Below are positions 1-32,140 of a stretch of 32,140 nucleotides of DNA, piece by piece. Source of the stretch: Planctomycetota bacterium (lineage in GTDB: Bacteria > Planctomycetota > Planctomycetia > Gemmatales > Gemmataceae); contig JACQFG010000310.1 in the NCBI GenBank assembly GCA_016200155.1, positions 1 through 32,140 of the forward strand, in the 5' to 3' direction. The position numbers and the translations under genes were made by a program. The notes under the pieces were generated by a model. That model searched no databases. It saw only the letters and a list, made by a program, of their open reading frames with translations, and had not been told where the DNA came from. The first letter of the stretch is position 1. Each line of letters begins with the position of its first letter.

Positions 1-44
1 ATCACGACCAGCAGTTCGATTAGCGAGAACGCGGGCCGGCGCAT
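1..44 (-). CDS. Partial CDS (first 14 codons only): prepilin-type N-terminal cleavage/methylation-domain protein, DUF1559-like
   Basis: The reverse strand has ATG at 44-42 and reads MRRPAFSLIELLVV, a type IV pilin-like leader plus hydrophobic motif. AGGAGG (50..55) lies 5 nt upstream, directly after the stop of the upstream gene. The CDS runs off the window edge. Confidence 0.6.
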   Translation of the reverse strand, partial: MRRPAFSLIELLVV

Positions 45-57
45 GGGGGCCTCCTGT

Positions 58-1128
58 TCAGCGGTCGGATTTGGCGCCTTTGCCGAGGTTGAGCGGGGCA
101 GCCATCGCCGCCGGGATGGAGAACTTGAAAACCCCGGGGCGGTCCCAGGCTTCGGCGGCCACTTCGAGGTGCAGCTTGTCCCAGCCCTTGGGCGGCGCCG
201 CGAACACCAGCACCTCGTCGCTCGCCTGGACCGGGACGGAACCGGCCTTGGCATCCGCGCTGTCCGCCCCGATGACCCTGGCCTCGCGCAGCTCCACCGA
301 CTTGCCGGCGCCGTCGGTCAGCTTCAACGTCCCTTCGCGCTGGAACGGCCGCCTCGTGCGATTGGCGGCAAAGTCGAGTTTTTTCCCCTTCGTCCCAATG
401 ACCTGCACCCGAAGATTGATGTGCAGCGTTTCCTTGGTCATCGTCACGCCGGCAACTTGCACGCGCAGGTCATTGCTTTGCAGCGCGTAGCGGCTGGCAT
501 CGACCCAGTCGGGGACGTCCTTGCGGTACGCGTCGCCGGCGTTGAACGGTATCGCCATCATGCCGTCGGGTTGCCAGATCTCCGCCGCCGGCTGACGCGC
601 TGCCTGAAACGTCGGGCCAAACACGCCGGGCAACGCCAGGGCCATCGTCCCCATGGCGGCGTGCGCCGCGCTGCCCAGGCCCGGAACGATCCAGCGCGAC
701 GGAGCGGCTCGGCACACCAGGCCCGTCGCGATCAAGCCGATCAGCAGGCCGACGCCGCTCAAGGGCAGCACCAGTCCCGCAAGGGTTGCGATGGTCGCGC
801 TGATCAACGCCAAACCCGCGCTCAGCAGCGCCGCCGCCCCCAGCACGCCGGCCAGGCGATGAAGCCGCGACACAGGCTGCGGTGCGAAATCAGCCTCCTC
901 GACCGGGACCGCCTCGACCGCCTCCGCGATCGCCGCCGACACCGCCGCTTCCGGCACCGGTTCGACGTCGGCATCCGCTGCCTTGGCCGACGCAGGCGCC
1001 CGCTGATCGTCCGCCGGCGCCATCGTGAACGTGTTCGCGCAGCGCGTACACCGTCCGCTCGCCCCCAGCGCCCGCTCCGGCGCCCGCGAACGCACCTTGC
1101 AGTACGGACATTGCACGATGAATGCCAT
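58..1128 (-). CDS. Hypothetical membrane protein with N-terminal zinc ribbon (CPYC...CTRC), central TM helices and a C-terminal soluble domain
   Basis: 356-aa ORF. It shows CxxC-x17-CxxC at the N-terminus, an Ala/Gly/Leu-rich hydrophobic block and a non-repetitive C-terminal domain. It is followed tightly by the pilin-like gene. The antisense ORF 43..1149 is Arg/Pro-rich junk. Confidence 0.7.
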   Translation of the reverse strand: MAFIVQCPYCKVRSRAPERALGASGRCTRCANTFTMAPADDQRAPASAKAADADVEPVPEAAVSAAIAEAVEAVPVEEADFAPQPVSRLHRLAGVLGAAALLSAGLALISATIATLAGLVLPLSGVGLLIGLIATGLVCRAAPSRWIVPGLGSAAHAAMGTMALALPGVFGPTFQAARQPAAEIWQPDGMMAIPFNAGDAYRKDVPDWVDASRYALQSNDLRVQVAGVTMTKETLHINLRVQVIGTKGKKLDFAANRTRRPFQREGTLKLTDGAGKSVELREARVIGADSADAKAGSVPVQASDEVLVFAAPPKGWDKLHLEVAAEAWDRPGVFKFSIPAAMAAPLNLGKGAKSDR

Positions 1129-1263
1129 TGTCGCCGCCCGATATGGTGATGCTGCTGGGATTATCCCATGTCGCCGGGCGATTGCAAATGAAAAAATACA
1201 CCCACGAAGGGCACGAAGAACACGAAGAGAAGAAGGCGGTGGGCTGATGGAGGCGCCGCGATT

Positions 1264-1361
1264 TGACTTGCATTGCGCTTGCGAGTTTTACACACACCCT
1301 CACTCCCACCCCACCCGGTCGACACAAAATGACTTGCATTGCGCTTGCGAGTTTTACACAC
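1264..1361. repeat. Two direct copies of a 32-nt repeat (TGACTTGCATTGCGCTTGCGAGTTTTACACAC) with 66-nt periodicity
   Basis: Identical 32-mers at 1264..1295 and 1330..1361, read directly from the sequence. Each has an internal TTGC(N2) hexamer periodicity. Both are intergenic. Confidence 0.9.
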
Positions 1362-1558
1362 TCTCTCTCGCTTCCCCCTGCACGACAACCGACTTTGAAT
1401 CGCTTGTGTATCCCGGCCTGAAAGGCCGATTCTGTCAGCCCAGGCCGAAGGCCTTGGATAGCGGCTTCGTCCGGTTGTCTCACCACGGGCAGGCCTGCTC
1501 TGTTGTCGTCAGATCTTGAAAATGGTACGATCCCATTGGAAAGATTTGAGGGAAGCAA

Positions 1559-1780
1559 ATGAAAGCCAAGAAATGCCCGAGATGCGGCAAATCAAGCCTT
1601 TATGAAACACGAGGCGAATATCGCATGGAGCTGCCCCCGAACATCGCCGGCCCTACGGTCGTCGTTGCCGACGCCGAATGGCAGCATTGCAATTCGTGCG
1701 GCGAGGACGTCCTTTCGAAGGAGTTGGAGCAAGCCATCAACCGCAAATGCCGGCGGCGCAAGAAATCGACGGTTGCGTGA
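1559..1780 (+). CDS. Small zinc-finger protein, YgiT/MqsA-N-terminal-type (CxxC...CxxC)
   Basis: 73-aa ORF starting MKAKKCPRCGKSSL and containing HCNSCGEDVL. GAGGGAAG lies upstream of the ATG. The architecture matches the YgiT-type zinc finger. Confidence 0.55.
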   Translation: MKAKKCPRCGKSSLYETRGEYRMELPPNIAGPTVVVADAEWQHCNSCGEDVLSKELEQAINRKCRRRKKSTVA

Positions 1781-1891
1781 ATCGTCTTCGATCCCGGCCT
1801 GCGACAAGACAGGCGTAGTGATAACATCGAGGACGGAAAAGGTGATCCACGGAGATCCGGCCTCGAAGTAGGCTTCCAAGAGAGACCAATC

Positions 1892-3820
1892 ATGAAATCA
1901 ATTCTTGTTCGCCTTCTGGTGCTTCTTCTGATCGCCCTCGTCACGCCGCCGCTGGCGACCGCTGCCACACTTGTCGAGAAGGGGCAGGCCCGTGCCATCA
2001 TCATCGTGCCGAACAAGGCTTCGCCGGTCGTGCAGAACGCTGCCCGTGTGCTTCAAGACCATATCAAGCAGATGTCCGGGGCCGAGCTGCCCATCCGCAC
2101 TGAGGACAAGATCACGGGTTCTCCGAACAAGGATCAGGCTTGGATTCTCGTTGGCGAAGGCAAGCTCGCCGAGAAGCTGGGATTGACCAGCAAAGGCTTG
2201 GGATCGGGCGGTATCTTTCAATCGGCCAAGGGAAATGTCCTGGCGCTTTTCGGCACCGATGCACGAACTCCCTCGGACCCGCACGGCACTCGCTATGCCG
2301 TCACCACGTTTCTGGAAGATAAACTGGGCGTCCGCTACCTTTGGCCCGGCGATCTCGGCAAGGTTGTGCCACGCAGGGAATCGATCACCGTAGCAGACTT
2401 CCAGCACCGCTTCACTCCGAAGCTTGCGCAGCGGCGCATTCGCAGCATGGGCTATCATGATCGCCTTCAGGTCGGGCTCGACAATCTTGGCTTCACCAAA
2501 GCGGACTACGAGCGATTGCAGGCCGATGCCCGGCGCACGCAGGTGGAATCGCCAGACTGGTTCGGCTGGCATCGCCTGGGCGGCACATTGAACATGAACA
2601 GCGGCCACGCTTTCGGCCATCTGTGGGAGAAGCACGGCAAGGATCATCCCGAATGGTTTGCCCTTCAACACGACGGTAGCCGTGACCAGTCCAAGAGCCC
2701 CGACCGAGCCAGACTGTGCGTGTCGAACGCCGACCTGATCGCCGCCATCGCCAAGGAAAAGATCGACGAGTTGAACAAGAATCCGAACCTGCTCGGTGTC
2801 AGCATTGCGCCGAACGATGGCGGACGTTCGTCATTCTGCACCTGTCCCAAGTGCGAGGCTCTTGACGCCGTCAAGGGGCGCAAAGTGCTGTTATGGGATT
2901 TCAGCAAAGGAGCCCGGCGTGACTTCGAGCATGTGTCCCTGACCGACCGCATGGTGTCCTTCTGGAATGCCATCGCCGAAAAGGTAGCAAAGGTGCATCC
3001 TGACAAACTGCTGGTCGTGGACGCTTACAGCGTTTACGCAGCCCCACCTATCGAGCGAAAGATGCATCCGAATCTTGTCGTCCGTTTTGCGCCCCTCAGT
3101 TATCACGCCGAGGATTATCGTCAGGAGAGCATGCGGGAATGGGACGCCTGGTCGAAGGCGGCGAAGCGAATCTACTTCCGGCCCAACCTGATGCTTGCCG
3201 GTCGGCGTGACGGCATGCCCCTCCTTTACGTTCACAAGTTCGGCAAGGACTTCCGCTATCTGGCCGACCACGGCATGATGGGGACCGACTTCGACTCCTG
3301 CTGCCACAACTGGGCAACGCAGGGGCTCAACTACTACGTCGTAGCCCGGCTTCACTGGAGCCCGGAGCAGGACGTGGACTCAATCGTGGACGATTATTGC
3401 CAGGCCGGTTTCGGTCCAGCAGCGAAATCGGTGCGTCGGTACTTTGACGGCCTGGAGGCGATGATGGACGAAGCCGCCACCAAGAAGGAAAAACCCACCA
3501 CGGTCTTTCATCTGAAGGCGCTCGCCAAGCTTCGCAACGAACTGGAGCAAGCCCGCCGGGATGCAGGCAGTGATGCCACGGTCGTCAAGCGGATCGCCTT
3601 CTTGGAGACTGGCCTCCGTTGGACCGAGATCGAGGTCGCTGCCCATGCCTTCCTTGAGGAACCAGCGAAAGCAGACAAAGCTGTGGCAAAGAAGATCCTT
3701 GATGAACGGTTCGCCTTGATGCAACGGATCTTTCGTGAGACGCCCCTGGCACTGAACGTGGCCTACATCTCCTGGGGCGAAGACGGCTTGTGGTCACGGC
3801 TGGGCTGGAAGCGCCCATGA
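1892..3820 (+). CDS. Secreted DUF4838-like protein (glycan-active, GH20/GH67-N-like fold family)
   Basis: 642 aa with a signal peptide (MKSILVRLLVLLLIALVTPPLATA). The N-terminal pattern LVEKGQARAIIIV...AARVLQDHIKQMSGAELPI...YAVTTFLEDKLGVRYLWPG is typical of DUF4838 proteins. Confidence 0.75.
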   Translation: MKSILVRLLVLLLIALVTPPLATAATLVEKGQARAIIIVPNKASPVVQNAARVLQDHIKQMSGAELPIRTEDKITGSPNKDQAWILVGEGKLAEKLGLTSKGLGSGGIFQSAKGNVLALFGTDARTPSDPHGTRYAVTTFLEDKLGVRYLWPGDLGKVVPRRESITVADFQHRFTPKLAQRRIRSMGYHDRLQVGLDNLGFTKADYERLQADARRTQVESPDWFGWHRLGGTLNMNSGHAFGHLWEKHGKDHPEWFALQHDGSRDQSKSPDRARLCVSNADLIAAIAKEKIDELNKNPNLLGVSIAPNDGGRSSFCTCPKCEALDAVKGRKVLLWDFSKGARRDFEHVSLTDRMVSFWNAIAEKVAKVHPDKLLVVDAYSVYAAPPIERKMHPNLVVRFAPLSYHAEDYRQESMREWDAWSKAAKRIYFRPNLMLAGRRDGMPLLYVHKFGKDFRYLADHGMMGTDFDSCCHNWATQGLNYYVVARLHWSPEQDVDSIVDDYCQAGFGPAAKSVRRYFDGLEAMMDEAATKKEKPTTVFHLKALAKLRNELEQARRDAGSDATVVKRIAFLETGLRWTEIEVAAHAFLEEPAKADKAVAKKILDERFALMQRIFRETPLALNVAYISWGEDGLWSRLGWKRP

Positions 3821-3852
3821 CCGGCGCTGGACACCCTCAGCAGGAGTCTTCC

Positions 3853-4590
3853 ATGAAAAGACGCATTTCTATTCTCGGCCTCGTATCAGTGTTCTGCTTG
3901 CTCGGACTGTTGTCCAGCACGGCTCAACCGCAGGGCGACAAATCGAAGGGCGAGATCCACGTCCTCTTCATCGGCAACAGCCTCACCTACGGCAACGACC
4001 TGCCGAAGATGATTGCTGAACTTGCCGAGGCTGGAAAACAGCGTCCCATGCGCCACGAGCGGGAAACGCCGGGCGGATGCACTTTCGAGAAACACTGGAA
4101 GGACGGCAAGGCGCTGGCGAAGATTCAATCCCGCAAATGGGACTTCGTGGTTCTTCAGGATCAGAGCCAGGCTCCGCTGCAAAAGAAAGATGCCATGTTC
4201 GACTACGGCAAGAAGTTCGATGCCGAGATCAAAAAGCACGGGGCCAAGACGATCCTCTACCAGACCTGGGCATTGCAGAACAAGCCTGACGATCAGCCAG
4301 CCATCAGCAAGGCGTACCTGGATCTGTCGAAGGAATTGAAGAGCGGCATCGCCCCGGTCGGCAATGCGTGGGACGCAGCTTTGAAGGCTGACAAAAAGCT
4401 GGTCCTACACACCAATGACAAGAAGCATCCCAACATCACCGGCACCTACTTGGCGGCGTGCGTGTTCTACGCAACCATCTATGGCAAAAGCCCCGAGGGA
4501 CTTCCCGAACGCCTGGGCAAGTTGACGGACGAGGAAGCTCGCCGCTTGCAGGCCATCGCTTGGAAGACGGTTCAAACGATGAGCAAATGA
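3853..4590 (+). CDS. SGNH/GDSL-like hydrolase (secreted)
   Basis: I chose the internal ATG at 3853, which is preceded by CAGGAG and gives the signal peptide MKRRISILGLVSVFCLLGLL. Block I is like VLFIGNSLTYGNDL. The track ORF start at 3790 overlaps the upstream gene. Confidence 0.75.
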   Translation: MKRRISILGLVSVFCLLGLLSSTAQPQGDKSKGEIHVLFIGNSLTYGNDLPKMIAELAEAGKQRPMRHERETPGGCTFEKHWKDGKALAKIQSRKWDFVVLQDQSQAPLQKKDAMFDYGKKFDAEIKKHGAKTILYQTWALQNKPDDQPAISKAYLDLSKELKSGIAPVGNAWDAALKADKKLVLHTNDKKHPNITGTYLAACVFYATIYGKSPEGLPERLGKLTDEEARRLQAIAWKTVQTMSK

Positions 4591-4829
4591 ATCGAGACCA
4601 GACCCCGCTATGTCGACCCGGCGCTGAAGCGTTGGCTGCGATACTTCTGCTGATTGTCTCGAAGCCAACTTTGCGTGTACTTGAGTGTTTCCCGAAAGTC
4701 GGGGGCATTCTAAGTTCATCCGGTGCATTGACCGGCTCCTTCGCGAGCGGCACTACATCACTGAACCAGCGTAAGGGATGGCGGCGAAGCGAAGGATGTT
4801 AGCGATCCGCAAAAAAACCCGACCATTTT

Positions 4830-4913
4830 GTAGGGTGGGTCGAGCGTACTCGCGAGGCCCACCGGACCTTGCAAGCGCTTGGTGGGCCTCGCGAGTACGG
4901 TCGACCCACCTAC
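4830..4913. repeat. Near-perfect inverted repeat of about 33 bp (GTAGGGTGGGTCGAGCGTACTCGCGAGGCCCACC / GGTGGGCCTCGCGAGTACGGTCGACCCACCTAC) with a 17-nt loop; REP-like hairpin
   Basis: Arms at 4830..4863 and 4881..4913 are reverse complements with one mismatch and one 1-nt indel. The element lies in the 480-nt spacer between two + strand genes. Confidence 0.85.
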
Positions 4914-5071
4914 GGTCTCAATTGACCAGATTATTTCTTCGCGAACACTTGGCGATCAGCAATTCATTGCAGCCCATTCCTTGTGGGACTCGTTGCGTCA
5001 AACTGATTATCGTAACATTGAGAAAGTGTCAAATGCGATGCCGGTTAGGTTTATCCAATCCGGGAGAACCC

Positions 5072-6265
5072 ATGCGTTCCTTGTTTTTTGCCCTTCTGCC
5101 AGCAACGCTGGCTCTAGCGCTGGCCGCGGGCACAACCGCCCAGGATCAGGCCGTTCCCGGCATCCGCACCAAGCAGCGCTTGACGATCCTCAGCGCCAAC
5201 GACGGCGATGTTCACGCGCGGCGCGACAAGGACGCCAAGAAGCGGACGCCCGACTCGATCACGGTGATCCACCTCGGGCCGGACCATCCGCCGATCGTCA
5301 AGACGGTGTACGGCACCGTGCCCAATACGATCTCCGGGCCTCCGTACATGGCGATGACCGGCGACGGCCGTTATGGCTTCGTCACCTCGCGCAAGAGCAA
5401 GGACGACCCTGACGCTCCTGAACTCATCAGCGTGATCGATCTCGCCGCCGACGACTTGAAGGTCGTGCAGACCGTCAAGCTGCCCGATCCGCGCATGGCC
5501 GTCATGCATTCCGACGGCAAACGCCTCCTCATCCCTTACGACACCGGCATCCGCGTCTTCGAGATGCGCGACGGCCAGCTCACCCTTGTCAAAGACAACC
5601 CGACTGACTTCCGCGTCTTCAATGTTGACATCAGCCCCCGCGGTGATCGCGTCGTCGGCAATGGCTACAAGGAAAAAGGCGGCAAGCTGACGGTCCACGC
5701 CTTCAACTACAAAGATGGCGTCATCAGCTACCAAAGCGAGCTGAAGATCAAGCCCGGCTTGCCCGACTGGGACGGGCCCTACGCCATGCGCTTCACTCCC
5801 GACGGCAAACGCGTGGTCATCCCCAACGGCTTCCACAATGGCAGCCGCGGCGTCCTGGCGCCGGTGTTCATCGCCGATTTCACGCTCGAAACGCCCACCG
5901 TGACCGAATCCGTGCCCCAGGTCGCCGACGGCATCGAAGGAGTCGCCATTCATCCCAGCGGCAAGTTCGCTGTCCTCAGTTGCCTGGAGGACAGCCCGCG
6001 CGTCGTGAATCAGGCCTACAGCCATCTCGCCGTCATCGATTTGACCAGCAAGCCGGCGCGGTTGCTCTATCACCTGGATGTCGAGAGCTTGCCGGAAGGC
6101 ATGGAGTTTTCGCCCGACGGCTCCCAGTTGTTCGTCGGCCTGACCTACGCCCATCGCATCGCGGTTTTCGACGTGGAAGGCTTTCGTCTCAAACGCAGTC
6201 CGTTCGTCCTGCGTGTCGGGCATGGGCCTTGTTCGATGGCAATCGGGGCGAGATTTTCGAAGTGA
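5072..6265 (+). CDS. Secreted beta-propeller protein (lactonase/YncE-like repeats)
   Basis: ATG at 5072 follows GGGAGA and gives the signal peptide MRSLFFALLPATLALALAAG. Repeated (S/T)PDGK-type blade motifs occur: HSDGKRLLIP, FTPDGKRVVIP, HPSGKFAVLS, FSPDGSQLFV. The upstream part of the track ORF is translation of the hairpin repeat. Confidence 0.65.
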   Translation: MRSLFFALLPATLALALAAGTTAQDQAVPGIRTKQRLTILSANDGDVHARRDKDAKKRTPDSITVIHLGPDHPPIVKTVYGTVPNTISGPPYMAMTGDGRYGFVTSRKSKDDPDAPELISVIDLAADDLKVVQTVKLPDPRMAVMHSDGKRLLIPYDTGIRVFEMRDGQLTLVKDNPTDFRVFNVDISPRGDRVVGNGYKEKGGKLTVHAFNYKDGVISYQSELKIKPGLPDWDGPYAMRFTPDGKRVVIPNGFHNGSRGVLAPVFIADFTLETPTVTESVPQVADGIEGVAIHPSGKFAVLSCLEDSPRVVNQAYSHLAVIDLTSKPARLLYHLDVESLPEGMEFSPDGSQLFVGLTYAHRIAVFDVEGFRLKRSPFVLRVGHGPCSMAIGARFSK

Positions 6266-6301
6266 CAGGGTCGCAACCCGGGCCGCTCGCTGGAAACGTG
6301 G

Positions 6302-7486
6302 TCACTCGATCGAACCTTGGACGACATTGGCGATTCGGCGCAGCAGAAAGCCGCGGTCCTGGCGCCACGGTTGCGTGGTGAGAACCACACACAGCAATTC
6401 GCGCTGTGGGTCGGCCCAGGCAACGGTACCGCTGGCGCCGCTGTGGCCGAAGGTTCGTTCGGACGACAGGTCGCCAAAAGCATTCCACGCCGTGGACGTC
6501 TGCAATCCCCAACCCAATCCCCACGGATGGCCGAGGCTCTTGTTCCGGTCCGTTGTCATCGCCTCCACCGTGGCGCTCCCCAGAATGCGGTTGCCGTCGT
6601 AAACCCCTCCGTTGAGAAACATTTGCAGCACGATGCCGAGATCATCGGCCGTGCTATGGTTACCGCCCCAGGGATGGCCGAGCTTCCGCAGGTAGCCGCT
6701 GTTCGCTCCGTAGCGTTCAAGGTCTTTCTCGGTCTGGGCGAAGGAATCGCCCTGTACGCGGGCGGTATCCGCCAGGGCTCGCTTGCCCAGGCCCAGAGTG
6801 CTGTTCTTCATCTTCAACGGCTCGAAGAGTTCACGCTGTTCAAACTCGGCCAACGGCATTTTCGTGACCCGTTCCACGATCTCCGCTGCCAAAAGAGTGC
6901 CCATGCTGGAATACTTGAACGAGGTGCGCGGCTCAAACAACAGCGGCGTGGTCATGGCGCCTTTGACGAAGTCGCCCAGCGGCGCGTTCGCTTCGCGGAG
7001 CTTGATATTCTCGGGGAGCATGTCCGGCAAACCCGCGGTGTGCGTCAGCAAGTCCTGCACGCGCACTTTTTCCCGGCCCGGTCCCTTGAACTCGGGCAGG
7101 TACTTTTGCACGGGGTCGGCGAGCGAAATCTGGCCCCGCTCCACCAGGAGCATCAGCATGAGGACGGTAATCGGCTTGGAGATCGACGCCAGGATGTACA
7201 CGGTCTCCGGCCCGGCCTTGGCGCTGGCAGCATCCGGGGCGAGCGTGCCCCAGCCGCCGCGCAAGACAATGACGCCGCGCCGCGCCACCAGAACCGAGGC
7301 GGCCGTCACGCGCCCGCTCTTGGTTTCGTCCGTCAGGATCTGGTTCACGATTTCCAGGCGGCGCCCCGACATGCCCACTTGCTCGGGCTTGCCGGCTTTC
7401 AGCACGCGATCCTCGGCCCGGCTCGAACCTGCAAGGAACGTGACGGACAGGGTCAGGGTGATGACCAGAATGGAGATGGCGCGCAT
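6302..7486 (-). CDS. Serine hydrolase, beta-lactamase (class C/PBP-like) family
   Basis: Start at 7486 gives the signal peptide MRAISILVITLTLSVTFLAGSS. Motifs seen: SxxK (ASISKPIT), a YxN-like motif (KYSSMG) and a KTG-like motif (FGHSGASGT). The track ORF extension to 8023 crosses an intergenic hairpin. Confidence 0.8.
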   Translation of the reverse strand: MRAISILVITLTLSVTFLAGSSRAEDRVLKAGKPEQVGMSGRRLEIVNQILTDETKSGRVTAASVLVARRGVIVLRGGWGTLAPDAASAKAGPETVYILASISKPITVLMLMLLVERGQISLADPVQKYLPEFKGPGREKVRVQDLLTHTAGLPDMLPENIKLREANAPLGDFVKGAMTTPLLFEPRTSFKYSSMGTLLAAEIVERVTKMPLAEFEQRELFEPLKMKNSTLGLGKRALADTARVQGDSFAQTEKDLERYGANSGYLRKLGHPWGGNHSTADDLGIVLQMFLNGGVYDGNRILGSATVEAMTTDRNKSLGHPWGLGWGLQTSTAWNAFGDLSSERTFGHSGASGTVAWADPQRELLCVVLTTQPWRQDRGFLLRRIANVVQGSIE

Positions 7487-7618
7487 GTGAATTTCCTTGA
7501 AGGTGAGCTGCCCGGCCGGAGGATTCCTTTGCGGGCTTGACGTTGATCGCAGTGCCGAATTCCTGTCCGTTATATTGAATAGGATTGAGAGCACGACTTC
7601 GTGGTTCTGTGTTACGCT

Positions 7619-7728
7619 GGCTTTGCTACGAAACTCGTGGCGGCAAGACTCTGACCTTGCCGTTTGCTTGATTTTCACGGCAAGATCGGAGTCTTGCCGC
7701 CACAAAAACAGCGTTTCGTAGCAAAGCC
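7619..7728. repeat. 110-nt nested imperfect palindrome (three stacked stems) in a divergent intergenic region; MITE/REP-like
   Basis: GGCTTTGCTACGAAAC (7619..7634) pairs with GTTTCGTAGCAAAGCC (7713..7728). GTGGCGGCAAGACTC (7637..7651) pairs with GAGTCTTGCCGCCAC (7689..7703). CTTGCCG (7656..7662) pairs with CGGCAAG (7679..7685). The element is flanked by direct GTGTTAC at 7609..7615 and 7729..7735. Confidence 0.85.
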
Positions 7729-7819
7729 GTGTTACCTTGGAGAAGGGCAACCTCCCGACCGGGGTCCTCGACAATCCGTTTTGTGAACGGCTCGCCATTG
7801 TAATCGAAAGGACATCATC

Positions 7820-9124
7820 ATGCGTTTCCATCACGCCGCGTCCTTGCTGGTTGTGATCGCCGCCGCCGCCTTCTTGCCCGCTGGCGAGACCACGAAGCGG
7901 GTCACGGTCAATGACGGCGATCGCAACATCTATGTTCCCGTGGGCGACAAGAAGCAAGCGCCGCCCGCTCCCAAAGAGTTCGCGTTCGTGCTGTCGGACG
8001 GCTACGGCGAAGCGGATCGTCATTCGAGCGATCCCAAGGTCTTCGAGAATCTGCTGATCAACATGAGGAAGTCAGGATTCAACACGCTCCATTGCGTCTA
8101 CCGTGACTGGCGCGTGGAGTTGTGCCGCAAGCACAAGGTAAAGATGATGATCGATGTGCTCGCGTGGAAGGAGGGGGCCGAAATGGACATTCGCAAGCCA
8201 GAGCAACGCGCCGCCGTCAAGAAGATCTGCGAGGCGGTGCGCGGCAACGACGCCGTCTGGGGGTACAACCTCTGGAACGAGACGCTCTCATTCTTCGGCA
8301 ATCCCGACGGCAAGAACATCGATGCCTACTGCGAGATGCTCAAGGAGTGGGACCCGACCCATCCCATCTGGATCGGCACGCGCACGGTCTCCTACGCCAA
8401 TGCCCTCAAAAGTAAACCCGGCGTGCACGGATACTATGACTACCCCTGGCAGCGCGGCTTCAATTACCACTTCGCCGATCTGATGTGGTACTACAAGCAC
8501 GTCCCCAGCCAGGACGGCTTCATCGGCCGATGGGAGCAAGGGAGCAACTACAACTGGAATTCCTTTTCGCTGAATACGTCCATCGCGTTCGGCACCAAGG
8601 TCAACATCTGGTTCATCGGCGGCCCCTTCGACAAGGAGGGGAACGTCGACCCGAAGCACCGGTTCCATCACCTCGTGAAGATCGGCCAGGAAACGCAGAA
8701 GCTCTATCCGGAACTCGGCAAGTTCGGTCGGCCCACCGATGTGTTCTCGACGCCGACAACCAGGACGCACGACAACAAGGAGCGCGACAAGACCAAGGAC
8801 AAGAGCGGCCCCGTGCCGTGGAACTTGCCCGCGTTTCCCAAGGATTTCTGGTTCGAGGTCCGCACCGGCGAGGCGCTCGCAGGCTTCTTCCGCTATGAGA
8901 ACGGTGACGACGCCATTTTCATCGCCAACCACAATGCGTTCGCCAAACAGGACATGACCGTGGCGCTGGCGCCGTCGGCCGGCGCGAAGGCGCGAATCGA
9001 GATCTTCAGCCGTGAAACCGGCGTCTGGCGTGACCTCGTCCCTCGCGAGGGCATCTTTGCGTTCGAGGTGCGTCCGGGCGGCGGCGAACTCCTTCGCGTT
9101 CAAGGCCGGGCACGGGAAAAATGA
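7820..9124 (+). CDS. Secreted hypothetical protein, possibly a clan GH-A (TIM-barrel) glycoside hydrolase
   Basis: 434 aa with the signal-like N-terminus MRFHHAASLLVVIAAAAFL. The segment GFNTLHCVY...VKMMIDV...VWGYNLWNE resembles the beta4 NE(P) catalytic-acid region of GH5/GH42-like enzymes. The functional call is weak. Confidence 0.6.
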   Translation: MRFHHAASLLVVIAAAAFLPAGETTKRVTVNDGDRNIYVPVGDKKQAPPAPKEFAFVLSDGYGEADRHSSDPKVFENLLINMRKSGFNTLHCVYRDWRVELCRKHKVKMMIDVLAWKEGAEMDIRKPEQRAAVKKICEAVRGNDAVWGYNLWNETLSFFGNPDGKNIDAYCEMLKEWDPTHPIWIGTRTVSYANALKSKPGVHGYYDYPWQRGFNYHFADLMWYYKHVPSQDGFIGRWEQGSNYNWNSFSLNTSIAFGTKVNIWFIGGPFDKEGNVDPKHRFHHLVKIGQETQKLYPELGKFGRPTDVFSTPTTRTHDNKERDKTKDKSGPVPWNLPAFPKDFWFEVRTGEALAGFFRYENGDDAIFIANHNAFAKQDMTVALAPSAGAKARIEIFSRETGVWRDLVPREGIFAFEVRPGGGELLRVQGRAREK

Positions 9125-9609
9125 CGACGGCGGGACGCCCCCTGGGGACCTGGTGCCCCTGCTCATTGCCGCGACCTGAAAGATGGGTAACGTAAGCCAG
9201 CGATTACCTCGTCCACACATGCCCAAGAACCGCCTACGAACTCTTCGCTCCGTTCTTTGAGCAACCGCACAATGCCGATTGTCAGATGAATCTGTGCAGC
9301 ACACGCGAAACAGAACCAAGTCCTCAATCTAAGTAACGACATTTACTTTCTGCGGCTCCAACGTCGATGATGCCTTGCAAACCATGGATTTCACGCGGGC
9401 GGGCGTATATCTGCCCTTCGCTTGCAGTGTACGCAGGTGGGCTCTGCAGGGGCAGTGCTGCCCCCAATTCTTGTCCCCAAAAGTCGCTTCGTCTCCGGCA
9501 CTTTTTGTTTGGCGATTGTGGCGTGGCGCGGGATAATCCAATTATCCCCTGCCCACCGGGCTGACCGTGCTGGCCCTGGGTAGTGTCTCAGCTTGAGTAA
9601 ATTGGAACC

Positions 9610-9665
9610 GTAGAACGGAATTTATTCCGTTCGGGGCAGCGAGAACGGAATGAATTCCGTTCTAC
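9610..9665 (+). promoter_or_regulatory. Two tandem 20-22-bp palindromes (GAACGGAAT-N2-ATTCCGTTC), centres 30 bp apart; candidate operator pair or alternative hairpins
   Basis: GAACGGAAT TT ATTCCGTTC lies at 9613..9632 and AGAACGGAAT GA ATTCCGTTCT at 9642..9663. The outer GTAGAACGGAAT (9610..) can also pair with ATTCCGTTCTAC (..9665). The element ends 81 nt upstream of the ATG at 9746. Confidence 0.5.
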
Positions 9666-9745
9666 AACCTGGGCAGTCGAAGCAAACTGAGACATTACCT
9701 GGCCCTGCCTTTTTTTCCGGAACGACGCTCCAGGAGTACGCAACC

Positions 9746-12700
9746 ATGGAACAACTTGGTTCTCGCAAATCGCTCGTCGCAATGGCGCTTTTTTCCATTG
9801 GCTTCAGCGCGCTCGCGCCGTTGGTTGTGATTCCAGCAGGGGAGCGGAAGGGGCGTCCGGCGGATGACGTCAAGACCGAGGCGATCGTGCGCCAACGCTA
9901 CGCCATGGACCCGCCCCATCACTCCAAGGATCCGGCCGTCAAGATCGACTACGACATTGTCTACGTACGCGCGCCGCGCAATGCGTTCGTTTATCCCGAC
10001 GTCGGCACACCCACGCTCGTGGAACCCGGCGCCGATTTGATGCTGCTGCATCCCGATGGCAGTGAGGAGCTACTGGTCGAAGGCGGCAAACGCGGTTCGG
10101 TCGCCGATCCGTTCGTATCCTTTGACGGCAAGTCGGTTTACTATGCCTTCTTCTACGCCAATCACGGCGCCGACATCTACAAGATCCACGTACCGACGCG
10201 GAAAATCGTCCGTCTGACACACGACGGCGGTCAACCAGCGCCCGGAACACGCGGAGCGAACTACGCGGTGCACCAGGATTCGCAGGTCCATCTAATGACC
10301 ATGATGGGGCATCATCCGTCGGTGCGCGACGTCATCTACAACACCGGCCCCTGTCCCGTGCCAGGCAGCAAGGTGGTCTTCACAAGCAATCGCCATGGCT
10401 TCGTGCCGCGCATCGGCAGCTTCAGCTCGCATGCATTTCAGCTGACCGCAATGGACGATGACGGCCGCAACGTGGAAACGATCGGGCACTTGAATCTCGG
10501 TTGCGCGCTTCATCCGGTCATTCTGAAGGATGGCCGAATCATGTTCAGCTCGCTGGAGAACCAGGGAGTGCGCAGCACGCTGCACTGGTCGCTGTGGACC
10601 ATCCGTCCGGACGGCTCGCACTGGGACCCGCTGGTGAGCGATTTCGGCTGGGGCCTGCCGTCGTCGTTCCACTTCCAGACGCAGCGCAGCGATGGCCGCG
10701 TCGTGGCGGAGTTCTATTACAACGTCAACCAGGCGGGCTTTGGGACCTACGCTCAGTTTCCTGTCGCCGCGCCGAAGGGGACGCCGTTCTTCGGTCCGGG
10801 CGATCCCGATTCGCCGCGCAATCAGCCGTTGCGCATGCTTGCCGGAGGTGTCAAGGCGTTCCAGCTTCCGTTCAGTCCACACGGACTGGACATGCTGACG
10901 CCGTTCGCAAACGATGACGACAACCCGAGCACGCGTTCGGATCCGAAAGACCCGAAGTCGCCGAAGGTCGGCCGGGTGACGCATCCGTGCGGTGCACCGG
11001 ACAACCACGTGCTGACGGTGTGGGCGCCCGATCTCGATGTGAGCCGTGACGGCATCACCGGCGGCGTGCGGCGCGTGGCGAGCGACACCGGCATCTACCT
11101 GATCAAGGCCGGCGCGCCGGTCTATGAACCCGGCCAGATGCTGCTGATCAAGAACGATCCGAAATATCACGAGCAATGGCCGCGCCCGCTCGTGCCCTAC
11201 AAGCGTATTCACGGCATCGACGAGCCACAACGCTTGCCGCTGGTCGTCAACGACGGCAAACAGTCGCCGTACTTGCCCGAGGGAACGCCGTACGGTCTGA
11301 TCGGAACCTCCAGCCTGTACAAGCGCGAAAGCGCCACGGCGGGTAGTGTGCCGGACGGTAGCGTGACTGCCGTCACGCCAGCCAAGCGCGGACGGTACGG
11401 AAACAATCTGCGCGGCTGGGTTGACCAGGGCGCTGACGCCGGCATCTATGAGAACAGTGAAATCCACGCCATCCGGATCGTTTTGCAAGAGCCGAACGTT
11501 CGCGAAGATCAATGGCGTTTCTTCAGCCACGCTCATGAACGGATGCGCATCCTTGGCGAAATCCCCGTGCGCCATTTTGATCGTAGACCTCACGCTCCGC
11601 GTGAGGAAAAGCATCACGCGGAGCGTGATGCCTACGGTGGCCAACCGTTCGATCCCGACGGCAATCCGGACACCAGCTTCCTGGCAAAGATCCCCGCCGA
11701 TCATTCGTTCACGTTCCAAACGCTGGATAAGCATGGCCTCGTGCTCAATATGTCGCAGACGTGGCACCAGGTCCGTCCGGGCGAGGTTCGCAACGATTGC
11801 GGCGGTTGCCACGCCCACAGCCAGAAGCCGACCCTCTTTGAGCACACGGCGGCCGCCAAGTCGGACTACAAGATTTTCGATCTGACCAAGTCGACCCCGC
11901 TCATCACAGCCAAGGGGCACGACCAGTCGGGCAAGCAATGGGATGTCAAGGACGAGACGGGGCTGCGTTTTGAAAAGAATGTCAAGGACGTCGAATACTG
12001 GCGCGACGTGCGTCCCATCCTGCAGCGAAGTTGTGCCGCCTGCCACACCAAGACCGCGAAAGAACCGGCGGGCGGCCTGGTGCTCGACGACGACGAGAAG
12101 ATAGCCAGTGACGGTTATCGACAGCCGCGCGGCGTGCCGCGCACCTACCAAGAGCTGGCGCTCAACCCGCGTTACGTGAAAGAGCTGCAAGCGCGTTCGA
12201 GCATGTTGACCTGGCGCCTGTTCGGTCGAAGAATGGACGGCCATCCCGACGCGGCGCCGTTTACCACGAGCGGCAAGACGCCCGCCAAGCCGTTGAAGCT
12301 GACGCCCATGCCGCCACCCGAAGCAGTCGCGGGCACTTACGTCGGACCGGACAGCAAGAAAATCAAGGTTGCAGCGCTCTCCGACGAGGACCGCCGCACG
12401 CTGATCCGCTGGATCGACCTGGGCTGCTCGATCGACCTGCGTTTCGATCCGCAGCGCCCTGATCCGCGCACCAGTCCCTTCGCGGATCGAACGTTGCCGA
12501 CTTTGACCGTCGCCCTTCCGCGCGCCGGCGCCAACGGGGAACCGTTGACGCGCATCGTCGTCGGCATGGCGGACGCGGCCAGCGGGTTGGACATGTCCAG
12601 CTTCAGCGTGATTGCCGACTTCGACATCGACGGCCAGTCGGCGGGGCGTGAACTGGCATCCTACTTTCGGCCAACCTCGCCCGGCGTCTGGGAAATGCGC

Positions 12701-12805
12701 TTGAAATCGCCGCTGGCTGAGTTGGCGGGCGGCAAGCTAACGATTCAGGTCGCCGATCACGATCGCAATGTCGCGCGCATCGAAAGGACTTTTTCTATCA
12801 AATAA
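9746..12805 (+). CDS. Large secreted TolB/PD40-like beta-propeller protein with two C-terminal c-type haem motifs; possibly HzsA-related family
   Basis: ATG at 9746 follows AGGAG with a 9-nt spacer and gives the signal peptide MEQLGSRKSLVAMALFSIGFSALAPLVV. PD40-like segments include DPFVSFDGKSVYYAF and FSSLENQG. CGGCH lies at 11798..11812 and CAACH at 12032..12046. The track start at 9650 lies inside the palindrome. Confidence 0.8.
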   Translation: MEQLGSRKSLVAMALFSIGFSALAPLVVIPAGERKGRPADDVKTEAIVRQRYAMDPPHHSKDPAVKIDYDIVYVRAPRNAFVYPDVGTPTLVEPGADLMLLHPDGSEELLVEGGKRGSVADPFVSFDGKSVYYAFFYANHGADIYKIHVPTRKIVRLTHDGGQPAPGTRGANYAVHQDSQVHLMTMMGHHPSVRDVIYNTGPCPVPGSKVVFTSNRHGFVPRIGSFSSHAFQLTAMDDDGRNVETIGHLNLGCALHPVILKDGRIMFSSLENQGVRSTLHWSLWTIRPDGSHWDPLVSDFGWGLPSSFHFQTQRSDGRVVAEFYYNVNQAGFGTYAQFPVAAPKGTPFFGPGDPDSPRNQPLRMLAGGVKAFQLPFSPHGLDMLTPFANDDDNPSTRSDPKDPKSPKVGRVTHPCGAPDNHVLTVWAPDLDVSRDGITGGVRRVASDTGIYLIKAGAPVYEPGQMLLIKNDPKYHEQWPRPLVPYKRIHGIDEPQRLPLVVNDGKQSPYLPEGTPYGLIGTSSLYKRESATAGSVPDGSVTAVTPAKRGRYGNNLRGWVDQGADAGIYENSEIHAIRIVLQEPNVREDQWRFFSHAHERMRILGEIPVRHFDRRPHAPREEKHHAERDAYGGQPFDPDGNPDTSFLAKIPADHSFTFQTLDKHGLVLNMSQTWHQVRPGEVRNDCGGCHAHSQKPTLFEHTAAAKSDYKIFDLTKSTPLITAKGHDQSGKQWDVKDETGLRFEKNVKDVEYWRDVRPILQRSCAACHTKTAKEPAGGLVLDDDEKIASDGYRQPRGVPRTYQELALNPRYVKELQARSSMLTWRLFGRRMDGHPDAAPFTTSGKTPAKPLKLTPMPPPEAVAGTYVGPDSKKIKVAALSDEDRRTLIRWIDLGCSIDLRFDPQRPDPRTSPFADRTLPTLTVALPRAGANGEPLTRIVVGMADAASGLDMSSFSVIADFDIDGQSAGRELASYFRPTSPGVWEMRLKSPLAELAGGKLTIQVADHDRNVARIERTFSIK

Positions 12806-12913
12806 GGAACATTCGAACAATAACTTCCCGAAGTGGGGCCGCATCGCAACCTTCGCAGGGACAAGCGGTGTAATCGCCGAATCGGCCAACGCGCACGGTG
12901 GTTCAGGAGGTGT

Positions 12914-14254
12914 TTATTTTTCAGTCGTCGCGGCAACGACCCGGAAACCGACGCAGTCGCTGCGGTAAACCGGCACATGATAATCGCGAAAGGCACAGCG
13001 ACAGAATTTAGGCTGAGTGCTCCAGGCGCCGCCGCGTTGGACTCGTTCCTTGCCGGTGGTCGGACCTTGCGGATCCTGCTTGGGACTCTTGGTGTAGTAG
13101 CTTTCGTCATACCAATCCGAGCACCATTCCCAGACGTTGCCGTGCATGTCATGAAGGCCGAAGTCGTTGGCCTGGAAGCTGCCCACCGGGGACGTGAAGG
13201 GAAAGCCGTCGTTCCACTTCGTGGCCCAGAACGCATCCTTCCATTTCAATTGGAGCGTGGCGTCGGCAAGGTTGGCGACCGCTTGCAAATCGGCGTCCCT
13301 GGCGCCGGCGCTGAAGCGTGTCTTCGTGCCCGCCCGGCACGCGTATTCCCACTCGGCTTCGGTGGGCAAACGGTAAATCCTGCCTTCCTTTTTCGATAGC
13401 CAGGCACAGAATGCCATTGCATCGTTCCAGGAAACCACGGTCACGGGATGATCGTCGGTCTGGGTGAAATGCAGTTTCTTCCAGGTGAATTCCGGTTTTT
13501 GCACGAACTCCTTGCCATCGAAGGCCTTGCCCCCCTTGCCGTCCTTTTCCGCTTCCGTCTGGTAGTTCGTAGCCTTGATGAATGCCTTGAATTGACCGAC
13601 CGTCACCTCGTGCTTGGCAAGATAGAAATGTTGCGTGATCTCGACTTCATGCGGCAGCTCTTCGTCAAGGCGGTCCTCCTCACCTTTCGGCGAGCCCATC
13701 ACGAACTTGCCTGCGGGAATCAACAGCAGACTCATGTCAAGGGAGTTGACCTGTTTCCGCGGCACGAAGACAACCTCCCCCTCGAACCGGTCCACCAGGG
13801 CGAACCCCGTCGGCGGACCTTTGTAGGGAAAGCGCGTGACGCGGTGCTCTTGATTCCACACAACCCGCAGGACCTTCTCTGTAATCCGGGGAACGTCGAA
13901 CCGGATCGAGCCGGCTTCGCCCTTGGAGGGATGCCCCTGCACGGCCAAAATCATCTGCATGCTCCAGTCGATCTTTTCTAGCTTCAGAGCCCTGGCCAGC
14001 GCGGCCTCGGCTTCCTTCTGGGCCGCGGGATCCTTCGCGGAGTCCGGCTTGGCCGAATGCGCGACCAGCTCCTGAGCACTGCGGATCACCACGCCGCTGT
14101 CATCTTTCTTGAGCCGAATCAAATTCGGTTCCGTGTCGCTGGCGCTGGCAAGAATCTTCAGCTCCTTGGCGTCCTTCGGCGGCTGCCCGTGCAGTGACAT
14201 GGCTGCCAGGGCAACGACAACGCACACACCAGGAAAACTGAGGCCACGAGACAT
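12914..14254 (-). CDS. Formylglycine-generating-enzyme (SUMF1/FGE-sulfatase, PF03781-type) domain protein with an uncharacterised N-terminal domain
   Basis: Start at 14254 follows GGAGGTGGAG. A signal peptide is present. The C-terminal half carries LIPAGKFVMGSP, HPVTVVSWNDAMAFCAWLS, YRLPTEAEWEYACRAG, HGNVWEWCSDWY, RVQRGGAW and VGFRVV. Confidence 0.85.
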   Translation of the reverse strand: MSRGLSFPGVCVVVALAAMSLHGQPPKDAKELKILASASDTEPNLIRLKKDDSGVVIRSAQELVAHSAKPDSAKDPAAQKEAEAALARALKLEKIDWSMQMILAVQGHPSKGEAGSIRFDVPRITEKVLRVVWNQEHRVTRFPYKGPPTGFALVDRFEGEVVFVPRKQVNSLDMSLLLIPAGKFVMGSPKGEEDRLDEELPHEVEITQHFYLAKHEVTVGQFKAFIKATNYQTEAEKDGKGGKAFDGKEFVQKPEFTWKKLHFTQTDDHPVTVVSWNDAMAFCAWLSKKEGRIYRLPTEAEWEYACRAGTKTRFSAGARDADLQAVANLADATLQLKWKDAFWATKWNDGFPFTSPVGSFQANDFGLHDMHGNVWEWCSDWYDESYYTKSPKQDPQGPTTGKERVQRGGAWSTQPKFCRCAFRDYHVPVYRSDCVGFRVVAATTEK

Positions 14255-14286
14255 GACTCCACCTCCAGTGCTCAAATCAGATTTCT

Positions 14287-14350
14287 CGCAAAGGCGCAAA
14301 GGACGCAAAGAAATACACAATGCCCTCTTTGCGTCCTTTGCGCCTTTGCG
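14287..14350. repeat. Perfect 24-bp inverted repeat built from GCGCAAAG-type octamers (CGCAAAGGCGCAAAGGACGCAAAG / CTTTGCGTCCTTTGCGCCTTTGCG), 16-nt loop
   Basis: Arms at 14287..14310 and 14327..14350. The repeat sits between the stop of the 166-aa gene (14363) and the start of the FGE gene (14254). It is the same family as 29945..30038. Confidence 0.9.
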
Positions 14351-14362
14351 ATAAATATTTTG

Positions 14363-14863
14363 CTATTTACTCGACGCGAACTTCACCTCGCCATCGCAGC
14401 GTTCCACCAGGATCACGGCGATCGGGGTCCCAGGACCCGCATGGGGCGGGCGCGGTCGGACCTTCCAGGCAACCGTTAGCCGCCTGTCTTCGAGCTTGAT
14501 GGAATCGAAACGAACGGTATCCGCCTTGGTCCCTGGTTCGCCGCGCACGGCCAAAATCATGTGCTTGCTCCAGTCGATCGCGTCCACGCGCAGGAGCGCG
14601 GCCAGCTCCGCCTCGATTTTCTTCTGGACGCCGGCGTCCTTCGCGGAATCTGCCTTGCTCGACAGAGCGACGAGCTGTTCGGCGCTGCGGATCACGTAGC
14701 CGCCGGGAGCCTCCAGCATGACCGGCCCGATGCTGACCTCACGCGTACTGTCGTGAGCGCTGGCGATGATTTTCAACTCCCTGGCTTCGTCCGCATGCAC
14801 GGACGCAATGACGGCGCAGGCAAGCACACAGGAAGCGACGGCAAGTCGCGTACGGTAAATCAT
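14363..14863 (-). CDS. Secreted 166-aa protein, stand-alone paralogue of the N-terminal domain of the adjacent FGE-domain protein
   Basis: Start at 14863 follows GGAGGAG and gives the signal peptide MIYRTRLAVASCVLACAVIASVHA. It shares colinear blocks with residues about 30-170 of the 12914..14254 product: ELKI(I/L)ASA, VIRSA(E/Q)(Q/E)LVA, K(A/P)DSAKD, IDWS..MILAV.G.P, (T/S)(V/I)RFD and GEV.F. Confidence 0.75.
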   Translation of the reverse strand: MIYRTRLAVASCVLACAVIASVHADEARELKIIASAHDSTREVSIGPVMLEAPGGYVIRSAEQLVALSSKADSAKDAGVQKKIEAELAALLRVDAIDWSKHMILAVRGEPGTKADTVRFDSIKLEDRRLTVAWKVRPRPPHAGPGTPIAVILVERCDGEVKFASSK

Positions 14864-15002
14864 GAGTTCTCCTCCAAAGTCAAGAGCGCCACCCCGCCAA
14901 GGGCCGACGACGCTACGGTAATCGGACGCCGGCTTCGAAGCACCTTGGCAGGTATACGACTGGGGCGGGCCCAATCTAACACTCGATTGGTTCCGATCGC
15001 TA

Positions 15003-16418
15003 TTATTTCTTCGGTTCGTAGATGACCCAAACCGCGGGGCGGTCGCTGAGCGCAGCGGCCTCTCGGGAGTGGGCGCGCGGGAACCAATCGCCGGCGTCGC
15101 CGTGCAGCATGAAGCCATGATTGGCGTGTTTGCCGTCGATCCAGAAGCGGACCGCGTGGGTGAAATCCCAGGTATTCACCTTGCCCTGGCTCGGTCCGTG
15201 GGCCAGGTAGATCGGCAGGAAATCAGGATCGTCGCCGTAGTACATGCCGCCGATGGCTTTCCAGAACTTGTCTTTGGCATATTCGTAGGCATTCACTTCG
15301 TATTCTTCCCAGGGCCGATTGCACGGCTCCACCACCCACATGTTGGGCTGGTCGGGATTGTGCTCCTTGACGAACTTGTCATGATTTCGAATAACGACAA
15401 GCTTGGCCGCGAGGATCGTGGAGCCCTTGGGGATGCTGGCGAGGTCCACGCGCATCAGCGGGCTGCGGTGGCGCATGAAGATCTCATGGCTGGCCTGCTT
15501 GCCGATGTTGTCGGTCCGTTCCAGTGTCATGCCGTCCGGCCCGTGGCTCGACCAGTAAGCGTCCTTCCAGCCCGCGTACACCTTGTCGGGATGGGCCGGA
15601 TCGAAGCCCTTCTGGCCGTCGCGGAGAACGGCCAGTACCGCCGTGGGATGCTTCTTTTTCAGCTCGGCGTATTGCGTCCGCAGCTCGCCTTCGACCTGAT
15701 CCAGCGTCTTCATCTCGGGTTTGGTCCAGCGCGCCTTGAGTTGCTTGCCAAGGTCGCGCACGCCGGTGACAACCATGTCGGCGCCGTGTACCGTGAACTT
15801 GGTGGTTTCCGTCGGCGTCGCCTCCTTGACGGTGGACAGGCGGATGTTGTCCACATAGATCGTTTCCCCCTCATGGGGCGCGTACATGAAGATCTCGAAG
15901 CGGACGACCTTGCCCTGCTTGGTGTTGATCGAGTAGTTGTTCGAGTCGTGGATGGTGCCGGTGACCGTGTTCTTGCCGGGCTTCAGGAATGCGGTCTTGG
16001 TCCAGCGGCTGACAGTGGGATCCCAGCCGCCGCCGCGCAGGCTCCCCTCTTGCAACACGGTGAAGCCGATGAGGCAGTGCCGGCTGGCCGTCACGTCCGC
16101 CCGAAAAGTCCAGTAGGGCATCCAATCCGCGGGCACGTCGGTGGTGGTGATGGTCGGCCAGCGTCCCCCGGCGAAGGTGAGCTTCAGGCTTTGCTTGCCG
16201 CGCGTGGCGTTCTCGGCGGATAGCTCGATCTTGACCGGAGGCTCCTTTTGCTTGACGTCGGGCAGCTTCAGGTTCGACCAGACTTTGAGATCGGCGGCCT
16301 TCTCGAAATCGAACAGCAGCGTTTCCTTGGCCGCTGGCTGGGCCAGGGCAGCGCCTCCTATCAACAGGCTCACGGCCAGCAGGACGCCGATCAGGGCTTT
16401 CAGGTAGGTCATTGACAT
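15003..16418 (-). CDS. Secreted hypothetical protein (N-terminal CBM-like beta-sandwich; C-terminal region ending HANHGFMLHGD, DNRLRE-like)
   Basis: 471 aa. AAGGAG lies 9 nt upstream of the ATG at 16418. Signal peptide MSMTYLKALIGVLLAVSLLIGGAALA. No catalytic motif was recognised. Confidence 0.7.
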   Translation of the reverse strand: MSMTYLKALIGVLLAVSLLIGGAALAQPAAKETLLFDFEKAADLKVWSNLKLPDVKQKEPPVKIELSAENATRGKQSLKLTFAGGRWPTITTTDVPADWMPYWTFRADVTASRHCLIGFTVLQEGSLRGGGWDPTVSRWTKTAFLKPGKNTVTGTIHDSNNYSINTKQGKVVRFEIFMYAPHEGETIYVDNIRLSTVKEATPTETTKFTVHGADMVVTGVRDLGKQLKARWTKPEMKTLDQVEGELRTQYAELKKKHPTAVLAVLRDGQKGFDPAHPDKVYAGWKDAYWSSHGPDGMTLERTDNIGKQASHEIFMRHRSPLMRVDLASIPKGSTILAAKLVVIRNHDKFVKEHNPDQPNMWVVEPCNRPWEEYEVNAYEYAKDKFWKAIGGMYYGDDPDFLPIYLAHGPSQGKVNTWDFTHAVRFWIDGKHANHGFMLHGDAGDWFPRAHSREAAALSDRPAVWVIYEPKK

Positions 16419-16445
16419 GGCTTCACGCTCCTTGAAGATTTGCCC

Positions 16446-16802
16446 TCAGGGTTGGGACGAAGGGTTGGGACGGATAATGCGGATGAACCGGTTCGCCAAG
16501 TTCGGCGCGGCCGAAATGGCGTCGTGAATGCGCTGCGCCAGGCCCGCGTGGTTCTGGGGGTCCTGGGTACAGGAGATGATGCCTTCGTGCGGCTGACCTT
16601 GTCGATGAAGCCGGCTGAAATCGGGATGATTATGGGTAAGGACAGCACGTTGGCCAGCGATGGCATCCGCGAGAACTTCCGCATCAGCAATGCCCTGGCC
16701 AGCCCGACCCGCCTCCTGGACCGTCCGCACGTCGTGCCCGAGGCGGCGCAACTCCTCGACAACCGGCAGAGGGAAATCCTCATCCGCATAGAGCCTGGCC
16801 AT
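16446..16802 (-). CDS. DUF5615-family PIN-like protein (putative toxin of a DUF433/DUF5615 pair)
   Basis: MARLYADEDFPLPVVEELRRLGHDVRTVQEAG...DAEVLADAIAGQRAVLTHNHPDFSRL matches the DUF5615 N-terminal pattern. It starts 7 nt after the DUF433 stop. Confidence 0.7.
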   Translation of the reverse strand: MARLYADEDFPLPVVEELRRLGHDVRTVQEAGRAGQGIADAEVLADAIAGQRAVLTHNHPDFSRLHRQGQPHEGIISCTQDPQNHAGLAQRIHDAISAAPNLANRFIRIIRPNPSSQP

Positions 16803-16808
16803 GAATGG

Positions 16809-17066
16809 TTAATCCGCCTCGTTGTCGCGAATGTCCTCATCGATCTCGGCGGGATGCTCTCGGTAGTAATCCCAGACCGTGCGGAGGTCTTCGGGCGTCA
16901 GTCCCACGATGTTGCCCAGGATCTGCTCGTCCGCCGCACCCAGCCGGCGGGAATTCACCAGGCCCCAAACCGTGATTCGCGTGTTGCGAATGCAGGCCCT
17001 TCCACCGCATACGCCTGGCGTCTTCTGAACCCAGCTGCTGGTCGTCTTCAAATTGGTGGCCATCAT
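16809..17066 (-). CDS. DUF433 domain protein (putative antitoxin partner)
   Basis: GVCGGRACIRNTRITVWGLV...LTPEDLRTVWDYYREHPAEIDEDI is the DUF433 signature. ATG at 17066 is preceded by AAGGAGGTG with a 3-nt spacer. An alternative ATG at 17087 overlaps an upstream stop as TAATG. Confidence 0.75.
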   Translation of the reverse strand: MMATNLKTTSSWVQKTPGVCGGRACIRNTRITVWGLVNSRRLGAADEQILGNIVGLTPEDLRTVWDYYREHPAEIDEDIRDNEAD

Positions 17067-17086
17067 GCGCACCTCCTTCGCCGGCA

Positions 17087-17191
17087 TTATACCAAAGAGA
17101 TGGCCGCCTCGGCACTGAACGCAAACGGTTCCGCTCCCGTGGCCCGGTAGCCGTTGCCCGCAATCGGTTCGACGAGCACGGAAATCTGCAT
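17087..17191 (-). CDS. 34-codon ORF (MQISVLVEPIAGNGYRATGAEPFAFSAEAAISLV), possibly a truncated remnant of a small upstream partner gene
   Basis: It is not in the ORF track because it is under 60 aa. GGAGG lies 7 nt upstream of the ATG at 17191. Its TAA overlaps an in-operon ATG (TAATG). No family was assigned. Confidence 0.25.
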   Translation of the reverse strand: MQISVLVEPIAGNGYRATGAEPFAFSAEAAISLV

Positions 17192-17351
17192 GGTTGAACC
17201 TCCACCCATTTCGGCCCGCATTTATTCTACCGCATGAGCGGAGACAACGGGGCCTGGCAGTTTTCCACGCGCCGACACACCGCTGCAACCGGAAAAAGTG
17301 TTAGGAGGGTCCTGACGCCTTTTTCCCCTTCCGCAGCAAAAACGAGCTTTC

Positions 17352-17759
17352 TTAGCCCTGAAACTGCTGGCAACTCGAATGCTTTTCTCGCCCAAACAAC
17401 CGGCCAAAGAACCCGATTCCGGCCCCGCACATGATGCACACGTTTTTCGACCGCCGTTCATTGATTATATATTGCTTTCTTTCTTCCTCTGCACGCCGCC
17501 GCGGTTCTTCTTCCTGGCGTTTCTTTGCCTCCTCTTCCCGATATTTTGCGGTTTCAACTTGCATTCGGGATAGCTCATCTTGCCACTTTTTCTCCTCGGC
17601 TTTAATTACATCGACGGCCTTCTTGATGGCAGAGCATCCGTTGCACTCTTTCTGCGCGATGACGTTTTCAACGTTCGTTATGAGTTTATCGAATTCTGAT
17701 TTGAAATTTGGAAATCGCGGAGCGTGACCACGCAGAGGATCTCCAAAACGCCAATTCAT
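17352..17759 (-). CDS. Hypothetical 135-aa protein: Glu/Lys/Arg-rich coiled coil plus C-terminal CxxC-GFFGRL half zinc ribbon
   Basis: The ORF lies in an AT-richer segment (about 40-50% GC). Its codon usage is coherent with the neighbouring 419-aa gene. No family was recognised. Confidence 0.6.
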   Translation of the reverse strand: MNWRFGDPLRGHAPRFPNFKSEFDKLITNVENVIAQKECNGCSAIKKAVDVIKAEEKKWQDELSRMQVETAKYREEEAKKRQEEEPRRRAEEERKQYIINERRSKNVCIMCGAGIGFFGRLFGREKHSSCQQFQG

Positions 17760-17801
17760 GGCGAAGAGACGTGCGATTGAACCGGGAACATCGTAATAAA
17801 G

Positions 17802-17891
17802 TTAAAGTAGTTGTCCCAATGTTTCACTATCAATTGACTGGACCGATATTATTTGAAGGAGGATTTCCGAAGCTTTACGATAATCACGCAT
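17802..17891 (-). CDS. 29-codon micro-ORF (MRDYRKASEILLQIISVQSIDSETLGQLL)
   Basis: AAGGAGG (17898..17904) overlaps the TAA of the upstream 419-aa gene and lies 6 nt before the ATG at 17891. It fills the gap between two co-directional genes. It is too short for the ORF track. Confidence 0.35.
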   Translation of the reverse strand: MRDYRKASEILLQIISVQSIDSETLGQLL

Positions 17892-17902
17892 GGTCAACCT
17901 CC

Positions 17903-19162
17903 TTACAACATCCCGTAGAGCATTTCAATCTGACGTTTAGCTTGCAGTATGGCTGGTTTACCGCCACTCAGTTGCAGAGCTTTGTCAAGACAGTCCAATC
18001 CGGATTTCACCTTCGGTTTATTCATCCCGATCTGCCCGAGCTGTGAGAGGCACATCCCCTTGAAATACCATGCCAAGTGGTTCCCACCATCCAGTTCAAT
18101 TGCCTTGTCAAAGTACGTCAGAGACTTTTCCGCGTTTTGCTGAGGGGCGATGCCCGGTATTTGCTTGCGCCATACCGATTCATCCATCTGATACAGTGCT
18201 AATCCGCAGGTAAGCCAGCCGGACGCTTCGCCAGGCAGGGCCTTGACCGTGATAAGGGAGCATTTGAAACTCTCTTCATATCGCCCGGCATCGGCAAGGT
18301 CTCCAGCGGCCTTGGCAAGGTTGTCCCAACCGTATTTCTTGACTAGGGCCGTTTCTTCATCAGACAGATCGACTTGCTGTTTCTGTTTCGGGGTAACACC
18401 TGGTTGCGGGTCCGCAGTCTCGTATGACGGAAATGAGGCCCGCGCGGGAGGCGCCGCCCTCGGGTTAGTTTGGGGAGCTACCGGTTGGGCTGTTGTCTGG
18501 TTCTGGGTCGCAAGTTTTTCGGGAAGATCGGTGGACGACGTTGCCGGCGTTGCAATGCTCATGAGCATTTGGACGGCCTGGCGAATGGGATTCGGAAGAG
18601 CAAGGAGTTCTGCTTCTGACATCCCCGGTCCGAGATGTTCTCTTAACCCCATGAACTGAATCATGATCTCCGTGGCAGCCTTTCCTTGACGCAGAAGTTC
18701 AACGCCACCGACGGGTTCGGGAGGCCTATTGAGCAGAAAGAATCCAGACCATGCACTACGGAGCATCATTCCGGCATACCACTTGAACAGATCATAGGTT
18801 TCCGGTGTATCATCGACCAACTTCACCGTCAACCGCTCGGGAGTGGGAAACCACCATGTGAGGATGAACGAGATGTTGGTCCGAATGGCATCGATTAGCT
18901 CGATGGCAAGTTGGTTGCCCGCTTTCCGATAGTACTCGGTGGCAAACGTACAGACCGCTGAGAGGTCGGCAATCTTCTGGTCCCGGTAAGAGGAATCCAT
19001 GAGTCGATCGTTGTCAAGACCACCACGTTCGACTAAGACCTGCCAGCATGCCGGACAGTACCAATATTTGGATGCCGTTCCCCGAACCTTCACCCAGGAC
19101 CATAGCCGGGCAAAAAAGCCAGCTTTTGCGTGGCATTGAGTACAGGTCGCTGAGAGGAACAT
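17903..19162 (-). CDS. Hypothetical 419-aa protein: N-terminal zinc ribbon (CTQC...CPAC), unknown central domain, Pro/Gln/Thr-rich linker, C-terminal TPR repeats
   Basis: GGAG lies 8 nt upstream of the ATG. The TPR-like segments are AGRYEESFKCSLITVKALP, AEKSLTYFDKAIELDGGNHLAWYFKGMCLSQLGQ and GLDCLDKALQL. The gene lies in the AT-richer segment. Confidence 0.7.
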   Translation of the reverse strand: MFLSATCTQCHAKAGFFARLWSWVKVRGTASKYWYCPACWQVLVERGGLDNDRLMDSSYRDQKIADLSAVCTFATEYYRKAGNQLAIELIDAIRTNISFILTWWFPTPERLTVKLVDDTPETYDLFKWYAGMMLRSAWSGFFLLNRPPEPVGGVELLRQGKAATEIMIQFMGLREHLGPGMSEAELLALPNPIRQAVQMLMSIATPATSSTDLPEKLATQNQTTAQPVAPQTNPRAAPPARASFPSYETADPQPGVTPKQKQQVDLSDEETALVKKYGWDNLAKAAGDLADAGRYEESFKCSLITVKALPGEASGWLTCGLALYQMDESVWRKQIPGIAPQQNAEKSLTYFDKAIELDGGNHLAWYFKGMCLSQLGQIGMNKPKVKSGLDCLDKALQLSGGKPAILQAKRQIEMLYGML

Positions 19163-19238
19163 GAAATGTACTCCAAAACCGCCTCACACCTTCAGTTTTT
19201 GGCTCGATACAGTTGATTGGTTTTCATGAACTTTCCAA

Positions 19239-19267
19239 ATACTACGCGGTCGCCATCGGAGTGTCAA
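19239..19267 (-). promoter_or_regulatory. Sigma-70-like promoter candidate TTGACA-17-TAGTAT for the 419-aa gene
   Basis: The reverse strand has TTGACA (19267..19262), a 17-nt spacer and TAGTAT (19244..19239), about 75 nt upstream of the ATG at 19162. The motif match was made by eye only. Confidence 0.4.
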
Positions 19268-19303
19268 CAAGAAAGGAAACACACCCCGTGAACGAGGTAC
19301 GGT

Positions 19304-19855
19304 CTATCGGGGTGCTAGGCCTCGATGCCACCAACTGAAGAGATGAAGCCCCTCATGGCATTCTATACAAACCGCGCTCAGATCATCCAGCAGTTCATGC
19401 CCTACACGGTCGTATGTCTCGTGATGGGCCTGAACTGCGGGGCGCACCTCGCAATAGACGCAGACCCCGCCCGCCGCTTCAATTACTCTTCGACGCAGAG
19501 CCTGCCATTCAGGACTTGTGAGATACTGCCCATACCGCCGCCACCACTCAATCGACCGCCCCTGATTGAGTTGATTGGTCACGGCCGCGTTGATGGGACC
19601 GAAGACGGCGCGAAACCGTTGTTCCGCTTCATCGTTCCAAGGAGGAACACTTTCTGGCGGAACCCCATTAAGAACGCTGTAAGGCAACTCGCTACCCCAA
19701 CGTCGCCCGCAGTCCGGGCATTGCGCGCGAAGGCGAATCCGGCCACGCTTGTCTACTTTGTGGCGAACCTCCCGACGAGGACATTTGCACGGCAGCGCCG
19801 TGGCAACAATCTCCTTGTGGCGATGGAAGTCATATGACGGTCTTGCGATGTCCAT
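19304..19855 (-). CDS. HNH-type endonuclease-like protein (phage-associated YL(T/S)xxW...C..C...HH.tY.r.G.E...L..C..CH..H family) with N-terminal zinc ribbon
   Basis: YLTSPEWQALRRRVIEAAGGVCVYCEVRPAVQAHHETYDRVGHELLDDLSAVCIECHEGLH is the pattern seen in small phage HNH proteins. CKC...CPDC occurs at the N-terminus. Confidence 0.65.
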   Translation of the reverse strand: MDIARPSYDFHRHKEIVATALPCKCPRREVRHKVDKRGRIRLRAQCPDCGRRWGSELPYSVLNGVPPESVPPWNDEAEQRFRAVFGPINAAVTNQLNQGRSIEWWRRYGQYLTSPEWQALRRRVIEAAGGVCVYCEVRPAVQAHHETYDRVGHELLDDLSAVCIECHEGLHLFSWWHRGLAPR

Positions 19856-19969
19856 TGTGAAACACCCACAGACGGCCTAACGTGGATCAGGCCGCGCGTG
19901 TGCGCAGCCAGATCCGGTTGTCTGTTGATCTCTGAAGCCGCGCCTGTTGGCGTATCGGGTCTTACAAAG

Positions 19970-21271
19970 CTAGCGTTGCTTCTCCGCGGCAAAATAGGCC
20001 CGGTACTGCTGTTCGCGATCCATATGCACCAGCGGCGGCACCCGATCAACAGCATTGTCGCCGCCCACCAACTCGAACGAGATCCCCAACGGCGTGCGGC
20101 CGGGGCGCTTGAAGCGGCCGCCTTCGTAGTCGCCGCCCCAGTAGTCGCCGATCGCTATCATGTCGAAGCGCGTGAACGCTTTCTTCTGCGGATCGTAAGT
20201 CAGCACACCGCTGAGGCGAGAGTCATAGCCGCGCTGCGATTTTGCGGGGTCGGCGTCGGTTGTCAACAGGGCAGTCCCCTGCAAGCGCATCCGCAACGTC
20301 GGGGAAACCTGTTCGACGGTCAGCGTCAGCGTGCCGGTGCGTATCTGCTCGAGACTCCAGGAACCCGGCAAGCCGAAGGTGCCGTTGACCAGATGGTAGC
20401 GGAAGAGGCGTTTCTGGATGGCATCGGGGACGGGGAACGTGGCTCCCTTTTTTGGATCGGCCGGGATTAGCGATTTCCATTCCGCCTCGGTGAGCCAAAC
20501 GTTGAAGTGCGCCGGCTCCGTGTAGATGGGATTCCAGTCGGGATAAAGGACCTTGTCCTTGAGGTCCGCCTTGGTGATCGTGGCGAGTTCGCCGCGCTCG
20601 TTCTTTTTCAGGTTGCGGGCAAAGGACCTCAGGATCAATCCTCCTACCGGCGGCGTGCAGCGGTCGGCCTCGGGCGGCTTGACTTCCTTGCCTGCAGGCA
20701 AAGCCTTGCGTTCTTCATCCGTCAGCAACTTCCAGTTCTTGAGGCCCGTGTTCAGCGCCTCGCGGGCGCCGCCGCCGCCGTTGCCGCCGGCGAGTTTCTT
20801 GCCGCTCGGCGTCGTGAGCACAAAGCAATTTCCGCCGCTGGGATGGCGATTCGCCTTGATGAAATCACCGTCCTGCCCATCGGTCTTGGCCAGCCAGTAG
20901 AGCATGTGACCGTTGATCGCCACCGCCACGCAATTCTCTTTCACCAGCGGTGCAACTTGATTGACGCCGAACCGGCCGTCTTGCACCCCCTGGTTTCAGC
21001 ACGTCCCGAGCGGTTCGCCGGCCATGTACCAGAGCAACAGGGGCTTGCCTTCCTCGGCTGCCTTTTTCCGTGCCGCATAGATGTTGGAACTCGGCATCCA
21101 GGGCACCTGCATCCACTGCGAATCGTCAGGCCCCGGCGCGATGAGACGCTGGAGCTTCTCGAGCGAATCCGCCGCCGGCTTCTTCGTCGGTTGCGCCGCC
21201 GTTTGCTGGACGCCGACCATGAGGCCCACGACCAGCGCGAGCGACCTTTTGATCCGTTTGATTGCATTCAT
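19970..21271 (-). CDS. Candidate selenoprotein: secreted thioredoxin-like (Thioredoxin_7-like N-terminus) protein with in-frame UGA (Sec?) at codon 92 plus a large C-terminal domain of unknown function
   Basis: Track ORFs 20996..21280 and 19970..20986 share one frame and are separated only by TGA (20996..20998) and 3 codons. ATG at 21271 has AAGGAG 8 nt upstream. A signal peptide is present. The motif is ...EEGKPLLLWYMAGEPLGTC-U-NQG... The downstream ORF has no ATG or SD of its own. Confidence 0.6.
20944..20998 (-). other. UGA codon plus candidate bacterial SECIS stem-loop
   Basis: The RNA after UGA is AACCAGGGGGUGCAAGACGGCCGGUUCGGCGUCAAUCAAGUUGCACCGCUGG. Stems: CCAG/CUGG, GGUGCAA/UUGCACC and GACG(G)CC/GGCGUC. 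The apical loop GGUUC starts about 25 nt from the U of UGA. Confidence 0.5.
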
Positions 21272-21306
21272 TGTCATCACTCCTTGTTATTTGATCTCTG
21301 GCGTGG

Positions 21307-22281
21307 CTACTTCGCGGGCGGAGCGAGGAGCTTGATCATCCCTTTGCCGAGGGCATCCCCGACGAGGAAGTAGGTTTCCGCGTTGCCGAACTCGTGGTGG
21401 CCGTGCGTGGGGTTCGGTGAGTCCTTGGGCAGCCGCACGAAATCGTGGGTCTCGACGAAGATCACGTTCCCCTTGAATTCCGGTCGGCTGGCCGCGTTGG
21501 CCTGTGCTTTCCGCAGGGCTGCCCACGCGCCCGGCGCTTGCACCCAGGGGCCCGTCAACTCGCCGATCACGACCGGCAACTTCGGGGCGTTGAGATCCTT
21601 GCGCACGTCCTTGATCAGGTTCACCAGGTTTTCCTCGTATTGCGGCACCGCGTTCTTCGGATCGACGCCGTCGTTCCAGCCGTGATACCAAACGAAGCCG
21701 GCGAGTTCATGCCCCTGGCCTTTGTAGCCTGGGAAATCCGTCTTGAGATTATCGAGAGCCTGGCGAACTTCCGCGAGCATCTTCTTGTAGTAGGCTCCGA
21801 CTTCACCGCCCGAACGCGGCGGCCGGAAATCCTTGTAAAGACTCTTGCCGCCCCAGGCCGTCTTGATGAGCAGAACTTGACTGCGCACATGGTCACCAAC
21901 GACATGGCCAAATTGCAACTCAGGGCCGAAATGGTGTTTGCCGCCGTAGATACTGAAGCCGATCGACAACGGCCCGGCGAGCAACGGCTGTTTCTCGCGC
22001 TGATAACGAACCCATACGTCGTTGCGAACCGTCCAGTCGCCCTTATCGTTCTTGAGATGCTTGAAGAGCGGGGCCTTGGCCGGGTCGTTTATCAAGGCAT
22101 TCAGCGTTCCTTTGCCGTCGTTGTAGTTCTTGCCGTCGAGGTCAACGACCGCTTGCCCTTCCATGTTCGACTGCCCGGCCAGAATGAACACTTTGACAGG
22201 CTTCGGAGTGTCGCCTGCTTGGACAGCCGAGAATCTCAGAGCCAGTACACATAATGCTGTCGCGAATGTCGTGTTGTTCAT
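21307..22281 (-). CDS. Sialate O-acetylesterase-like (SASA/DUF303, PF03629-type) carbohydrate esterase
   Basis: A signal peptide is followed by VKVFILAGQSNMEGQ, the family signature, then WYHGWNDG-type and later blocks. 324 aa. Confidence 0.8.
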   Translation of the reverse strand: MNNTTFATALCVLALRFSAVQAGDTPKPVKVFILAGQSNMEGQAVVDLDGKNYNDGKGTLNALINDPAKAPLFKHLKNDKGDWTVRNDVWVRYQREKQPLLAGPLSIGFSIYGGKHHFGPELQFGHVVGDHVRSQVLLIKTAWGGKSLYKDFRPPRSGGEVGAYYKKMLAEVRQALDNLKTDFPGYKGQGHELAGFVWYHGWNDGVDPKNAVPQYEENLVNLIKDVRKDLNAPKLPVVIGELTGPWVQAPGAWAALRKAQANAASRPEFKGNVIFVETHDFVRLPKDSPNPTHGHHEFGNAETYFLVGDALGKGMIKLLAPPAK

Positions 22282-22588
22282 GATTCATGCTTCCTGGTTG
22301 CGTCTGCCACTTGAAATAGGTTTTCCATTCGGCCTTCATTTGCCGTTTTGCTCGACCTCTTTGATCCGCGTTTCCAGAGCCCGGTCGCTGGCCATCGCGC
22401 CGGGGTTGCCAGTCCAGCGTCGCCTGATTGTCAACGCAATTTTCTCGACAAGCAAGCCCGATCCGGAGACAATCAAGAAATAACCCGCCAAGGCGATCCT
22501 TCCACTTTCTCAAACCAGGACGAGGCGATCGTGCGAAAACTCACTGTAATCCTCACAGCAGAAGCGACTGCTAAATAGGAGCACGATT

Positions 22589-23479
22589 ATGCATGTCGTG
22601 AAAACGCTCATCCTCACGCTCGCGAGCATTGCCATTATTGCACCGATGAGCGTCGCGCAGCAGCAAGGCACTCCAGCGCCGCCGGTCAAGAAACCGATTT
22701 CGGAAAAAACGGCGCTGCCCGAAAGCTGGGACTACGCCCCATCCATGAAGAAGATCGCCGCCAAATTTCGTGGCAAGGAAGGCGTGGTCATTCATGTCGG
22801 CGGATCGATGACCATCGCGAATCCCTATGGAACCTGGGCACGCATTGGCAAAGGCAAGACGCCGGAGGACACCGCCGTCCTGAAATGGATGCACACCGAT
22901 ACGAAGGACAAACGCGACGGCTGGTGGCTGTGCCGAACCGAGGTCGTCGACTACCGGGCCTATACTGCCGAGAGCGGGCTCAAGTCGGCCATGCTGTTCG
23001 CCGGCGGCAAACGCGGCTTGCCTACGCTGGAAAAAATGCTCGACGAGTATCAGCCGCGCATGGTCACGATTGAGTGCGGCATCTACGACGTCGAGGACGG
23101 CGTCGCGCTTGACGACTATCGCAAGAACATGGCGAAGGCGCTCGACCTGATCCTCGACCGCGGCGCGATCCCCGTGCTCAACACCATCCCGCCGTTCAAA
23201 GCGCAACTCGAACGAACCAAGCAATTCAACGAAGCTCTGCGAAGCCTTGCGAAGGACCGAGGCATTCCGGTCCTTGATCTGGAACGTGAGGTCCTGAGCC
23301 GTCGCCCCGACGATTGGTTCGGCACTCTCGTGGACCGCATCCACCTCACCGCGAGCCAAGCGGGCGGAAGTCCCAGCGCCGAGCCAACGGCCGAGAACCT
23401 GCGCAAGAGCGGCTACCAGCTTCGCGGCTGGCTGACCGTGCAGAAGATCGCCGCGATCAAGCGGCGGGTGCTGGATTGA
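22589..23479 (+). CDS. SGNH/GDSL-family hydrolase (secreted)
   Basis: AGGAG lies 7 nt upstream of the ATG. Signal peptide MHVVKTLILTLASIAIIAPMSVA. Blocks seen: VVIHVGGSMT, VTIECGIYD and DRIHLT (block V D-x-x-H). Confidence 0.75.
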   Translation: MHVVKTLILTLASIAIIAPMSVAQQQGTPAPPVKKPISEKTALPESWDYAPSMKKIAAKFRGKEGVVIHVGGSMTIANPYGTWARIGKGKTPEDTAVLKWMHTDTKDKRDGWWLCRTEVVDYRAYTAESGLKSAMLFAGGKRGLPTLEKMLDEYQPRMVTIECGIYDVEDGVALDDYRKNMAKALDLILDRGAIPVLNTIPPFKAQLERTKQFNEALRSLAKDRGIPVLDLEREVLSRRPDDWFGTLVDRIHLTASQAGGSPSAEPTAENLRKSGYQLRGWLTVQKIAAIKRRVLD

Positions 23480-23667
23480 GAACAGGCGAAGTCACCGGAA
23501 GAACCCCTCGAACCGCCCATCTCAAGAACGACATTGCAGAAAATGACCGACGAGCAAATCAGTCCGCTGCGCGAACAAGTAAGGCGGCTTGAAGGCGCAC
23601 TGCACGCGGTTGGTGCGGGCAGTAAATGAGCCCATGCCGAAACGCACGATGCTCTGAGACGTGTGAC

Positions 23668-24846
23668 CTAAACACTCGGCTTTCCGGTGAGTCGCACGTA
23701 ATATCCCTCACCCAACGTCGACTTCCCTTTGGGCCGTCTCCTGCTCATCATGGGCTTCGGTGTGCTCTTGTCTTTGTCGAGCACTTCAATCTCGCCACTC
23801 GCCTCCAGGTGAAGCAGAGCCTGTTTGTACGCAGATTGGCTTAGCAAATCAGTCGGGCGCACGACCCAGTCATTGAAAAATAGGTCTACGCATCGAGGAC
23901 CCGTCACAAGCGCGTTGAGAATTTCTCTTTTCACATCAAAGTGAGGATCGAAGAGTGCGACATAATCCGTCCGCCCGGCTTGGACGAACTGCAAAGCGCC
24001 CTCACCTTCTTCCGAGTGACCGCGTTTCCACATGATGTCCTTCATGATCTTGAAGCCAAGCTTGTGATTGGTCGCGTGAATCAGATAGTGACTGGTCTTC
24101 TGCTTTTCTTCGGATTCGACCCGGAATGGGATTGAAAATTCAACGCGCATATCTTTGCGCAACGCGAGCCGATAACACTCCAAGATCAGTAGTTCTCGTT
24201 TATCAGCCTCGTCCGTTGTCTGCAAGGCACTGAAAAGTTCTTCCGCCCGCTGCCTTGAGCCGAGCAGTTCCACTAACACGTCGCTGAGCTTGTCCAACCC
24301 GGCGATTCTGCGCACGCCGTCGATGTTGAAGAAAATAAACGCTTCAGACGATTTGCACGCCATCACGGCTTTGATGGTTTCGAAGGACGTGCCCGAGACT
24401 CCACACGGATCAACGAACAAGAACGTAGGCGGTAGATTGCCGTTGGATTGTTTCAACAGCTTTTTCACTCCGTCGGCGAAAGTGCAGCAGTCGGTGTTTG
24501 GCTGGCGGATATGTGGGTTGGCCTTCCCGAAATCCACGACGGCTTTCTGCAGGGGCAGATACAGAATTGGATCGACCTCGATGAAAACTGCCGAGACCTT
24601 CTTGGAGAAGGTGTCGTTGGAAGCGATAAGCTTGAGCGCCCGAAGAGGAGAGCCGTCGAAAACCTCTCCCGTGTCGGCTTTCGTATATGTTCCGCGCCCA
24701 GCAAAGCCATCAACGTACTGAAGGTCCTTATTCGCCGTCCCGACAATCCGAAAATATGGCGTAAGGTAGGTAGCGAGAATCTCGTGTTTGACCTGCGTCT
24801 GCGCGCGGTAGTCGTCAAAGTGTTCTCGGTCGTTGTCTCTCCCCAT
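23668..24846 (-). CDS. tcmP: Three-Cys-motif partner protein TcmP-like (TIGR04474-type), methyltransferase-fold-like motifs
   Basis: The N-terminus (...TQVKHEILATYLTPYFRIVG...YVDGFAGRGTY) is typical of TcmP. FAGRG (motif I-like) lies about 100 aa before FVDPCG (motif IV-like). The RBS GAGGAA overlaps the stop of the upstream DUF5131 gene. About 47% GC. Confidence 0.6.
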   Translation of the reverse strand: MGRDNDREHFDDYRAQTQVKHEILATYLTPYFRIVGTANKDLQYVDGFAGRGTYTKADTGEVFDGSPLRALKLIASNDTFSKKVSAVFIEVDPILYLPLQKAVVDFGKANPHIRQPNTDCCTFADGVKKLLKQSNGNLPPTFLFVDPCGVSGTSFETIKAVMACKSSEAFIFFNIDGVRRIAGLDKLSDVLVELLGSRQRAEELFSALQTTDEADKRELLILECYRLALRKDMRVEFSIPFRVESEEKQKTSHYLIHATNHKLGFKIMKDIMWKRGHSEEGEGALQFVQAGRTDYVALFDPHFDVKREILNALVTGPRCVDLFFNDWVVRPTDLLSQSAYKQALLHLEASGEIEVLDKDKSTPKPMMSRRRPKGKSTLGEGYYVRLTGKPSV

Positions 24847-24853
24847 GGTTTCC

Positions 24854-25651
24854 TCATTTCACCGCCAACTGCGCGAAGTCGTCAATCAAGTTCAAGCGAA
24901 TTCGCTGCGAAGGCGCGGATGCACTCACTCGCTCAGGAAGGCCGTTATACGTTTGTCCCGCGAGCGTTCGCCCCGCCTGTTTCTTCCGCACGCCACCCCA
25001 TTGTTTGAAGAAGAACGGAATGCTGGCGGCGTGGCACTGGTCGCGAACGCTGAGTACCCATTCAGGTTGCATCGTGCGGGCGCCGGGACCGCTCTCCCCG
25101 CCGACAATGACCCAGTTGATTCCTTTAAGGTTCAATGTGCCGAGATCTTCCAGCAAAGGTTCGACTGAAAGAAAGCGAACAGTCGCCGGTGCACGCCGTA
25201 GATTTTCAATCCGTGGTAGACCGTGGCGTTGATTCTCGACACTCACCCCCCACCATATGTGCGGTAAGTTGGCGGCAAATCGAAGACTCCCTCGAAGTAG
25301 ATCCCGCAGTCGCACCGACCGCTTCGTCAAAACCTGAAACGTGTGCCAGGTTGCCAACTCCATGACGCGGGCAACGTCGCGAATGTAGTCGTCTGGCACG
25401 TCCTCATGGAAAAGGTCGCTCATGCTATTGACGAAAATCATGCGCGAGCTGGCCCAACGTAGAGGCTCGCGAAGTTTTTCGGGCACCAGGCGCAGGTCGA
25501 AGCCTTGCTCATAGGGGTGGCCGGGCACGCCGCGAAATCGTTCTGCAAAAGTTTCGGCATAGCAATGAGCGCATCCGGGGCTAATTTTGGTGCAACCGCG
25601 GACCGGATTCCAAGTCGCATCGGTCCATTCGATGGAGGAATGCTCGCTCAT
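24854..25651 (-). CDS. DUF5131 / phage Gp37-Gp68 family protein (PF07505-type) with three-Cys motif
   Basis: MSEHSSIEWTDATWNPVRGCTKISPGCAHCYAETFAERF is the canonical family N-terminus (IEWTD.TWNP..GC...S.GC..CYA). GGGAG lies 5 nt upstream of the ATG at 25651. Confidence 0.8.
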   Translation of the reverse strand: MSEHSSIEWTDATWNPVRGCTKISPGCAHCYAETFAERFRGVPGHPYEQGFDLRLVPEKLREPLRWASSRMIFVNSMSDLFHEDVPDDYIRDVARVMELATWHTFQVLTKRSVRLRDLLRGSLRFAANLPHIWWGVSVENQRHGLPRIENLRRAPATVRFLSVEPLLEDLGTLNLKGINWVIVGGESGPGARTMQPEWVLSVRDQCHAASIPFFFKQWGGVRKKQAGRTLAGQTYNGLPERVSASAPSQRIRLNLIDDFAQLAVK

Positions 25652-25667
25652 CTACGCTCCCGAAAAT

Positions 25668-25687
25668 TAATGAACATGCGTTCATTA
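25668..25687. promoter_or_regulatory. Perfect 20-bp palindrome TAATGAAC-ATGC-GTTCATTA (GAAC-N4-GTTC core); candidate repressor operator, SOS-box-like
   Basis: Read directly from the sequence. It lies 17 nt upstream of the DUF5131 start codon and overlaps the TATAAT hexamer on the reverse strand. Confidence 0.5.
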
Positions 25688-25712
25688 TAGTAAGAAGCCC
25701 GGTATACTCCAA
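25684..25712 (-). promoter_or_regulatory. Sigma-70-like promoter candidate TTGGAG-17-TATAAT for the DUF5131-TcmP operon
   Basis: The reverse strand has TTGGAG (25712..25707), a 17-nt spacer and a perfect TATAAT (25689..25684). Confidence 0.4.
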
Positions 25713-25755
25713 CACAAATATCGTTGATTTCTATGAGCGCGTAAAGTGCAAAGGA

Positions 25756-26739
25756 TCACGCCGATGCCGCCTGCTCGCGCAACCTGCCATAATGCGCCGC
25801 GCAGCGGTCCCTCCAGGCTTGCTGTTCCGCTGGGCTGGCGTTGTTGCCGGGCCAGAGCAGCGGTTCGCGGTCGGGGAGCCAGTAGCGGAAGGGTGTGCTG
25901 CGGTAGCCGGTGCCGGAGCAGCAGATCAGTCCTTGCTGGGTGGCGCGTTTCAACCAGCGCAACAACGTCGAGCGGTCCGGCGCGCCTTCCTCGACGGGCC
26001 AGCGCTGCAACATGTCCTGCTGGGTCAGCTTCTCGGTGGCGTTGGCCAGGACCTCGTGCACCTCGGGCCAGGTCTGCACGACGGGGGTGCCGACGGCGTC
26101 GGTGCGCACCAGGTAGTCGGTCCCGTCGCCATTGAGTTCGATGATGAGGTGGCGCGGCGTTTCGACGTAGCGTGAGTAGGCGCAGATGCGGCGGCGCCGG
26201 TCGCGGCTGCGCAGGCGGCGACAGCAACTCATCTCCATGACGATGTCCGCGAAACCCGACAGGGCGCCGGAGCCGCGCGCGGTCTGGCCGTCGCCGCGTT
26301 TGTCCTTGGCGGGATGGTGCACGAGCCACACGGCGGGGCCAAGGTTCGCCAGAGCCTGGAGCGGCAGCAAGCAGTCGAGCAACTTCGGAGCGCAGGATTC
26401 GGCATAACCGGGGAGCAACGCGGCCAGAGCGTCGATCACCACCAGGTCCAGGGCTTCCTGGCGATGCAGTGCTTCCAGGCTGGCGATCAGGGAAAACCAT
26501 TGGGCGTCGGTTGGACGAGCGCCTTGGAAAGGGCGACACAGGAACTGGACGTTCTGCCCAAGGGCGAGTTGCCGGCAGCGTGCGGCCCAGTCGGATTCAG
26601 CTTCTTCGGAGACAACGATGGCCCGGCCTGGCGCAACTGCCAAGCCCGCCAGCTGTCCACCCTGGGCCAATCGGCCCAACAGGTGGGACGTGCAAGTGGC
26701 AGATGGAATCATTACGTCCATGCGCCTGGCGTAAATCAC
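25756..26739 (-). CDS. RepA/AAA_25-like RecA-fold ATPase remnant fused to a C-terminal winged-helix domain; Walker A apparently missing or degenerate
   Basis: Walker B-like DLVVIDALAALLPG and WLVHHPAKDKRG...ARGSGALSGFADIVMEM are typical of AAA_25. No GxxGxGK(S/T) motif is present; the expected position reads PSATCTSHLL. The start is GTG and the frame is closed by TGA 3 codons upstream. The C-terminus (STLLRWLKRATQQGLI) is wHTH-like. Confidence 0.55.
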   Translation of the reverse strand: MIYARRMDVMIPSATCTSHLLGRLAQGGQLAGLAVAPGRAIVVSEEAESDWAARCRQLALGQNVQFLCRPFQGARPTDAQWFSLIASLEALHRQEALDLVVIDALAALLPGYAESCAPKLLDCLLPLQALANLGPAVWLVHHPAKDKRGDGQTARGSGALSGFADIVMEMSCCRRLRSRDRRRRICAYSRYVETPRHLIIELNGDGTDYLVRTDAVGTPVVQTWPEVHEVLANATEKLTQQDMLQRWPVEEGAPDRSTLLRWLKRATQQGLICCSGTGYRSTPFRYWLPDREPLLWPGNNASPAEQQAWRDRCAAHYGRLREQAASA

Positions 26740-26856
26740 GTAACATCAGTGTTCGGGTCGCCATGCTACCCCAATGCGAAGCCAGCCATTGCAGAAGAAT
26801 TGCAGAAGTCCAAACACCTGTTTTCGTAACGTCTATTTGGATATGAAGTTACGAAG

Positions 26857-26927
26857 CTGGGGTACTAGGATTCGAACCTAGACAAACTGATCCAGAGTCA
26901 GTTGTGCTACCGTTACACTATACCCCA
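26857..26927 (-). tRNA. tRNA-Gln (anticodon CUG)
   Basis: Manual cloverleaf. Acceptor UGGGGUA/UACCCCA. D stem GUGU/GCAC with a GG loop. Anticodon stem ACUGA/UCAGU with loop CU-CUG-GA. T stem CUAGG/CCUAG with loop UUCGAAU. Discriminator G. CCA is not encoded. Confidence 0.9.
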
Positions 26928-26937
26928 ATTTTGCTTC

Positions 26938-26966
26938 ATCTTACCTGTGCTGGCGGCAAAATACAA
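26938..26966 (-). promoter_or_regulatory. Promoter candidate TTGTAT-17-TAAGAT upstream of tRNA-Gln
   Basis: The reverse-strand hexamers are 17 nt apart. The -10 ends 10 nt before tRNA position 1. The motif match was made by eye only. Confidence 0.3.
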
Positions 26967-26983
26967 GGCTTGCCCGGAAACGA

Positions 26984-27019
26984 GAAAAACCCAGGCAGGC
27001 TGCTTCAGCCTACCTGGGT
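26984..27019 (-). terminator. Rho-independent terminator downstream of the DUF1501 gene
   Basis: On the reverse strand, ACCCAGGUAGGCUG-AAG-CAGCCUGCCUGGGU forms a 14-bp stem with one G-U pair. It is followed by UUUUUCUCGUUU and begins 25 nt after the stop at 27044. Confidence 0.7.
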
Positions 27020-27043
27020 TTCGCCCCCGACTCCTGAAAATTC

Positions 27044-28414
27044 TCAGCCGGCGAACAAGGCGTTGATCGGGCGGCCGCCGAGGCCGGCGATGGCGAACGG
27101 GCGGCCGATGGCGTCGCGGACCTGCGGAATCAAGTTGTCCGGGGCAACGATGCCCAGGCCGCGGTAGATCGTGGCGAAGACGTCGCCGATGTTGACTTTG
27201 TCGCGGGCCACGTCCATGCCGTCGGCCGTCGTGGCGCCGTAGGCCTGGCCGCCGCGGATGAGACCGCCGCCGACCACGACCGACCAGCTCCGGGCCCAGT
27301 GATCGCGGCCGTTGTTCTGGTTGATGCGCGGGGTGCGGCCGAACTCGCCCATCCACACGATGACCGTGCTCTCCAGCATGCGGCGTTCCGCGAGTTCCGA
27401 CACCAGCGTGCCCATGGCGTTGTCGAGCGTCGGCTGCAAGCGGGTGCTGTGGGCGTCGAAGGTCTGGTTGTGGGTGTCCCAGCCGCCGAGGTTGATTTCG
27501 ACCGCGGAGACGCCGGCTTCGACGAGTCGGCGTGCCATGATGGCGGAGCGGCCGAAGTTGTTGTTGCCGTAGGCGTCGAGCGTGGTTTTCTTTTCGTCCT
27601 TCAGATCGAAGACCTTGCCTTCCTTGGAGGCGACGAGACTGAAGCCCTTGTAGTAGATGTCGCGGTGCGCCTTGGAGGCATCGGCGAACTTGGCGCGCTC
27701 GCGCAGCTTGGCGTCGCGCTCGCTCTGGCTGGTGTAGGCCATGTTGGCGCCGACGTGCGGCACGCGGCCGTACATGAACTGATCTTCGAGTTCATAGAAG
27801 AGGCGCTGACGACGGCGGACGCGGTCTTCGAGGTCGGTGCCCTGGCCGAGCGATTGCGGGGCGCGGATGTTTTCCGGCGGCGTGCCGGGGTTCTGGACGG
27901 TGAAGGGGGCGTAATTCATGCCGAGGAAGCCCGGGCCGTCCGCAGCGCCGCCGACGGAGATGTAGTTGGGCAGCGAGATATCTCGGTAGTTGGCGAGCTT
28001 GGGGACCTCGTGAGCGGCAACCGCACCGATCGACGGGAACGCGATCGCGGGGTTCGGAGTGTACGAGGTGTGCATCAACTGCCGGCCGCGATTGTGATCG
28101 CCTTCGGAGGTCTGCAGGGAACGAACGATGGAGAGGTGGCGCATCTGCTGAGCGACCTTGGGCATGTGCTGCGAGATGCGGACGCCGGGAGCGGTGGTCT
28201 GGATTTCGGTGAACGGACCGCCGGTGGCGGCGCCGGGCTTGAGGTCCCAGATGTCGATGGAAGCGGGGCCGCCGCCCATCCACAGGATGATGACGCTCTT
28301 GTTGGCCTGGCGCAGTTGCTGGGCGTTCGCATGAATGGTGCGGGCGAACTCAATGCCCGGCAATGCCAGGGCCGAATAGGCCGCCACGTGCTTGAGAAAA
28401 TGCCGACGATCCAT
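27044..28414 (-). CDS. DUF1501 domain protein (sulfatase/alkaline-phosphatase-like superfamily) with Tat signal
   Basis: MDRRHFLKHVAAYSALALPG is a twin-arginine leader. VIILWMGGGPASIDIWDLKP, GDHNRG, WDTH and GRDHW are canonical DUF1501 blocks. Confidence 0.9.
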   Translation of the reverse strand: MDRRHFLKHVAAYSALALPGIEFARTIHANAQQLRQANKSVIILWMGGGPASIDIWDLKPGAATGGPFTEIQTTAPGVRISQHMPKVAQQMRHLSIVRSLQTSEGDHNRGRQLMHTSYTPNPAIAFPSIGAVAAHEVPKLANYRDISLPNYISVGGAADGPGFLGMNYAPFTVQNPGTPPENIRAPQSLGQGTDLEDRVRRRQRLFYELEDQFMYGRVPHVGANMAYTSQSERDAKLRERAKFADASKAHRDIYYKGFSLVASKEGKVFDLKDEKKTTLDAYGNNNFGRSAIMARRLVEAGVSAVEINLGGWDTHNQTFDAHSTRLQPTLDNAMGTLVSELAERRMLESTVIVWMGEFGRTPRINQNNGRDHWARSWSVVVGGGLIRGGQAYGATTADGMDVARDKVNIGDVFATIYRGLGIVAPDNLIPQVRDAIGRPFAIAGLGGRPINALFAG

Positions 28415-28573
28415 GAAACACCCGCTTTCTTGTGATGTGCCCCCATCCAGACTGACGGATCTGGATGACCAGTAATAGTTTTGACGATTTCAACGGCCGT
28501 GTCAAGCCGGCGCCGCAATCTTTTTTACCTTTAATATCTCCCCTTTGACGGCAGCGGAATGAAAAAAGTTCCG

Positions 28574-28593
28574 AAAAACCGCACCGGTGCAGT
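28574..28593 (-). terminator. Weak intrinsic terminator candidate downstream of the M48 peptidase gene
   Basis: On the reverse strand, ACUGCA-CCGG-UGCGGU forms a 6-bp stem with one G-U pair. It is followed by UUUU and a second U6 run, about 85 nt after the stop. Confidence 0.3.
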
Positions 28594-28674
28594 TTCACCG
28601 ACCCGCGCAGCCTCGCCCATTCTTCTTCGCCGCCGGGCGGAGAATTCGACGATTACATAACTAATTGCATTGTA

Positions 28675-29925
28675 TCACGTTACGACCGGCACCTGGGGCC
28701 TTCTAGCGTCGACTACCCCTTCCACCACTGTGGGTCCGATAGGAATGATCGGATCAGGGATTATCATACGCTGACGGCAATACTGGCAGCTGATACGGTT
28801 GCAAAGCACTTCCATCTCGTCAAACAGAAGCCAGGCGGACCGTTCGTCCGTCTCACATTTAATGAAGCGGGCCTTGGCGTTTGCCTCGCGCTCGGCGTTG
28901 CTGGGATGATCCTCCCATAGGGCCGACGCTTCGTCTTCGTCCGCAACGAACACCGTGGCCAAGCGCCGATCACCGGCCAGCGGTTCGTCTCGACCGGCCA
29001 ACTCCATGGCGGCTCGCTGGTGGTAGAACAGGTCGGACGAGTAAAGCTGCTGTTCGCTTGCCCGCTTCAGTTCGTGAATCGCTTGCTGCCAGCAACGTTG
29101 GCCGACGTCGCAGCGTGCGAAGGCGTGGATCGGCGCGTCGCTGCCGGTCAGACGGACCGCAACGAGGTCGGCGTGCAGCTCCTCCTGTCGGCGCAACGCC
29201 TGGCGTGCGAGAAAGACGCATCGCCACATCGCGCCAAGCAGTTTGCGCACGCACCATCGAACGCCGAGCAAGCCCCAACGGTCGCGGTGTGAGAGGTAGG
29301 CGACGATCAACGCCGCTGCCTGGACGCCGAAGGCGAGCCTGGTGGTTCGCTGGGTGAAGTGGCCGAACTCGTGGGCCAGGATCGCTTTGAACTGGGTGAG
29401 GTTGAGGCAATTAACCAAACCCAGCCCGAGCCGCAGGTTCTTGCGCGTCGGCATAAGGACATCACGCAGCGACGACGCCTCCGGAATCGCCGCGGCGTTG
29501 ACGTGATGATCGACGTAAACATGCCGCGGCGGCTCGACGCCGACGTCCTTGCACAACTGATCGATGAACGCGAACAGCCGCGGATGCTCGTGCTCGAAGA
29601 TCTCGATCCCCTCCGGCTTGTACGCCAGGCGACATTTTCCCAGCGCGCGCACCAGGTCGAACAACACGACGCCGATCGGCAGCGCCAGGACAAGGGAACC
29701 GATCTTGACGGCAAGCCAGAGCGGTTCATCCCAAGGCAGATAGAACACGGCCCATGCCGTCCAAGTAAGGAAGAGCAAGTTGTAACTGATCAAGCCGACG
29801 TAGAGCGTGAAGAACGCCGTGAGAGCGACGAGCAGCACCAGGGCACGAATCCGGAACGCCGAGGTCGGCACCGTCAGGTCGGCCGGCACGTCGGCGGGAT
29901 TCGGCGGATAAAGCGATGTCGCCAT
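28675..29925 (-). CDS. M48-family zinc metallopeptidase, membrane-anchored
   Basis: HEFGH (HExxH) lies in FKAILAHEFGHFTQR. Two or three N-terminal TM helices are present. I chose the start at 29925 (MATSLYPPNP) because the track ORF extension to 30114 is translation of the octamer hairpin repeat (KAQRRK/LCAFAPLRLCV). Confidence 0.8.
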   Translation of the reverse strand: MATSLYPPNPADVPADLTVPTSAFRIRALVLLVALTAFFTLYVGLISYNLLFLTWTAWAVFYLPWDEPLWLAVKIGSLVLALPIGVVLFDLVRALGKCRLAYKPEGIEIFEHEHPRLFAFIDQLCKDVGVEPPRHVYVDHHVNAAAIPEASSLRDVLMPTRKNLRLGLGLVNCLNLTQFKAILAHEFGHFTQRTTRLAFGVQAAALIVAYLSHRDRWGLLGVRWCVRKLLGAMWRCVFLARQALRRQEELHADLVAVRLTGSDAPIHAFARCDVGQRCWQQAIHELKRASEQQLYSSDLFYHQRAAMELAGRDEPLAGDRRLATVFVADEDEASALWEDHPSNAEREANAKARFIKCETDERSAWLLFDEMEVLCNRISCQYCRQRMIIPDPIIPIGPTVVEGVVDARRPQVPVVT

Positions 29926-29944
29926 GAGCACAATCTTACCGAAT

Positions 29945-30038
29945 CTCACGCAAAGGCGCAAAGGCGCAAAGGCGCAAAGCAGAGAGATGCCGAAAATGTG
30001 CGAATGGCCAGCTTTGCGCCTTTGCGCCTTTGCGTGAG
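29945..30038. repeat. Inverted repeat of (GCGCAAAG)n octamers: four units on the left arm and three on the right, 30-nt loop
   Basis: CTCACGCAAAGGCGCAAAGGCGCAAAGGCGCAAAGC (29945..29980) pairs with GCTTTGCGCCTTTGCGCCTTTGCGTGAG (30011..30038). It lies in the divergent M48/kinase intergenic region and belongs to the same family as 14287..14350. Confidence 0.9.
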
Positions 30039-30119
30039 ACATCATTGCGAATCGGCCCGCCTGCCGATAAATTGGTGGTATCTCTCCGAGGTGTCTTCGA
30101 AGTGCCATCTTCACCCGAC

Positions 30120-31715
30120 ATGCTGACCGCAGCGCTGGAGATCAACCGCCGGCATGCGCGCCTGGCCGTCACCTGGTTCGCCGTCGATCCGGTCCAGGTC
30201 GAGCGTGTGCTGCGCGCGGCCCAGGAACGCGTGGGGCGCGGCGAGGCATCCGATTTTCTGGGTGCCTTGCAGGACGCGCGCGTGCTCACGGGCGAGCAGG
30301 CGCAGCGCTTGCGGACCGCGAACCCGCCGACGGAGGATTTCGTCATCGGCGCGGGGGAGCCGGACACGGACAAGGACCCGGTGACGAAGCTCGATGCTGT
30401 CGATGGCGCCGAGGGCCTGACGCAGATGAGTCATTACCGCATCCTGCGCAAGCTCGGCCAGGGGGGCATGGGGGCGGTCTATCTCGCCTTCGACGCGAAG
30501 GAGAATCGCCAGGTCGCGCTCAAGGTGCTCGCCGCCGACCAGGCGCCCAAGCAGAACGTGCTGCGGCGTTTCCAGCTCGAAGGCCAAAACGGCGCCCTGC
30601 TCGTGCATCCCAATATCATTCGCAGCTATCACCACGGCCAGGATGCGGCGACGAACCTGCATTACATCGTGCTCGAGTACGTCGATGGCCGCACGGCCCA
30701 TGACCTGCTCGAGCGCACGGGCAAGTTGCGCGTCGGCGATGCGGTACACATAATCCTTGACATCGCCCGCGCCCTCGAACATGCGCACAAGAACCAGATC
30801 ATCCATCGCGACATCAAGCCGGCCAATATCCTCGTCACCGCGTCGGGGCTCGCCAAGCTGTCCGACCTCGGCCTGGCCAAACGCCGGGACGACTCCGCCA
30901 ATCTCACCAACGCCAGCCAGGGCATCGGCACCCCTTATTACATGCCCTACGAGCAGGCGATGAACGCCAAGCGCGCCGACGAACGCAGCGACATCTATGC
31001 TCTGGGCGCGACCCTTTATCACCTGCTGACCGGCGAGGTCCCATTTCCCGGCGAATCTGCCGTCGAGATCGTTGAAAAGAAAGGCGTTGGCGTCTATCCG
31101 CCGGCCCACACGCTCAACCCGGACGTTCCCGAAAAGCTCGACGCGATCCTCGCCCACATGATGGCCCGCGATCCGCACGATCGCTATCAGACCGCCAGCG
31201 AGGTGATCGTCGATCTGGATCGCGCACAGCTTGCCGCCGCCATTCCGAGCTTTGTCAATGTCGACACCGCCCTGGAAGATCCCGTCATCATGCAACGGCT
31301 CACGACGCCCGTGCAACCGACGCAGGCCGACATGAACCTGCATCCGCCGGCCGTCAAGGACGCCCCCGATCAGCTCTGGTATCTGAAATATCGCGACCAG
31401 CGCGGCAACCTGTGCAAGGCGAAAGCGACGACCGCGGAGATCCTCGATCGGCTCAAGAAGGGCACGATCCCGCTGCACACCGAGGCCTCCCGTTCGCCGC
31501 AGGGGAAGTTCAAGGCCCTGGAGCGCTATCCCGAGTTCCAGCAAATCACCGCGATCGCCCCGGTGGCGAAGAAGGTCGAACGCCGAGCGGAGCCGAAACC
31601 GACCGTCTCAAACACCGGCTGGCAACCGTGGTTGCTGCTCGCGGCCGCCGCGGCGCTCGGCATCGGCGTCATCGTGATCCTGCTCGTGACGCTCGTCGTT
31701 TACATCAACTCCTGA
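30120..31715 (+). CDS. Hanks-type Ser/Thr protein kinase with C-terminal GYF_2-like segment and TM anchor
   Basis: Motifs seen: GQGGMGAVYLAFD (G-loop), VALKVL, HRDIKPANILV, DLGLA and GTPYYMPYEQ. WYLKYRDQRGNL...TIPLHTEASRSP..FKALERYPEF resembles GYF_2. The C-terminal helix is WLLLAAAAALGIGVIVILLVTLVVYI. I chose the start at 30120, downstream of the repeat. Confidence 0.85.
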   Translation: MLTAALEINRRHARLAVTWFAVDPVQVERVLRAAQERVGRGEASDFLGALQDARVLTGEQAQRLRTANPPTEDFVIGAGEPDTDKDPVTKLDAVDGAEGLTQMSHYRILRKLGQGGMGAVYLAFDAKENRQVALKVLAADQAPKQNVLRRFQLEGQNGALLVHPNIIRSYHHGQDAATNLHYIVLEYVDGRTAHDLLERTGKLRVGDAVHIILDIARALEHAHKNQIIHRDIKPANILVTASGLAKLSDLGLAKRRDDSANLTNASQGIGTPYYMPYEQAMNAKRADERSDIYALGATLYHLLTGEVPFPGESAVEIVEKKGVGVYPPAHTLNPDVPEKLDAILAHMMARDPHDRYQTASEVIVDLDRAQLAAAIPSFVNVDTALEDPVIMQRLTTPVQPTQADMNLHPPAVKDAPDQLWYLKYRDQRGNLCKAKATTAEILDRLKKGTIPLHTEASRSPQGKFKALERYPEFQQITAIAPVAKKVERRAEPKPTVSNTGWQPWLLLAAAAALGIGVIVILLVTLVVYINS

Positions 31716-31761
31716 GCAAAGCGACGTCAGTGATTTTACTTAAACAAAAAAAATAAAACTC

Positions 31762-31790
31762 TTGCATTCGTCAACTTTGCCGCGTACGAT
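31762..31790 (+). promoter_or_regulatory. Promoter candidate TTGCAT-17-TACGAT preceded by an A-rich UP-like tract
   Basis: The hexamers lie at 31762..31767 and 31785..31790. AAACAAAAAAAATAAAA lies just upstream. The element is about 58 nt before the ATG at 31848. Confidence 0.35.
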
Positions 31791-31847
31791 CGTCGTTGTT
31801 TTACGGAGTTTCGTGGTCTCACGTCTTCTGACGCGCTGGAGAGATCG

Positions 31848-32140
31848 ATGAAGTCGTCCTATTTTCGCCTGGCGTTTGCGGTGGCCTGCACGGGAATCCT
31901 CGTCAACGCGGCCGCGGCGCAGACGGTGCAGTTCGAGACGTCGTCGCTGCTGGTCAACGGCACGTCGATGACCGTGAACGTGATTATCACGTCGGCGCCG
32001 AGCACGCCGGTCACGGTCCAGATCGGCACTCTCGACGGCACCGCGTTCTCGCCCGGCGATTATACCGCCGCCTCGGGTACCCTTGTCTTCCCGGCCGGCA
32101 GCATCAGCCCGCAATCCTTCACCGTCGCCGGCATCAACAC
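31848..32140 (+). CDS. Partial CDS: secreted Calx-beta domain protein (N-terminal 97 codons)
   Basis: ATG at 31848 follows GGAGAG and gives the signal peptide MKSSYFRLAFAVACTGILVNAAAA. ...VTVQIGTLDGTAFSPGDYTAASGTLVFPAGSISPQSFTV... is the Calx-beta consensus. The frame is open to the window end, so it is absent from the ORF track. Confidence 0.7.
   Translation, partial: MKSSYFRLAFAVACTGILVNAAAAQTVQFETSSLLVNGTSMTVNVIITSAPSTPVTVQIGTLDGTAFSPGDYTAASGTLVFPAGSISPQSFTVAGIN

Follow-up and report, generated by a model that had tools for sequence, protein, structure and literature searches.

The window, i.e., the whole stretch of 32,140 nucleotides that was analyzed, had a mean GC content of 60.0%, and its lowest-GC part was a patch of approximately 2.7 kb at 17.29–19.97 kb. 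The minima of 400-, 1000-, and 2500-nt GC windows across the 32 kb all fell at approximately 17.0–17.8 kb (0.438 vs. 0.599 ± 0.045 and 0.526 vs. 0.597 ± 0.024), and 60-nt lines in 17580–18360 had a GC content of 38–58% (mean 49%), compared to 70% for the line at 16021. Four ORFs of the ORF list were located in this patch, all on the minus strand: an HNH gene (19304–19855; 183 aa), a gene for a 419-aa protein, p419 (17903–19162), a micro-ORF (17802–17891; 29 aa from its ATG, or 31 aa from a TTG at 17897), and a gene for a 135-aa protein, p135 (17352–17759). Their GC3 values were 0.571, 0.586, 0.267, and 0.522, respectively, vs. 0.770 ± 0.049 for 20 other genes, giving z-scores of −3.8 to −10 over all four ORFs (−3.8 to −5 when the micro-ORF is set aside). 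The AT-richer islet of four co-directional ORFs described in the initial annotation was thus recovered in full, with a clearly atypical composition by both windowed GC and GC3. One explanation would be that these are native, fast-evolving, lineage-specific genes, brought together by chance and low in GC due to weak expression or relaxed selection. The overall GC content of the HNH gene (0.58, near the 0.60 of the host) is consistent with this, but a GC3 approximately 4–5 SD under that of 20 neighboring genes, with a sharp change at the gene borders, argues against it.

The signals around the ORFs divided the islet in two. Strong Shine-Dalgarno sites had been proposed for the ORFs and were recognizable for the micro-ORF (AGGAGG, 6 nt 5′ of the ATG and overlapping the p419 stop codon) and for p419 (GGAG, 8 nt 5′ of the ATG), but not upstream of the HNH and p135 ORFs. 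The promoter TTGACA-17-TAGTAT, also noted earlier, was present at 19267..19239 on the minus strand, 77 nt 5′ of the p419 start codon. This sigma-70-like site matched 10 of 12 consensus positions, bearing in mind that planctomycete promoters may differ from the consensus, and ranked first of five promoter-like sites in 16300–20100, where shuffles gave 1.6 ± 1.3. A terminator-like hairpin with a T-rich tail (19280..19301, minus strand) began 2 nt past the HNH stop codon; the terminator scan gave nine pairs, five of them G-C, and the tail TTTCCTTTCT, and folding of the spacer gave an identical stem. Because this hairpin and then the promoter-like site intervene, the HNH gene is set apart from the other three genes. 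Beyond p135, the fold of the spacer 17067–17351 contained a long G+C-rich hairpin (17280..17339, minus strand) 12 nt past the stop codon, which probably marks the end of a p419–p135 transcription unit; the scan also marked terminator-like sites at 17358..17344 (minus strand) and 17298..17318 (plus strand). The promoter and terminators named here are consensus matches only. With regard to a non-coding RNA, no Rfam family was detected in 16–21 kb.

The islet adjoins two co-directional genes on the minus strand, separated by a 6-nt gap: a DUF433 (COG2442) predicted antitoxin (16809..17066; Pfam E 2.8e-17; GC3 0.77) and a DUF5615 gene, its presumed PIN-family toxin partner (16446..16802; Pfam E 7.9e-23; GC3 0.70). 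We take DUF5615 to be a PIN-like domain, and the two genes form a predicted toxin–antitoxin pair. DUF433 (COG2442)–PIN pairs have been predicted to be type II toxin–antitoxin systems, in which the PIN partner is the sole reported conserved neighbor (Makarova et al., 2009; PMC2701414). The genes at 16446–17066 agree with these in holding both domains in co-directional order, and here they constitute a self-contained module of host-like composition. The pair recognized in the initial annotation is therefore real and adjoins the islet, but is separate from it, a neighbor and not a component. Elsewhere, the window contained genes of an ordinary planctomycete type (DUF1501, FGE-sulfatase, SASA, GDSL, beta-lactamase, and Pkinase), and a second mobile-looking patch with TcmP/DUF5131, AAA_25, and tRNA-Gln was located 4–7 kb away.

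The HNH protein showed an N-terminal CxC...CxxC zinc ribbon (C23, C25, C46, and C49) and, at the C-terminus, an HNH motif (C132-x2-C135, H144-H145, D158, and C163-x2-C166-H167), in which D158 occupies the usual Asn position, based on alignment to the 'EDL' of Cas5-HNH. It was matched by PHROG HNH families at E 9e-7 to 3e-5 (333, 144, and 589 at E 1e-6 to 3e-6) and by phrog_8060 (E 1.9e-8), and annotated HNH endonucleases of Streptomyces phages were 37–41% identical to it over residues 101–181 (tblastn, E 2e-10). The top solved-structure match to the HNH core was Cas5-HNH of HNH-Cascade (PDB 8yb6, 'CRISPR system Cascade subunit CasD'), whose HNH aligned with residues 104–173 and shared the identical spacing CxxC ... 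HH ... (E/D)DL ... CxxCH. However, this alignment was restricted to the HNH domain of approximately 70 residues (E 0.007), and the islet has neither a Cas5 domain nor a CRISPR-Cas context. Since the Pfam HNH models all missed E 0.1, the protein was regarded as a divergent member of the superfamily; at superfamily level, its earlier assignment as a phage-type HNH was borne out by the motif and by the PHROG, phage, and structure matches.

Two homologues of the HNH protein were found among 5.8 billion protein clusters (P0002, 87%, and P0003, 72%), and no further copies in JGI metagenome contigs or IMG/VR. At the DNA level, homology on the window covered 19857..19313 for one of the two other loci (L002) and 19834..19356 for the second (L001). 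Identity to L002 was 92.9% over a stretch beginning 2 nt 5′ of the ATG and ending 9 nt short of the stop codon, and no similarity between the flanks of the two loci was detected. At L002 the HNH gene lies between a DUF4118-PAS sensor kinase and an unrelated ORF, and the flanks at L001 likewise differ from those in the window. A gene at 93% DNA identity in unrelated contexts is hard to reconcile with a native, lineage-specific origin. The dN/dS of 0.13 in deep pairs indicated that the HNH gene is maintained as a working gene. At a further locus (L008), an apparent second pairing of HNH and TPR (tblastn E 0.004) was discarded as a chance match, the ORF there being a zinc-ribbon/membrane protein. 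A reading of the L001 DNA 3′ of the HNH gene as a frameshifted tyrosine integrase with a tRNA fragment was likewise rejected, being unsupported by ARAGORN, Pfam, and plasmid searches.

The closest known counterparts are the free-standing HNH homing endonuclease genes of phages, e.g., T4 mobE (PMC2790892, PMC2988022, PMC10448857). The islet HNH belongs to the same superfamily (37–41% identity) and is likewise a single small ORF amid unrelated genes, with only the gene itself common to the genomes that carry it and under purifying selection. It differs in being chromosomal with no surrounding phage, in its extra N-terminal zinc ribbon, and in that its cleavage activity is a prediction. It also differs in its distribution, since its three copies occupy three non-homologous contexts and not a cognate site with an empty allele; no HNH-free allele of the locus was present in a metagenomic Gemmataceae genome (L003) or among 29 contigs on which the flanking 471-aa gene has a relative. 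Classical homing would not yield copies at non-homologous sites. Judged from its sequence and distribution, the HNH gene appears to be a solo, ORF-sized cassette encoding a predicted nuclease.

The second large gene encodes a protein of composite structure. Residues 7–39 of p419 form a zinc-ribbon-like CxxC...CxxC knuckle (C7-x2-C10 ... C36-x2-C39) enclosing the sequence GFFARLW; the zinc ribbon named in the initial annotation agrees with this pattern but received no support at the family level. Residues ~50–205 are an orphan, probably all-helical domain, followed by a disordered linker rich in Pro, Gln, and Thr (~206–267) and a TPR module with three repeats (~268–419). The TPR assignment, made earlier, was confirmed by the agreement of Foldseek, HMMER, and profile matches with a tandem arrangement of the repeats. 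The profile of the module matched consensus TPRs with E 5e-50, and Foldseek with the p419 model returned TPR folds only, e.g., CHIP and SycD. In the single-sequence AF2 model, pLDDT values of 70–90 were reached for residues 340–419 only and values were <50 over most of residues 1–266, for which reason the fold matches are uninformative on the N-terminal domain. Thus, the C-terminal 150 residues resemble CHIP, the SycD/PcrH chaperones, and the designed CTPR3 by both profile and predicted fold. It departs from these three-repeat peptide-binding TPRs in that its sub-family is rare, comprising about a dozen clusters at 50% identity, with a conserved (V/L)(S/T)DEE lead-in and small residues or Cys at helix-packing positions, and in that an orphan N-terminal domain precedes the TPR module of p419 in the same chain.

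The word-index search with p419 returned the self match alone. An exhaustive HMMER search of 1.84 billion representatives gave 996 matches, and the 150 listed all fell within residues ~222–419; the closest relatives among these were P0005 (51%) and P0006 (47%). Among the matches listed, the part of p419 with relatives was only the C-terminal TPR module (residues ~232–419), and no relatives of residues 1–230 were found by the word-index search, among the listed HMMER matches, or in phage, plasmid, and IMG/VR data. The N-terminal part had no match in Pfam, NCBIfam, PHROG, or PADLOC, nor to phages or plasmids. Relatives of the TPR module bear other N-termini and adjoin kinase, sigma-factor, SelA/SelB, and transporter genes, i.e., ordinary chromosomal contexts. 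Their contigs carry planctomycete-type gene sets (DUF1501, Pkinase), which would be compatible with native genes.

The protein p135 comprises a short helix (19–36), a first CxxC pair (C39-x2-C42), a charged helix of 70 residues (43–112), a second pair (C108-x2-C111), and the sequence GFFGRLF in a disordered tail. The mean pLDDT of its AF2 model was 73.6, with values of approximately 90 over residues 43–112; the protein, described earlier as a charged coiled coil, was thus modeled with one 70-residue helix. No homologues of p135 were found among 5.8 billion clusters, phage records, or IMG/VR, and Foldseek against viral models returned nothing under E 1.8, making p135 a putative gene without homologues. 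The micro-ORF, which would encode the peptide MRDYRKASEILLQIISVQSIDSETLGQLL, is a possible coding gene; its GC3 of 0.27 differs from both neighboring genes, and an AT-rich spacer would fit equally well.

A similarity between p135 and p419 was detected by BLASTP, in which residues 108–122 of p135 and 7–21 of p419 were identical at 8 of 15 positions (E 0.004 for the single comparison), corresponding to a common motif CxxC-x3/4-GFFxRL[W/F]. Basic, Gly/Phe-rich stretches ending in RLFG or RIFG also occur in unrelated TPR proteins, e.g., P0010 and P0084. GFFGRLF and GFFARLW are reminiscent of amphipathic helices that target proteins to membranes, e.g., the C-terminus of MinD. The hydrophobic moment of GFFGRLF (0.65) was the second highest in p135, while GFFARLW was unremarkable in p419, and a membrane-targeting role for these sequences is considered a candidate lead. 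Given this common motif and the adjacency of their genes, p419 and p135 may be partners.

How the islet arrived was examined at its borders, which offered no route: integrase, tRNA, direct repeat, and attC were all absent. No direct repeats flank the islet, and the only tRNA of the window is 7 kb distant. The co-directional, mostly relative-less ORFs adjoining a toxin–antitoxin pair prompted a search for an integron cassette array, which was rejected, as no RYYYAAC ... GTTRRRY pair at 35–130 nt was present on either strand of the whole window; the HNH homology also stops short of any 3′ recombination site. The gene order that the window has in common with the closest contigs stops at the islet on both sides. 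However, related contigs are generally poorly collinear, so that this break constitutes weak evidence. Searches for an empty site with the 338-aa flank gene in genomes and the 471-aa flank gene in metagenomes recovered relatives that were collinear over one or two genes at most. Because no empty-site allele was found, the case for an insertion of the islet is the compositional one. The lack of a mobility signature at the borders would suit native genes, but neither L003 nor any of the 29 contigs recovered via the 471-aa gene carried an islet gene, and together with the GC3 shift and the relocated HNH gene this makes a native origin improbable.

The initial annotation had itself set its proposal against an ordinary prophage with a terminase next to the HNH gene. 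That reading was rejected: no terminase accompanied the HNH gene, and Pfam, NCBIfam, and PHROG detected no integrase, terminase, capsid, or tail genes in the window. A more permissive version, in which all four genes arrived jointly and are the decayed remnant of a single planctomycete phage or integrative element, with the HNH as its nuclease and the orphans as accessory genes, would account for the phage-type HNH, the GC3 lowered in all four genes (0.52–0.59 save the micro-ORF), and the second mobile-looking patch 4–7 kb away. Orphan proteins with small zinc-binding motifs are, moreover, typical phage cargo. It is countered by the absence of any such phage gene or att repeat in the 32 kb, by the fact that neither p419 nor p135 was matched in 50,697 phage records and IMG/VR, by the chromosomal setting of the TPR-module relatives, and by the solitary state of the HNH gene in its two other occurrences. 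We regard such a remnant as unlikely.

The same neighborhood had been interpreted as a candidate defense or mobile module. A one-off anti-phage or abortive-infection system of this kind would use the TPR module of p419 as the sensor of a phage protein, p135 and the micro-peptide as modulators, and the HNH as the effector cutting DNA. An acquired islet that sets a nuclease beside a repeat-domain protein and a toxin–antitoxin pair invites this interpretation, and rarity and lateral movement are common among defense genes. Of the checks proposed in the initial annotation, comparison to the PADLOC-DB v2.0.0 profiles gave no significant match: p419 was unmatched, p135 matched only PDC-S66 (E 0.035), and the HNH matched only PtuB (E 0.0016 to 0.02). 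The PtuB match is the sole likeness to Septu (PtuA ATPase + PtuB HNH) and is weak and motif-level (15.9 bits at E 0.0016, over approximately 50 residues of a 261-position model). Septu was discarded, as no ATPase, and hence no PtuA-like partner, was found in 16.4–21.3 kb. A STAND/Avs-type sensor was also discarded, since p419 has three TPRs only and no NACHT, NB-ARC, or AAA NTPase, and neither Pfam nor NCBIfam detected a P-loop domain in it.

The second check, co-occurrence, was negative as well. No joint locus of HNH, TPR, and coiled-coil genes was found among both HNH homologues and five p419 relatives: neither HNH homologue had p419-like or p135-like neighbors, and no HNH or p135 lay beside the TPR-module relatives in the five neighborhoods examined (four by tblastn, and the contexts of P0014 from the gene table alone). 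The power of this comparison is low because neither p135 nor the N-terminal domain of p419 has a homologue whose neighborhood could be compared. A search of the available literature returned no relevant work joining HNH, TPR, zinc ribbon, and anti-phage defense. With the terminator and promoter that separate the HNH gene from the rest, a defense system of this kind is very unlikely, and the four genes as one defense module are not supported. What stood of the foreign-module proposal was the atypical composition, the HNH cassette in three contexts, and the synteny stop; its unity and its defensive function did not.

Overall, with somewhat more confidence than doubt, we interpret approximately 17,290–19,969 as accessory DNA that a Gemmataceae-like chromosome acquired laterally, made up of two independent units, a selfish HNH gene and an orphan scaffold operon. 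The first would be a free-standing zinc-ribbon and HNH gene of a type common in phages, behaving as a selfish mobile cassette with its own terminator. The second would be transcribed from the promoter-like site at 19267–19239 through p419, possibly the 29-aa peptide, and p135 to the hairpin at 17339–17280, and its predicted products are devoid of a catalytic domain. In p419, the zinc knuckle, novel helical domain, and flexible linker would precede a TPR module of the kind that binds peptide tails, whereas p135 would present a long charged helix between CxxC pairs. The two proteins may be partners in a non-enzymatic protein–protein assembly, in which p419 would act as the scaffold. We give only a very slim chance to a bolder variant, in which the p419/micro-peptide/p135 operon, with or without the HNH, is an unseen one-off conflict system whose TPR scaffold, bearing a wholly novel N-terminal domain, senses an invader and triggers an effector, or in which the p419 N-terminus represents a new fold and function with no relatives in ~15 billion proteins.

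The approximately 200 N-terminal residues of p419 and the whole of p135 have no detectable relatives in 1.8–5.8 billion protein clusters, and the orphan domain of p419 is joined to a TPR module, rare but conserved, which in other proteins follows different N-termini. In planctomycete-like genomes from soil and freshwater, the HNH gene seems to move between non-homologous chromosomal sites with nothing but its own ORF, a behavior distinct from classical homing. If the favored reading is true, the islet would be ordinary accessory genome, a selfish nuclease gene beside orphan genes. Its main value would then be one of caution, in that the adjacency of a nuclease, a repeat protein, and a toxin–antitoxin pair does not make a defense system.

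Analysis of the base composition showed that the region at approximately 17.29–19.97 kb is an AT-richer islet, as the initial annotation had claimed, in a window with an overall GC content of 60.0% and a planctomycete-chromosome gene set (DUF1501, FGE-sulfatase, SASA and GDSL esterases, beta-lactamase, Ser/Thr kinase, and DUF4838). The GC minima at the 400-, 1000-, and 2500-nt scales across 32 kb all fell at approximately 17.0–17.8 kb, and the line-by-line GC values first reported (38–58% across 17580–18360 and 70% at 16021) were accurate. The ORF list contained the four minus-strand ORFs at their original positions: a 135-aa coiled-coil protein (p135; 17352–17759), a 29-aa micro-ORF (17802–17891), a 419-aa TPR protein (p419; 17903–19162), and a 183-aa HNH nuclease (19304–19855). 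Their GC3 values were 0.52, 0.27, 0.59, and 0.57, respectively, vs. 0.77 ± 0.05 in 20 other genes. The adjacent DUF433/DUF5615 pair (16446–17066) had host-like values of 0.77 and 0.70. DUF433 and its PIN partner are predicted to form a type II toxin-antitoxin module; because the PIN partner was the sole conserved neighbour in such modules in a 2009 survey (PMC2701414) and the composition is host-like, the pair was considered an independent neighbour of the islet. A 44-aa ORF between the islet and DUF433 (17087–17221, minus strand; MQISVLVEPIAGNGYRATGAEPFAFSAEAAISLV from an inner Met) had no Pfam or NCBIfam match and is possibly what truncation has left of a small gene; its end falls within the GGTATAAT/AGGAGG signal that closely precedes the DUF433 start codon.

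The sole genome matching a flanking gene was a Gemmataceae genome from a Lake Baikal metagenome (86% protein identity), and the gene order common to both breaks off precisely where the 338-aa gene ends, at its stop codon (window 19967). On the other side, relatives of the 471-aa gene were found on 29 metagenome contigs, all lacking the islet genes as well as the toxin-antitoxin pair; the closest (L011/L012 and L014) and the more distant L020 had in common a different upstream neighbour of ~346 aa. This pattern is consistent with a variable region but does not prove it, since collinearity among the genomes is low in general and the Gemmataceae genome and the 29 contigs yielded no true empty site. 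Fast-evolving native genes, a reading that has the lack of a mobility signature at the borders on its side and the deviating GC3 against it, are improbable. The 338-aa gene (19970–20986) forms a single pair with a 94-aa gene (20996–21280); in the related Gemmataceae genome (L003), such a pair (~95 aa, ending ...GEPLGTC, and ~340 aa) belongs to a tandem array of at least five paralogous pairs at 5779–13643, and neither window protein belonged to a Pfam or NCBIfam family. The longest ORF of a 251-aa gene (14363–15118, minus strand) shares 116 nt with the 3′ end of the 471-aa DNRLRE-domain gene (15003–16418, minus strand), and the 251-aa gene probably starts further downstream.

The islet had been proposed to be one undescribed defence or mobile module, and the transcription signals split its four genes in two. 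A terminator-like hairpin with a T-rich tail (19301–19280, minus strand) begins 2 nt past the HNH stop codon and is directly followed by the previously noted TTGACA-17-TAGTAT (19267–19239, minus strand), which was the region's best promoter-like match and lies 77 nt upstream of the p419 start codon; past the p135 stop codon comes a long G+C-rich hairpin (17339–17280, minus strand). The simplest reading of these signals, which are consensus matches rather than measurements, would be two transcription units, with HNH alone and p419, the micro-ORF, and p135 together. Strong Shine-Dalgarno sites were found for the micro-ORF (AGGAGG) and p419 (GGAG) but not, as had been supposed, for HNH and p135. 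The micro-ORF is a candidate ORF, since despite this strong site its GC3 looks more like that of spacer DNA.

The HNH protein carries a complete CxxC/HH/D/CxxCH motif in residues 101–181, which matched phage HNH families (PHROGs; E down to 1e-8) and annotated free-standing HNH endonucleases of Streptomyces phages (37–41% identity, E 2e-10), and aligned with the HNH domain of Cas5-HNH (PDB 8yb6). Pfam HNH models all scored worse than E 0.1, indicating a divergent member; the N-terminal 100 residues include a CxC...CxxC ribbon. Only two relatives were found among 5.8 billion protein clusters, on a 1.5-kb soil-metagenome contig (L002; 87%) and a 2.6-kb NCBI contig (L001; 72%). The window's own HNH was absent from these matches, so its ORF may be called differently on the source contig. 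The DNA identity to L002 (92.9% over 19857..19313) begins 2 nt upstream of the ATG, ends 9 nt short of the stop codon, and is lost on both sides, and the homology to L001 is likewise restricted to the ORF. The neighbours in L002, a divergent DUF4118-PAS sensor kinase and an unrelated ORF, differ from those in L001. A dN/dS of 0.13 in two deep comparisons indicated that selection maintains the protein; the close pair gave 0.71, from just 33 substitutions. Given the ORF-limited homology, the differing neighbours, and the maintained protein, the gene behaves as a self-contained cassette, one that has arrived at three unrelated sites. In this it is similar to free-standing homing endonuclease genes of phages (PMC2790892, PMC2988022, PMC10448857); presence/absence at one homologous site, the homing signature, was looked for and not found. 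A long antisense ORF (167–301 aa) overlies all three copies (window 19325–19837, plus strand; L002 796–1299; L001 598–1503), and the substitution pattern (dS 1.18 and dN 0.15 in the HNH frame) points to the HNH frame as the coding one.

A word-index search with p419 matched only itself, while HMMER, run exhaustively on 1.84 billion representatives, returned 996 matches, of which the 150 listed all lay within approximately residues 222–419. This module is a canonical three-repeat TPR (Pfam), with consensus TPRs at E 5e-50 in a PDB profile search and a predicted CHIP- and SycD-like fold. Among the matches listed, approximately 12 single-stretch ones have one specific 150-residue module in common, the closest being P0005 (51%) and P0006 (47%), then P0007, P0008, P0014, P0024, P0042, and P0069; the others are generic multi-repeat TPR proteins. 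The relatives' N-terminal regions are unrelated, often with zinc ribbons, and their neighbours are kinase, sigma-factor, fatty-acid, SelA/SelB, or transporter genes. A zinc-binding-looking, unannotated domain (CD[VI]CNG.V[TS]...GY[LV]...TPW[LM]VC..C; loci L004 and L010) is N-terminal in P0005 and P0014 and C-terminal in P0007, an arrangement that points to a small protein family whose modules have been shuffled. In those of the relatives' loci that were available as DNA, tblastn with HNH, the micro-ORF, p135, and the N-terminal part of p419 found no partner, a weak HNH match in L008 being spurious. Co-localisation of homologues, on which the one-module proposal had been staked beforehand, was thus never seen, as far as homologues exist.

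Residues 1–230 of p419 had no match in Pfam, NCBIfam, PHROGs, PADLOC, PDB, phage records, plasmids, or IMG/VR, and were modelled (single-sequence AF2) as helical with low confidence. The gene was considered real because a 419-codon open ORF in 53% GC DNA is very unlikely by chance (~4e-5, by our own estimate, for the N-terminal 235 codons). No relatives of p135 were found among the 5.8 billion clusters, phage records, or IMG/VR, and its AF2 model, one 70-residue charged helix (pLDDT ~90) with a disordered tail, had no fold match (Foldseek, viral models). C39-x2-C42 and C108-x2-C111 bracket this helix. Besides adjacency, the only link between p135 and p419 is the alignment of the p135 tail motif CIMCGAGIGFFGRLF with CTQCHAKAGFFARLW at the p419 N-terminus, and this link appears weak, since related basic Gly/Phe-rich motifs also occur in unrelated TPR proteins.

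PADLOC gave nothing for p419 and E 0.035 for p135, and known defence systems were rejected; so were Septu (motif-level PtuB matches to HNH, without PtuA) and a STAND-type sensor (without NTPase). A one-off novel defence system, to which the lack of relatives lends itself and the split of the genes does not, is highly improbable. An integron cassette array was discarded without attC sites in the window, as was a prophage without integrase, terminase, structural gene, or flanking repeat there, the sole tRNA lying 7 kb off; no Rfam families were found in 16–21 kb. Descent of all genes from a single decayed phage fragment, set between the phage-type HNH and this lack of phage genes, is rather unlikely. 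A second mobile-looking patch (23668–26927) comprises a TcmP 'three-Cys-motif partner' gene (23668–24846; TIGR04474, E 4e-51; lowered GC3, 0.65) paired with a DUF5131 gene (24854–25651; Pfam E 6e-99; lowered GC3, 0.62), followed by an AAA_25 protein (25756–26739) and tRNA-Gln(CTG) (26856–26927).

Of the original reading as a defence or mobile module, what stands is that the DNA looks acquired and HNH looks mobile; the single module is not supported. Most likely, and with moderate confidence, the islet is accessory DNA in which a selfish HNH cassette would lie next to an orphan operon that encodes no enzyme and centres on a TPR scaffold. Stand-alone HNH genes, TPR proteins, and genomic islets are all known kinds; what is unusual here is only that the p419 N-terminal domain and p135 are complete orphans and that the HNH gene relocates as a bare ORF.

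Follow-up and report, generated by a model that had tools for sequence, protein, structure and literature searches.

Two adjacent planctomycete reading frames as a single candidate gene for an exported thioredoxin-fold selenoprotein

Introduction

On the minus strand of a planctomycete contig, two open reading frames of 94 and 338 amino acids share one frame and are set apart by a single TGA plus three codons, an arrangement first pointed out in a sequence-only reading and confirmed here. The whole contig, 32,140 nucleotides long, was analysed and is referred to as the window. The locus raises the question of whether the TGA terminates one gene shortly ahead of another, or whether it is read as selenocysteine (Sec) within one gene. 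The size, distance and G/U loop criteria by which bacterial SECIS elements are recognised go back to E. coli fdhF and bSECISearch. Here, we argue that a single gene for a secreted Sec protein of 433 residues almost certainly underlies the two annotated 'genes', and that the segment 19970..21271(-) very probably encodes an exported selenoprotein with Sec at codon 92.

Results

A single frame interrupted by TGA

From ATG 21271..21269 the frame runs through 91 codons, the Sec codon and another 341 codons to the stop TAG 19972..19970, with a predicted product of 433 amino acids in which U is residue 92 (Table 1). The upstream ORF, 21280..20996(-), terminates in PLLLWYMAGEPLGTC (GEPLGTC end) followed by TGA 20998..20996, and its ending in PLGTC right before the TGA is as originally described. 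AAC CAG GGG fills the space between the TGA and GTG 20986, which opens the 338-aa ORF 20986..19970 with the frame unchanged. The upstream piece had also been credited with a Shine-Dalgarno sequence and a signal peptide, and both an AAGGAG box and a signal-peptide-like N-terminus can be read there; on this sequence basis a signal peptide and export of the protein are predicted. The N-termini of the rebuilt relatives are similarly hydrophobic, and in relatives with fusions the module is placed after a transmembrane segment.

At 115 related loci, ORFs with this architecture could be reconstructed across the TGA, and nearly all relatives are split by gene callers at the same point. A window-wide scan for single-TGA junctions with coding-like GC3 on both long sides gave one strong case. 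One further pair, weak and off-frame, passed the same scan. Among the ordinary stops of the window TGA is the most frequent and ends 9 of the 17 other ORFs, and the genetic code is therefore standard and the recoding local.

Table 1. Features of the candidate selenoprotein gene and the evidence for each (positions within the window)
Feature	Position	Strand	Evidence
Complete candidate selenoprotein gene	19970..21271	(-)	One frame throughout
Shine-Dalgarno-like AAGGAG	21280..21285	(-)	Read in sequence; 8 nt before ATG 21271; putative function
Predicted Sec-type signal peptide MNAIKRIKRSLALVVGLMVGVQQTAA	21194..21271	(-)	Sequence; predicted cleavage after TAA (TAA/QP)
Thioredoxin-fold domain, ~residues 36-185, UGA inside	20717..21166	(-)	AlphaFold2, Foldseek, weak HMM matches
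Cys91 codon TGC, immediately 5' of Sec codon	20999..21001	(-)	Sequence
In-frame UGA, candidate Sec codon (residue 92)	20996..20998	(-)	TGA at homologous site, ~150 loci
Upper SECIS-like hairpin GACG(G)CCG-GUU-CGGCGUC	20963..20980	(-)	Fold, pairing conservation in relatives
Lower helices CCAG/CUGG + GGUGCAA/UUGCACC	20944..20993	(-)	Minimum-energy fold
Beta-rich C-terminal domain, ~residues 205-433 (~230 residues)	19973..20659	(-)	Alignment; model high-confidence

Conservation of the TGA and of both flanks

Two separately translated genes, a secreted 91-aa peptide and a 338-aa protein starting at GTG 20986, could in principle form a conserved coupled pair. Every gene caller annotates the locus in this way, a G-rich CAGGGG lies immediately 5' of the GTG, and TGA is an ordinary stop in this genome. 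The relatives, all from MAGs or metagenomes (cultured isolates, 0), speak against such a pair. Planctomycetota, Verrucomicrobiota and other groups supply roughly 150 related loci, at which the homologous codon is TGA and never TAA or TAG. Frame walking placed TGA at the site in 73 of 79 genome loci, and tblastn in another three; it also stands there in all 69 assessable metagenome loci and in 7/7 further contigs. The exceptions are Gly (GGA, locus L001), Asp (GAC, L028) and Cys (TGC, L167). Both flanks of the TGA are conserved as protein, to about 30% identity, and within the window clade the codons on either side of it differ mainly in third positions. The codon opposite the window's GTG is CTC, CTG, GTC, TAC, ATT, CTT or GTT in relatives, whose called downstream starts spread over about 35 codons, and residues of the 'spacer' and ahead of any start codon are kept as protein, e.g. 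NQGVQDGR and NNGVAGRALAF. The downstream start codon is thus not conserved, and the homologues are neither two independent genes nor proteins with a true terminus at this position, the TGA, the frame and both flanks being conserved together.

An exhaustive phmmer run with the upstream piece against 1.84 billion representatives matched 497 proteins (E <= 0.001). For 149 of the best 150 of these, the match extends to the final residues of the protein. The sole continuing protein among the best 150, P0256 from locus L167, carries Cys (TGC) at the site, and the question of Cys, Sec or terminus put by the sequence-only reading has therefore turned up a Cys homologue that is continuous through the position. 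Two genes would moreover cut one thioredoxin fold between beta1 and alpha1 and leave the downstream product with no signal peptide. Given these observations we regard separate translation as very improbable.

A nonsense mutation in a former Cys-containing thioredoxin-like gene would also place a TGA here, since TGC or TGT becomes TGA by one base change at a former Cys codon. Such a pseudogene would require the identical 'mutation' to have become fixed at about 150 loci in at least two phyla, and both flanks are under purifying selection, with no additional stops or frameshifts in the 115 reconstructed ORFs. The conservation data effectively refute this explanation, to which we assign next to no probability.

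One close relative (locus L001) has Gly (GGA) at the site and an intact hairpin; in this relative the residue may be dispensable, or the GGA base may be an assembly error.

The candidate Cys-Sec site in a thioredoxin fold

The Gly variant P0001, 74% identical to the window protein, was modelled in its stead. The AlphaFold2 model (pLDDT 87.9) has the order b1-a1-b2-b3-b4-a3 of a thioredoxin fold, and Foldseek matched it to AGR3, DsbH, DsbD-gamma and ERp19 with probabilities of 0.9-1.0 and target TM scores of 0.44-0.59. A profile match to PDB 3ira, a DUF255 structure (E = 0.0064), sets Sec opposite the first Cys of CHWC. Profile match and fold comparison together support the earlier placement of the redox motif in a thioredoxin-like fold. 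The UGA divides this fold, with strand beta1 (PLLLWYM) upstream and helix alpha1 onwards downstream. The site loop of the P0001 model is of low confidence (residues 82-90, pLDDT < 50) because the N-terminal 90 residues had an alignment depth of one, MAFFT having misplaced the short N-piece proteins among the C-pieces.

Among 107 distinct relatives the motif is CU in 36, CxU in 47 and UxxC in 18, and CxxU is also present. The window protein has C-U and lacks a Cys at +3, the UxxC clade has the classical spacing, and the loop in question is the one modelled with low confidence in P0001. Only Sec is invariant across the family, the position of the partner Cys being shifted. In a vicinal Cys-Sec pair, Cys91 would be the candidate resolving residue.

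The C-terminal domain, fusions and neighbours

The C-terminal domain is marked by the conserved motifs PPxGGL, WLTEAEWKSL, RxHL, TRFD..GD.WG and RPGRxPLG. A PDB sequence search with this domain gave nothing at E <= 10, a Pfam search gave no match and Foldseek gave no significant structural match. LptD, START and lipocalin-like folds were considered and rejected, the structural matches being of low probability only. In some members a transmembrane segment precedes the module, which is fused to ECF sigma factors or to a Ser/Thr kinase, and the family is present in several copies per genome. Neighbouring genes were not conserved across eleven contigs. An AhpC/Redoxin gene and FGE-sulfatase genes adjoin some copies, inconsistently.

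The hairpin 3' of the UGA

A long stem-loop directly downstream of the UGA had been proposed from the letters of the window. The lower helices fold as proposed, but the upper stem is not a contiguous GACGCC/GGCGUC since it contains a bulged G. The upper hairpin begins 15 nt past the UGA and its apical loop, GUU (GGUUC with the closing G-C open), starts 23 nt past it, which agrees with the proposed GGUUC loop at about 25 nt. Among relatives, the nearest one (L002) alone retains the lower helices, which have no fixed columns in other clade members and are probably lineage-specific; the upper hairpin alone is the part conserved in relatives.

At the upper hairpin of the window clade, 82% of cells are paired and three of seven pairs have changed on both sides, against 25-61% paired in slid controls. 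For the equivalent hairpin of the main clade 93% are paired and 5/6 pairs have changed on both sides, a value that 0 of 500 shuffles reached, with slid controls at 39-57%. Divergent members, whose stem sequences are unrelated, still form a hairpin, its loop being GGUC, GUU or CGUGC. The register of the loop differs by clade (CGUGC at +18, GGUC or GUU at +22/23, GGUUC at +29), and across the family the hairpins start 12-15 nt after the UGA, comprise 6-7 bp and have a conserved G and U in a small apical loop at a distance of 18-29 nt from it. The hairpin is part of the coding sequence and limits which residues can be encoded there, with an invariant Gly-Arg (GGC-CGU/CGG) in the loop. The hairpin conservation called for in TGA-keeping orthologues is seen, with compensatory changes; the Cys (L167) and Asp (L028) variants no longer have the hairpin.

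An ad hoc bSECIS-like test, demanding a stem of 6 bp or more, a GU loop and a matching distance from the TGA, was passed by the window hairpin, by 72% of 134 distinct family sites and by 4% of the 951 other TGAs of the window (4-5% for background TGAs). The fold energy of the window hairpin was not above chance when compared to dinucleotide shuffles (z = -1.2) or to synonymous recoding (z = -0.65), and family fold energies were barely better than those of protein-preserving synonymous recodings (mean z = -0.37, 73 sites). With a mean z of only -0.37, fold energy by itself is not discriminating in this GC-rich DNA. Rfam returned no match to a SECIS family, neither over the whole window at gathering thresholds nor over 20900..21020 at E <= 10. 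A covariance model (R1) of the main-clade hairpin (45 sequences), searched against the window without filters, did not recover the window hairpin, the best matches being noise (E >= 0.15). This failure reflects a window-clade spacer and loop unlike those of the main clade, together with the little information that a 6-bp model holds, and is no test against SECIS function. Of the checks suggested beforehand, every one that was run favoured the selenoprotein reading.

Sec machinery and other ways of reading the UGA

The window contains no selA, selB, selC or selD, and no Sec machinery gene was found in 0.8 Mb of related loci; ARAGORN found no tRNA-Sec in these loci, and none was found in the window. 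Published work credits Gemmata obscuriglobus and Isosphaera pallida with complete sets of selA, selB, selC and selD (PMC4807772, main text, Table S8).

The UGA could instead be read by non-Sec means, as Trp, Cys or Arg by a near-cognate tRNA or through a lineage-specific reassignment, with the hairpin merely stimulating read-through. The lack of machinery genes within the 32-kb contig would fit this, as would Gly in one relative and Asp in another, by which the position appears to tolerate other residues, and the lack of an independent SECIS call from covariance model or Rfam. Reassignment is ruled out, TGA being the main ordinary stop of the window. The site is the redox position of a thioredoxin fold with a Cys homologue, which is a classic Sec signature, the distance, size and G/U loop of the hairpin match the description of bacterial SECIS elements, and related planctomycetes possess the machinery (PMC4807772). 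Non-Sec read-through is in our judgement improbable, and Sec remains the reading that we prefer.

Discussion

The single frame, the conserved UGA, the conserved hairpin, the Cys homologue and the thioredoxin fold are directly supported, and from them we infer Sec insertion, export, redox chemistry and the involvement of a substrate. Translation would start at ATG 21271, and at codon 92 the UGA would be decoded as Sec by SelB and Sec-tRNA(Sec), recruited by the hairpin at 20980..20963. Translation would then continue to TAG 19970 to give the 433-residue precursor, which the signal peptide would route out of the cytoplasm. Placed where the attacking Cys of CxxC would be in a Thioredoxin_7-like domain, Sec92 may act as the redox-active nucleophile. 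By analogy with the GCUG end of thioredoxin reductase (TrxR), Sec92 in the window clade could cycle via a vicinal selenenylsulfide with Cys91, and in other clades the partner Cys would be at -2, -3 or +3. The C-terminal domain may bind a substrate or a partner.

Cys forms usually outnumber Sec forms in bacterial selenoprotein families. Here, roughly 150 Sec forms were seen against one Cys form, the latter among the best 150 of the 497 matched representatives. A family that is nearly all-Sec, predicted to be exported, multicopy and equipped with a mobile partner Cys next to an invariant Sec is out of the ordinary for bacterial selenoproteins. A role in envelope redox sensing is hinted at by the members fused to ECF sigma factors and a Ser/Thr kinase. 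One may speculate further that in this large, Sec-dominated family of Planctomycetota and Verrucomicrobiota the Sec-bearing thioredoxin-like domain and the beta-rich domain together form an extracytoplasmic module for sensing redox state or electrophiles and not a housekeeping oxidoreductase. This reading derives from the fusions behind a transmembrane segment and from the moving partner Cys, by which only the selenol would matter, and we hold it to be rather unlikely. If true, this would make it the first sensor domain of a selenoprotein with a link to bacterial signal transduction.

In planctomycetes and verrucomicrobia, hundreds of such genes at present stand in annotations as two hypothetical proteins each, and a family model would allow pipelines to join the halves and mark the selenocysteine. 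The family points to substantial selenium use in this bacterial group (soil, freshwater and marine members), which goes unmentioned by name in the text of the 2026 review. It also offers a defined and testable handle on an uncharacterised domain of ~230 residues.

The sequence-only reading could name no family for this protein, and the libraries agree. The window protein has no Pfam match at E <= 1 and no Pfam or NCBIfam model at threshold. Among 25 relatives, Thioredoxin_7 (PF13899) was matched by 16 and DUF255 (PF03190) by five, all sub-threshold with a best E of 0.0011. The window protein matches neither NF041382/NF041383 (VPGUxxT), the VPGUxxT motif being absent, nor NF041199 (Trx7/PDZ selenoprotein), no PDZ domain being found; weak matches to these models (best E about 0.001-0.02) occur in 7, 4 and 3 of the 25 relatives, respectively. 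Of the 119 families listed in a 2026 inventory, none is a counterpart when model accessions are compared (PMC13188914, Table 1). Our verdict is a new family of a known kind and a real selenoprotein gene, one that falls in a gap of the curated libraries and belongs to a family that is large in planctomycetes and verrucomicrobia.

With E. coli fdhF and the elements described by bSECISearch, the locus shares an in-frame UGA, a small hairpin nearby, a G/U apical loop and a position inside coding sequence. It differs in that no curated RNA model matches the window family, that register and loop vary between clades, and that a model from one clade misses the hairpin of another.

The fold is shared with Thioredoxin_7/DUF255 proteins (DsbD-gamma, DsbH, AGR2/3, ERp19, 3ira), Sec standing opposite the first Cys of CHWC, as is the N-terminal signature W..IPW...A...A..EGKP-hhhh followed by the active-site turn. 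These proteins are likewise extracytoplasmic, as is predicted for the window family. In contrast to them, the window family scores below threshold, has CxxC replaced by CU, CxU, UxxC, CxxU or a lone U, and carries an extra domain of ~230 residues. The VPGUxxT and Trx7/PDZ selenoproteins are also of the thioredoxin-7 type with Sec at the active-site turn, but the window protein has neither the motif nor the PDZ domain and ends in another C-terminal domain.

Mammalian thioredoxin reductase ends in GCUG, a vicinal Cys-Sec redox centre. Bacterial families with CU include SaoC, HgcA, SaoL and KCU-star (PMC13188914, Table 1). The CU motif of the window protein thus has precedent, and its adjacent Cys-Sec dyad could, as in these proteins, form an eight-membered selenenylsulfide ring. 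The window dyad is, however, located at the turn of a thioredoxin fold and not in a flexible C-terminus or at a metal site, and across the window family it is the Sec and not the dyad that is conserved.

Results

A single TGA divides one reading frame into two ORFs, as the sequence-only reading had proposed and as reading of the sequence bore out (see table). In a scan of the window for single-TGA junctions between coding-like stretches, only this one was convincing. Since TGA terminates 9 of the 17 other ORFs in the window, the genetic code is standard and recoding is site-specific.

Coordinates of features in the window and in two relatives
Feature	Position	Strand	Description
Shine-Dalgarno-like box	21285..21280	-	AAGGAG, upstream of ATG 21271
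N-piece	from ATG 21271	-	91 residues; signal-peptide-like start MNAIKRIKRSLALVVGLMVGVQQTAA, later WMQVPWMPSSNIYAARKKAAEEGKPLLLWYMAGEPLGTC
TGA	20998..20996	-	followed by AAC CAG GGG, then GTG 20986, all in the N-piece frame
Downstream piece	GTG 20986 to TAG 19970	-	338 further codons, frame unchanged from N-piece
Gly-Arg codons after Sec	20972..20977	-	homologous codons in all loci almost always GGC-CGG or GGC-CGU
Cys/His-rich ORF	19304..19855	-	183 aa, directly downstream of the selenoprotein gene; CxxC pairs, HH...H motif; weak DUF7351 match; possibly HNH-nuclease-like
Hydrazine-synthase-alpha protein	9650..12805	+	1051 aa; the domain lies in the middle
FGE-sulfatase domain protein	12914..14320	-
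DUF1501 protein	27044..28414	-
Putative mobile element	23668..26927	-	DUF5131 (phage Gp37/Gp68-like) and AAA_25 genes and an unassigned 392-aa ORF, adjoining tRNA-Gln
tRNA-Gln	26856..26927		sole tRNA and sole Rfam family of the window (tRNA and Rfam scan)
Gly codon of L001	L001:572-574		GGA at the TGA site
P0256	L167:8-2530		only Cys form

A search of the joined sequence against 5.8 billion proteins gave 240 matches, nearly all of 305-341 residues and spanning the downstream piece only, and the annotated starts of these relatives were spread across about 35 codons. The relatives' DNA was retrieved through motifs conserved at the C-terminus, so that the state of the UGA site played no part in the selection. 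TGA was present at the homologous codon in 73 of 79 genome loci by frame walking, in three further genome loci with downstream frame breaks (tblastn), in all 69 metagenome loci having enough upstream sequence and in 7/7 additional contigs; neither TAA nor TAG occurred there in any genome, metagenome or further-contig locus. The protein is conserved on both sides of the site even in clades whose identity to the window protein is only about 30% (for example GKPILLWEMDGHPLGCT-U-NNGVAGRALAF, DKPLVIFTAADGSPLGRT-U-GACTSNRARWFTG and GKPLFLWAGSGGAPAAGC-U-TAGRGGRAP), and codon differences on both flanks in the window clade are mostly third-position. Opposite the window's GTG 'start' the relatives carry CTC, CTG, GTC, TAC, ATT, CTT or GTT, and a downstream start is therefore not conserved. 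Uninterrupted read-through ORFs, 115 in all, were reconstructed; they are 380-550 residues long, mostly with hydrophobic N-termini.

Exhaustive phmmer comparison of the 91-residue N-piece with 1.84 billion cluster representatives returned 497 proteins (E <= 0.001). The match reaches the final residues in 149 of the best 150, so these proteins stop at the UGA site. The lone protein among them to read through, P0256, has Cys (...HPLGCT-C-PGG..., codon TGC). Other non-TGA relatives carry Gly (GGA in L001, protein P0001) or Asp (GAC in L028). Whether homologues have Cys, Sec or a true terminus here had been posed as a check, and the alignment gives TGA with coding flanks nearly throughout and one Cys form.

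The stem-loop described 3' of the UGA does fold as earlier drawn, except for a bulged G in its upper stem. In the window it is no more stable than expected by chance (z = -1.2 relative to shuffles, -0.65 relative to synonymous recodings), and hairpin energies across the family are barely better than those of synonymous recodings. Pairing was assessed by covariation in 45 main-clade and CU-clade sequences, aligned without gaps from the TGA. They share a 6-bp helix (columns 16-21 with 27-32) around a CGUGC loop with an invariant G; 93% of cells are paired and five of six pairs show changes on both sides, values that 0/500 shuffles reached, and sliding the partner by 1-3 columns lowers pairing to 39-57%. 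In some compensations both arms change the encoded residue (Ala-GCG/Ala-GCC to Val-GUG/Thr-ACC, for instance), and these thus do not stem from coding conservation alone. Across the 18 window-clade sequences the hairpin covers nt 19-36, with 82% pairing and three compensated pairs; in members with Phe (UUC) the register moves by one and the loop is GUU, in those with Ser (UCG) the loop is GGUC. The hairpin is in this way kept in TGA-bearing orthologues of both clades. Distant members place a hairpin at the same position with unrelated stems (CGCGAAA/UUUCGCG, AACAGCCGG/CCGGUUGUU, ACUCCG/CGGAGU, GAGGGAC/GUCCCUC) and GUU, GUC or GGUC loops.

An ad hoc bSECIS-like test following the published description of bacterial elements (a stem of 6 bp or more with no more than one bulge, a GU-containing loop of 3-7 nt and a position 9-44 nt 3' of the UGA) was passed by 96 of 134 distinct family sites, by 38 of 951 other window TGAs and by 4.9% of 4000 TGAs in related loci. 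The window site also passes: its stem has 7 bp, its loop is GUU and its distance is 23 nt. Rfam had no match for the window hairpin, and the suggested covariance-model check, run with the main-clade model, did not detect it. As a natural control, both L167 (Cys variant) and L028 (Asp variant) have lost the hairpin, which argues that it travels with the TGA; the Gly-Arg codons of L167 are GGG-CGA versus GGC-CGU/CGG in TGA forms. The Gly variant L001, whose GGA is one base away from TGA, retains the hairpin; this points to either a very recent change or an erroneous base.

Only Sec and an Arg 7-8 residues after it are invariant among relatives. The codon for this Arg is part of the hairpin loop and so is under both protein and RNA constraint. 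The Gly-Arg bases make up the hairpin's tip, where the RNA element seems to constrain the protein sequence.

A profile built from 25 of the reconstructed N-terminal domains matched a single solved structure, the DUF255/thioredoxin-like domain 3ira (E = 0.0064), whose CHWC motif has its first Cys opposite Sec in the alignment. Sub-threshold matches were to Thioredoxin_7 (16/25 members) and DUF255 (5/25). AlphaFold2 modelled the Gly variant P0001 at full length (74% identity; pLDDT 87.9, pTM 0.86) with the topology b1-a1-b2-b3-b4-a3 and, C-terminal to it, a large beta-rich domain; the model's site loop (residues 82-90) is of low confidence and its N-terminal 90 residues are without alignment depth. 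Foldseek against the PDB retrieved AGR3/AGR2, DsbH, DsbD-gamma and ERp19 (probability 0.9-1.0, target TM 0.44-0.59), all thioredoxin folds. For the C-terminal domain Foldseek gave no credible match in the PDB, and neither PDB sequences nor Pfam yielded a relative. Among 107 distinct relatives the motif is CxU in 47, CU, as in the window, in 36, UxxC in 18 and CxxU in two, and four have no Cys within four residues of Sec.

Some relatives are larger proteins that carry the Sec/thioredoxin-like module as their C-terminal, extracytoplasmic portion, behind a transmembrane segment. The N-terminal partner is ECF sigma-70 regions 2 and 4 with a membrane segment in P0224 and P0353, a Ser/Thr kinase with a membrane segment in P0256, and FG-GAP repeats in P0236; these fusions hint at a sensory role. 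Three diverged paralogues per MAG, drawn from different motif clades (CU, CxU, UxxC and others), were seen in SHZY01 (L002/L040/L043), JBBDNU01 (L023/L035/L037) and CAWEKV01 (L027/L042/L069), and in P0101 the C-piece runs into the N-piece of the next, tandem copy.

No conserved gene neighbourhood was found among the contigs compared, nor a counterpart of the 183-aa ORF beside relatives. FGE-sulfatase genes lie near several relatives (L160, L162, L163), not consistently. The hydrazine-synthase-alpha, FGE-sulfatase and DUF1501 genes are typical planctomycete content, and the DUF5131 region may be an integrated mobile element. Four MAGs with planctomycete-type members (L001, L022, L024, L061; binchicken and related co-assemblies) are labelled 'uncultured Alcaligenaceae', probably a taxonomy or binning error.

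Discussion

The conserved TGA, its coding flanks, the hairpin covariation and the Cys form support the proposed Cys-Sec reading, and 19970..21271 (-) is very probably a genuine selenoprotein gene. The predicted mechanism is ordinary bacterial Sec recoding. Sec machinery genes are absent from the window (the entire 32,140-bp contig) and tRNA-Sec from the related loci scanned. Gemmata obscuriglobus and Isosphaera pallida are reported to have selA, selB, selC and selD (PMC4807772, main text and Table S8), so the lineage is able to decode Sec, and planctomycete selenoproteins annotated as two genes are reported in the same paper. Any function more specific than that of an extracytoplasmic selenol-based redox protein would have to be inferred.

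The sequence-only reading could name no family, and this holds: no Pfam or NCBIfam (release 20.0) model matches at threshold, and the joined window protein has no match even at E <= 1. Entries of the 119-family inventory in PMC13188914 (Table 1, May 2026) carry a domain or model accession, and by accession only, none in that table corresponds. Both halves of relatives are named 'hypothetical protein' by NCBI and JGI. The family is not catalogued and, on these grounds, is a new thioredoxin-fold selenoprotein family. It is distinguished by near-exclusive Sec use, several paralogues per MAG, a mobile partner Cys, putative export from the cytoplasm, a C-terminal domain without recognised relatives, and ECF sigma, kinase and FG-GAP fusions. 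A few of the 25 profiled members weakly match the catalogued selenoprotein families VPGUxxT and Trx7/PDZ, with which the window family has its superfamily in common.

Follow-up and report, generated by a model that had tools for sequence, protein, structure and literature searches.

The stretch of DNA analysed here (the window), 32,140 nt from a Planctomycetota bacterium, carries two adjacent genes on its minus strand. The first is a DUF5131 (Gp37/Gp68) gene at positions 24854–25651 that encodes 265 amino acids and matches PF07505. It is followed by a TcmP gene at positions 23668–24846 that encodes 392 amino acids and matches TIGR04474. The open reading frames and both profile matches agree with an earlier note on this DNA, which had identified the pair from the sequence alone. 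Both proteins are full length when compared to their nearest homologues, and the pair represents an intact example of a two-gene mobile module that is widespread. The junction between the genes, which lie on the same strand with a gap of 7 nt, is AAA-TGA-GGAAACC-ATG. Direct reading of the sequence revealed a Shine-Dalgarno-like GAGGAA on the minus strand (24850–24855) that overlaps the DUF5131 stop codon (TGA, 24856–24854) and precedes the TcmP ATG (24846). This sequence arrangement, also described in the earlier note, indicates that TcmP is translationally coupled to DUF5131. The closest relative locus (L041) has an identical 7-nt junction.

A weak putative promoter on the minus strand (25684–25712) was recognized by eye upstream of DUF5131. 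It consists of TTGGAG (25712–25707) and TATAAT (25689–25684) separated by a 17-nt spacer. A consensus promoter scan made no call; the scanner missed this element because its −35 sequence agrees at only 3 of 6 positions. GGGAG (25661–25657) is situated downstream of the putative promoter, 5 nt ahead of the DUF5131 ATG.

The GC content of the gene pair is 54.7%, compared to 60.0% for the window, placing the pair within the lowest 5.6% of segments of equal size. Third-position GC (GC3) is also lower in the pair (0.62–0.65) than in the adjoining genes (0.72–0.88). Single 60-nt lines vary from 40% to 68% GC. The AT-richer islet described in the earlier note is real but modest.

Two additional features provide context outside of the module. 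A 5’-truncated remnant of an AAA_25 ATPase gene is present on the minus strand at positions 25756–26739 (PF13481, E = 2.9e-9, with the match starting at profile position 49). The remnant lacks Walker A, is preceded by upstream stop codons and has a native-like GC3 of 0.81. A tRNA-Gln(CTG) gene was identified with ARAGORN on the same strand at positions 26856–26927 (Rfam tRNA, 68.2 bits). On the 3’ side of tRNA-Gln lie both the ATPase remnant and the gene pair, as would be found in a decayed integrated element. A second copy of the tRNA-Gln 3’ end was not present in the window when up to 3 mismatches were allowed, nor was an att-like repeat; as the window contains no such direct repeat, no att sites that would mark the island boundaries could be defined. 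The AAA_25 gene was rejected as a third component of the module, as it is 5’-truncated, has native-like GC3 and is missing from L041. Nor does it resemble the AAA-ATPase located ahead of DUF5131 in mycobacteriophage Karhdo.

DUF5131 is a candidate radical-SAM-type enzyme

PF07505 matched the DUF5131 protein with a score of 330.9 bits (cutoff 28.9, E = 5.9e-99), such that residues 5–239 align with positions 2–243 of the 243-position profile. The Cys triad that had been noted previously as GC-x6-C-x2-CY was read as G19-C20-TKISPG-C27-AH-C30-Y31, and the C-x6-C-x2-C spacing is shared by 22 of 23 TcmP-adjacent homologues. Conservation is complete at C27, C30 and C206 and at least 90% at C20. This spacing differs from the CxxxCxxC motif of the radical SAM superfamily, which is absent from DUF5131; the variant is recognized in the family name. 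A match to PF04055 (Pfam Radical_SAM) was not obtained, and DUF5131 had no significant match to a solved radical SAM enzyme. The TIGR04471 model for ‘radical SAM mobile pair protein A’ did match (E = 8.4e-23), with a score below the family cutoff. Neither phmmer nor profile searches identified a relative of DUF5131 in the PDB.

The AF2 model of DUF5131 (pLDDT 83.8) contains short N-terminal strands, a Cys loop of low pLDDT, a helix and then six beta/alpha units, so that this highly conserved protein is predicted to form a beta/alpha barrel. All Foldseek matches to this model had E > 0.01, and most were generic TIM barrels; the best query TM-score, 0.46 for spore photoproduct lyase (SPL) structure 4fhg, was found amid generic TIM barrels in this same E range. 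Curation at RadicalSAM.org places DUF5131 as a subgroup of the radical SAM superfamily, in megacluster 5-2 beside SPL (PMC9477430). We propose that DUF5131 is a radical-SAM-type catalytic subunit. Its triad could instead bind zinc or a non-SAM cluster, the spacing being non-canonical.

TcmP has a predicted methyltransferase fold related to RlmJ

TIGR04474 matched residues 16–274 of TcmP with 174.3 bits (cutoff 53, E = 4.4e-51). The AF2 model (pLDDT 80.7, pTM 0.81) consists of N-terminal helices containing a putative motif X (K20-H21), an RlmJ-like class-I SAM methyltransferase fold (~41–276), a disordered linker (277–302), a C-terminal winged helix (~305–360) and a basic tail. With Foldseek, 97 PDB structures matched at E ≤ 1e-3, of which nearly all were SAM methyltransferases, and the matches from a viral structure library were methyltransferases as well. 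The top matches were Escherichia coli RlmJ, the 23S rRNA m6A2030 methyltransferase of the RlmJ/DUF519 family (E = 1.3e-6, target TM 0.53–0.57), and a DUF519 relative. TcmP is therefore predicted to have a class-I, Rossmann-type SAM methyltransferase fold that is closest to RlmJ. The earlier note had proposed structure prediction of TcmP as one test of its claim, and the predicted fold is of the SAM-binding, Rossmann type. None of the three outcomes that the note had listed as refuting its claim was observed.

Signature motifs of TcmP and RlmJ are collinear: D-x-x-A-G-x-G-x-Y, G-S-P-L, an acidic motif II residue (Glu) and the Asp of motif IV follow each other in the same order, preceded by a putative motif X K-H. 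Alignment of TcmP with RlmJ paired D46 with D40, G50 with G44, G52 with G46, F48 with H42 and E90 with E118. Among 105 TcmP relatives with 22–49% identity, the predicted SAM-binding positions are strongly conserved (D46 99%, G50 99%, G52 97%, F48 92%), and the acidic motif II residue E90 is E or D in 99%. RlmJ residues H42, S100, E118, D164, K18 and H19 participate in SAM contact or catalysis (PMC3814359), and their TcmP counterparts F48, S66, E90, D146 and, tentatively, K20 and H21 are 76–99% conserved. K20 is 92% conserved and present across all sampled branches; its match to RlmJ K18 comes from a low-confidence extended alignment.

The relationship to RlmJ was only apparent from structure comparison and edited hhalign. 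Searches of solved structures with TcmP by phmmer and hmmsearch were negative, and the Pfam RlmJ model matched none of 102 TcmP relatives at E ≤ 1. The hhalign probability was 8–14% against full-length RlmJ and increased to 75–81% (E ~1e-5; maximum shuffle score of 21) following an ad hoc edit that removed the RlmJ helical insert. This inserted helical subdomain is absent from TcmP. Two other elements accompany the RlmJ-like core of TcmP, namely a helical insert that follows strand 5 and the winged helix at the C-terminus. The winged helix is predicted to provide TcmP with a DNA-binding part. Pfam GMT-wHTH was matched in 71 of the 102 relatives; the meaning of ‘GMT’ in this name was not found in our literature search. 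The winged helix, linker and helical insert are the fastest-evolving parts of TcmP.

The motifs D46-GFAGRG-52 and F144-VDPCG-149 are separated by 98 residues, in good agreement with the distance of about 100 residues given in the earlier note, where they were likened to methyltransferase motifs I and IV. This interpretation holds in part. Motif I, the motif II acid and the motif IV Asp are conserved down to 22% identity, but the canonical (D/N)PP(Y/F/W) motif IV is absent from the TcmP family; only the Asp corresponding to catalytic RlmJ D164 is retained. In place of the DPPY of RlmJ, TcmP proteins carry D-[P/Q]-x-G, whose third residue varies; the window protein reads D146-P-C-G here. TcmP might therefore only bind SAM. 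A reading of FVDPCG as an m5C-type ‘PC’ motif fails because position 148 varies among relatives (Cys 52%, Phe 38%, Trp 7%), and other branches contain DPVG, DQYG or DQKG, i.e. Val, Tyr or Lys at this position.

The similarity to RlmJ raises the possibility, which we consider improbable, that the pair modifies RNA. TcmP would then target rRNA or tRNA as RlmJ does, with DUF5131 adding radical chemistry comparable to that of RlmN/Cfr or MiaB, so that translation would be tuned or stopped, e.g. in abortive infection. Many radical SAM enzymes that modify nucleic acids act on RNA, and the best structural matches of TcmP are an rRNA m6A methyltransferase and its DUF519 relative. RlmJ, the nearest structural relative, acts on rRNA and was inactive on single-stranded DNA (PMC3814359), which counts against DNA as the target. 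However, the RlmJ active site resembles those of DNA m6A methyltransferases according to the same paper (PMC3814359), and a winged helix with a basic tail is more typical of DNA binding. The patchy, mobile-element-borne distribution of the pair is also unlike that of a housekeeping RNA modifier, and one alternative partner of TcmP is of the SPL family, in which the member of solved structure has DNA as its substrate.

TcmP is consistently paired with a radical-SAM-type protein

We examined the neighbours of TcmP at 31 genome loci. DUF5131 was adjacent in 26 cases, confirming the recurrent pairing with a three-Cys protein described in the earlier note, and an SPL-family radical SAM enzyme was adjacent in 2. 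The remaining 3 loci were uninformative: one lies at a contig edge, one is a fragment and one has decayed. Thus, a radical-SAM-type gene adjoins TcmP in 28 of 28 informative genome loci, and TcmP–DUF5131 pairing is far beyond chance. TcmP differs in this respect from RlmJ, a stand-alone housekeeping enzyme. A survey of the 150 ORFs that flank 29 of these loci showed no recurrent third gene.

The position occupied by DUF5131 next to TcmP can be filled by SPL (PF20903) or PF04055 enzymes. A TcmP that is 74% identical to the window protein has a CxxxCxxC SPL-family enzyme as its partner (PF20903, E = 7.7e-17; PDB SPL, E = 1.7e-8), and on a haloarchaeal plasmid the gene preceding TcmP (profile E = 3.6e-106) encodes a canonical PF04055 radical SAM enzyme. 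An hhalign comparison of DUF5131 with the SPL-like partner gave a probability of 0.6%, and BLAST of DUF5131 against the haloarchaeal PF04055 partner was negative. Natural fusions also exist in two architectures, DUF5131–TcmP (P0088, P0114 and P0120) and TcmP–SPL/radical SAM (P0356). The exchange of partners and the existence of fusions suggest that the two proteins act in a single complex.

It is hard to credit that the two proteins have independent functions, with TcmP an orphan methyltransferase, DUF5131 an unrelated metalloenzyme and their adjacency a consequence of co-transfer or shared regulation. In its favour, DUF5131 was found in 181 phage records and TcmP in 10, so that DUF5131 often stands, and usually works, without TcmP, and phage annotators refer to TcmP simply as ‘methyltransferase’. 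On the other hand, the fusions in two architectures and the translational coupling argue against independence, as does the presence of a radical-SAM-type neighbour at every sampled intact TcmP despite changes in gene order and orientation.

The SPL-family partner might point to a role in DNA repair, in which TcmP would recognize a lesion and the radical enzyme would reverse it as spore photoproduct lyase does. In addition to this substitution for DUF5131, the placement of DUF5131 beside SPL in megacluster 5 at RadicalSAM.org (PMC9477430) and the many loci among housekeeping genes are consistent with repair. Yet alignment of the TcmP-associated SPL-like protein with Geobacillus SPL using HMMER placed Phe at Tyr98 and apparently Ala at Cys140. 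As Tyr98 and Cys140 are important for SPL chemistry, this partner lacks residues important in that reaction. Moreover, carriage on plasmids, prophages and transposon-rich DNA, together with multiple divergent copies per genome, fits poorly with repair, and the fast-evolving recognition domains suggest specificity for a sequence rather than a lesion. We consider a repair function very unlikely.

The pair is a catalogued module of mobile elements

The pair corresponds to the PADLOC candidate defence systems PDC-M30 and PDC-M41, which are unvalidated; adjacent genes matched both components. PDC-M30B and PDC-M41B matched DUF5131 with E ~1e-102, and TcmP was matched by PDC-M30A (E = 1.5e-22) and PDC-M41A (E = 2.9e-12). 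With HMM scores far over threshold, adjacent and coupled genes and the Cys triad, the window pair shows no difference in kind from the TIGR04474/PF07505 pair. It is itself the catalogued TcmP/three-Cys pair and thus belongs to an already catalogued, uncharacterized kind. The earlier note had called the pair uncharacterized. This is correct in that our literature search identified no paper giving the TcmP/DUF5131 pair a function, and found PDC-M30 named only in survey papers, with no experimental test of anti-phage activity; however, the pair was already present in PADLOC and in the RadicalSAM.org curation (PMC9477430). Ophion, a defence system that includes radical SAM (bioRxiv 2025.09.30.679545), was rejected as a match since its architecture is unrelated.

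At 50% identity the TcmP family falls into 5,222 clusters. DUF5131 is no less abundant, and both are distributed among bacteria, archaea, plasmids and phages. The pair resides on plasmids, in transposon-rich DNA, in prophage lysogeny cassettes and in small chromosomal islets. In Gordonia prophages it is found within the lysogeny cassette adjoining the immunity repressor. In Sinorhizobium meliloti it is listed next to hna, a defence gene that has been validated, as part of the same putative transcription unit (PMC12445080). One Acidobacteriota MAG contains two copies of the pair, and one Synechococcus locus contains two different pairs. Co-occurrence with defence genes, which the earlier note had suggested examining, was observed at some loci (TIR protein, R-M, AbiL, MADS and ThiF/MPN), but most chromosomal neighbours were housekeeping genes. 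No nuclease or restriction component recurred in the 150 flanking ORFs (29 loci), and none was present in the window. Searching IMG/VR viral contigs with A1 (closest subfamily) patterns yielded no confirmed relative, a result that is uninformative either way. Phage phiE125 gp38, considered as a diverged TcmP, was rejected because it had no profile match.

DUF5131 is very conserved and TcmP is diverging rapidly, a pattern that recalls HsdR and HsdS. By analogy, the pair could function in defence in a manner resembling restriction-modification. TcmP would methylate and recognize sites, and would recruit DUF5131, or a radical SAM enzyme in its stead, to damage unmarked invading DNA by hydrogen abstraction, much as HsdR is recruited by HsdM/S in Type I systems. 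We regard this mechanism as possible, though unlikely. The pair and Type I/IIG R-M systems have in common a subunit with a SAM-binding methyltransferase fold, fast-evolving recognition parts and a conserved, exchangeable second enzyme that is sometimes fused, as in Type IIG enzymes; both also share mobility and a partial location in defence islands. The PADLOC listing, the defence neighbours, the prophage lysogeny cassettes, the swapping of the effector-like subunit among three enzyme types while TcmP remains constant, and the Acidobacteriota and Synechococcus loci with two pairs all fit this scheme. In contrast to Type I/IIG systems, the pair has no nuclease domain or conserved third gene, and a Cys-triad barrel or radical SAM protein serves as its second enzyme. 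The absence of the canonical catalytic motif IV from TcmP and the predominance of housekeeping neighbours also count against it, and our literature search returned no phage-challenge data. To our knowledge, no radical SAM enzyme has been described as the effector of a restriction system.

DISCUSSION

As in the earlier note, we infer a nucleic-acid modification or defence role for the TcmP/DUF5131 pair, which probably modifies nucleic acid chemically in conflicts among bacteria, phages and plasmids. The explanation that we tentatively favour, and that may well prove to be correct, is that the two proteins are the subunits of one SAM-dependent enzyme, carried by mobile elements, whose substrate is nucleic acid (most likely DNA) and which serves phage–host–plasmid conflict. 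In this model TcmP would be the targeting subunit, recognizing a site via its winged helix and variable helical insert and offering a flipped-out nucleotide in its methyltransferase-like pocket. The Cys triad of DUF5131 would hold a [4Fe-4S] cluster and SAM would be cleaved reductively, with the resulting radical chemistry directed at the flipped nucleotide or at a group first installed by TcmP. The outcome would be a non-canonical nucleic-acid modification. The module would be self-contained, having no conserved third gene, and would move horizontally, marking or protecting the DNA of its carrier or excluding competitors.

It would be somewhat surprising, but is conceivable, that the pair represents a new type of immunity resembling R-M, in which a radical-SAM-type enzyme (DUF5131, SPL-family or PF04055, interchangeably) takes the place of the nuclease. 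TcmP would mark DNA in a SAM-dependent manner, recognize its sequence and recruit this enzyme to hypermodify DNA or to damage unmarked DNA. If true, no earlier defence or epigenetic system would have been based on direct radical chemistry on DNA.

The residue map provided by RlmJ can guide the design of point mutants, and temperate phages of Gordonia, which carry the genes in their lysogeny cassette, constitute a genetic system. If the reading of the pair as a two-subunit radical-SAM and methyltransferase-like enzyme is correct, mobile elements would modify DNA or RNA by a route that is new. The pair might also represent a new mechanism of immunity or anti-restriction, and base-modifying enzymes might be obtained from it.

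DUF5131 and TcmP form an intact two-gene pair in the window

Both minus-strand genes lie exactly where an earlier note had placed them: DUF5131 (265 aa; PF07505, 330.9 bits against a cutoff of 28.9) at 24854-25651, and TcmP (392 aa; NCBIfam TIGR04474, 174.3 bits against a cutoff of 53) at 23668-24846. The Cys triad of DUF5131 reads G19-C20-x6-C27-x2-C30-Y31, and TcmP contains D46-GFAGRG and F144-VDPCG. The intergenic gap is 7 nt, and the junction, AAA-TGA-GGAAACC-ATG, bears out the GAGGAA noted over the DUF5131 stop codon. A promoter-like site (TTGGAG-17-TATAAT), which was not called by the consensus scanner, and a GGGAG ribosome-binding site are present upstream of DUF5131. The AT-richer islet described earlier is real but modest: the pair has a GC content of 54.7% versus 60.0% for the window, falling within the lowest 5.6% of same-size windows, and a GC3 of 0.62-0.65 versus 0.72-0.88 in all neighbouring genes. 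These lower values fit horizontal acquisition, and we regard the pair as an intact copy that was probably acquired horizontally. Its closest named homologues come from Planctomycetota MAGs, which makes a planctomycete the probable host.

The ORF upstream of the pair (25756-26739) encodes an AAA_25 ATPase. Because it lacks Walker A, is preceded by stop codons just 5' and has a native-like GC3 (0.81), we identify it as a 5'-truncated remnant. This remnant lies directly 3' of tRNA-Gln(CTG) (26856-26927), an arrangement (25756-26927) resembling the decayed end of an integrated element. No integrase was found in this region, and no att-like repeat of the tRNA-Gln end anywhere in the window. A very strong terminator-like hairpin on the minus strand (26986-27022; 17-bp stem with 9 GC pairs, T-run) separates the tRNA-Gln and DUF1501 genes. 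The flanks also include genes for a SASA esterase, a GDSL lipase and an FGE-sulfatase-type protein. A 1051-aa ORF at 9650-12805, which matches the hydrazine-synthase-alpha middle domain (PF18582, E 1.1e-12), combines with the DUF1501 and FGE-sulfatase genes to lend the flanks a planctomycete flavour. The lowest GC of the window is found at 17300-19200 (~45% at 17501-18000; the lowest window of the pair's size, at 51.3%, begins near 17301), overlapping a 419-aa minus-strand ORF (17903-19162) with no Pfam match. This stretch may be another foreign insertion.

The pair is a portable unit

A scan of one genome per species identified 31 TcmP loci in Planctomycetota, Acidobacteriota, Cyanobacteria, Verrucomicrobiota, Myxococcota and Proteobacteria. 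DUF5131 adjoined TcmP in 26 of these, mostly upstream and at times downstream or convergent. Two loci contained a different partner, and three were uninformative (contig edge, fragment, decayed 5'-truncated copy). From these data we conclude that the pairing is real. The closest relative, locus L041 (TcmP 77% and DUF5131 79% identical), shares the 7-nt junction but has different flanks, in which AAA_25 is missing and a TIR-HAD protein is encoded downstream, indicating that the two genes constitute a portable unit. No recurrent third gene was found among 150 flanking ORFs from 29 loci.

The product of this next gene in L041 (2726-4996, same strand; 756 aa) combines a TIR domain at its N terminus with a C-terminal part that is HAD-type hydrolase/trehalose-phosphatase-like. 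One Synechococcus contig (L026) contains two different TcmP-DUF5131 pairs (1043-2916 and 6279-7966) ~3 kb apart, the first TcmP being just 25% identical to that of the window, and one Acidobacteriota MAG carries copies on two contigs (L008 and L034).

TcmP is predicted to resemble RlmJ and has counterparts of its SAM-contact residues

The AF2 model of TcmP (pLDDT 80.7, pTM 0.81) has a class-I methyltransferase core of the Rossmann type, which a disordered linker (277-302) joins to a winged helix at the C terminus. Foldseek returned 97 PDB matches at E <= 1e-3, headed by E. coli RlmJ (E 1.3e-6, target TM 0.53-0.57) and its DUF519 relative; a viral structure library yielded generic methyltransferases only. 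RlmJ, the closest structural match, is the 23S rRNA m6A2030 methyltransferase. We consider modification of RNA by the pair to be quite improbable. Sequence similarity to full-length RlmJ was faint (probability 8-14%), but rose to a probability of 75-81% (E ~1e-5, score 41-42, shuffle maximum 21) following an ad hoc, motif-guided removal of the inserted helical subdomain of RlmJ. In the resulting alignment, D-x-x-A-G-x-G-x-Y, G-S-P-L and the Glu of motif II were collinear.

Conservation was assessed in 105 relatives (22-49% identity), and TcmP keeps a counterpart of each residue to which a role was assigned in the RlmJ structure (PMC3814359). F48 (92% conserved) corresponds to H42, which stacks on the SAM adenine; S66 (87%) to S100 and D146 (99%) to D164, both of which bind the methionine moiety, the latter also being catalytic; E90 (E or D in 99%) to the ribose-binding E118; K20 (92%), tentatively, to the catalytic K18; and H21 (76%) to H19, which contacts the cofactor. 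Motif IV is variable beyond the Asp, being DPCG in the window and DPFG, DPVG, DQYG or DQKG elsewhere. As the SAM-contact counterparts are kept and the rest of motif IV is not, SAM binding is very likely, but it is uncertain whether TcmP transfers methyl groups. The earlier interpretation is supported in part: its methyltransferase-like fold and motif I are borne out, and the analogy to an m5C-like 'PC' motif IV was rejected, position 148 being Cys in just 52% of relatives. Of 102 relatives, 71 have a C-terminal domain that matched GMT-like wHTH of Pfam (best E 5.5e-19). Evolution is fastest in this domain, the linker and a helical insert of TcmP, as would be anticipated if they recognize the target.

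TcmP exchanges and fuses with radical SAM partners

The most informative result came from partner exchange and fusion. A TcmP 74% identical to that of the window has, in place of DUF5131, a 352-aa partner containing a canonical C-x3-C-x2-C. This partner matched Pfam SPL (spore photoproduct lyase) at E 7.7e-17 and crystal structures of the Geobacillus SPL at E 1.7e-8. The pairing was seen at two further genome loci. On a Halopiger plasmid, a PF04055 Radical_SAM gene with CRHGCKFC precedes a strong TcmP (profile E 3.6e-106). Two types of natural fusion were also found, DUF5131-linker-TcmP (P0088, P0114 and P0120; 683-685 aa) and TcmP-wHTH-linker-SPL/Radical_SAM (P0356; 713 aa). Partner exchange and fusion identify TcmP as a dedicated partner of radical-SAM-type enzymes, which implies an equivalent role for DUF5131. 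The fusions contradict independent functions for the two proteins, which we find scarcely credible.

The SPL-family replacements (L004 8934-9992, L007 and L033) have CAYCF after the cluster motif, with its Phe at the position of Geobacillus SPL Tyr98, and apparently Ala where Cys140 aligns. It is unlikely that they are genuine spore photoproduct lyases. SPL-like DNA repair, which the apparent lack of both equivalents weakens, is very unlikely.

Direct evidence that DUF5131 is of the radical SAM type is weaker than that from partner exchange. Such a role agrees with its curation at RadicalSAM.org, where it forms a radical SAM subgroup adjacent to SPL (PMC9477430), and with a below-threshold match to 'radical SAM mobile pair protein A'; other sequence and profile searches for a link to radical SAM enzymes were negative. 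In the AF2 model of DUF5131 (pLDDT 83.8), a beta/alpha barrel, the Cys loop lies between the N-terminal strands and the first helix. No PDB structure matched this model at E <= 0.001; by query TM-score SPL ranked first (0.46) in a set of generic TIM barrels. DUF5131 is much commoner than TcmP in phage records (181 versus 10), indicating that it is the more general enzyme and that TcmP serves only a subset. In TcmP-less mycobacteriophages, including Karhdo (L047 2623-4415), DUF5131 lies in the early/replication region, overlaps the upstream AAA-ATPase gene and has an HNH endonuclease gene nearby, suggesting that its partners differ in lytic-cycle contexts.

The pair occurs on mobile elements and is a catalogued defence candidate

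TcmP was found on 23 plasmids, including haloarchaeal ones. On S. meliloti pSymA (L042) it is accompanied by HD, AAA, exonuclease (3'-5'), radical SAM and ThiF genes, and in this species it is listed next to hna, a validated defence gene, within a single putative transcription unit (PMC12445080). In B. pseudomallei TcmP is surrounded by Tni, Mu-type and IS66 transposition genes, and a Mycolicibacterium plasmid has it close to ImmA/IrrE, PIN and MPN genes. Gordonia temperate phages carry a TcmP-like gene right after the immunity repressor, a few genes from the integrase, with a convergent DUF5131 (E ~1e-101). Prophage-expressed defence genes of actinobacteriophages are usually located at this position. 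Chromosomal copies are mostly found among housekeeping genes, with a minority adjoining R-M, SoFic, AbiL or MADS genes. Restriction-modification-like defence, in which the radical enzyme would be the effector arm, appears rather unlikely.

Two very distantly related plasmids (L042 pSymA and L043 Halopiger) carry ThiF-family adenylyltransferase genes within ~5 kb of TcmP, and a third (L045, M. chubuense) has an MPN/JAB-family gene near it. Both are typical components of ubiquitin-like conjugation defence systems.

The pair is less obscure than the earlier note had stated, as the PADLOC candidates PDC-M30 and PDC-M41 already correspond to DUF5131-TcmP; these names are cited in survey papers only. 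No functional study of the pair was found in the openly searchable literature. We conclude that the window contains a member of an already catalogued, functionally uncharacterised gene pair.

Proposed function of the pair

We tentatively favour a two-subunit SAM-dependent nucleic-acid-modifying enzyme. Alongside the folds, conserved SAM-contact residues, obligate pairing, exchangeable radical SAM partners, fusions and mobility, which were observed or predicted, we infer a mechanism in which TcmP would recognize a DNA site and present a flipped nucleotide. DUF5131 would hold a [4Fe-4S] cluster on its Cys triad and carry out radical chemistry on this nucleotide or on a group installed by TcmP, and the outcome would serve mobile-element conflict. 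Although the copy in the window is ordinary in itself, it belongs to a large family whose function can now be tested directly by means of the RlmJ residue map, the exchange of partners and the Gordonia phages.
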